Source: Candidatus Omnitrophota bacterium
GTDB taxonomy: Bacteria; Omnitrophota; Gorgyraeia; 2-01-FULL-45-10
NCBI GenBank assembly: GCA_023818895.1
Contig: JAMWCX010000002.1
Coordinates: forward strand, 410,821-442,820
Length of the DNA: 32,000 bases
Direction: 5' to 3'
The position numbers and the translations under genes are program-made. The notes beneath the pieces are model-generated. The model was not told the DNA's origin and ran no database searches. It worked only from the letters and a program-made list of their open reading frames with translations. Below are positions 1 to 32,000 of this stretch, in pieces (the first letter of the stretch is position 1; the number at the start of each line of letters is the position of its first letter).

Positions 1-82
1 CCACGAGCACCACGATGACTAAGACGCCATTAAAGAAAAATAGGCCATGGATTGTATTCTCTTTAATTCTGGAATAAGCCAT
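1..82 (-). CDS. Possible 5' end of a membrane-protein gene (pstC-like by position only); partial, runs off the window
   Basis: ATG at 82-80 is preceded by AAGGGA. The 27 codons (MAYSRIKENTIHGLFFFNGVLVIVVLV) end in a hydrophobic helix. It lies 30 nt downstream of pstS. Too short for a family assignment. Confidence 0.3.
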   Translation of the reverse strand, partial: MAYSRIKENTIHGLFFFNGVLVIVVLV

Positions 83-93
83 GGCCTATTTTT
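36..93. repeat. Perfect 15-bp inverted repeat (AAAAATAGGCCATGG / CCATGGCCTATTTTT) with a 28-nt loop, directly after pstS
   Basis: Arms at 36-50 and 79-93 are exact reverse complements. On the minus-strand transcript the GC core is followed by a U-rich tract. The 5' arm contains the candidate ATG at 82-80. Confidence 0.7.
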
Positions 94-112
94 CCCTTAC
101 GATACTTATAAA

Positions 113-1054
113 TTATTTTGCGTATTCGCCCTGAACTGATCTGACCTTACCAGCAAGTGGTTGACTAACCTCATAACTTCTGCCCAGAGTCGAGTCATTA
201 TACCTCTGGTATTCCTCAGGAATGGCGAAAAACCCCTCTTTTTCGATGATCGCCTGTCCTTCACTACTGAGCTCGAACTCAAGAAAATCTTTAACTACTC
301 CTGTAGGGATACCATTAATATACTGATTAAGCGGCCGCGAAACAGGGTACTTACCACTCTTCACATCAGCGCTGTTTAACGGACTGTAGTAACCCAAGGC
401 TGGATTACGCGCAACATCAAGCACTGTAATGCCACTGGCGTCTTTCGCATACCCAACCCCTACGTAACCAATACCGGATTTGTCCTGTTTTATCGCCTCT
501 ATGATTTGCGCGTTGCCATTCATACTCTTAAGTGCTGAAGAGTATTCGCCTTTCATCACGACCTCTTTCATGAAGTCGTAAGTTCCGGAATTAGATTGTC
601 TTCCGTACAGTGTAATAGGCAAGTTCTCGCCGCCGACATCTGCCCAGTTCGTAATTTCTCCTCTATATATCTTGCCGATTTGGTCAATCGTCAGTTTCTT
701 AACTGGATTTTGAGCATTTGTGACAATGCTTAAGCCGTCTATCGCAACAACCACACGCTTAGGATCAACTCCTTTGGCCATTGCTTTCTCAACCTCTGAT
801 GCCTTCATATCGCGTGAAGCGTTGGCAATATCGCATGTTTTGTTTATCATAGCCGCTATACCTGTACCCGAGCCGCCGCCGGTAACGGCAATCATCGTTC
901 CTGGCTTTTTAGCCATATATACTTCGGCAAGTTTCTGCACTACATTAATGAGAGTATCGGAGCCTTTAATCTGTATCATATCCTTTGCCCAACACAGATG
1001 GGCACTGAATAAACCTATAAGCAAAAATACAATTATTTTTCGTAATCTGTTCAT
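113..1054 (-). CDS. pstS: Phosphate ABC transporter substrate-binding protein PstS
   Basis: 313 aa with an N-terminal signal peptide. Carries the GSDTL and TGGGSGTG motifs typical of the PstS family. RBS GGAAAGGTGA. Phased Pho boxes lie upstream, and phoBR is nearby. Confidence 0.9.
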   Translation of the reverse strand: MNRLRKIIVFLLIGLFSAHLCWAKDMIQIKGSDTLINVVQKLAEVYMAKKPGTMIAVTGGGSGTGIAAMINKTCDIANASRDMKASEVEKAMAKGVDPKRVVVAIDGLSIVTNAQNPVKKLTIDQIGKIYRGEITNWADVGGENLPITLYGRQSNSGTYDFMKEVVMKGEYSSALKSMNGNAQIIEAIKQDKSGIGYVGVGYAKDASGITVLDVARNPALGYYSPLNSADVKSGKYPVSRPLNQYINGIPTGVVKDFLEFELSSEGQAIIEKEGFFAIPEEYQRYNDSTLGRSYEVSQPLAGKVRSVQGEYAK

Positions 1055-1115
1055 ACTTTCACCTTTCCTTTTTACATTATTTATATTTTTTGACTATAGA
1101 AGAATATCCTGCGCC

Positions 1116-1159
1116 GGTGACATAATTGTGACAAGCTTGTGAACTCTTTGTGAACTTTT
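1116..1159 (-). promoter_or_regulatory. Four tandem Pho-box-like repeats at exact 11-bp phasing upstream of pstS
   Basis: Plus strand reads GGTGACATAAT TGTGACAAGCT TGTGAACTCTT TGTGAACTTTT, with repeats starting at 1116, 1127, 1138 and 1149. On the coding strand these are TTCACA/GTCACA hexamers, matching E. coli CTGTCA(T/C) and B. subtilis TT(A/T/C)ACA half-sites. A candidate -10 TATAGT lies at 1093-1098 (minus). Confidence 0.65.
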
Positions 1160-1172
1160 AAGCCGTTCAGAA

Positions 1173-2597
1173 TCAGAATTTAGTTACAACGTCAATCTGC
1201 AGCTCGTTCCAGGGTTGGACTTTGTCCCAGCTTTTGATCGGCTTCATCCAATAATATTCGAAATTGAGTGTCGTATTCTTAAGCAGCTGATATTCAAAGG
1301 CCATATTGATACCCTTGCCGTTCGTACCCCCTTCGGCCGGATATCCGTTAGTAAAATTATTGGCAGCGGTAGCGTTCTGCCATGTCCCAAATCCATAGAA
1401 ATCCGAATCGGGCATGAAATCCGGGATAGCATTGCGCTCAATAAATCTCCATTCTGCACGCGCCTTCCAATCGCCTGGTTCTTTGAGTTTCTTCTTGCCT
1501 ATATATCCTCCTAACAGCGCACCCTTATTCATCGTCTGGTCGTGACAACCAGTATTGTAGATGAAGTCTGCATAAAACCCGTGCGGAAAAGACCAGTCAC
1601 CTATCTTTGAGTTATCTATATTTATAAGAAGATCTAACACGTTGAACTCATATGCGTAAGTACCGAGAAGGGCCGAATTGGCCGACACCGCCACAAGTCC
1701 GCCTATATCGCGCTCCGATACGCGGGTATTTGTGCCAGCGCTTGCTGTGTTTGGCGTTTTATTCTTCAAGTTTGCGAAATTGTAGAAAGTTGCCGCTACA
1801 TTTAAAATAGAATCAAGAGGACCAAATGCTTCTGTCTTAATCCCCATCTGCCAAGCAAAAAGGAGGGGATCGGTATTCAGATTTGCCGCTTCATTTAACC
1901 AATGCATGCCTGTATTCGAATAAAAATTTATGCTCGGCAGATTGTACAACTTTATATCCGGTGAGGAGTATTGCAGTGCCATACCTGTAGGATTTATATC
2001 CGAATCCCAGACCATCTCAGAATACTCATATGGTATGGCAAACTTTCCAGCCCACAGCTTCAGGTCGCTGAAATACTGACCATATTTTCTTATTAGCTCG
2101 CTTGGGGCCTCAAACCTCATATAATATTGATCAAACATGGTAAAATCCTTCTCAAAATAGCCATCCATCGTGTCATTGGTAGAGCGGGATCCTGTGCCAC
2201 CACCCGCAAACCGCACCCCCGCATATGTGAAATCATTAACTTTGCCTTCCATATAGAAGCGGCCGCGAATCCTTTCCCTTATTCGCTGTTCATCAAGGCC
2301 TGCCACGTTATTAGATGTCGGCGACTTCCCCCAGTCTCCCTGAGTCCTGAACCTCACATCTCCGCCCCACTTTATCCTCTGACTCCATCCAGGCGCAGAG
2401 ATAGACTTAGCCTGCGAGAGATCCTTCGAGGCTTGTAGTTTAGTCTCATCCGCGATTATCTGCGCCTCAGCGGGAGTAAGAATATTTTTCTCCACTAATT
2501 TGGTAAGAAGGATATCGATTTCACCTGCTTGCGCCCGACTTGTCCAATATCCCAGGAATAATATCGTTATCATAAAAATTAACATCGTTTTTTTCAT
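1173..2597 (-). CDS. Outer-membrane porin, putatively phosphate-selective by context
   Basis: ATG at 2597 has a strong RBS (AAGGAGAGGTG); the track start at 2618 has none. Signal peptide ends in AQA. An amphipathic N-terminal segment is followed by a long beta-rich region ending in ...VVTKF (C-terminal aromatic, typical of OM barrels). It sits between the Pho-regulated small ORFs and pstS. Confidence 0.7.
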   Translation of the reverse strand: MKKTMLIFMITILFLGYWTSRAQAGEIDILLTKLVEKNILTPAEAQIIADETKLQASKDLSQAKSISAPGWSQRIKWGGDVRFRTQGDWGKSPTSNNVAGLDEQRIRERIRGRFYMEGKVNDFTYAGVRFAGGGTGSRSTNDTMDGYFEKDFTMFDQYYMRFEAPSELIRKYGQYFSDLKLWAGKFAIPYEYSEMVWDSDINPTGMALQYSSPDIKLYNLPSINFYSNTGMHWLNEAANLNTDPLLFAWQMGIKTEAFGPLDSILNVAATFYNFANLKNKTPNTASAGTNTRVSERDIGGLVAVSANSALLGTYAYEFNVLDLLINIDNSKIGDWSFPHGFYADFIYNTGCHDQTMNKGALLGGYIGKKKLKEPGDWKARAEWRFIERNAIPDFMPDSDFYGFGTWQNATAANNFTNGYPAEGGTNGKGINMAFEYQLLKNTTLNFEYYWMKPIKSWDKVQPWNELQIDVVTKF

Positions 2598-2634
2598 TAA
2601 ACACCTCTCCTTTTTCATATTTTTGGCTACCCTA

Positions 2635-2853
2635 TTAATTTATATGCTCGAAGGCTGCCTTACGGATCTTCTTGAGTTTATTCTCGATCTCGCGCATTTG
2701 ACTAGCATAATATGCGCGCTGCTCTTTCCATCGCTCATCTGTCTCCATTTGGCAAAGGATCGCTTTAAGGTGATCCGCCTGAGCTCTCACGCTCCCTATT
2801 ATAAGCTCATCTGCAAACAATTCCTCACCCCCTTTCTTATAAACTTGGAGCAT
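2635..2853 (-). CDS. Hypothetical 72-aa charged, helical protein
   Basis: ORF with RBS GAGGGT. Its stop lies 16 nt (by track start 2618; 37 nt from the preferred ATG 2597) before the porin start, and it is co-directional with the Pho block. No recognisable motif. Confidence 0.5.
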   Translation of the reverse strand: MLQVYKKGGEELFADELIIGSVRAQADHLKAILCQMETDERWKEQRAYYASQMREIENKLKKIRKAAFEHIN

Positions 2854-2961
2854 ATAATTACCCTCTATCGCCTATAGAAATTATCCATGTGAGCAAGTTC
2901 GGCATGACAGATTTGTATCAACCAATTCCCAATAGCGCGAATTGCTGTGATTAATAATTCT

Positions 2962-3171
2962 CTAAACATATATCGAGTGCTCCATATCAATGTTTATAGG
3001 ACTAAGTGTGGCAACGTCTTTGGTGCTTCCGCTGCAAAAAACCGGACAGAGTTCATAGAGACTAAAGCAGTAGTTTTCTCTTTCGAACAAAGACGGAACC
3101 ATGCCATCGGCCATGCGATGATTACAAATGGCAAGTTCACTTTTGGAACTTATGCATGGACACAGTGTCAT
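2962..3171 (-). CDS. Hypothetical 69-aa Cys-rich protein (CPC...C-x-H...C...CPVFC)
   Basis: Strong RBS AGGAGGG is 4 nt (3172-3175) upstream of the ATG at 3171. Six Cys and one His are arranged like a metal or Fe-S ligand set. It follows the 48-aa ORF by 28 nt. Confidence 0.55.
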   Translation of the reverse strand: MTLCPCISSKSELAICNHRMADGMVPSLFERENYCFSLYELCPVFCSGSTKDVATLSPINIDMEHSIYV

Positions 3172-3199
3172 TTTCCCTCCTGCAATTACCTAAAATACA

Positions 3200-3346
3200 C
3201 TATTGATCGTCTTCGCAACATCGTTTCCACATTTCAATGATAAAAGCGGTTTTGTTTCGATTAGGCCTGACGAAACGAAATAGTAGCCATAAAAAAGTTA
3301 TCAGCAAAGCGACCGCTATGATTATCTGTAATATATCGCCTATCAT
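3200..3346 (-). CDS. Unlisted 48-aa small membrane protein (MIGDILQIIIAVALLITFLWLLFRFVRPNRNKTAFIIEMWKRCCEDDQ)
   Basis: Below the ORF-track size cutoff; translated by hand. ATG at 3346 is preceded by AAGAGGTGA. It has one TM helix and then a basic tail with a CC pair. It is the first ORF after the second Pho-box set. Confidence 0.5.
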   Translation of the reverse strand: MIGDILQIIIAVALLITFLWLLFRFVRPNRNKTAFIIEMWKRCCEDDQ

Positions 3347-3385
3347 CTCGTCACCTCTTTTTTCACTGCAAGTATAACTTCAAGA

Positions 3386-3429
3386 GGTGACAAAATCCTT
3401 AACGGAATGTAAATTGTGTGTGAACTTTA
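3386..3429 (-). promoter_or_regulatory. Second set of 11-bp-phased Pho-box-like repeats, upstream of the small-ORF/porin unit
   Basis: Plus strand reads GGTGACAAAAT CCTTAACGGAA TGTAAATTGTG TGTGAACTTTA, with repeats starting at 3386, 3397, 3408 and 3419. The outer repeats are identical to those at pstS; the inner two are degenerate. A candidate -10 TATACT lies 9 nt (3377-3385) downstream on the minus strand, similar to the E. coli pho-box/-10 spacing. Confidence 0.5.
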
Positions 3430-3452
3430 CAGAGGCGATGTCAGATAGACTT

Positions 3453-5225
3453 TTAAGCTACTGGGATGGTAAAGCTGAAAGTGGAGCCCTTACCGGGAGT
3501 TGACTGAACCCATATCTGACCGTTATGGGCCTGGACGATATGTTTTACTATAGATAGGCCCAGCCCTGTACCGCCAAGCTCCCTAGAACGGGCTTTATCA
3601 ACCCGGTAGAATCGCTCGAATATGCGAGGGAGGTCTTTTTCAGATATGCCGATTCCGGTATCCGAGATATCGATCTGGACGGCCTTATCCTTTAATGAGG
3701 CGCGCAGAATAACTTTCCCGCCTGCGGGGGTATATTTTACGGCGTTGTCCAGAAGATTTAAAAAAACCTGCACAAGCCGCTTTTCATCCCCCATGACACA
3801 GGGTAAACCGGAAGGAATGTCCAGTGTGACGGCTATCGATTTATCCTTTGCTGATTTTTCCAGAACATTGAAACAGCGCCTTGCTATAGGCGCAATATCC
3901 AGCTCTTCGAGTTCCATTTTCATCTTGCCGGATTCTATCCTGGAAAGGTCGAGAAGATCATCTATCAGGTTCGCCAGGCGATTCGAATCCTGGTAGATTA
4001 TTCCCAAAAAATCCCTTACGGTCTCTTCGCTGTCAGCCTTTCCGTCCAAAAGGGTTTCCGCATATCCCTTGATGCTCGATATAGGAGTGCGCAATTCATG
4101 TGACACGTTCGCCACAAAGTCCTTGCGCATATCCTCAAGGCGCTTGAGCTCAGTAATATCATGAAAGACAAACACGGCGCTTTCAATCTTATTGTCCTTA
4201 ACAATTGGAATACCATTTATGAGAACGGTCTTTTTCTCAGGCATAGAGATTCTGACTTCCTTGGTTATGAACTCATTTTTACCGTTCAAAACCTTGTCTA
4301 CTATCTCTTGAACCTCATTATTCCTTATGACTTCCAGGGGTCGTTTCCCCTCCGGCGGCGAATCGATCAGAAAGAGTTTTCTAATTGACGGATTTGCCAG
4401 TGATATTTCGCCGCGTTCGTTGGTAAGCAATATGCCTTCGAACATACTTGCTAATATCGCTTCCAATTTTGCCTTTTCAGAGGAGAGGTTTTTTACTTCG
4501 GCGCTTAGTTGCTCGGCCATCTCATTAAGCGCGGATGCAAGGTCTCCTATTTCGTCATTAGCATGAATTATCGCCTTGCGAGAAAAATCGCCGGCCGCAA
4601 GGCGTTTGGCGATAACAGACATCTCACATAGAGGACGAGATATCATGATTGATACCAGGAAGCTTGCTCCAAGCGTAGCGATGATGGCAAATATTGTCAC
4701 GGCAGTTATCGCCTTCAACATCTTCGATTCGATCATCTCGATATCAGAAAGCGGGATAGCAAGTCTGAATATGCCGGTTATTTTTTCCTTCCCTAGCGGA
4801 ACCGCCATATAAAGCATATCTTTTTTTATAGTGGTGCTGAAGCGTTTGCTCTGTCCGAAACCTTTTTGAACGGCATTCTGAACCTCGGTCCGCGTTATGT
4901 GATTTTCGATATTCGCCAAACTTTTATCATCAAGTTCCGAGTCACCAATAACGACGCCATCCGGCGCTATTATTGTCGCCCTTGCGCCCAAAGCGGCATC
5001 GATCCTTTTGGCAAGGCTATTGGCACCGGCGGGACTTATCGGCTGGCTTAATTCATTATCCAGGAAATCCTTGCTAAGCAATAGATCCTTTTTGAGGGTA
5101 TCCTGGATGCGCGTTTCGATATATATTTTGAGATTGGTATTAAGGTAAAAATATACGGCGGTCAGAATAATTAATATTAGAGAACAAAAAATAAATGTCA
5201 ACTTCCAGTAGATCCTAACTCTCAT
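3453..5225 (-). CDS. phoR: Phosphate-regulon sensor histidine kinase (PhoR-type)
   Basis: 590 aa. Two TM helices flank a periplasmic domain of about 150 aa, followed by HAMP, PAS, the H-box SHELRTPISSI, the N-box LLDNAVKYT and the G-boxes DTGIGI and GGTGLGLSIV. It overlaps the phoB stop by 11 nt. Confidence 0.85.
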   Translation of the reverse strand: MRVRIYWKLTFIFCSLILIILTAVYFYLNTNLKIYIETRIQDTLKKDLLLSKDFLDNELSQPISPAGANSLAKRIDAALGARATIIAPDGVVIGDSELDDKSLANIENHITRTEVQNAVQKGFGQSKRFSTTIKKDMLYMAVPLGKEKITGIFRLAIPLSDIEMIESKMLKAITAVTIFAIIATLGASFLVSIMISRPLCEMSVIAKRLAAGDFSRKAIIHANDEIGDLASALNEMAEQLSAEVKNLSSEKAKLEAILASMFEGILLTNERGEISLANPSIRKLFLIDSPPEGKRPLEVIRNNEVQEIVDKVLNGKNEFITKEVRISMPEKKTVLINGIPIVKDNKIESAVFVFHDITELKRLEDMRKDFVANVSHELRTPISSIKGYAETLLDGKADSEETVRDFLGIIYQDSNRLANLIDDLLDLSRIESGKMKMELEELDIAPIARRCFNVLEKSAKDKSIAVTLDIPSGLPCVMGDEKRLVQVFLNLLDNAVKYTPAGGKVILRASLKDKAVQIDISDTGIGISEKDLPRIFERFYRVDKARSRELGGTGLGLSIVKHIVQAHNGQIWVQSTPGKGSTFSFTIPVA

Positions 5226-5907
5226 CTTCTTCCTTGAATTTATATCCGAGCCCCCTTACCGTTTCGATGAGATCACCGGATCTGCCCAGCTTTTCCCTAA
5301 GGCGCTTGATATGCGTATCGATGGTGCGGGTATCAATGTCCGAATCCATCTGCCAGACATCAGACAATAAATTCTCTCGCGTCTGAACGCGGCCGCGCCT
5401 CTCTATTAAAGTCGTCAGTAATTTGAACTCCATCTGGGTGAGCTCTATCAACTTATTCTTAACGATAACCTTATGTTTTGGTATATCCACTGTTATGTCG
5501 TCTGCCTTTAAAATATCTTTTTTTACGCTTTCGACCTTACCTCTTTTAAGGATGGCTTTTACTCTGAGCACTAATTCTCTCGGACTGAATGGCTTTACAA
5601 TATAGTCATCCGCACCCAGTTCAAGGCCCACTATCCTGTCAACTTCTTCACCTTTTGCTGTCAACATTATAAGAGGTATATCTTTGAGCCTTTCCTTCTC
5701 TCTTACGGTACGGCAGAGTTCATACCCATCCATGCCGGGAAGCATAATATCAAGGATCATAAGATCGAAATTCTCGGCATCAAGCATCTCGATGGCCTTC
5801 TCGCCGCTTGCGGCAACCGCGCACTCGTATCCGGCCTTCTCAAGGTTAAATTTGACCAGTTTAGATATATTTTTATCGTCTTCTACGATTAGTATATGCG
5901 CTTTCAT
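5215..5907 (-). CDS. phoB: OmpR/PhoB-family response regulator
   Basis: 230 aa. Receiver motifs are ILIVEDD, LMILDIMLPGMDG and KPF. The C-terminal winged helix ends in RGLGYKF. It is adjacent to phoR and pstS. Confidence 0.85.
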   Translation of the reverse strand: MKAHILIVEDDKNISKLVKFNLEKAGYECAVAASGEKAIEMLDAENFDLMILDIMLPGMDGYELCRTVREKERLKDIPLIMLTAKGEEVDRIVGLELGADDYIVKPFSPRELVLRVKAILKRGKVESVKKDILKADDITVDIPKHKVIVKNKLIELTQMEFKLLTTLIERRGRVQTRENLLSDVWQMDSDIDTRTIDTHIKRLREKLGRSGDLIETVRGLGYKFKEEDES

Positions 5908-5932
5908 TATAAACTTTCCCCTTTTTGAGTGT

Positions 5933-5941
5933 ATTATATCA
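5933..5941 (-). promoter_or_regulatory. Candidate extended -10 promoter (TGATATAAT) for phoBR
   Basis: Minus strand reads TGATATAAT about 25 nt upstream of the phoB ATG. No good -35 and no phased Pho repeats were seen upstream. Confidence 0.4.
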
Positions 5942-6079
5942 AAATGGATTAAATTTTGCGAGCTGTAAGGTGGAAAGCCTTTTGCGGATTAATCGCAATC
6001 TGCCATACTGATGAAAACCAGGGACGGTATAACAAACGAGAGTTTTATACAACCTTATGTTTTTTGATACGGCGTTACG

Positions 6080-6772
6080 TTAGATGACGAAAAATATGTG
6101 TGCCAGCACATAGTATATGCCTGCGAGGATAAATATAGCGCCTGTGAATTTGCGGGCATATACCTCGATCCTTGTCACATGGCCGAACCACTTGAAGATC
6201 GACTTAACTCCAAACGCAATAGCCATGGCAAACACCAGGACGGGTAATGCTGTCCCGACACCATAGACAAGCGGCAGGGTAAGGCCGAATTTATGGCCGA
6301 ACGATAACGGCATGAGGCTGCCGAAGTAGAGTGCCGCCGAGATAGGGCAGAAAGAGAGAGCGAAGATAAGGCCCAAAATAAAAGCCCCGCCGAGGCCTGA
6401 GTCGGCCAGCTTCTTTTGTTTTTCATCGGATATGGTGCGGCTTGCAAATTGGAATTTTATGAGGCCAATGAGGTAGAGACCCGTCAGAAGAAGCAGCGGC
6501 CCAAGGATCTTGTTCATGTATTTCTGCAAGAATATGGCGGCCACCGGAACGCTGACTACGGAATAGATGATGGCGAACCCGAGAACGGCATAGGTGGCTG
6601 CCCTGCCCAGCGTATAACATATTCCCGACCAAAGCACGGCCTTTTGATGCTCGATCTTTTTGGAGAGGAACGAGACTGCCGCTATATTCGTCGCGAGCGG
6701 GCAGGGGCTGATGGAGGTAAGGATACCGAGCCACAACGCGGTAAGAAATCCGGTCAGCACTTCATTCATCAC
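6080..6772 (-). CDS. CcdA/DsbD-type transmembrane thiol-disulfide (electron transfer) protein; same architecture as ArsG-family annotations
   Basis: 230 aa with about 6 TM helices. Carries the SISPCPL motif in TM1 and a second FCPIS motif. Its start overlaps the upstream stop (ATGA). Confidence 0.8.
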   Translation of the reverse strand: MMNEVLTGFLTALWLGILTSISPCPLATNIAAVSFLSKKIEHQKAVLWSGICYTLGRAATYAVLGFAIIYSVVSVPVAAIFLQKYMNKILGPLLLLTGLYLIGLIKFQFASRTISDEKQKKLADSGLGGAFILGLIFALSFCPISAALYFGSLMPLSFGHKFGLTLPLVYGVGTALPVLVFAMAIAFGVKSIFKWFGHVTRIEVYARKFTGAIFILAGIYYVLAHIFFVI

Positions 6773-7200
6773 AGCTCTTTCAGATACTTTGATATCTCAT
6801 CTTTGACATAGGCCTTGAACTTATCGCCGCTTCTTAAGAAATCCCATACTTTTCCGAGGTTGTTGAACTTGACCTCTTTTCCGTCTTTCACCAGCGAGAG
6901 CACAACGGATTTAGTAAAGAGCCCATAATCACTTATGTAATGCTTGTTGCCCTTGGTCTCCACATTTATTATTTTCAAAGTAAGCTTCCCGATCGCTTGC
7001 TCGCCCTGAAAGTCGGAATCGACCAATTCCCTGGTCCACTTTTCCATATTGTAGCAACTAGGGCAGCGGAAATTCGTATGGAAGTAATATACGACTACAT
7101 GGTTTGCCTGAGGCGCTGCGGCTTCTGCCGCGAGCACGAACTCTGCGCCACACCAGGCTACAACCGTTACCAACATTAACGCTAATGCGATTTTTTTCAC
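6769..7200 (-). CDS. Secreted thioredoxin-like CxxC protein (ArsF-family-like partner of the CcdA-type protein)
   Basis: 143 aa. GTG start with RBS AGGGAG, a signal peptide, and the motif VVVYYFHTNFRCPSCYNME. Translationally coupled to the CcdA-like gene. Confidence 0.65.
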   Translation of the reverse strand: MKKIALALMLVTVVAWCGAEFVLAAEAAAPQANHVVVYYFHTNFRCPSCYNMEKWTRELVDSDFQGEQAIGKLTLKIINVETKGNKHYISDYGLFTKSVVLSLVKDGKEVKFNNLGKVWDFLRSGDKFKAYVKDEISKYLKEL

Positions 7201-7218
7201 GGTTAAGCTCCCTTTTTA

Positions 7219-7581
7219 TTAAGGATTCTCGCTGATAGTTTTCTTGATGGCTGCTATAGCTTCGGCCGTAGTCTTGTTCCGTATATCGAGCGGTACGTGT
7301 TTCGCCTTACCAAATCCTACTGCTTCAAACGCGTCTCTGAACATCTTCTGCTGCATCAATGGATCGCACGCCGCGATATAGAGCTTGTCTATGTCCTTGT
7401 TATCCAGCAGTATCTTAAGATACCTGTCGCCGTCATCCGCACAAAGCTGAGGGTGTAGAGCGACAAAATCCACGACCTTCTCCCGGCGAAGGGCATTTAA
7501 GACCTCCATCGTATCCATGTTCTTAAACGACGGGCATGTACCCTGGCAGACGCATAGGATAAATCCTTTTTTACCGGCCAT
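7219..7581 (-). CDS. Hypothetical 120-aa cytoplasmic Cys-rich protein (ILCVCQGTCPSF ... LCADDG ... AACDP)
   Basis: RBS AGGAGG. The N-terminal C-x-C-x3-C pattern recalls the CxCG segments of HdrA/MvhD-type redox proteins, but I cannot assign a family by eye. Confidence 0.6.
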   Translation of the reverse strand: MAGKKGFILCVCQGTCPSFKNMDTMEVLNALRREKVVDFVALHPQLCADDGDRYLKILLDNKDIDKLYIAACDPLMQQKMFRDAFEAVGFGKAKHVPLDIRNKTTAEAIAAIKKTISENP

Positions 7582-7590
7582 ATCATCCTC

Positions 7591-7797
7591 CTATTTCTTG
7601 TCCCCGAAAAACGTGATCGCCTTCTGTTCGCAGATTTTGCCGCACCCCTTGCAGAACTCTACGCAGTTTTCGGGATGGGCTACTACCGGTTTGCCATCGG
7701 GGCCTTTTTCAAATACACCGTTAGGGCAAAAGTTGAGACACATCATACATCCGACACATTTCTTACGGTCTATGATCGGATACCAGTTCTTGGCCAT
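7591..7797 (-). CDS. 2x[4Fe-4S] ferredoxin
   Basis: 68 aa with two cluster motifs, CVGCMMCLNFCP and CVEFCKGCGKICE. Confidence 0.85.
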   Translation of the reverse strand: MAKNWYPIIDRKKCVGCMMCLNFCPNGVFEKGPDGKPVVAHPENCVEFCKGCGKICEQKAITFFGDKK

Positions 7798-7806
7798 ATC
7801 TCAAAC

Positions 7807-8187
7807 CTATTTGACTTTCCTCAATTCCTGTTTTATGCGCTTGACGATAAAGAGAATGTCCTGCTGCGACAATTTGAAATTCTTATTCTTGGCTATGCCT
7901 TCCTCAGTTACATCAATGTAATCGGTGATATTGAGGCCGGCGTGTTCCAGGGTCTTTTTCGCGCATTCAACAGAACAACCGTCAATAGCGACTAGCCGTT
8001 TCGCGGACCTCGCCGACTCGATCATGCCGGATATGTGGGCCCCGATGCCGGCAAGGCAGAAGAGAGAACCGACACCCTCCTCAGTCAGATGCACCGCTAC
8101 CCGATTGGCTATCTGGCCGCAGTTTGAGCCTCCCGAACAGGGAAGTATTACAACTTCATTTGCCTGGCACAGACATTCTTTGGCCAT
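7807..8187 (-). CDS. DGC-domain putative zinc/metal-binding protein
   Basis: 126 aa with the motifs LPCSGGSNCGQIANRVA, FCLAGIGAH and AIDGCSVECAKK (the name-giving DGC motif). RBS AAGGAGTG. Confidence 0.75.
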   Translation of the reverse strand: MAKECLCQANEVVILPCSGGSNCGQIANRVAVHLTEEGVGSLFCLAGIGAHISGMIESARSAKRLVAIDGCSVECAKKTLEHAGLNITDYIDVTEEGIAKNKNFKLSQQDILFIVKRIKQELRKVK

Positions 8188-8204
8188 ATATCACTCCTTG
8201 ATCC

Positions 8205-8984
8205 TTAGATTTTTAATTTTTTATACAGCTCTCCGAGAATCGACTTATAAGCGGCTGCGATATCCGCCTCTTTTTCTTTCAGCGGCTTGGCCGGGATCAA
8301 GTCCATTATCTCCGTCTCAGATAGCCCTGACTCGTACATTGCCTTGGCCGCGCCGACTACCATCTTATACAAGCCGTCTTTTGCCTCTATTGAAGATAAA
8401 CCAAATGACTCCGCAATATTTTCTAACTCCTCCCACTGAAACCAGAAATATGTCGGCCCCATCGCGGTCAACATCGCGTATGCTTCGAGCTTCTCCTCGC
8501 TGACAACGGGACAATCTCCAAGAACGCTAAATACGGACTCAACAATCTCCTTGTCGCTTTCGGATAGCGCCTTCGAAAACGCTACTGGATTATATCCAGC
8601 ATTTACTATGGAGCAGGCGTTCGGTATCATCCGGCAGACACGGCCGAAACCGCCCAATAGGGCCGATAGCTTTTCGATCGTAATCTTCGGCGCGAGCGAA
8701 ATTACCATAGCACGCGGCTTGATAAAAGACCTTATCTCTTCCAGAACGCCTGCTATGGCCGGCGGATGCAGGGCGAGGATTATTATCTCCTGCGAAGCGC
8801 TCTTAGAATTATCGCCCCGGACGGTTTCGACCCAGGGAAACCGGCGCCTCAATGAGTCCAGCGCACCGATGTCAACATCGCTGGCGACGATATTTTCCGG
8901 ATATTTGCCGCATCTCTTGAATCCGCCCAGCAATATCCGCGTTACCCTGCCCGAGCCTATAAAACCAATTTTTTTATCTGTCAT
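8205..8984 (-). CDS. Divergent pyrroline-5-carboxylate-reductase-like NAD(P)-binding oxidoreductase
   Basis: Rossmann motif KIGFIGSGRV sits right after the ATG at 8984 (the track's TTG start at 9008 is less likely). It has a ProC-like dimerisation half, but the substrate loop IPNACSIVNAGYNP differs from the usual MPNTP. Confidence 0.7.
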   Translation of the reverse strand: MTDKKIGFIGSGRVTRILLGGFKRCGKYPENIVASDVDIGALDSLRRRFPWVETVRGDNSKSASQEIIILALHPPAIAGVLEEIRSFIKPRAMVISLAPKITIEKLSALLGGFGRVCRMIPNACSIVNAGYNPVAFSKALSESDKEIVESVFSVLGDCPVVSEEKLEAYAMLTAMGPTYFWFQWEELENIAESFGLSSIEAKDGLYKMVVGAAKAMYESGLSETEIMDLIPAKPLKEKEADIAAAYKSILGELYKKLKI

Positions 8985-8991
8985 AACCCGA

Positions 8992-10047
8992 TCAAAACTT
9001 AGGAACAAAAAACCAGAATATTAATCCTGCCACAGTTCCGCATACCCACATCAATGTGGCGTACACCAGAGGCACTCTTGGCTTGACAATTTTACAGACT
9101 CCAAGAATGGAAGGCAGGCTGAGCGCCGGGCCTGTTAAAAGAAAAGCGAGAGCAGCGCCCGTGCCCATGCCTGACTCCAAAAGCCCCCTGACTAACGGAA
9201 CCTCGACCAGTGTAGGGGTGTACATAAACACCCCGATAACTGACGACAGCATTATGGGTAAAATTCCATTACCGAGGTACTTAACTAAAATCCAAGCCGG
9301 CAAAAGAATTTTAACTAATCCGGCACAAATAACGCCAAGCATTATCAACGGAAGCACCATCTTCACAAATTCCCAAGAATAGAGAGACATATTATATAGT
9401 CTTTTTCCAAAACCTAAATTCTCTTGTGGCGCGCTCTCCGCTACCGTATCTATTCGCACCGGCTCAGGTTCAGGAAGTCTATTTTTGAAAATCCTGTCTG
9501 TGGTATAGCCGACAAGGATCCCCGCTGTTATCGCAACGATGATCCTTGCTAAACCGAATTTCCATCCCAAAAGCCCTAATGTGAGAAGGATCGCGGCGGG
9601 ATTATACGCCGGTCCCGTAACAAGAAAAGTGATGGCCGGTCCGAGGCCAGCCCCTCTCTTATAAAGACCGCCAAAAAGAGGTATTATACTGCATGAACAC
9701 ATCGAAAGAAACGGCCCGCCGACTCCAGATACAACGTATGGAGCAAATCCTCTGCCAGAGCCCATAAGTTTTATTATCCTGTCTCTCGGCACAAATTCCT
9801 GAATAGCTCCCGCGGCTATAAACGCCAGAAGAAGGCACAACCAGGAATGTTTCATATAGTCAATGATCGTAAAAACCAAGAACATATGAACGGGTATTTT
9901 GTTCTCTTCCAAAAGTTTTGCGGTTATGACTTTGTTATGCTCCATGGTGGTCTTAAAACCCGACCATGATTCCCCCCACTCATATATTAATATGACTGCA
10001 AATATGAATAATAGTATGCCTATCGCAAAAACCGTCCTTTTATCCAT
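8992..10047 (-). CDS. PF03773/ArsP-type permease, paralog 2
   Basis: 351 aa, polytopic. Carries the motif SMCSCSIIPLFGGLYKRGAGLGPAITFL, with the C-S-C codons at 9691-9699. RBS AGGAGG. Confidence 0.85.
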   Translation of the reverse strand: MDKRTVFAIGILLFIFAVILIYEWGESWSGFKTTMEHNKVITAKLLEENKIPVHMFLVFTIIDYMKHSWLCLLLAFIAAGAIQEFVPRDRIIKLMGSGRGFAPYVVSGVGGPFLSMCSCSIIPLFGGLYKRGAGLGPAITFLVTGPAYNPAAILLTLGLLGWKFGLARIIVAITAGILVGYTTDRIFKNRLPEPEPVRIDTVAESAPQENLGFGKRLYNMSLYSWEFVKMVLPLIMLGVICAGLVKILLPAWILVKYLGNGILPIMLSSVIGVFMYTPTLVEVPLVRGLLESGMGTGAALAFLLTGPALSLPSILGVCKIVKPRVPLVYATLMWVCGTVAGLIFWFFVPKF

Positions 10048-10059
10048 CCTTACCTCCTG

Positions 10060-10293
10060 CTATTCGGAGATCCATTTCTTTATCTCGTCCGGTAGGGGGA
10101 TCCTGCCCGCTGCTTTTATTTTTCCGTCGATCGCGAGGGCGGGAGTGGTCATTATACCGCGGCTTACAATTTGCTGCAAGTCCTCTACTTTTACTATCTC
10201 TGCCTTTATATTTAATTCCTTCGCGGCGGCCTGAGCGTTTTCGTACATTTTTTTACACTTCGGACAGCCCATGCCCAGTATCTCGATCTTCAT
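10060..10293 (-). CDS. Small thioredoxin-fold protein (redox-active disulfide protein 2 type)
   Basis: 77 aa. MKIEILGMGCPKCKK contains the CxxC motif. This is the typical small partner of PF03773 permeases. RBS AGGAGG. Confidence 0.85.
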   Translation of the reverse strand: MKIEILGMGCPKCKKMYENAQAAAKELNIKAEIVKVEDLQQIVSRGIMTTPALAIDGKIKAAGRIPLPDEIKKWISE

Positions 10294-10322
10294 TTTGTGA
10301 TTCCTCCTATTGCTATTGTATC

Positions 10323-10796
10323 TTAAAGCTGTAGAAATTTACACTCTTTATGTTTGACGATAAGAACCGCGCATCCGGCCTTTCTCGAAACCTTATCGAC
10401 TGTGGAGCCTAAAAACGCGTGCCGAAGCTCGCTTCTGCCGTGGCATGACATGACGATCACATCGATACCATGGCTGTGTGCGAACTTGATTATCTCTACA
10501 AACGCGTGTCCTTCTTTGACAACCGCGCCGGCAAATAAGTTCCTTGGAATATAGGACTTGAACTGGTCGAGGCTTCGCTTCTTTTGGCCAACAAACTGTT
10601 TGTGCATCTCATCGCAGATCTTTTCGAGCGGCGGATGGACCTTATGTATCTCTTTGATGTGGAATATATCTTCCTCCACATGCAAGAGATATATCTTGCC
10701 CCCGCAGCATTCGGCAAGCTGCACAGCCGCTTCGAGCGCTTTCTTTGAAAAATGTGAGAAATCTATCGGAACCAGGATCTTTTTAAAGTGCATCAT
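10323..10796 (-). CDS. Universal stress protein (UspA family)
   Basis: 157 aa with KILVPIDFS, DVIVMSCHGRS and GSTVDKVSRKAGCAVLIV (the ATP-binding type USP pattern). Confidence 0.85.
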   Translation of the reverse strand: MMHFKKILVPIDFSHFSKKALEAAVQLAECCGGKIYLLHVEEDIFHIKEIHKVHPPLEKICDEMHKQFVGQKKRSLDQFKSYIPRNLFAGAVVKEGHAFVEIIKFAHSHGIDVIVMSCHGRSELRHAFLGSTVDKVSRKAGCAVLIVKHKECKFLQL

Positions 10797-10810
10797 TCCC
10801 TCCCTTATTT

Positions 10811-12115
10811 TTAGTTAACCATTATTCCGAATACATACCCAACCATAGTCGAAAGCACGACACAGAGCGCGCAGAATGTGAATGTCTTGCGGGGTCCAAG
10901 GATCTTATTGATAACGAGGATGCTTGGCAGGGATAGAGCTGGTCCCGCGAGGAGGAGCGCGAGAGCCGGCCCTTTCCCCATCCCTAAACGCATCAGCATC
11001 TCGACGATTGGTATTTCAGTCAATGTAGCGAAGTACCATAGAGCGCCGATCATTGATGCCACGAAATTCGATAAAAAAGCGTTACCTCCTACGAACGCTG
11101 CGACCGCTTTCTCGGGCAGGATGCCACCGATAAAGCCGGTCACGAACACGCCTCCGAAGAGGAGCGGCACGATCATCATGCCAAAATCCCATGTCGCCTT
11201 CATCCAATCCTTAATTTCGTTTCGAGTGAACCACTTTTTGGCCATGATGAGGACGAAGATAAGCATAAGGCCCGCCAGCGGCCACTTCATCGCGTGAACG
11301 CGCATAACGAAATTGTCTTCAGGTATCACCTTCTCAATATCTTTCTTTTCTAAGCGGACAGCGTCCACCGCCATCTGTCCGTCCGGTTGATATTCTTTGA
11401 CCTCTATGAAGTCCTGGGTCGAATACTGAATGTTCGCCTTCATCTCAGTGCCGCTTTTCATCTTAATGGTGACATCGTTAGTGTTATACCAGTCACTAAA
11501 GACCAGGAACATGATCATACAAAGGAAATAGAGCCCGGTCTTCCAAATAGGCCTGGTCGGATGAGGTGGTGGTGGCATATTCATAGCCATGTTCACGCGC
11601 ACCTGTTCCGTTTTTCGGAAAACGAAGGCCATCGCAAGACCTATAACAAAAGCGAATCCGACCGCGCCGATAACACGGGCAAGCCCTATATCAAACCCGA
11701 GCACGCGCGCCGAAAGGAATACAGCCATGACATTGATCGCCGGCCCTGAATATAGGAAGGCGCTCGCAGGTCCTAGCCCCGCACCCATGGTATAGATACC
11801 GGCAAACATCGGTAGCACGCTGCACGAACAGACCGCCAAAACGATACCCGCGACAGACGCCACCGAATAGGCCATGAAGCGGTTGGCGTCAGGGCCAAGG
11901 TACTTCATAACGGAGGCCTGAGACATAAAGGTGGAGATCGCTCCGGCGATGAACATGGCAGGAACGACGCACGCGAGGGTATGGTTAATAACATACCACT
12001 GGAGGAGCTTGAATGCCTCAAGGATAGCGTTCGTTATTTTCGGGCTTCCCAGCGGCAGGAAATACATAACTAGAAAAATACCCACAAGCCAGTACAGCTT
12101 CTTCAAATCCTTCAT
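10811..12115 (-). CDS. PF03773/ArsP-type permease, paralog 1, with a soluble insertion of about 69 aa
   Basis: 434 aa. Carries the motif AVCSCSVLPMFAGIYTMGAGLGPASAFL, with the C-S-C codons at 11822-11830. A hydrophilic insert spans residues ~208-276 (nt 11288-11494) between the two membrane halves. Confidence 0.85.
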   Translation of the reverse strand: MKDLKKLYWLVGIFLVMYFLPLGSPKITNAILEAFKLLQWYVINHTLACVVPAMFIAGAISTFMSQASVMKYLGPDANRFMAYSVASVAGIVLAVCSCSVLPMFAGIYTMGAGLGPASAFLYSGPAINVMAVFLSARVLGFDIGLARVIGAVGFAFVIGLAMAFVFRKTEQVRVNMAMNMPPPPHPTRPIWKTGLYFLCMIMFLVFSDWYNTNDVTIKMKSGTEMKANIQYSTQDFIEVKEYQPDGQMAVDAVRLEKKDIEKVIPEDNFVMRVHAMKWPLAGLMLIFVLIMAKKWFTRNEIKDWMKATWDFGMMIVPLLFGGVFVTGFIGGILPEKAVAAFVGGNAFLSNFVASMIGALWYFATLTEIPIVEMLMRLGMGKGPALALLLAGPALSLPSILVINKILGPRKTFTFCALCVVLSTMVGYVFGIMVN

Positions 12116-12142
12116 AATACCCCCTCTTACTTTTGTATTAAA

Positions 12143-12463
12143 TCAATTGCCCTCTTTGAGGCCTTTTGTAGGAGGGGCTATCTCACAGCATCCTCCTTCT
12201 ATCCTTATCATCTTTATATTTACGAGACCATCGGCGACCTTTTTACGCGCCGACTCAATTATGCGCGAAAAAGTCGGCCTTGAAATCTTGAGCATCTTTG
12301 CCGCCGTTTCCTGGCGCATGCCGTTTAGGTCGGCAAGCCTCAAAGCCTCGAACTCATCAAGGGTCACAACGACCTCTTCGACCCTCTTATTTTTTTTGCA
12401 TCGCGGGATGAAACGTCTGTCTCCGGGGTTGTATTGGACCCACCGCATCTTTTTTGGTCTCAT
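12143..12463 (-). CDS. DUF134 (UPF0251) family predicted DNA-binding protein
   Basis: 106 aa with RFIPRC, LDEFEALRLADLNGMRQETAAKMLKISRPTFSRIIESARKKVADGL (sigma-70 region-4-like HTH) and a C-terminal GGCCE. RBS GGAGGAAG. Confidence 0.85.
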   Translation of the reverse strand: MRPKKMRWVQYNPGDRRFIPRCKKNKRVEEVVVTLDEFEALRLADLNGMRQETAAKMLKISRPTFSRIIESARKKVADGLVNIKMIRIEGGCCEIAPPTKGLKEGN

Positions 12464-12476
12464 CTCTTCCTCCGAG

Positions 12477-12523
12477 TTATGAACTTATGTTCATAAGTAT
12501 ATCACGCCTTCCTACTTTGTCAA
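12477..12523 (-). promoter_or_regulatory. Sigma70-type promoter plus 20-bp palindromic operator of the DUF134 operon
   Basis: On the minus strand, TTGACA (12523-12518) is followed by a 16-nt spacer and TATACT (12501-12496). The perfect palindrome TTATGAAC-ATAA-GTTCATAA (TTATGAAC-TTAT-GTTCATAA as printed on the plus strand; 12477-12496) then covers the predicted start site, 13 nt before the ATG region. Confidence 0.6.
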
Positions 12524-12550
12524 ATATATTTTTCTGCAGTTACCGACGTC

Positions 12551-12591
12551 CCAACAAAAAGGCCCTGACCGAATACTGCCGATCAGGGCCC
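12551..12591 (-). terminator. Rho-independent terminator after the amidohydrolase gene, insulating the DUF134 operon
   Basis: The minus strand carries the hairpin GGCCCTGATCGG-cagtatt-CGGTCAGGGCC (12561-12590) followed by TTTTTGTTGG. Confidence 0.65.
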
Positions 12592-12746
12592 TAAACATGA
12601 TATCTCTCTAATGTAGAGGTAGGCCTATTATTGGGGTCCCTCTCGCATTAGCCGAGGGGAAACTTCTCGAATTCCAAATAACGCTTATATACAGGAATTA
12701 CCCTGATATATGCATAATATTGAAACTTTAGAGAGGTATATCCCCG

Positions 12747-14443
12747 CTAATTTGCGATAAATATTTTCTCTCCGTTCACGTAAGTAGCAAGAACCCTCAT
12801 ATCTGAGATTTTATCAGGAGGTACTCGCCGGGGATTATCGCTCAATATGATCAAATCAGCAAATTTGCCAACTTCGATGCTTCCCACTTCTTTTTCCATG
12901 AACAATTCGTAAGCGGCGTTAATGGTATAGCCCCTGATCGCGTCATCAATAGATATGCATTCTGCCGGCCCCAAAACATTACCGCCTATAGTCTTCCTCG
13001 TGACTGCTGTTTGAAGCACTTCTATCGGCTTATTAGGAGAGGTCGGACCGTCAAAATGAAAAGCAAAGTTAACTCCGTATTTCTTCGCCGAAGCAACCGG
13101 GCACCAGCGCCTGCCTCTTTTATCACCGACTAAGGTAGGTATGACATCTCCCCAGTATTTAACATGAGCCATAAGAAAAGTAACCTGAACTCCCAGCCTC
13201 TTAGTCCTTTCCAGCTGGTCATCGCGTATCATAGGTACGTGTTGTAAAGCAATTCGATGGTCCGGCCAGGAATATTTTTTTAAACCATTCTCTATCGCAT
13301 CCAAAGCCATCTGAATGGCCTGATCTCCCTCCGCATGAATCTCAGCACCGCGCCTATCCTTCAAACAATTATCAATAAATGTTTGTAGCTCCTCTTGGGT
13401 AACATAAGGTTTTTGCATATAACCGGGCGGGGTCTCCATAATTTTTACCGTAGTATCATTCACAAGATAAGGCTCGGTCATGGTTATGGTGCCGGTCCAG
13501 GGCGAACCATCAATAAATATCTTTCCTCCGTTAACCTTAACCATCTCATCGCCCTCAAAGGGCTGCCATTTTTCGTAATCCACGGCATAACCGCGCAGCC
13601 TTATGGCTTTATATTTCTTAGCCGTTTCTCTATAAATCTCATAAAACTCCGGCAATAAAAATCTGTCTGTAACTCTAGTAATACCATCTCTTGCATTTAT
13701 TTGCCAGGACTTAGCCATGTACCGGACGGATTCGTCCAGATTCGAGAGCTTAGTTTTTAAGAACGGCGCGATAGCCATCTCTATTGGAGCGCCCCGATCA
13801 AGTCTACCGTTTAATTCGCTGTTTGCGTCATGGCCGAAGGTCCCGCCTGCTGCACCGCCAGGATTGGGGGTATTCTTGTCAATTCCAGCCAGTTGGAAGA
13901 CCTTGCTGTTTACAAAAGCGATGTGATTACTGTTCCCCATATAAAAAGAGGATTATCTGGGGCCATGGCATCAAGCTCTTGTATAGTCGGATTCTTGAGA
14001 CCCTTTTGCACAAGAGGATCCCAGCCAAAGAAAACCAGGTATTCTCCCGGTTTTGCGTTGGCGATCCTATCCTTAATAACCCTCATGATCTCTGCGCCGT
14101 CCCTATAAAAGGCCGGCCGGATATCAGTTGTAAAATTCTCTATCACCATTTTCTCGTAGGGATGTGAATGGGTTTCCACGAAACCCGGCATGAGGGTCTT
14201 CCCTTTTAAATCAACCATCTTCGTCGCCTGACCTCTGTGTCTTAAGACTTCTTTTTCGCTACCTACGGTAATGATCTTGCCGTCTTTAATCGCAACGGCT
14301 TGCGCTTCGGTCATGTTTTTATCTACGGTGAGAATGGTGCCGTGATAAAAGATCGTATCCGCTGATGGTTTCTTAGCGCAACCAGAAAAAATGAATGCTA
14401 AAGATAAAATAATAAAAATACCTTTTAATTTTTTACAAAACAT
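12747..14443 (-). pseudogene. Amidohydrolase-3 family metal-dependent hydrolase (lipoprotein), split by a 1-nt frameshift
   Basis: The N-terminal part runs from the true ATG at 14443 to 13910 and carries the lipobox LAFIFSGC and the metal motif ETHSHP. The C-terminal part (13940-12747) continues the same family. The frames join if the T5 run (A5 at 13943-13947 on plus) is T6, giving ...DNPLFYMGNSNHIAFVNSK... and about 565 aa. Confidence 0.8.
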
Positions 14444-14465
14444 ATATTCCTTCGTTTTATAAAAA

Positions 14466-14544
14466 TGGGGTGGGCGAGGGGATTTGAACCCCCGACACCT
14501 TGGGCCACAGCCAAGTGCTCTAGCCAAGCTGAGCTACGCCCACC
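14466..14544 (-). tRNA. tRNA-His (GTG) with encoded G-1 and CCA
   Basis: GGTGGGCGTAGCTCAGCTTGGCTAGAGCACTTGGCTGTGGCCCAAGGTGTCGGGGGTTCAAATCCCCTCGCCCACCCCA folds as a cloverleaf by hand. The anticodon loop is CTGTGGC. Confidence 0.95.
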
Positions 14545-14622
14545 GAATTTCTTTCTAGTTTTGCATGATTCGAAATTCGTCCCGAGAAGCCAACAACCAA
14601 TAGCATTCTAGTGACTATCGCT

Positions 14623-14982
14623 CTACTTCTTCGTATCCAGCCACTCGTTCCACTCGGCGACCTTGCCGTCGACAAGCTTGAAGGTAACAGACCTCACCCC
14701 TTCTGCCGTCGCGCTGATTTGGTATGTCCAGGACTCTTCCTTACCCGCCGCTGTCACCTTGCTCTGGGCAAACCTGTAGAATAAGGCGTCTTGTTTGGGC
14801 TTGCCTTCCGGCGGATAGCCGATCAAAGAAACGAGCTGATCCTTAGTCATGCCGACCTTGAGGCCGTCGCCCTGGAGCGCCTCGGCGATCTTTTTATTCT
14901 CAAACAACCCTGCGTACGCCGTAGCGGAGAACATTATCACACACGCAAGGGCGCAGACAAGAACTATTTTTGCCATGGCCAT
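14623..14982 (-). CDS. Secreted SmpA/OmlA (BamE-like) domain protein
   Basis: The ATG at 14982 has RBS GGAAGGGGGA; the longer track ORF is an artefactual extension. Signal peptide ends in ATAYA-G. The motif LKVGMTKDQLVSLIGYP is typical of the SmpA_OmlA fold. Confidence 0.55.
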   Translation of the reverse strand: MAMAKIVLVCALACVIMFSATAYAGLFENKKIAEALQGDGLKVGMTKDQLVSLIGYPPEGKPKQDALFYRFAQSKVTAAGKEESWTYQISATAEGVRSVTFKLVDGKVAEWNEWLDTKK

Positions 14983-15821
14983 GTCCCCCTTCCTATAATA
15001 TGCACATCCCTTTGCGGGAACGGAATCTGTATGCCTCCCGCTCTGAAAGCATCGAATATCGCCTTGTTCAGGTCGAATTTGACATCCCAATAACTTGACT
15101 GAGCACACCAGAGCCTCGCATAGATGACAACGCTTGAGTCGGCGAATTCTTCGATGCCTACCTTGGGCGCCGGTCTGGAGGCGACCCTTTTCTCGCGCGA
15201 AATGGCGTCCTTTACGATACTGAGCGCCTTATCCATATCCGACGAATAGCTCACCCCGACCTTAAGGTCAAGCCGCTTGAACTCGGAATAGTTGTGCATT
15301 ATTTCGCCGATGATCTTTTTGTTCGGGATGATGATGCGCGTCCCGTCAAGGGTGCGCATGATGGTACGCGCAAGCGTCATGTCCTCGACCTGGCCGATAT
15401 TTCCTCCGACCTCAAGGATATCGCCGACCTTAAACGGCTTAGTAAATATGAGAGTTGCACCAGCAGCATAGTTCGATAGCGGCCCCTGAAGCGCAAAGCT
15501 TGCGCCGAATCCTATGGCACCTAGGCCAGCTATAAAAGGCGCAATGGTAATTCCAAAATTGCCGAGGGCTATAAGAAGCGCTGTGGCCATTATTAGAAGC
15601 CGCACGACATCGACAAGAAATTTCGTTATAGTGACATCGGCTTTCTTGGCAAGGAGGAAAAGCTGGATTATCTTGCCGATAAATCTGGCAATGACCCATC
15701 CGGCAAGAAGGATCAAGATACCGCCTATAATGTTAAATATATTCTTCGATATGAAATCTAAAACGATATAGGCAAGCTCTTGCGCCGTGCGCCCCTGCAT
15801 CCCAAATAAGGCGTTACCCAT
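14964..15821 (-). CDS. mscS: Small-conductance mechanosensitive channel (MscS family)
   Basis: 285 aa with three N-terminal TM helices. The pore/beta-domain motif is PFKVGDILEVGGNIGQVEDMTLARTIMRTLDGTRIIIPN. RBS AAGGAGA. Confidence 0.9.
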   Translation of the reverse strand: MGNALFGMQGRTAQELAYIVLDFISKNIFNIIGGILILLAGWVIARFIGKIIQLFLLAKKADVTITKFLVDVVRLLIMATALLIALGNFGITIAPFIAGLGAIGFGASFALQGPLSNYAAGATLIFTKPFKVGDILEVGGNIGQVEDMTLARTIMRTLDGTRIIIPNKKIIGEIMHNYSEFKRLDLKVGVSYSSDMDKALSIVKDAISREKRVASRPAPKVGIEEFADSSVVIYARLWCAQSSYWDVKFDLNKAIFDAFRAGGIQIPFPQRDVHIIGRGTWPWQK

Positions 15822-15861
15822 TGCGTTCTCCTTTATATTTACAAATTTCGACTTGCTAAAA

Positions 15862-15938
15862 TGGCGTCCCTGGCCTGATTCGAACAGGCGACCCTCTGCT
15901 TAGAAGGCAGATGCTCTATCCAGCTGAGCTACAGGGAC
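15862..15938 (-). tRNA. tRNA-Arg (TCT), CCA encoded
   Basis: GTCCCTGTAGCTCAGCTGGATAGAGCATCTGCCTTCTAAGCAGAGGGTCGCCTGTTCGAATCAGGCCAGGGACGCCA. The anticodon loop is CTTCTAA. Confidence 0.95.
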
Positions 15939-16058
15939 ACTTAAAAATAAAAATGGCTGTGCCATGAACCCAAGCGTTTGCCCTGTACCGGAGCAAAAAA
16001 TAAGTTTTTGCAACCGGCACAGGGTACAAACCAGATTGAGGCAAACGCGAGTGGTTCA

Positions 16059-16135
16059 TGGTCGGGGCGGACAGATTTGAACTGTCGACTTCTTGGTCCC
16101 AAACCAAGCGCGCTAGCCAGCTGCGCTACGCCCCG
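16059..16135 (-). tRNA. tRNA-Pro (TGG), CCA encoded
   Basis: CGGGGCGTAGCGCAGCTGGCTAGCGCGCTTGGTTTGGGACCAAGAAGTCGACAGTTCAAATCTGTCCGCCCCGACCA. The anticodon loop is TTTGGGA. Confidence 0.95.
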
Positions 16136-16727
16136 ACAAATATTTTCTCAAAAATACCCGCGCTTTTTTGAGCGCCTTCGAGCGATGACTCATCCTGTCT
16201 TTGACTTTGAGCCCAAGCTGACCGAATGTCTTTCCATACCTCGGTATCAGAAATATAGGATCGTAGCCGAATCCATGCCTGCCTTTCGGCTGAAACGCTA
16301 TGAGACCCCTGCAGCTCTCCTCGATAAGCTTTAATATGCGACCCTTATCTGCTATAGCGACCGCGCAAACGAACGCCGCCTGCCTTTTAGAAAGCGGTGT
16401 ATCCTTTAAAAGGCCGAGGACCTTACGATTATTTGCCTTGTCGCTCTTAGCCGGGCCCGCAAAACGTGACGATCTAATGCCGGGCGCGCCTTTAAGGGCA
16501 TTTACGCAAAGACCTGAATCATCAGCAATCGCAAGCCCATTTACGAATCGCGATGCAACAAGGGCCTTTTTTGCCGCGTTCTGCTTAAAGGTATTGCCGT
16601 TTTCAATGATCCTTGGCGGCTTGGGAAAATCCGCTAATGAAACTATATCGGCTCTTATGGATTTTAAATACCTTTTTAGCTCGCGGAGCTTTCTTAAATT
16701 TTTTGTGGCAATTACCAGGGTTCTCAT
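16113..16727 (-). CDS. rdgB: dITP/XTP pyrophosphatase RdgB (HAM1 family)
   Basis: 204 aa with the motifs VIATKNLRKLRE, DDSGL, PGIRSSRF and GFGYDPIF. The last 23 nt, including the stop, overlap the 5' half of tRNA-Pro. Confidence 0.9.
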   Translation of the reverse strand: MRTLVIATKNLRKLRELKRYLKSIRADIVSLADFPKPPRIIENGNTFKQNAAKKALVASRFVNGLAIADDSGLCVNALKGAPGIRSSRFAGPAKSDKANNRKVLGLLKDTPLSKRQAAFVCAVAIADKGRILKLIEESCRGLIAFQPKGRHGFGYDPIFLIPRYGKTFGQLGLKVKDRMSHRSKALKKARVFLRKYLSGRSAAG

Positions 16728-16741
16728 TGATTTCTATCAGA

Positions 16742-17467
16742 TCAAACGAAACCTTTCAACACTTTTTTCTGGACCGCCACAATCTGGCTTATCCCCATCT
16801 TCCCAAGCTCCAGAAGCCGCTCCATATCACTCTTGGTAAACGGTTTTTTCTCAGCCGTCCCCTGAATCTCCACGAACTTGCCGCTTCCGGTCATCACTAT
16901 ATTCATATCTACCTCGGCGGTCGAATCTTCCTCGTAATCTAAATCGAGAACTGGTCTACCATCTATCATTCCAACGCTCACCGCGGCTACATAATCAGAT
17001 ATCGGTATCTCGCTTAATATTCCGTCTTTCTTCATCCTCGAAAGCGCCAGGACAAGGGAGACAAAACTTCCGGTAATGCTGGCGCACCTTGTGCCGCCAT
17101 CGGCCTGTATGACATCGCAGTCCATCCATATTGTGCGTTCGCCGATTAGCGACATATCCACAACCGCTCTCATCGACCTGCCTATTAGACGCTGTATCTC
17201 TTGGGTCCTTCCGCCGAGCTTTCCCTTGGAAGATTCGCGCGGCACACGCGTCTTGCAGGAGCGTGGTATCATGCCATATTCGGCGGTCACCCACCCCACT
17301 CCCTTTCCTCTTAAAAACAAGGGAACACCATCTTCGACGCTCGCGGTCGTAATAACTTTAGTATCGCCGAACTCTATAAGACAGGAACCTTCGGCATAAT
17401 CTATATAATCTTTTATTATCTTTATCTTGCGAAGCTCGTTATTCGCTCTTCCATTTTGCCTTGGCAT
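16742..17467 (-). CDS. rph: Ribonuclease PH
   Basis: 241 aa with [38 protein letters not shown] and [18 protein letters not shown]. Confidence 0.95.
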
Positions 17468-17981
17468 ATATGTCCCTTCCTTGAGAGTCTATTCCGACGA
17501 TTAGCGGGAAATCTTTAACCTCGAGGCGGTGTATCGCCTCAGTGCCGAGATCTTTGAAAAGCACCACGCTGGCCGACTTTACCTTGGTGGCAAGAAGCGC
17601 GCCGATACCGCCAGTCGCAAGAAAATATACACACTTATTGTTTTTTATGGCTTTGCGAACCTCTTCTGAGCGGTCACCTTTTCCTATCATAGCTGAGATG
17701 CCAAGCTTTATAAGCTCCGGTGTAAAACGGTCCATTCTTGAACTTGTGGTAGGGCCGCATGAACCGATGGGCAGTCCCGGCGGTGGCGGAGTAGGCCCGC
17801 AATAATATATGACGGCTTCCTTGAGGTTAATTGGAAGACGGCCGCCTTTCTTTATAAGATCTGAGAGGCGCTTGTGCGCGGCATCTCGAGCCGTAAAAAT
17901 AACACCACTCAATAGGACCTCATCGCCGACCTTAAGCTTTTTTATTACATTTTTCTCAAGAGGCGCTGTTATTTTGATCAT
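17439..17981 (-). CDS. Class I (Fe-S) fumarate hydratase, beta/C-terminal subunit
   Basis: ATG at 17981 has RBS AAGGTG (the track's GTG at 17990 lies inside that RBS). Motifs are [21 protein letters not shown] and MIGKGDRS. Confidence 0.85.
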
Positions 17982-18080
17982 ACTTTGCACCTTATTATCG
18001 CATATCGGTTATATTAACTATTTCGCCCTCATTAACCCCGTAAACGCTGCGCAATTAAAATTTCATTGGGAAAAGCTGAC

Positions 18081-18923
18081 TCATATCGTCCTTTCCGCGC
18101 TGCGTGTCGCATGACAGCTTACATTCACAGCAACGGGAAGTCCGGCTATGTGTGTGGGGTAGTCAAGTATCCTCAAACCCAATATAGTAGTCTTCCCTCC
18201 AAGGCCCATCGGCCCTATTCCCAACGAATTTATCTTTGATATAAGCTCGCGCTCCAGCTTAGCCATATGCGGCTTAGGATTAGAGCTACCAACCGGCTCC
18301 AGAAGCGCTTTTTTCGCCAAAAGCGAAGCCTCGTCAAATGTCCCGCCCATCCCTATGCCGAGGATCACGGGTGGACAGGCGCCGGTACCTGCCTTTTTTA
18401 CAACCTCTATTATAAAATCTTCTATCTCCTCATCAGAGGCTGTGGGAATAAACATCTTTATGGCGCTTTTATTTTCGCTGCCGAACCCTTTTGGGGAAAC
18501 AGTTATCTTAACCTTGTCTCCTTTGACTATTTCAGTATGTATGACAGCCGGTGTGTTGTTCATCGTATTCTTCCTCACACGCACATCGCCGACAACCGAT
18601 GATCTCAAACAGCCGGTCATGTAAGCCCTCGAGACCCCCTCGTTTATCGCTGAGATGAGACTGCCCCCAGTCAGCGAAACATTCTGACCTAACTGCAGAT
18701 GCACGACCACTATACCGGTGTCCTGACAGATAGCAAGCCGCTTTGACTTCGCAAGACGGGCGTTTTCGATGATACTCTCCAGTATACGCCGGGCCCGAGC
18801 CTCGGTCTCATTATCAACGGCTGCTCTGATCGCCGCGAGCACATCTTCCCTGAGCTCAAAATTTGCTTTAAGACAGAGATCCGCGACTGTATCCCGTATT
18901 TTTGAAACGCTTACTTTTCTCAT
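18081..18923 (-). CDS. Class I (Fe-S) fumarate hydratase, alpha/N-terminal subunit
   Basis: 280 aa with ICQDTGIVVV, NTPAVIHTEIV and GACPPVILGIGMGGT, the cluster-ligand and fold pattern of FumA-type hydro-lyases. Confidence 0.85.
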   Translation of the reverse strand: MRKVSVSKIRDTVADLCLKANFELREDVLAAIRAAVDNETEARARRILESIIENARLAKSKRLAICQDTGIVVVHLQLGQNVSLTGGSLISAINEGVSRAYMTGCLRSSVVGDVRVRKNTMNNTPAVIHTEIVKGDKVKITVSPKGFGSENKSAIKMFIPTASDEEIEDFIIEVVKKAGTGACPPVILGIGMGGTFDEASLLAKKALLEPVGSSNPKPHMAKLERELISKINSLGIGPMGLGGKTTILGLRILDYPTHIAGLPVAVNVSCHATRSAERTI

Positions 18924-19357
18924 TCTTTATTTTCTTTTAGCTTCAAAGCCAAGGTCTTAAACTTTGCGCTTTTGAAATACTCCGCCTTTACGGTTGTCTT
19001 GATCCCCCCGCGCGCGTTGAACTCGCCAACAACCTCCATCCACCGCGGTTTGCAGCACCTCACCAAGTCATCGAGAATTTTGTTCACCACATGCTCATTG
19101 AATATTCCAACGTCTCGGAAAAACAAAGTGTAATACTTAAGCGATTTGAGCTCTATGCAATCAACATCCGGAATATACCGTATTACGATATCGGCAAAAT
19201 CGGGAAGCCCGGTCTTGGGGCATATGGAAGTAAACTCCGGAATATCTATTTGAACCACATAATCCCTCTCAGGGTACTGATTTTTCCAAGTTTCCACCAC
19301 AGGCGTCTTAAGCTCTTTGATTTTATCCTGCAATCCTTCATAAGCCGATTTTTTCAT
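18920..19357 (-). CDS. queF: NADPH-dependent 7-cyano-7-deazaguanine (preQ0) reductase, unimodular type
   Basis: 145 aa with EFTSICPKTGLPDFADIVIRYIPD, ELKSLKYY and FNEH. Confidence 0.9.
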   Translation of the reverse strand: MKKSAYEGLQDKIKELKTPVVETWKNQYPERDYVVQIDIPEFTSICPKTGLPDFADIVIRYIPDVDCIELKSLKYYTLFFRDVGIFNEHVVNKILDDLVRCCKPRWMEVVGEFNARGGIKTTVKAEYFKSAKFKTLALKLKENKE

Positions 19358-19403
19358 AACTCTTTTTGCCTCTTCTTATCAACTAAGGATGACCAATGGC
19401 ATC

Positions 19404-20108
19404 CTATTTTACTCCCCAGAACTTATGCATCTGGGGGATAACGCGCACACCCTCAACATTATGCTTGGCGCCCATCTCGACAAACTTAATCAGTTTTTCC
19501 TTCGAGACGGCCTTTTCATCTGGTCTAACAGGCGTAGCCGGTTGAAGTATAAAAGGTATTTTCACGCGCGCTTTCGCAATAATGCTCAAGGCATTCTCGA
19601 TATCGCGGTCGGTCGTCTCCGCGGTGACAACAGCTTTTACGAAAACTTTTTTCGCAGAAGATATATCAAGGAAACGTCTGTGCTCATCCCAAAATGCCCT
19701 CTGAGCAGTAGACGACGGCATCTTTATATCCATAGCTATGATGTCAATAAAATCGATAACCTCGGAAAGCTTATCCGGCATTGTGCCGTTGGTCTCAAGG
19801 TAAGACTTCATACCTTTATTCTTAAGAAGCGGAAGGAAGTCTTTAAGAAAGTCTGTATAACAGAGGGGCTCTCCGCCTGTAAGCGCGACAGAATGGTGCG
19901 GCCCCTTCGCATCTTCAAGAGACATTACCTTATCTAAAAGGGTTGGCGGAGAATATGGCGTTGCTCGGCCTTCGTGAGGTTCATCACAATAAACACAATG
20001 CAGGTTGCACTCCTTGAAGCGAACAAACACCTGCTTTGCGCCCTGGAAGATACCCTCCCCCTGAATAGATGAGAATATATCGACTATATCAGCCTCTTGT
20101 CTTTGCAT
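19404..20108 (-). CDS. queE: 7-carboxy-7-deazaguanine synthase (radical SAM)
   Basis: 234 aa with FSSIQGEGIFQGAKQVFVRFKECNLHCVYCD (the CxxxCxxC cluster motif). Confidence 0.9.
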   Translation of the reverse strand: MQRQEADIVDIFSSIQGEGIFQGAKQVFVRFKECNLHCVYCDEPHEGRATPYSPPTLLDKVMSLEDAKGPHHSVALTGGEPLCYTDFLKDFLPLLKNKGMKSYLETNGTMPDKLSEVIDFIDIIAMDIKMPSSTAQRAFWDEHRRFLDISSAKKVFVKAVVTAETTDRDIENALSIIAKARVKIPFILQPATPVRPDEKAVSKEKLIKFVEMGAKHNVEGVRVIPQMHKFWGVK

Positions 20109-20838
20109 ACAAAGGATCCTTCAAACCTGCCTCATCGAAACCTTTTGCTCTTAATATACATGAATCGCACCTGCCGCACGGATATCTTCCACCGCTGTAG
20201 CAGGACCAGGTGTAACCAAAAGGGACCCCCAACTTTGCGCCAAGCCGAATGATCTGAGATTTGTTTTTTCTTATAAGCGGAAATTCAAGCCTCAGCTTAT
20301 TCTCAAGGCCTCGCTTTGTGCCAAGCCTTATCGCCTTATCCTTAGCTTTAAGAAACTCTATCCTGCAATCGGGATATCCGCTCGAATCCTGGAAATGCGC
20401 ACCTATAAATATAGCGTACGCCCCGATCGCCTCCGCATAAGAAGCAGCTATACTTATAAACATCTTGTTGCGCGCCGGCACATAGGTTGACGGTATACCT
20501 TTCGAAATCGCTCTGAGAGTCCTGTCTACCGGCAGCGGCATTCTATCATCAACAAGACTTGACCCCTTCCATGGAAGCCTTAAGCTGACAATTTTAAGGG
20601 GTACGCCTGCTTTTGAGGCTATTTTCCTCGCGAACGCCATCTCGACAGCGTGCCTTTGGCCGTAATCAAAAGCCAGGCAGTAGCACTGGTAACCTTCCCG
20701 CATAGCGTAATAAAGCGTTACCGCCGAATCAAGGCCACCCGAAAGAAGGATTATCGCCTTTTTACCTTCGCCACGTTCTTTTCTTTTTATATCCTTCATA
20801 TGACCGTGTTGTTTGACGCTTGACACAGAAGGCAACAC
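20089..20838 (-). CDS. queC: 7-cyano-7-deazaguanine synthase
   Basis: Carries the PP-loop ILLSGGLDS and the C-terminal Zn motif CYSGGRYPCGRCDSC. The start is uncertain: GTG at 20838 abuts the queD stop, and ATG at 20799 (MKDIK...) is an alternative. Confidence 0.9.
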   Translation of the reverse strand: MLPSVSSVKQHGHMKDIKRKERGEGKKAIILLSGGLDSAVTLYYAMREGYQCYCLAFDYGQRHAVEMAFARKIASKAGVPLKIVSLRLPWKGSSLVDDRMPLPVDRTLRAISKGIPSTYVPARNKMFISIAASYAEAIGAYAIFIGAHFQDSSGYPDCRIEFLKAKDKAIRLGTKRGLENKLRLEFPLIRKNKSQIIRLGAKLGVPFGYTWSCYSGGRYPCGRCDSCILRAKGFDEAGLKDPLYAKTRG

Positions 20839-21198
20839 TCAGGACTGCCTATACGTCGCACAGGAAGACTCGCTTTCCCAGACCGAGACCGATGAAACAG
20901 CGCTGTTTTTCTTCCGGATCTCTTCAAAAATGAACTTCGCCAGATTTTCCGATGTAGGATTCATTCCTTTAAGTATCTTGAGTTCGTTTAAGTATGAATG
21001 ATCTAGCGCCTCCAGGACTTCCGCAAGCTGTTGCTTTGCTATCCTGAAATCTATGGCAAGACCGGTGTTATCAAGAGAATGGTAAATAAAGGCAGCTTCA
21101 ACGATCCAGTTGTGCCCATGAAGTTTCTCACACTTACCGTGATAATTCTCAAGGTTATGCGCTGAGCTAAAATATGACTTCACCCTTATTTCGAACAT
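20839..21198 (-). CDS. queD: 6-carboxy-5,6,7,8-tetrahydropterin synthase
   Basis: 119 aa with FSSAHNL and CEKLHGHNW, the Zn/His catalytic pattern of PTPS-type QueD. Confidence 0.9.
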   Translation of the reverse strand: MFEIRVKSYFSSAHNLENYHGKCEKLHGHNWIVEAAFIYHSLDNTGLAIDFRIAKQQLAEVLEALDHSYLNELKILKGMNPTSENLAKFIFEEIRKKNSAVSSVSVWESESSCATYRQS

Positions 21199-21199
21199 T

Positions 21200-21997
21200 T
21201 CATACCGCCTTTCTGGCGCAAGTTATACGCTTTCGCAAAAACAGGCGGGCTGTTTTCACAAACCGCCCCGGTTCATCGCTTACAAAAAAACAGTGCCTGC
21301 CGACTCCGTGGCTCTCCTTCAAAAGGCCGCTCGAGTCGAGTATTATCCTCGCCTCTTTAGCTACCTCTTTAGCCGAATCCACAAGAAGAACATTCTTACC
21401 CATCACCGCCTGTATTACATCCCTCATGAGCGGGTAGTGCGTGCATCCCAGTATTAAGGTATCTATCATTCGGTCTTTAAGAGGCTTGAGGTAAAACGCC
21501 GCTATATCTTTGGTGAAGCTTTTATTGAACCAACCCTCCTCCGCCAATGGCACAAAAAGAGGGCAACTTTGACCAAAGACCGATATTCTCGGATTTATTT
21601 TCTTTATCGCCTTGTCGTACGCTCCAGATGAGATCGTCGCGGAAGTGCCGATAATCCCTACCCTGTTATTTCGAGTCGAGCTTACGGCGCACTTGGCGCC
21701 CGGATCTATGACACCTAGTATCGGTACTCGAAAACATCTCTTCAGGAAATCAAGGCTAAGCGATGAGGCTGTATTGCAGGCAACGATGACGAGCTTGACA
21801 TTCTTCCGCATAAGAAACTCGATATTCTCGACGGAGAATCTCGTTACCGTTTCTTTTGACTTTGTCCCGTAAGGAACTCTTGCCGTGTCGCCAAAATAGA
21901 CGATGTCTTCATGAGGCAATATTCTGGTAAGCGCCGCAATCACGGTAAGTCCTCCCACACCTGAGTCGAAAACACCTATAGGACGCGCGTCGCTCAT
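21200..21997 (-). CDS. murI: Glutamate racemase
   Basis: 265 aa with IGVFDSGVGGLTV, VIVACNTAS and LGCTHYPL. Confidence 0.9.
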   Translation of the reverse strand: MSDARPIGVFDSGVGGLTVIAALTRILPHEDIVYFGDTARVPYGTKSKETVTRFSVENIEFLMRKNVKLVIVACNTASSLSLDFLKRCFRVPILGVIDPGAKCAVSSTRNNRVGIIGTSATISSGAYDKAIKKINPRISVFGQSCPLFVPLAEEGWFNKSFTKDIAAFYLKPLKDRMIDTLILGCTHYPLMRDVIQAVMGKNVLLVDSAKEVAKEARIILDSSGLLKESHGVGRHCFFVSDEPGRFVKTARLFLRKRITCARKAV

Positions 21998-23124
21998 ATC
22001 TTGGTAAATCCTTCCGTCCTTTCGTAACGCTCCTTATACCTGAGTATGCCGCGGGCAATCGCCTCGGCAAGCTGATCCAGGAATCGCGGGTCCTTAAGCT
22101 TCAACTCATCGGCCCTGTTGCTGATATATCCTGCCTCAACTAAGACCGATGGTATATTTGTGTTCTTCAGCACATAAAAGCGCGCGGACCTCACGCCCCT
22201 ATTCTTCAATAGAAGGCTTTCCTCCACAGAGGAACATATATAACTGGCAAGCTCTCCTGACTCCATCCTGTTCTCGCTAAGCGTCATATCCCACAACGTC
22301 TTATCAAGATGTTTGGAATGCTCGGCTTCGGCAGAATCACTCAGCTTAAGCGATGAGTCTTCGAACGCGGCAAGCGCTCGCGCGTTATCATCCGTCGCGT
22401 CCGAAAGATAGTAACATTCGAACCCTCTCAATAGCCGAGAACGCGAAGCATTTACGTGTATGCTGACAAAAATGTCCGCGCTCGATGAATTTGCCATATC
22501 AGCCCGTTTTGGGAGGGGTATGAATGTATCGTCGCTGCGAGTCATTATGACCTTGATGCCAGAGTTTTCCAAAATCTGTTTTATTCTCTTAGAGAGAGCC
22601 AGGGCGACATCCTTTTCCTGAAGTTTAAGGCCGCGGCCAACGGCACCCACATCTTTACCTCCATGGCCCGTATCAAGAACAACGGTACGTATAGTGAATT
22701 TCCTGGCGCTTGGAACCGTCGCCTCCGGCACCCTCACACTGGTGGGGATTGTCGGGCGAGTAGTTATCATTGGTGCTATATTATTTCTCACAAAAGATAG
22801 CGGTACATACACGACAGCACCCGATACCATAACAGGCCTGTCGAGACTTCTCTCAGTACCATTAACGAGGATGCGCTCGCTCCCTTCCCTGAGTACGATA
22901 ATATTAGAGTCACGTTGTACCGTGGCGGTCCTGGCCACCGTATCCCATTTACAACTTATGCTATAAACGTCGCATAGCCTGGTGAGAGGAACATACTCAA
23001 ATCCGCCAAAAGTCCTGATATCGGCCTGCAACGACCTGTCAAGCCTGAAATAGGAAGTGTGCGTCGTCGCGCATCCGGCTAGAAAGATGGCGGCCAAGAC
23101 GACCGCTATTATTTTTTTCGTCAT
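21994..23124 (-). CDS. N-acetylmuramoyl-L-alanine amidase (Amidase_3) with an N-terminal stalk/targeting domain
   Basis: 376 aa with a lipoprotein-like signal (LAGC). The catalytic part carries VVLDTGHGGKDVGA, ADIFVSIHVNA and PSVLVEAGYISN. It overlaps the murI start by 4 nt. Confidence 0.85.
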   Translation of the reverse strand: MTKKIIAVVLAAIFLAGCATTHTSYFRLDRSLQADIRTFGGFEYVPLTRLCDVYSISCKWDTVARTATVQRDSNIIVLREGSERILVNGTERSLDRPVMVSGAVVYVPLSFVRNNIAPMITTRPTIPTSVRVPEATVPSARKFTIRTVVLDTGHGGKDVGAVGRGLKLQEKDVALALSKRIKQILENSGIKVIMTRSDDTFIPLPKRADMANSSSADIFVSIHVNASRSRLLRGFECYYLSDATDDNARALAAFEDSSLKLSDSAEAEHSKHLDKTLWDMTLSENRMESGELASYICSSVEESLLLKNRGVRSARFYVLKNTNIPSVLVEAGYISNRADELKLKDPRFLDQLAEAIARGILRYKERYERTEGFTKI

Positions 23125-23318
23125 TTTTTCCTTTTCGTGATGTTTACGGGGCGCTCCTTCTAATGTCCTAAGAAGCGTTCCGTAAGATTTTTATGGCACA
23201 CCTTTACTTTGCAATCAACACTCCAAACACTTGCTGCTTCGTAAAACAAATATACTAAGGTTCGACAGGCAACCTCTCATGCGTAGCCCCGTTTGGTCTG
23301 CGTGTTGAAGGCGAAGTA

Positions 23319-23403
23319 TGGTGCGGAAGAAGGGAGTCGAACCCTTAAGGTTTTACCCATACGGTCCTGAGCCGTACGCGTCTGCCAATTCCGCCACTTC
23401 CGC
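23319..23403 (-). tRNA. tRNA-Leu (CAG), long variable arm, CCA encoded
   Basis: GCGGAAGTGGCGGAATTGGCAGACGCGTACGGCTCAGGACCGTATGGGTAAAACCTTAAGGGTTCGACTCCCTTCTTCCGCACCA. The anticodon loop is CTCAGGA. Confidence 0.95.
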
Positions 23404-23462
23404 CTAAAATTAGCTTGTTTAGTATACCCTAAAAGACAGGCTCTGTCAATTATGGCCCCTTC

Positions 23463-23491
23463 TTGAACTTATATTAAAATTATGATATAGT
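23463..23491 (+). promoter_or_regulatory. Candidate sigma70 promoter of smpB
   Basis: TTGAAC (23463-23468) is followed by a 17-nt spacer and TATAGT (23486-23491). The ATG lies only 12 nt after the -10 and there is no SD. Confidence 0.5.
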
Positions 23492-23503
23492 ATTCAGGCC
23501 ATA

Positions 23504-23947
23504 ATGACAGAGAAGCCAATAGCTACCAACAGGCAGGCGCGATTCAACTATACCATCCTTGACAGCCTTGAGGCGGGAATAGCTCTCAAAGGCACGGAGG
23601 TCAAGTCGCTGAGGTCTGGCAAGGCCAACCTGAACGACAGTTTCGCCAGGGTCGAAGGCGGTGAGATCTTTCTCTACAACATGCATATATCGCCTTATGA
23701 ATTCGGGAATATAAATAATCTCGACCCGCTAAGGCCAAGGAAGCTTCTGCTCCATAAAAGTCAGATAAGAAAACTTGTCGGTGAAACATCGGCGAAGCGC
23801 CTGACGTTAGTGCCATTGAGATTATATTTTAAAGACGGAATAGCCAAGGTAGAGCTCGCCCTCGCGAAAGGCAAGAGGCAGTATGACAAGCGCGAGGCGA
23901 TAAAGAAACGCGAAGCTGACAGGGAGCTCCGCCGACGTTTGGCGTGA
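23504..23947 (+). CDS. smpB: SsrA-binding protein SmpB
   Basis: 147 aa with [34 protein letters not shown] and RKLLLHK. It is followed by the tmRNA gene. Confidence 0.95.
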
Positions 23948-24040
23948 TAAGAATGTTCTTTGGCATATGGGTAGGCTCAAAAATCTGATTTTTTAACCGC
24001 AGCTTTTTGGAATAATTTCACCCATATAAAAAACTTTTTC

Positions 24041-24455
<415 letters not shown>

Positions 24456-24556
24456 CTTTCGCCTTGATTAGTTGATTAAGTAGGCGGGTTTGGGTGGTAA
24501 GCCATAAAAATATCTTTTAAGGCTGGCCCGTTAGTGTCAAAACGAGGGCGCGCTTT

Positions 24557-26410
24557 TTATCGCTCAAGTTCCCAGCGTGCGTTCAACCTGTGCTCGGCGA
24601 TCTTTTTGAGTTCATACATGCTGCGATCGCACATGTCTATAGCGTTTCGGTAATATTCCTTTGCTTTGTCAGTCATATCTAACTTATTGTAAATATCACC
24701 TATACGTATATATGAAACCGCTATATCCTGCCTCGATGTCGTGTTCTGCTCGACCCTCTTATACTCCTCTATCGCCCTTTCGTATCTTCCGACGCGGTCA
24801 TAGACCGTGCCGAGATTGATATATGCCTCAACGAACGATCTGTCGATTGAGATCGCCTTCTCAAACTGCCGCACCGCCTTCTCGTAATTACCCAGATTTG
24901 CGTACGCCACACCCAGAGAACTCAAGGCCTCCAGGTTATCCGGTTTGATACGCACCGCCTGCTCCAGAATATCAACGGCGTCCTGAAACCTGCCGAGCTG
25001 CAAGTAACAGAAACCCAGTATGTTCTTCGGAGCGAAGTAGGTATCCGACATCGCTATAACCTTTTTAAGAGGTTCGATGGCCTTATCGAACTGGCCTTCA
25101 GCGGAATAACCCACACCCAACGACATAAGCGCCCATGGATTACGGGGGTCTACCTTGAGTATAGACCTAGTTATAGTAAGGGAATCTTTCCAGTCCTCAT
25201 TTCTCATCATCGTCCTTCCGCCGTAGAACGCCAGCAACGCCCCGGCCAATACCGCGGCAACTACGCCAACAACCTTCCTTTTACCTGCATGGCCGGGGCG
25301 TGCACCAGATACTGCGCGGCCGGGGCGTGTCACAATGAGGGCAGCAAAGGCCATTGCAACCAAAACGCAGAACCCTATTGACGGAAGATACAGGAATCTC
25401 TCAGCCATCAGAGCCCGCAAGGGCACTATGTTTGAGACGGGTATAAAAGTTATGAATAGCCAACAGATGAAGAATGATATTTTCCTAAAACGCATAAACA
25501 CGAAAGGCATAGCGATGATAATCGCTATCATAACTATAAGAGGTATGATCACTCCAATGTCAGCGATGGATACCTTTATGGGGGTAACGTAAAATGCGCA
25601 CAGCCTGACCGGCCAAACAAGAAGTCTGGCGTATTCCGGCAATACGGACAGCATCGTCAGGAATGTCCGGTACGGCGTCCCTCCCCACCATTCGCATTGG
25701 CTTACCCTATTTAATATAAAATACCTCGTCGCCACAAAAAATGCTGTCAGCATAAAATATGGTATCCATCTGGGGATTTTTTTGCGTAGCGGCTCGTTAT
25801 CGCGAAAATGGACATCGTAGGCGGCGATAAGCATAGGAAGACTTACAGCCATCTCTTTTGAAAAAAGCGATGCAATGCAGCAGGCGTAAGACAGCATAAC
25901 ATATACTATGCGCCGCCGTCTCAGGTAAGTAATATAGAATATGAACGTGAGTAAATAAAAGAACAAGAATAATATGCTTGATCGGCCCGAAATCCACGCC
26001 ACGACCTCTGTCTGGACCGGATGAAAAGCGAAAAGAAGGCTTGCAAGAAAAGCGGTAATAATATTACCCAATATAAGAACCAGAAGCAAAAATAATAACA
26101 CGGCGTTTGCGGCGTGCATCAGTATGTTAACGGCATGATAGCCAAATGTATCCAACTTCCAGAAATGATAATCTACAGCATACGATATTGCTGATAAAGG
26201 GCGATATACGTCTCGCGAAAGTTCCGAGAACGCCACGGCGGACGGATTGGTGAAGAAATATCTGATGTTGGCGAGATTGCGGATATGGATGTTCTTGACG
26301 ATGAAGTAGCCGTCGTCGTAGACGAACTGCCCGCCCAGCGAGTTTGAATAGACGACGAGGCTGAGGAGGAATATGATAAGGGCTGCCTTCAAGATGTCTT
26401 TACGTTCCAT
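24557..26410 (-). CDS. Polytopic GT-C-like membrane protein with C-terminal TPR repeats (TMTC/PMT_2-like)
   Basis: 617 aa. The N-terminal motif is GQFVYDDGYFIVKN, followed by about 10 TM helices. The C-terminal ~220 aa contain at least 5 TPR units (e.g. ALSSLGVAYANLGNYEKAVRQFEKAI). Confidence 0.75.
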   Translation of the reverse strand: MERKDILKAALIIFLLSLVVYSNSLGGQFVYDDGYFIVKNIHIRNLANIRYFFTNPSAVAFSELSRDVYRPLSAISYAVDYHFWKLDTFGYHAVNILMHAANAVLLFLLLVLILGNIITAFLASLLFAFHPVQTEVVAWISGRSSILFLFFYLLTFIFYITYLRRRRIVYVMLSYACCIASLFSKEMAVSLPMLIAAYDVHFRDNEPLRKKIPRWIPYFMLTAFFVATRYFILNRVSQCEWWGGTPYRTFLTMLSVLPEYARLLVWPVRLCAFYVTPIKVSIADIGVIIPLIVMIAIIIAMPFVFMRFRKISFFICWLFITFIPVSNIVPLRALMAERFLYLPSIGFCVLVAMAFAALIVTRPGRAVSGARPGHAGKRKVVGVVAAVLAGALLAFYGGRTMMRNEDWKDSLTITRSILKVDPRNPWALMSLGVGYSAEGQFDKAIEPLKKVIAMSDTYFAPKNILGFCYLQLGRFQDAVDILEQAVRIKPDNLEALSSLGVAYANLGNYEKAVRQFEKAISIDRSFVEAYINLGTVYDRVGRYERAIEEYKRVEQNTTSRQDIAVSYIRIGDIYNKLDMTDKAKEYYRNAIDMCDRSMYELKKIAEHRLNARWELER

Positions 26411-26416
26411 GGTCGG

Positions 26417-27262
26417 TTAACTTAACAGGTATTCGCCGTATCTTATAAGGCGTATGCCATTATCGGCTATGGACTTTTTTACGCGGCGGCTCGTAAGCGC
26501 GAACAGCTCGTCTTCGCAGTTCTTATGGAACGGGTACCGGTCAAGCACCTCAGGAGACATGAGCCCGGGATGGCAAACAAGCTCCGTAGTCCCGTCCCGG
26601 AGGGAGGCGAGCATTCCAAGAAGCGCCTCCTCGGTCAGAGCGCCCGAATCATGGAATCCCAGGAAGCGGTCCGGCCTCCTGAGGCCGGATGAGCGTATCA
26701 TCTTCGCCGCCGGGCCTCCCAGGACCGACATGACAATGCTCTTATATATCTTCCCCGCGCTCAAGGGGACCCTTGAGATGTCCTCCCGCGGATAGCGTAT
26801 AGCTGGCACATCATATTCCCTGGCGAGTTTCACGAATATATCGAGGATGCCGGGAAGCATGTGCATGTGCTCGTGACTCGAGAGGTTTGTCACTCTGATA
26901 CCTGAGCTGATGACACTATCGAGCTGCGCTTTAAGTTCGACGTAGACTTCGTCAAGGTCGAGCATCCCCAGGAGAAGTCTCGGAACGAACCGATTGCGGC
27001 TGCCATAGAACCTGCCGTCTTTGGCGACGATGGTAGGGATTCTGGACGCATCTGAGACGGGGGCGGTCTCGGTGAGCGCGAGGTGCGCTCCTGCCTCCGC
27101 CAGGCCGAGCTCTTTGGCTGAATTCAGAGCGTCATCGAAAGCTTCGCCACTCGGCATCAGGTTGACTGAAGTAACAATGCCTTCGCGCACAGCTTTTACT
27201 ATGCCTTTGTTGATACTTCCCGTGAGCCCGAAATCATCGGCGGCTACAATTAATTGTTTCAT
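26417..27262 (-). CDS. YdjC/ChbG/HpnK-family carbohydrate deacetylase
   Basis: 281 aa with LIVAADDFGLTGSINKGI and SSHEHMHMLP, the metal-binding pattern of the YdjC family. Confidence 0.85.
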   Translation of the reverse strand: MKQLIVAADDFGLTGSINKGIVKAVREGIVTSVNLMPSGEAFDDALNSAKELGLAEAGAHLALTETAPVSDASRIPTIVAKDGRFYGSRNRFVPRLLLGMLDLDEVYVELKAQLDSVISSGIRVTNLSSHEHMHMLPGILDIFVKLAREYDVPAIRYPREDISRVPLSAGKIYKSIVMSVLGGPAAKMIRSSGLRRPDRFLGFHDSGALTEEALLGMLASLRDGTTELVCHPGLMSPEVLDRYPFHKNCEDELFALTSRRVKKSIADNGIRLIRYGEYLLS

Positions 27263-27951
27263 CTCGATAGCCTGTAAACCAGCATATCCCAGAATGTCCG
27301 AGCGACGACGCTTAGCCGTGATATGGTCGAGCTGCCTTTTGTGCGCAGCTCGAAGATGAGGCCGTACTGCCTTATCTTAAAACCACGCCGTGCGGCTTCA
27401 GCGAATATCTCCACATCTATAAAAGGGCTTTGGGATTTAAGCTCAAGTCCTTGGAGGACTCTTTTTTTGTATATCTTAAGCCCTGAGTTAATGTCTCTTA
27501 ACTTAAGACCGAAAAAAGCTCGCACAAGGAAGTTGTAGACTTTTGACATAACGATACGCTTAAGGCTGGCATCCTTTATCACAAGGCTGTAGGCGGTAAC
27601 GATATCTGAGCCATCAAGAAACTCAAGCGCCTTTTTAATATCCTCTTCTTTAGCGGGAAAATCAGAATCTGTATACACGATGATATCTTTGGTCGCCGCC
27701 ATAAGTGCGGCGTTAAGTGCACCGCCGAACCTTGTATTCACCTTAAGCCTAATGGACTTTACATGGCTGTCCGTGGCAGCAATCCGGTCCACAATATCGC
27801 CGCTTCCGTCAGTCGATGCGTCATCGGCAACCACGATCTCGTAGTCTTCGGCAAGCTCCTGACCAAGCTCGCTCGCTCTGCGAATTGTCTCTTCGATGTT
27901 TTCCGCTTCGTTATACATCGGGAAGGCAAATGACAAACTTTTCACTTTCAC
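27259..27951 (-). CDS. Family-2 glycosyltransferase (polyprenyl-phosphate sugar synthase type; ArnC/DPM1-like)
   Basis: 230 aa with FPMYNEAENI, VVADDASTDGS and YTDSDF (the DxD motif). No C-terminal TM helices. Confidence 0.85.
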   Translation of the reverse strand: MKVKSLSFAFPMYNEAENIEETIRRASELGQELAEDYEIVVADDASTDGSGDIVDRIAATDSHVKSIRLKVNTRFGGALNAALMAATKDIIVYTDSDFPAKEEDIKKALEFLDGSDIVTAYSLVIKDASLKRIVMSKVYNFLVRAFFGLKLRDINSGLKIYKKRVLQGLELKSQSPFIDVEIFAEAARRGFKIRQYGLIFELRTKGSSTISRLSVVARTFWDMLVYRLSR

Positions 27952-29612
27952 CTTGGAGCCTCCCGCTTCTTAATGTATCCGCCGGCCGGCACTTCGTTCG
28001 TCACGAGCGCCCTCTTCCCCACTTTGTATACCACATAAGACGGCTTCACATATTCTTTAGTGATCTCGGGATCATACAGGTGGCCATGGTTTTTCTCCTT
28101 CATGACCGCCCATACACGCCCTCTGGAATTCATGAACTGGATTTGTATATGGTGTTTATCAAGATCGATGGGAAATTTACCTGTGTAGAACGCAAGCCCC
28201 GCAAGATAATTGGACTCAGCCCCTAGCGCCTCATCTGGTTCCATCAAAGTATTGATTTTATAAGCAACTTCTTTGCTCGTTTCGTAACGCTCGATCTCAG
28301 GGACTACGAGCATGTTAAGTGGGTAAAGAAATAACACTATTGCGTAAGGTATCAATAGTATCGCTACGAGAAACTTCTTATTCAAGAACATCGCAAGCGA
28401 TAAAAGTATACCAAATGCCAGAAAAAGGCTTGAGGCAACTACGCCTGTAAGCATTTCGGGGTAATCCAGCTTCGCATAAATAGCGCCTCCAGCCCAACCG
28501 AGAAGAATTATCGTCGCCAAAACATAATAAGAGATCTTAACACCTTTTTCAATCAGCCGCGGTAGGTTACCCTCAAGGAAATTGTCAAATAATACGCCTA
28601 TAATAAGCGCAAGTGAGATAAAACATGGGAATATATAAGTCGGGAGCTTTGTGCTCGACGCTGTGAAAAATCCAAATATCAAAACAAACCATATTAGAGC
28701 AAATACCAACCCATTTTTTCCACCGGTAAGTGGCGATTGGCGCCCGCTAATCTTTTTTATCGCCCACCAGAACCCTACCGGAAGGAATATGCTCCACGGG
28801 AAGAACCCGCCGAACATTATGGGAATATTGTAATAGACCTGAGACCCTATCTTATGTTCGGCTTCGAGAAAACGAGTTACATTGTGGAAACCGAAGAATC
28901 CGTCCACAAATGCCTGGCCGTGAAGCTTATATATAGCCCAATACCATGGCGCCATGACAACAATAAAGACGATAGCCATCTGCAAAAGCGGCATCCTGAA
29001 AAGCCCTTTAAGATCACGATTAATAACAAAATAAATTATAAGCGCCCCCCCAAAAATGACAACAGCTACTGGTCCCTTGGTAAGCGTGGCGAGGGCTAAT
29101 GCAACAGATGACAGGATATAAAAAAGCTTCTTCCCGGCAGTCTGGCCGTAAAAGAAAAAGAGTATCGCCAGAAGCAAAAAAACGGTGAGGACCATATCGG
29201 TTACGCAAGCGCGGCTTAAGATTATATATTCGACATTTGAGGCAAGCACAACGGCCGAAAGGAATCCGGCCCTTTCCCCAAAAAGCAACGTTCCCAACAA
29301 GTATATGACGATGACTCCTATAAGGCCAGCTACCGCCGACGGAAATCGCGCGGCAAATTCGTTTACGCCGAAGACTTTATACGATATCTCGATAAGCCAG
29401 TAAAAAAATATGGGTTTTTCAAACTGCGGCCTTCCATAAAGGTGCGGAGTTACCCACTCTCCTTTCGCGAGCATCTCCTTGGCGGTCTGGGCGTAGAACG
29501 TCTCATCCGGATCGGTGAGAGCGAGCTTACCCGCCTGGAAGAAAAAGAGCCATCCGCAAAGCGCGATGAGGACGGCCAAAGACAACAGATCTTTTTTCTG
29601 TAATGTAACCAT
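27948..29612 (-). CDS. ArnT/PMT_2-type GT-C glycosyltransferase (family 39-like)
   Basis: 554 aa with the N-terminal loop motif TDPDETFYAQTAKEMLAKGEWVTPHLYGRPQFEKPIFFYW, about 12 TM helices and a C-terminal soluble domain of about 100 aa. Confidence 0.85.
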   Translation of the reverse strand: MVTLQKKDLLSLAVLIALCGWLFFFQAGKLALTDPDETFYAQTAKEMLAKGEWVTPHLYGRPQFEKPIFFYWLIEISYKVFGVNEFAARFPSAVAGLIGVIVIYLLGTLLFGERAGFLSAVVLASNVEYIILSRACVTDMVLTVFLLLAILFFFYGQTAGKKLFYILSSVALALATLTKGPVAVVIFGGALIIYFVINRDLKGLFRMPLLQMAIVFIVVMAPWYWAIYKLHGQAFVDGFFGFHNVTRFLEAEHKIGSQVYYNIPIMFGGFFPWSIFLPVGFWWAIKKISGRQSPLTGGKNGLVFALIWFVLIFGFFTASSTKLPTYIFPCFISLALIIGVLFDNFLEGNLPRLIEKGVKISYYVLATIILLGWAGGAIYAKLDYPEMLTGVVASSLFLAFGILLSLAMFLNKKFLVAILLIPYAIVLFLYPLNMLVVPEIERYETSKEVAYKINTLMEPDEALGAESNYLAGLAFYTGKFPIDLDKHHIQIQFMNSRGRVWAVMKEKNHGHLYDPEITKEYVKPSYVVYKVGKRALVTNEVPAGGYIKKREAPR

Positions 29613-29622
29613 GGGTTTTCTT

Positions 29623-30207
29623 TTAGGTGGAGAAAAGCCAGTTTGTGCGGCCTGATATCCTGGAATAAATTAGAGCCGCGATAAGCACCTTCACCATGTC
29701 GCCGGGGATGAACGGCAGGACTCCGGCCGCAAGGGCAAACGACAGGTTCATCTTATAGAGACACATGAGCCAGCCCGCCCCGCATGCCAATATGACGGCG
29801 CTACCGATAGCGAAAGACGCTATCAGGCTGCCGAAGCTTTGTTTTCCGGAATGAGTCAAGAGGCCGACAATATACGCGGCTGCAATGAATCCGACAATAT
29901 ACCCACCGGTCGGACCAAAAAGATACGCAATACCAAATGACGCGCCCTGAAATAGCGGTAGCTCCATAACGCCAAGCACAACGTACGCAAGCTGGCTGGA
30001 TGCGCCAAGATGCCTGCCTAAAACAGCTCCGGCAAGGATAACGAAAAATGTCTGTAAGGTTATCGGCACCGGCGTGCCAGGAATGGGTATCCTGACATAG
30101 GCGCCGAGGGCTGTGGCAAGCACAAAAAATGCCGCGCCGATGACAGCGGTCGTCTTTTTACCGGTGATAATGTCTTTATTATATGTTATGGTATGCGTGG
30201 CATTCAT
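29623..30207 (-). CDS. bioY: Biotin transporter S-component BioY
   Basis: ATG at 30207 has RBS AAGGAGA; the track start at 30261 is an artefactual extension. About 6 TM helices. The motifs PITLQTFFVILAGAVLG and PFIPGDMVK are typical of BioY. Confidence 0.85.
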   Translation of the reverse strand: MNATHTITYNKDIITGKKTTAVIGAAFFVLATALGAYVRIPIPGTPVPITLQTFFVILAGAVLGRHLGASSQLAYVVLGVMELPLFQGASFGIAYLFGPTGGYIVGFIAAAYIVGLLTHSGKQSFGSLIASFAIGSAVILACGAGWLMCLYKMNLSFALAAGVLPFIPGDMVKVLIAALIYSRISGRTNWLFST

Positions 30208-30261
30208 AGTAATCTCCTTGTATAGTGTGATAAGATTACTATAAATGCGCCACGGTGTCAA
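30208..30261 (-). promoter_or_regulatory. Candidate bioY promoter with an 8-N17-8 inverted repeat
   Basis: On the minus strand, TTGACA (30261-30256) is followed by a 17-nt spacer and TAATCT (30238-30233). The inverted repeat AGTAATCT (30208-30215) / AGATTACT (30233-30240) overlaps both the -10 and the SD. Confidence 0.4.
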
Positions 30262-30267
30262 CGGGAA

Positions 30268-32000
30268 TTACGGCTGGGGTTTTTCTTCCTCGCTAAGTAT
30301 TTTAACGCGCTTATCGTTGAACCATCCCTGGCCGTAGGCATCGCCGGCAAATTCTTTTATGTCATACCCATAGGCGTCAAATAAATCAGGCGCCAGATAT
30401 ATAAGGACCCTTCCTGACCTCACGACTAATACCCAGAATAACTCCCTCTCATCCTCCTCCAGCATCCTGTCGGATTCATCCAGTTCCCGCAGAGCCCCGT
30501 TGATGAACGGCATGATGTTGGCGGGGTTATCGGCCGGGTTCGGCGGAACCGGAGGGCTGAACCAATTTATGTTGTTACCGCTGTCAATGGAATTAGGAGG
30601 ATTGATTATAATGGCGTTTATATTGTTTGAGTCCTGGACGTCGACATAAGATATGTTACGGCCACCTGCGGGATCAATTTTCCATTGTGTCCCTATAGTA
30701 GAGCTTCTTAATAGAAGCAAGTTGCCAGCCGCACCCTTAAGAGTACAGGTACCGGTAATAGTCTGCGTCGAGCCTGCCTCAAATGTCAGGGTGCGTGACA
30801 CAAGGACGGTCTTATCGAGATTATTGAAAGTCGTCGAGCCGGATATCGTCTGGTCGGTTCCGTCAAACACCACCGTGCCCGTGCCGGCGTTGAAGGTACC
30901 GCCTGTGCGCGTCCAGTCGCCTGAGACATAGAGTTTTCCGCTCGGCGCATTGATAGTGCCGCCTGAGTGCGTCAGAGTGCCGTTAACATCGATATCTCCG
31001 GATGCGCCTGTAAGCGCACCGCCGCTGACGGTAAGGCCGCCATTAAACGTCTGTGTGGCGGTTGAAGACTGATAGGTCCCGCCTGATATCGTGGCAAGGC
31101 CCGCCACAGTTACCGCGCGGCCGTTCGCATCGAAAGTGCCAGCAGAATTGGTGAACGTGCCGCCCACGACAAGATCGGCGGTTATCAATTGAATCGTTCC
31201 AGTGCCGGAGCAAGCCAGATTATTTAGCCCTATCACGCCACCATTTAGAATCACTGTCCCAGTCCTCACAAAAGACAAGTCAGAACCGCCGCAATTTATA
31301 ACTCCGCCGATCGTCAACTGTGTAGCCGCGCCGTTTTTAGTAACGATACGGCTACCGATAAGGGTCACTGCGCCTGTGCCAAGATCAAGGCTATTTGTCC
31401 CGGTGAAGGTGAAATCCCCCGCCCAAGTCTGAGCATAGTTATTTGCCAAAGTAATGGCAGCGCCTGAAGTATTATTGATCATGCCGCCGTTGATGATAAA
31501 GGTGTTATTTGCGTTTCCAAGAGCTGAGGAATTATTAATATTGAGCGTGCCGGCATCCAAGGTAAGACTGTTTCCTATACCACCAAAAGTATTAGCGCCG
31601 GATAGGGTAAGCGCGCCGGTGCCTTGCTTTATGAGGTTGCCTGCGTCGCTGATCACTCCGGCATAGGTGGTATTCGCCGCGCCAGCTACAGTCAACGTCC
31701 CCCCTCCTAAAGTCACATCTCCACCGTTTGTTCCGCCACCCGCAAGCGAACCAATGATTTGATTAAAGCCATTTAAATCGAGTATCGCGCCTGCTACGTC
31801 GGCAAGGGTTACGGCGGTGCCGGTAGGAAGGCGATCATTGCCTCCAGCTATTTTTAACGTTCCGCCGTTTATGGTGGTAGCTCCGCTATAGGTATTGGCT
31901 GCACTTAAGTTAAGGGTTCCTGTTCCTTGTTTGGTCAGAGCGCTTGCAGTCGCTGTGCCGCCGTTAGCTATAACCGCGCTTATGACTGTATCACCTGTGC
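30268..32000 (-). CDS. Large beta-helical surface protein with autotransporter-associated (PATR) repeats; 3' part only
   Basis: By hand translation the reading frame stays open from 31716 up to the window edge (..TGDTVISAVIANGGTATASALTKQGTGTLNLSAANTYSGATTINGG..). It has repeated G-T-L-T-L-S-G-x-N-T-(Y/F)-x-G units. The end motif is YVDVQDSNN...IDSGNNINWF, followed by a non-repetitive tail of about 100 aa. No beta-barrel domain is present. Confidence 0.8.
   Translation of the reverse strand, partial: TGDTVISAVIANGGTATASALTKQGTGTLNLSAANTYSGATTINGGTLKIAGGNDRLPTGTAVTLADVAGAILDLNGFNQIIGSLAGGGTNGGDVTLGGGTLTVAGAANTTYAGVISDAGNLIKQGTGALTLSGANTFGGIGNSLTLDAGTLNINNSSALGNANNTFIINGGMINNTSGAAITLANNYAQTWAGDFTFTGTNSLDLGTGAVTLIGSRIVTKNGAATQLTIGGVINCGGSDLSFVRTGTVILNGGVIGLNNLACSGTGTIQLITADLVVGGTFTNSAGTFDANGRAVTVAGLATISGGTYQSSTATQTFNGGLTVSGGALTGASGDIDVNGTLTHSGGTINAPSGKLYVSGDWTRTGGTFNAGTGTVVFDGTDQTISGSTTFNNLDKTVLVSRTLTFEAGSTQTITGTCTLKGAAGNLLLLRSSTIGTQWKIDPAGGRNISYVDVQDSNNINAIIINPPNSIDSGNNINWFSPPVPPNPADNPANIMPFINGALRELDESDRMLEEDERELFWVLVVRSGRVLIYLAPDLFDAYGYDIKEFAGDAYGQGWFNDKRVKILSEEEKPQP

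Follow-up and report, generated by a model that had tools for sequence, protein, structure and literature searches.

The window analysed here is a stretch of 32,000 nucleotides from the genome of a Candidatus Omnitrophica bacterium, an uncultured anaerobe. Its minus strand carries eleven co-directional genes at positions 6080-12463. In order of transcription they encode a DUF134 regulator, a PF03773 permease, a Usp domain protein, an ArsE-type mini-thioredoxin, a second PF03773 permease, a P5CR-like protein, a DGC-domain protein, a ferredoxin, a 120-aa protein (H120), ArsF and ArsG, and the gaps between them are 27, 14, 29, 12, 7, 17, 9, 9, 18 and -4 nt. If the P5CR-like protein started at TTG 9008 in place of ATG 8984, the preceding 7-nt gap would become -17. 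An earlier note on this DNA had described eleven co-directional reading frames with gaps of -4 to +29 nt, forming a single operon with its own promoter, operator and insulating terminator, and a check of the open reading frames and of the control elements found all of them in place. The strong Shine-Dalgarno sites that the same note saw nearly everywhere are good in eight of the eleven genes and weak in those for the P5CR-like (ProC-like) protein, the ferredoxin and ArsG. No terminator or promoter comparable to the upstream ones was detected inside the block, which yielded only intragenic stems of 5-7 bp and promoter matches at 9/12 positions. The eleven genes are one transcription unit. No terminator was found 3' of ArsG in the 172-nt gap ahead of a PhoB-like gene; this gap contains only a -10-like TATAAT.

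Three elements precede the first gene, also on the minus strand. The intrinsic terminator (12559..12592) has a 6-nt loop on a 14-bp stem, of which 8 pairs are G-C, together with a T-run; it ends the upstream transcription of an amidohydrolase gene, and equivalent hairpins sit before the promoter in the related loci L001, L003 and L087. The sigma-70-type promoter (12496..12523) consists of a -35 box TTGACA (12523-12518) and a TG-extended -10 box TATACT (12501-12496) separated by a 16-nt spacer ending in TG; it matches at 11 of 12 positions, is the best-scoring promoter in the region and has the same TTGACA/-10 layout as related DUF134-headed loci. The operator (12477..12496) is a 20-bp palindrome, TTATGAAC-N4-GTTCATAA, that shares its first base (12496) with the end of the -10 box and extends downstream. 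Its sequence, TTATGAACATAAGTTCATAA at 12496-12477, is a perfect 8+4+8 palindrome and the sole perfect match in the window, in which 0.17 matches are expected by chance at up to three mismatches. Of the 79 DUF134-CC loci surveyed, 75 keep the operator with at most two mismatches, 12-22 nt upstream of the start codon, and the operators of L009 and L136 carry symmetric changes in both arms.

The first gene (12143..12463) encodes a helix-turn-helix regulator of the DUF134 (UPF0251) family (PF02001, 80 bits) belonging to a subfamily, DUF134-CC, with a specific triad of Cys22, Cys92 and Cys93. Its near homologues all share the motifs IEGGCC and PxCK. The generic family lacks them, and 110 of 150 representatives there have Gly at position 22. 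We propose that this protein is an arsenical-responsive autorepressor; the literature searched contained no experimental work on any DUF134 protein.

Two genes code for permeases of the PF03773 (ArsP_1) family. The first permease (10811..12115; 434 aa; 266 bits) is interrupted by a soluble segment of about 110 aa, and its Cys49 and Cys96-x-Cys98 are invariant in 16/16 homologues. In the second (8992..10047; 351 aa; 202 bits), Cys117-x-Cys119 is invariant in 41/41. Neither reaches an equivalog cut-off, the nearest curated models being a Cu/Zn exporter and SaoE; the 434-aa protein scores below both the SO_0444 and the SaoE cut-offs. The first gene after DUF134 is usually a permease in DUF134-CC loci, and the pairing of permease and ArsE recurs widely among the loci compared. 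Between the 434-aa permease and ArsE lies the gene of a Usp domain protein (10323..10796; PF00582, 86 bits), and related ars clusters hold Usp genes and an Acr3-Usp fusion.

Three proteins pass the curated cut-offs of ars families. ArsE (10060..10293) is a 77-aa mini-thioredoxin with a CPKC motif that scores 104 bits with TIGR00412 (MTH895/ArsE family; cut-off 62) and 99 bits with Thioredoxin_3; 50 of 52 homologues keep its CxxC. ArsF (6769..7200; NF040494, 102.9 bits vs a cut-off of 60) has a hydrophobic N-terminal signal and a CPSC motif whose CxxC is invariant in 16/16 homologues, and no thioredoxin is recognisable in it by Pfam (E = 0.11). ArsG (6080..6772), whose gene overlaps that of ArsF by 4 nt, is a membrane protein of the CcdA/DsbD type (NF040495 equivalog, 276.6 bits vs a cut-off of 200; DsbD_2, 60 bits). 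Its transmembrane motifs SPCPL and FCP are conserved in 29/29 homologues, register shift allowed for. The thiol-lined permeases beside a cytoplasm-to-periplasm thiol relay, as first read from the sequence, are borne out by Cys motifs conserved in essentially all homologues. In Geobacterales ars clusters a canonical thioredoxin and CcdA pair takes the place of ArsF and ArsG, which argues for a thiol-relay role of the latter. RefSeq annotation already includes ArsR-Trx-ArsF-ArsG-permease(-ArsC-Acr3) units.

The remaining genes encode putative accessory proteins. The P5CR-superfamily NAD(P)-binding protein (8205..8984; 259 aa from ATG 8984; F420_oxidored, 47 bits) has PAKPL in place of the SxGGTT substrate loop. 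Its assignment as a true ProC was rejected (TIGR00112, 100.9 vs a cut-off of 196.75). This subfamily is linked to ars genes in Syntrophales and other lineages: in ArsR-headed operons it adjoins ArsE-type thioredoxin genes (L169, L170) or a thioredoxin/DsbD pair (L171), and it adjoins the ferredoxin and H120 in L039 and L082. The DGC-domain Cys-rich protein (7807..8187; PF08859, 115 bits) shows no profile homology to H120 and has no relative in the PDB. In 9 of 36 DUF134 loci its gene stands between those of ArsE and ArsF, a slot which can be empty or be taken by DGC, by ferredoxin or by ferredoxin and H120. In L170, DGC follows a GcvH-like gene in an ArsR-headed operon.

The 68-aa 2x[4Fe-4S] ferredoxin (7591..7797; Fer4 family matches) keeps all eight Cys in at least 81 of 83 homologues. 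H120 (7219..7581), singled out before as a 120-aa CxC protein and assigned then to no family, is identified here as a stand-alone protein homologous to the N-terminal Fe-S domain of HdrA. Its profile matches the HdrA chains of the PDB (E = 8e-5 to 7e-3), and the top 7 Foldseek matches of its AF2 model (pLDDT 90.5) are all HdrA, with a TMq of about 0.7. Sequence identity across phyla is 65-90%, and C10, C12, C16, C47 and C72 are invariant. As for the other families, profile searches confirmed the earlier assignments (DUF134, both ArsP_1 permeases, Usp, mini-thioredoxin, P5CR-like, DGC, ferredoxin and DsbD_2), and curated cut-offs sharpened those of the signal-peptide CxxC and CcdA-type proteins to the ArsF and ArsG families.

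The arsenic link rests on homologues elsewhere, since a search of the window found no ArsR, Acr3/ArsB, ArsC or ArsM. Downstream ars-type genes are present in all 36 metagenomic DUF134-CC loci with at least 3 kb of downstream sequence, and the subfamily heads ars operons in 36/36: permease genes occur in 28, ArsE, ArsF and ArsG in 26 each, Acr3 in 23, ArsM-like in 21, ArsC in 7 and ArsR in 1. For instance, one of the closest relatives (L001) has the order DUF134-ArsM-like-DGC-Fdx-H120-ArsD-ArsA-DsbD-Acr3-Usp-ArsC, and in another (L006) the methyltransferase scores 355 bits vs a cut-off of 263 for arsenite methyltransferase. Among 82 loci anchored on H120, the ferredoxin is found in 77, ArsR in 55, ArsE in 46, Acr3 in 31, the 351-aa-type permease in 30, ArsC in 27, ArsG in 25 and ArsM-like in 12; where ArsR lies directly upstream, it has the CxC metalloid site in 18/18. 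The remaining families of the block are each independently linked elsewhere to ars genes (ArsR, Acr3, ArsC, ArsM, ArsA/D), and Fe-S and thiol-redox helper genes recur in the ars clusters of many other phyla. Neighbourhood co-occurrence shows the eleven genes not as a single conserved unit but as a mosaic of ars-linked modules. The earlier note had set the block apart from standard ars operons because DUF134 replaces ArsR; in this lineage, however, ars operons having Acr3, ArsM and ArsC are usually headed by DUF134.

We therefore consider it quite probable that the block is an operon detoxifying arsenic, chiefly trivalent (organo)arsenicals, with a DUF134-headed ars architecture in which DUF134 replaces ArsR. 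The reductive detoxification and export of metalloids guessed at before fits this reading. A DUF134 dimer would sit on the palindrome abutting the -10 hexamer and block transcription, and binding of As(III) or methyl-As(III) at Cys22/Cys92/Cys93 would release it. The two permeases, each with an invariant C-x-C, would expel trivalent arsenicals, probably modulated by Usp. Reducing equivalents may pass from cytoplasmic ArsE through ArsG to exported ArsF, and thiols or arsenical adducts in the periplasm would thereby stay reduced. The nitro-reduction and efflux published for ArsEFG with aromatic arsenicals may be one manifestation of this relay. To judge from the position of their genes, the P5CR-like, DGC, ferredoxin and HdrA-N-like proteins could be optional cytoplasmic parts for electron input or thiol handling, by which an anaerobe would supply or shield the ArsE relay. 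The linear path from NAD(P)H through Fe-S to thiols that the earlier note proposed is an inference. A Rossmann-only P5CR fold is not known to reduce disulfides directly, which counts against the reading given here. The DUF134 regulator and the ferredoxin/HdrA-like pair are new leads.

It is possible, if doubtful, that the ferredoxin and H120, with DGC and the P5CR-like protein, form an independent arsenic-stress module, a passenger here and not the electron supply of the relay. They could be As(III)-tolerant replacement carriers, serve Fe-S repair, or include a CVCxxxC As(III) metallochaperone. The ArsR-Fdx-H120 trio occurs in Thermotogota and Thermoanaerobacterium with no ArsE/F/G within 10 kb, the ars island of L006 contains SufC- and SufBD-like genes, the tail of one DGC homologue reads GCGCGCC, and C10-V-C12-x3-C16 of H120 resembles the CVCxxC site of ArsR. 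However, four of the five invariant Cys of H120 (CxC, C47 and C72) align with HdrA residues that we take to be [4Fe-4S] cluster ligands, its obligate ferredoxin partner, adjacent in 77/82 loci, argues for electron transfer, and in DUF134 operons these genes fall exactly between ArsE and ArsF.

That the operon is a roxarsone/nitarsone system appears unlikely to us. ArsE and ArsF would be a nitroreductase for trivalent nitro-aromatic arsenicals, ArsG would export the amino products, and the Fe-S and NAD(P)H proteins would give the six electrons that reduction of the nitro group requires. Nitroaromatics are indeed reducible by low-potential ferredoxins, and ArsF and ArsG meet the NCBIfam cut-offs for "nitrophenyl compound nitroreductase subunit" and "aromatic aminobenzylarsenical efflux permease", in line with the published ArsEFG assignment (cited in PMC9144182). 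However, the substrates are synthetic feed additives, yet the module spans uncultured Omnitrophota, Geobacterales, Margulisiibacteriota, Bacteroidota and others; moreover, the two transmembrane Cys of CcdA type are retained in ArsG, ArsF is exported and has a CxxC, and the Geobacterales replacement fits electron transfer better than substrate efflux. The reading of the earlier note, a novel reductive machine outside the ars systems for another electrophile or metalloid (tellurite, selenite, diamide), or else redox-gated uptake, in either case lacking a characterised counterpart, is highly improbable: the missing ars genes of the window, the weak permease matches to the Cu/Zn (SO_0444) and SaoE models and a DUF134 family with no assigned function would suit it, but all families of the block recur next to Acr3, ArsC, ArsM, ArsA/D and CxC-type ArsR, and three proteins pass the cut-offs of a characterised ars system.

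The arsenic-detoxifying operon proposed here can be compared with several known systems. H120 shares the N-terminal Fe-S fold and four Cys positions with HdrA of methanogen heterodisulfide reductase (PDB 5ODC, 7BKB, 9SFI), but it is that domain only, lacking the FAD/thioredoxin-reductase domain and the inserted ferredoxin domains, has the extra invariant Cys16, and its gene accompanies that of a separate ferredoxin, with ArsR or DUF134 in control. As in the CcdA-ResA and DsbD-DsbC pathways, which have their counterpart at the same place in Geobacterales, a cytoplasmic thioredoxin-like donor and an exported CxxC acceptor accompany a membrane protein, ArsG, with one Cys in each of two transmembrane helices; in contrast, ArsF is no recognisable Pfam thioredoxin, and the context is arsenic, not cytochrome c maturation. 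With canonical ArsR operons (arsR-acr3/arsB-arsC, with or without arsM, arsA and arsD) the operon shares the proposed logic of a metalloid-released autorepressor as first gene, an operator over the promoter and detoxification by export, and its close relatives hold Acr3, ArsC, ArsM, ArsA and ArsD. However, ArsR, Acr3/ArsB and ArsC are absent from this operon and window, and its regulator belongs to an HTH family unrelated to ArsR and has a different operator.

ArsP of Campylobacter jejuni is a methylarsenite efflux permease (Chen et al. 2015, as summarised in PMC6205960). Both it and the permeases described here are PF03773 membrane proteins with conserved Cys in a transmembrane segment, found in ars operons alongside Acr3, but the latter reach no equivalog cut-off, have a C-S-C motif instead of an adjacent CC pair and are two paralogues, one with the insert. 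The earlier claim of no characterised counterpart fails on ArsEFG, the roxarsone/nitarsone system of Shewanella putrefaciens 200 (Chen, Zhang & Rosen 2019, Environ Sci Technol 53:6182; via PMC9144182), whose NCBIfam models the mini-thioredoxin, exported CxxC and DsbD/CcdA-like proteins pass, with ArsF and ArsG adjacent and translationally coupled. Here, however, ArsE and ArsF stand five genes apart, DUF134 takes the place of ArsR as regulator, the operon comes from an anaerobe that is uncultured, and Fe-S, DGC and P5CR-like genes are inserted. The only published function of ArsE/F/G known to us is that of a nitroreductase with an efflux permease, whereas the mechanism proposed for this operon is a thiol relay.

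Eleven ORFs were found on the minus strand of the window (6080-12463), where the earlier note had placed them, in the order DUF134 regulator, 434-aa permease, universal stress protein (Usp), 77-aa mini-thioredoxin (ArsE), 351-aa permease, P5CR-like protein, DGC protein, 68-aa ferredoxin, 120-aa protein (H120), exported CxxC protein (ArsF) and DsbD-type membrane protein (ArsG). They are separated by gaps of 27, 14, 29, 12, 7, 17, 9, 9, 18 and -4 nt when the sixth gene is read from the ATG at 8984, which is also the start given by NCBI for an identical 259-aa P5CR-like protein. Shine-Dalgarno sites, previously described as strong in nearly all genes, are clear in eight of the eleven but not in the other three. 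The single promoter and operator and the insulating upstream terminator that had been proposed were borne out by the promoter-, palindrome- and hairpin-like sites found. The promoter (TTGACA-16-TATACT, 12523-12496) is TG-extended, matches 11 of 12 positions and is the sole strong promoter-like site in 5800-12900. The operator, TTATGAACATAAGTTCATAA, is a perfect 20-bp palindrome (12496-12477) whose first base coincides with the final one of the -10 hexamer; it has no second copy in the window. The upstream gene is ended by a terminator with a 14-bp stem (12592-12559). A search for internal promoters or terminators that could split the block gave no strong site, the internal matches being weak and intragenic, and Rfam detected no riboswitch or leader RNA in the operon. 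The eleven genes are thus confirmed as a real operon.

No terminator was found 3' of ArsG before the PhoB-like gene, which lies 172 nt beyond ArsG and has its own -10-like TATAAT, so that read-through past ArsG is possible but not needed. This gene belongs to a phosphate-type cluster located directly downstream of the operon (113-5907, minus strand), which encodes a PhoB-like response regulator (5215-5907), a PhoR-like histidine kinase (3453-5225), a Porin_5 porin (1173-2618) and a PstS-like PBP_like_2 binding protein (113-1054), all on the minus strand. Since arsenate enters cells by means of phosphate systems, the adjacency of both gene groups may be functional. On the other side, an Amidohydro_3 amidohydrolase (12747-14527, minus strand) is divided into two ORFs, 13910-14527 and 12747-13940, overlapping by 31 nt, probably because of a frameshift, pseudogenization or an assembly error. 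tRNA-His (14466-14543) overlaps the longer amidohydrolase ORF call at its 5' end and, together with tRNA-Arg, tRNA-Pro and a doubtful antisense tRNA-Gln call, is found 2-4 kb upstream of the operon (14466-16135); tRNA-Leu and a tmRNA (24041-24454) are located farther on (23319-24454). The GC content is 0.46-0.52 within the operon, slightly above the 0.42-0.45 of the sequences immediately flanking it, and no integrase was seen.

The operon, well described as it is, had been regarded as an orphan system with no characterised counterpart. It is a variant of the ars operon, and characterised systems, namely ArsEFG and ArsP, account for part of it. The ArsEFG system is that of Shewanella putrefaciens (Chen, Zhang & Rosen 2019, as cited in PMC9144182). 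The regulator belongs to DUF134/UPF0251 (PF02001, 80.4 bits against a cut-off of 27), and both permeases belong to PF03773 (ArsP_1; 266 and 202 bits, cut-off 32.3). The mini-thioredoxin falls in TIGR00412, the "MTH895/ArsE family" (104.4 bits, cut-off 62). Two further products, the exported CxxC protein (formerly listed without a named family) and that of the last gene (formerly described as CcdA/DsbD-type), are placed by curated cut-offs in ArsF (NF040494, 102.9 bits against 60; a signal peptide and CPSC are visible) and ArsG (equivalog NF040495, 276.6 bits against 200; also DsbD_2, 60 bits). Pfam further assigned a universal stress protein domain to Usp and a 2x[4Fe-4S] family to the ferredoxin, while the DGC protein matches PF08859, with the DGC motif (114.8 bits). 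The 434-aa permease (10811-12115) carries between its membrane halves an insert of about 110 aa (residues ~175-290), partly predicted to be soluble, which is missing from its 351-aa paralogue.

The NAD(P)-binding protein is P5CR-like in Pfam and NCBIfam. It differs from ProC in that it scores below the cut-off of the ProC equivalog TIGR00112 (100.9 versus 196.75 bits) and presents IPAKPL at the place of SxGGTT, the substrate-binding loop of ProC; a bona fide proC in one compared locus (L157) has SSKGGTT. This ProC-like match, considered as an ars-linked copy, turned out to belong to a housekeeping yggS-proC-MTAP cluster. G70, C71 and C75 of the DGC protein are invariant, and no relative of this protein was found in the PDB by sequence. 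The possibility that DGC and H120 are paralogues sharing one Cys-rich fold was rejected (hhalign probability 1%).

The full eleven-gene order was found nowhere else among the approximately 170 loci examined. In the closest relatives, the copies of the window genes sit unmistakably in ars clusters. For instance, locus L001 has the order DUF134-ArsM-like-DGC-ferredoxin-H120-ArsD-ArsA-DsbD-Acr3-Usp-ArsC, and L006 contains a methyltransferase above the arsenite-methyltransferase model cut-off (355 versus 263 bits), as well as ArsR and an Acr3-Usp fusion. The L006 island, from Omnitrophica, also has SufC-like, SufBD/SmsB-like, OsmC-like and lgt genes (6076-7763) between ArsG and ArsR-Acr3, a possible sign that Fe-S damage is kept in check during arsenic stress. 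In RefSeq, plasmids of Fulvitalea and Prevotella already carry the annotated order ArsR-Trx-ArsF-ArsG-permease, followed in Prevotella by ArsC-Acr3. In Geobacterales ars loci (L027, 11502-11906, and others), ArsR and the PF03773 permease regularly flank a DUF2703 gene (132 bits), which represents a further uncharacterised ars-linked family.

In Syntrophales, Acidobacteria-like and other contigs, the 259-aa P5CR-like subfamily shares ArsR-headed operons with thioredoxins of the ArsE type. Two of these operons (L169 and L171) also contain a PF03773 permease and Acr3, the latter one in addition a thioredoxin and DsbD. In a third one (L170, 3482-8640), genes for a GcvH-like lipoyl protein and OsmC accompany two DGC genes, the P5CR-like gene and three genes of the thioredoxin family. 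This makeup suggests that both the DGC and the P5CR-like family have a lipoyl/thiol-based redox function. The P5CR-like gene adjoins ferredoxin/H120 genes in two other loci (L039, L082). In many DUF134 operons DGC separates ArsE from ArsF, and it is also a member of the ArsR-headed operon of L170; no relevant literature on DGC and arsenic was found in the searchable library. An archaeal DGC protein (L065, 7722-8396) has a long Met-rich C-terminal extension whose GCGCGCC end is typical, as a motif, of soft-metal or metalloid binding. Each family of the block is thus linked to ars genes at some place independently of the window. Across many phyla, the anaerobic arsenic-resistance toolkit includes at least four families that are uncharacterised: the ferredoxin/H120 pair, DGC, P5CR-like and Usp.

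Cys22, Cys92 and Cys93 of the DUF134 regulator are invariant in a 20-sequence alignment, and the 120 nearest homologues (at least 63% identity) end in IEGGCC in all but one case (GGGC). Among 150 representatives of the wider family, however, 110 have Gly at position 22, and [PNAST][VYI] prevails at positions 92-93, so that the Cys triad marks one DUF134 subfamily. A metagenome scan recovered at least 546 relatives, of which the best 80 loci were kept. In 75 of the 79 with enough upstream sequence, TTATGAAC-N4-GTTCATAA lies 12-22 nt ahead of the start codon, with no more than two mismatches and in most cases none. Two loci (L009 and L136) show operators changed symmetrically on both arms, as expected of a site read by a dimer.

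Ars-type genes follow DUF134 in all 36 of the best 80 loci that have at least 3 kb downstream: PF03773 permease (28), ArsE, ArsF and ArsG (26 each), Acr3 (23), ArsM-like (21), DGC (9), ArsC (7), ferredoxin (5), H120 (3) and ArsR (1). The scarcity of ArsR fits its replacement by DUF134. The commonest architecture is DUF134-permease-(53-aa ORF)-ArsM-ArsE-(DGC)-ArsF-ArsG-Acr3-(ArsC), the 434-aa permease form being the commonest first gene after DUF134. The conserved ORF of 53-54 aa, which has no family match and is not found in the window, occurs in L001 (1618-1779), L003, L006 and about 8 of the 36 loci, usually just before arsM. Three-Cys As(III) sites have had several separate origins within ArsR. 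By analogy with ArsR, the Cys-triad DUF134 protein would be a repressor released from the palindrome that overlaps the promoter. No literature on DUF134/UPF0251 function was found in the searchable library; this widespread family acquires here a first functional context, with a candidate ligand site and a precise operator, and the regulator and its operator could serve as a new biosensor part.

H120 (7219-7581), formerly described as a CxC protein of unknown family, is instead a stand-alone version of the N-terminal Fe-S domain of the heterodisulfide reductase HdrA. When 24 homologues were combined into a profile, it matched HdrA chains in the PDB at E = 8e-5 to 7e-3, and the seven best Foldseek matches of its AlphaFold model (pLDDT 90.5) are all HdrA (TMq ~0.7). 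Five cysteines (C10, C12, C16, C47 and C72) are invariant, four of which align with HdrA cysteines. In comparison with HdrA, the 120-aa protein spans only residues ~1-125 and lacks the FAD-binding thioredoxin-reductase-like core and the ferredoxin domains.

Scanning the H120 alignment against one genome per GTDB species yielded 80 loci from Omnitrophota, Planctomycetales, Margulisiibacteriota, Geobacterales/Desulfuromonadales, Thermotogota, Thermoanaerobacterium, Caldiserica and one archaeon. These loci, plus L001 and L002 (n = 82), were compared by tblastn with the eleven window proteins and reference ArsD, ArsA, Acr3, ArsC, ArsM-like methyltransferase and ArsR. Counting matches anywhere in the fetched locus (flanks of up to 10 kb per side), ferredoxin was found in 77 of 82 loci, ArsR in 55, ArsE-type thioredoxin in 46, Acr3 in 31, the 351-aa permease type in 30, ArsC in 27, ArsG/CcdA in 25, the 434-aa permease type in 16, ArsF in 14, ArsM-like in 12, Usp in 9, ArsD in 8, DGC in 7, ArsA in 6, DUF134 in 4 and P5CR-like in 2. 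Where ArsR lies directly upstream of the ferredoxin-H120 pair, it has the C-x-C motif of metalloid-sensing ArsR (18/18). The searchable library gave nothing relevant on HdrA-like proteins and arsenite.

The cysteines of the block are conserved in ArsE (CxxC, 50/52), ArsF (CxxC, 16/16), the transmembrane pair of ArsG (29/29), the C-x-C of the permeases (41/41 and 16/16) and the eight positions of the ferredoxin. An apparent Ser at the second ArsG position (17/29 sequences) was due to an alignment register shift, both Cys being kept. Geomobilimonas luticola has the order ArsR-Acr3-ArsA-ArsD-H120-ArsF-ferredoxin-ArsR-DUF2703-permease-ArsE-thioredoxin-CcdA, in which an ordinary thioredoxin and CcdA occupy the position of ArsF-ArsG in Omnitrophota. 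Judging from its residues and from this non-orthologous replacement, ArsEFG looks like a CcdA-type thiol relay, which is the most economical reading once the CcdA-type cysteines that are retained and the signal for export on ArsF are considered together with the replacement. Reducing equivalents would pass from ArsE (cytoplasm) through ArsG (membrane) to ArsF (periplasm), and the published nitro-reduction/efflux phenotype may be a consequence of this relay. ArsEFG is currently annotated as nitroreductase plus efflux permease.

In DUF134 loci the slot between ArsE and ArsF can be empty or contain DGC, ferredoxin, ferredoxin-H120 or DGC-ferredoxin-H120; in the window it additionally holds a permease and the P5CR-like gene. 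Because of this variable filling, the slot genes are taken as optional, and they could be electron-input or thiol-handling accessories of the relay, the weakest step of the scheme. Thermotogota have a minimal ArsR-ferredoxin-H120 operon without ArsE, so that a role of the pair as an independent arsenic-stress module is conceivable, if rather unlikely.

What remains new is the DUF134 Cys-triad regulator with its operator, the very widespread and highly conserved ferredoxin/HdrA-N-like pair under arsenic control, and the new view of ArsEFG, which would be a thiol relay. A joint reading, which we consider possible rather than probable, is that DUF134 proteins with Cys22/Cys92/Cys93 are unrecognised arsenical-sensing repressors that replace ArsR in Omnitrophota-type ars operons by acting on TTATGAAC-N4-GTTCATAA, and that anaerobic ars systems have a dedicated low-potential reductase module, made up of the ferredoxin/HdrA-N-like pair together with the DGC and P5CR-like proteins, which would regenerate the ArsE relay or possibly be the long-sought reductase of pentavalent organoarsenicals.

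Compared with a canonical ars operon, the window has no tblastn match to ArsR anywhere, the first-gene position being occupied by DUF134, nor to Acr3, the one As(III) pump in the query set, or LMWP-type ArsC. An operon without arsR, arsB and arsC can still be an ars operon. The Shewanella ArsEFG proteins reportedly reduce the nitro group of trivalent roxarsone and nitarsone and export the amino product; ArsE, ArsF and ArsG of the window all exceed the curated model cut-offs, and nitroreduction and export by them are putative functions. Both window permeases share the PF03773 domain with the methylarsenite efflux permease ArsP, which in C. jejuni has an essential Cys pair, and have an invariant C-x-C motif. 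ArsG, like the CcdA/DsbD transporters, has a DsbD-type transmembrane domain in which two of the helices each contribute one conserved Cys.
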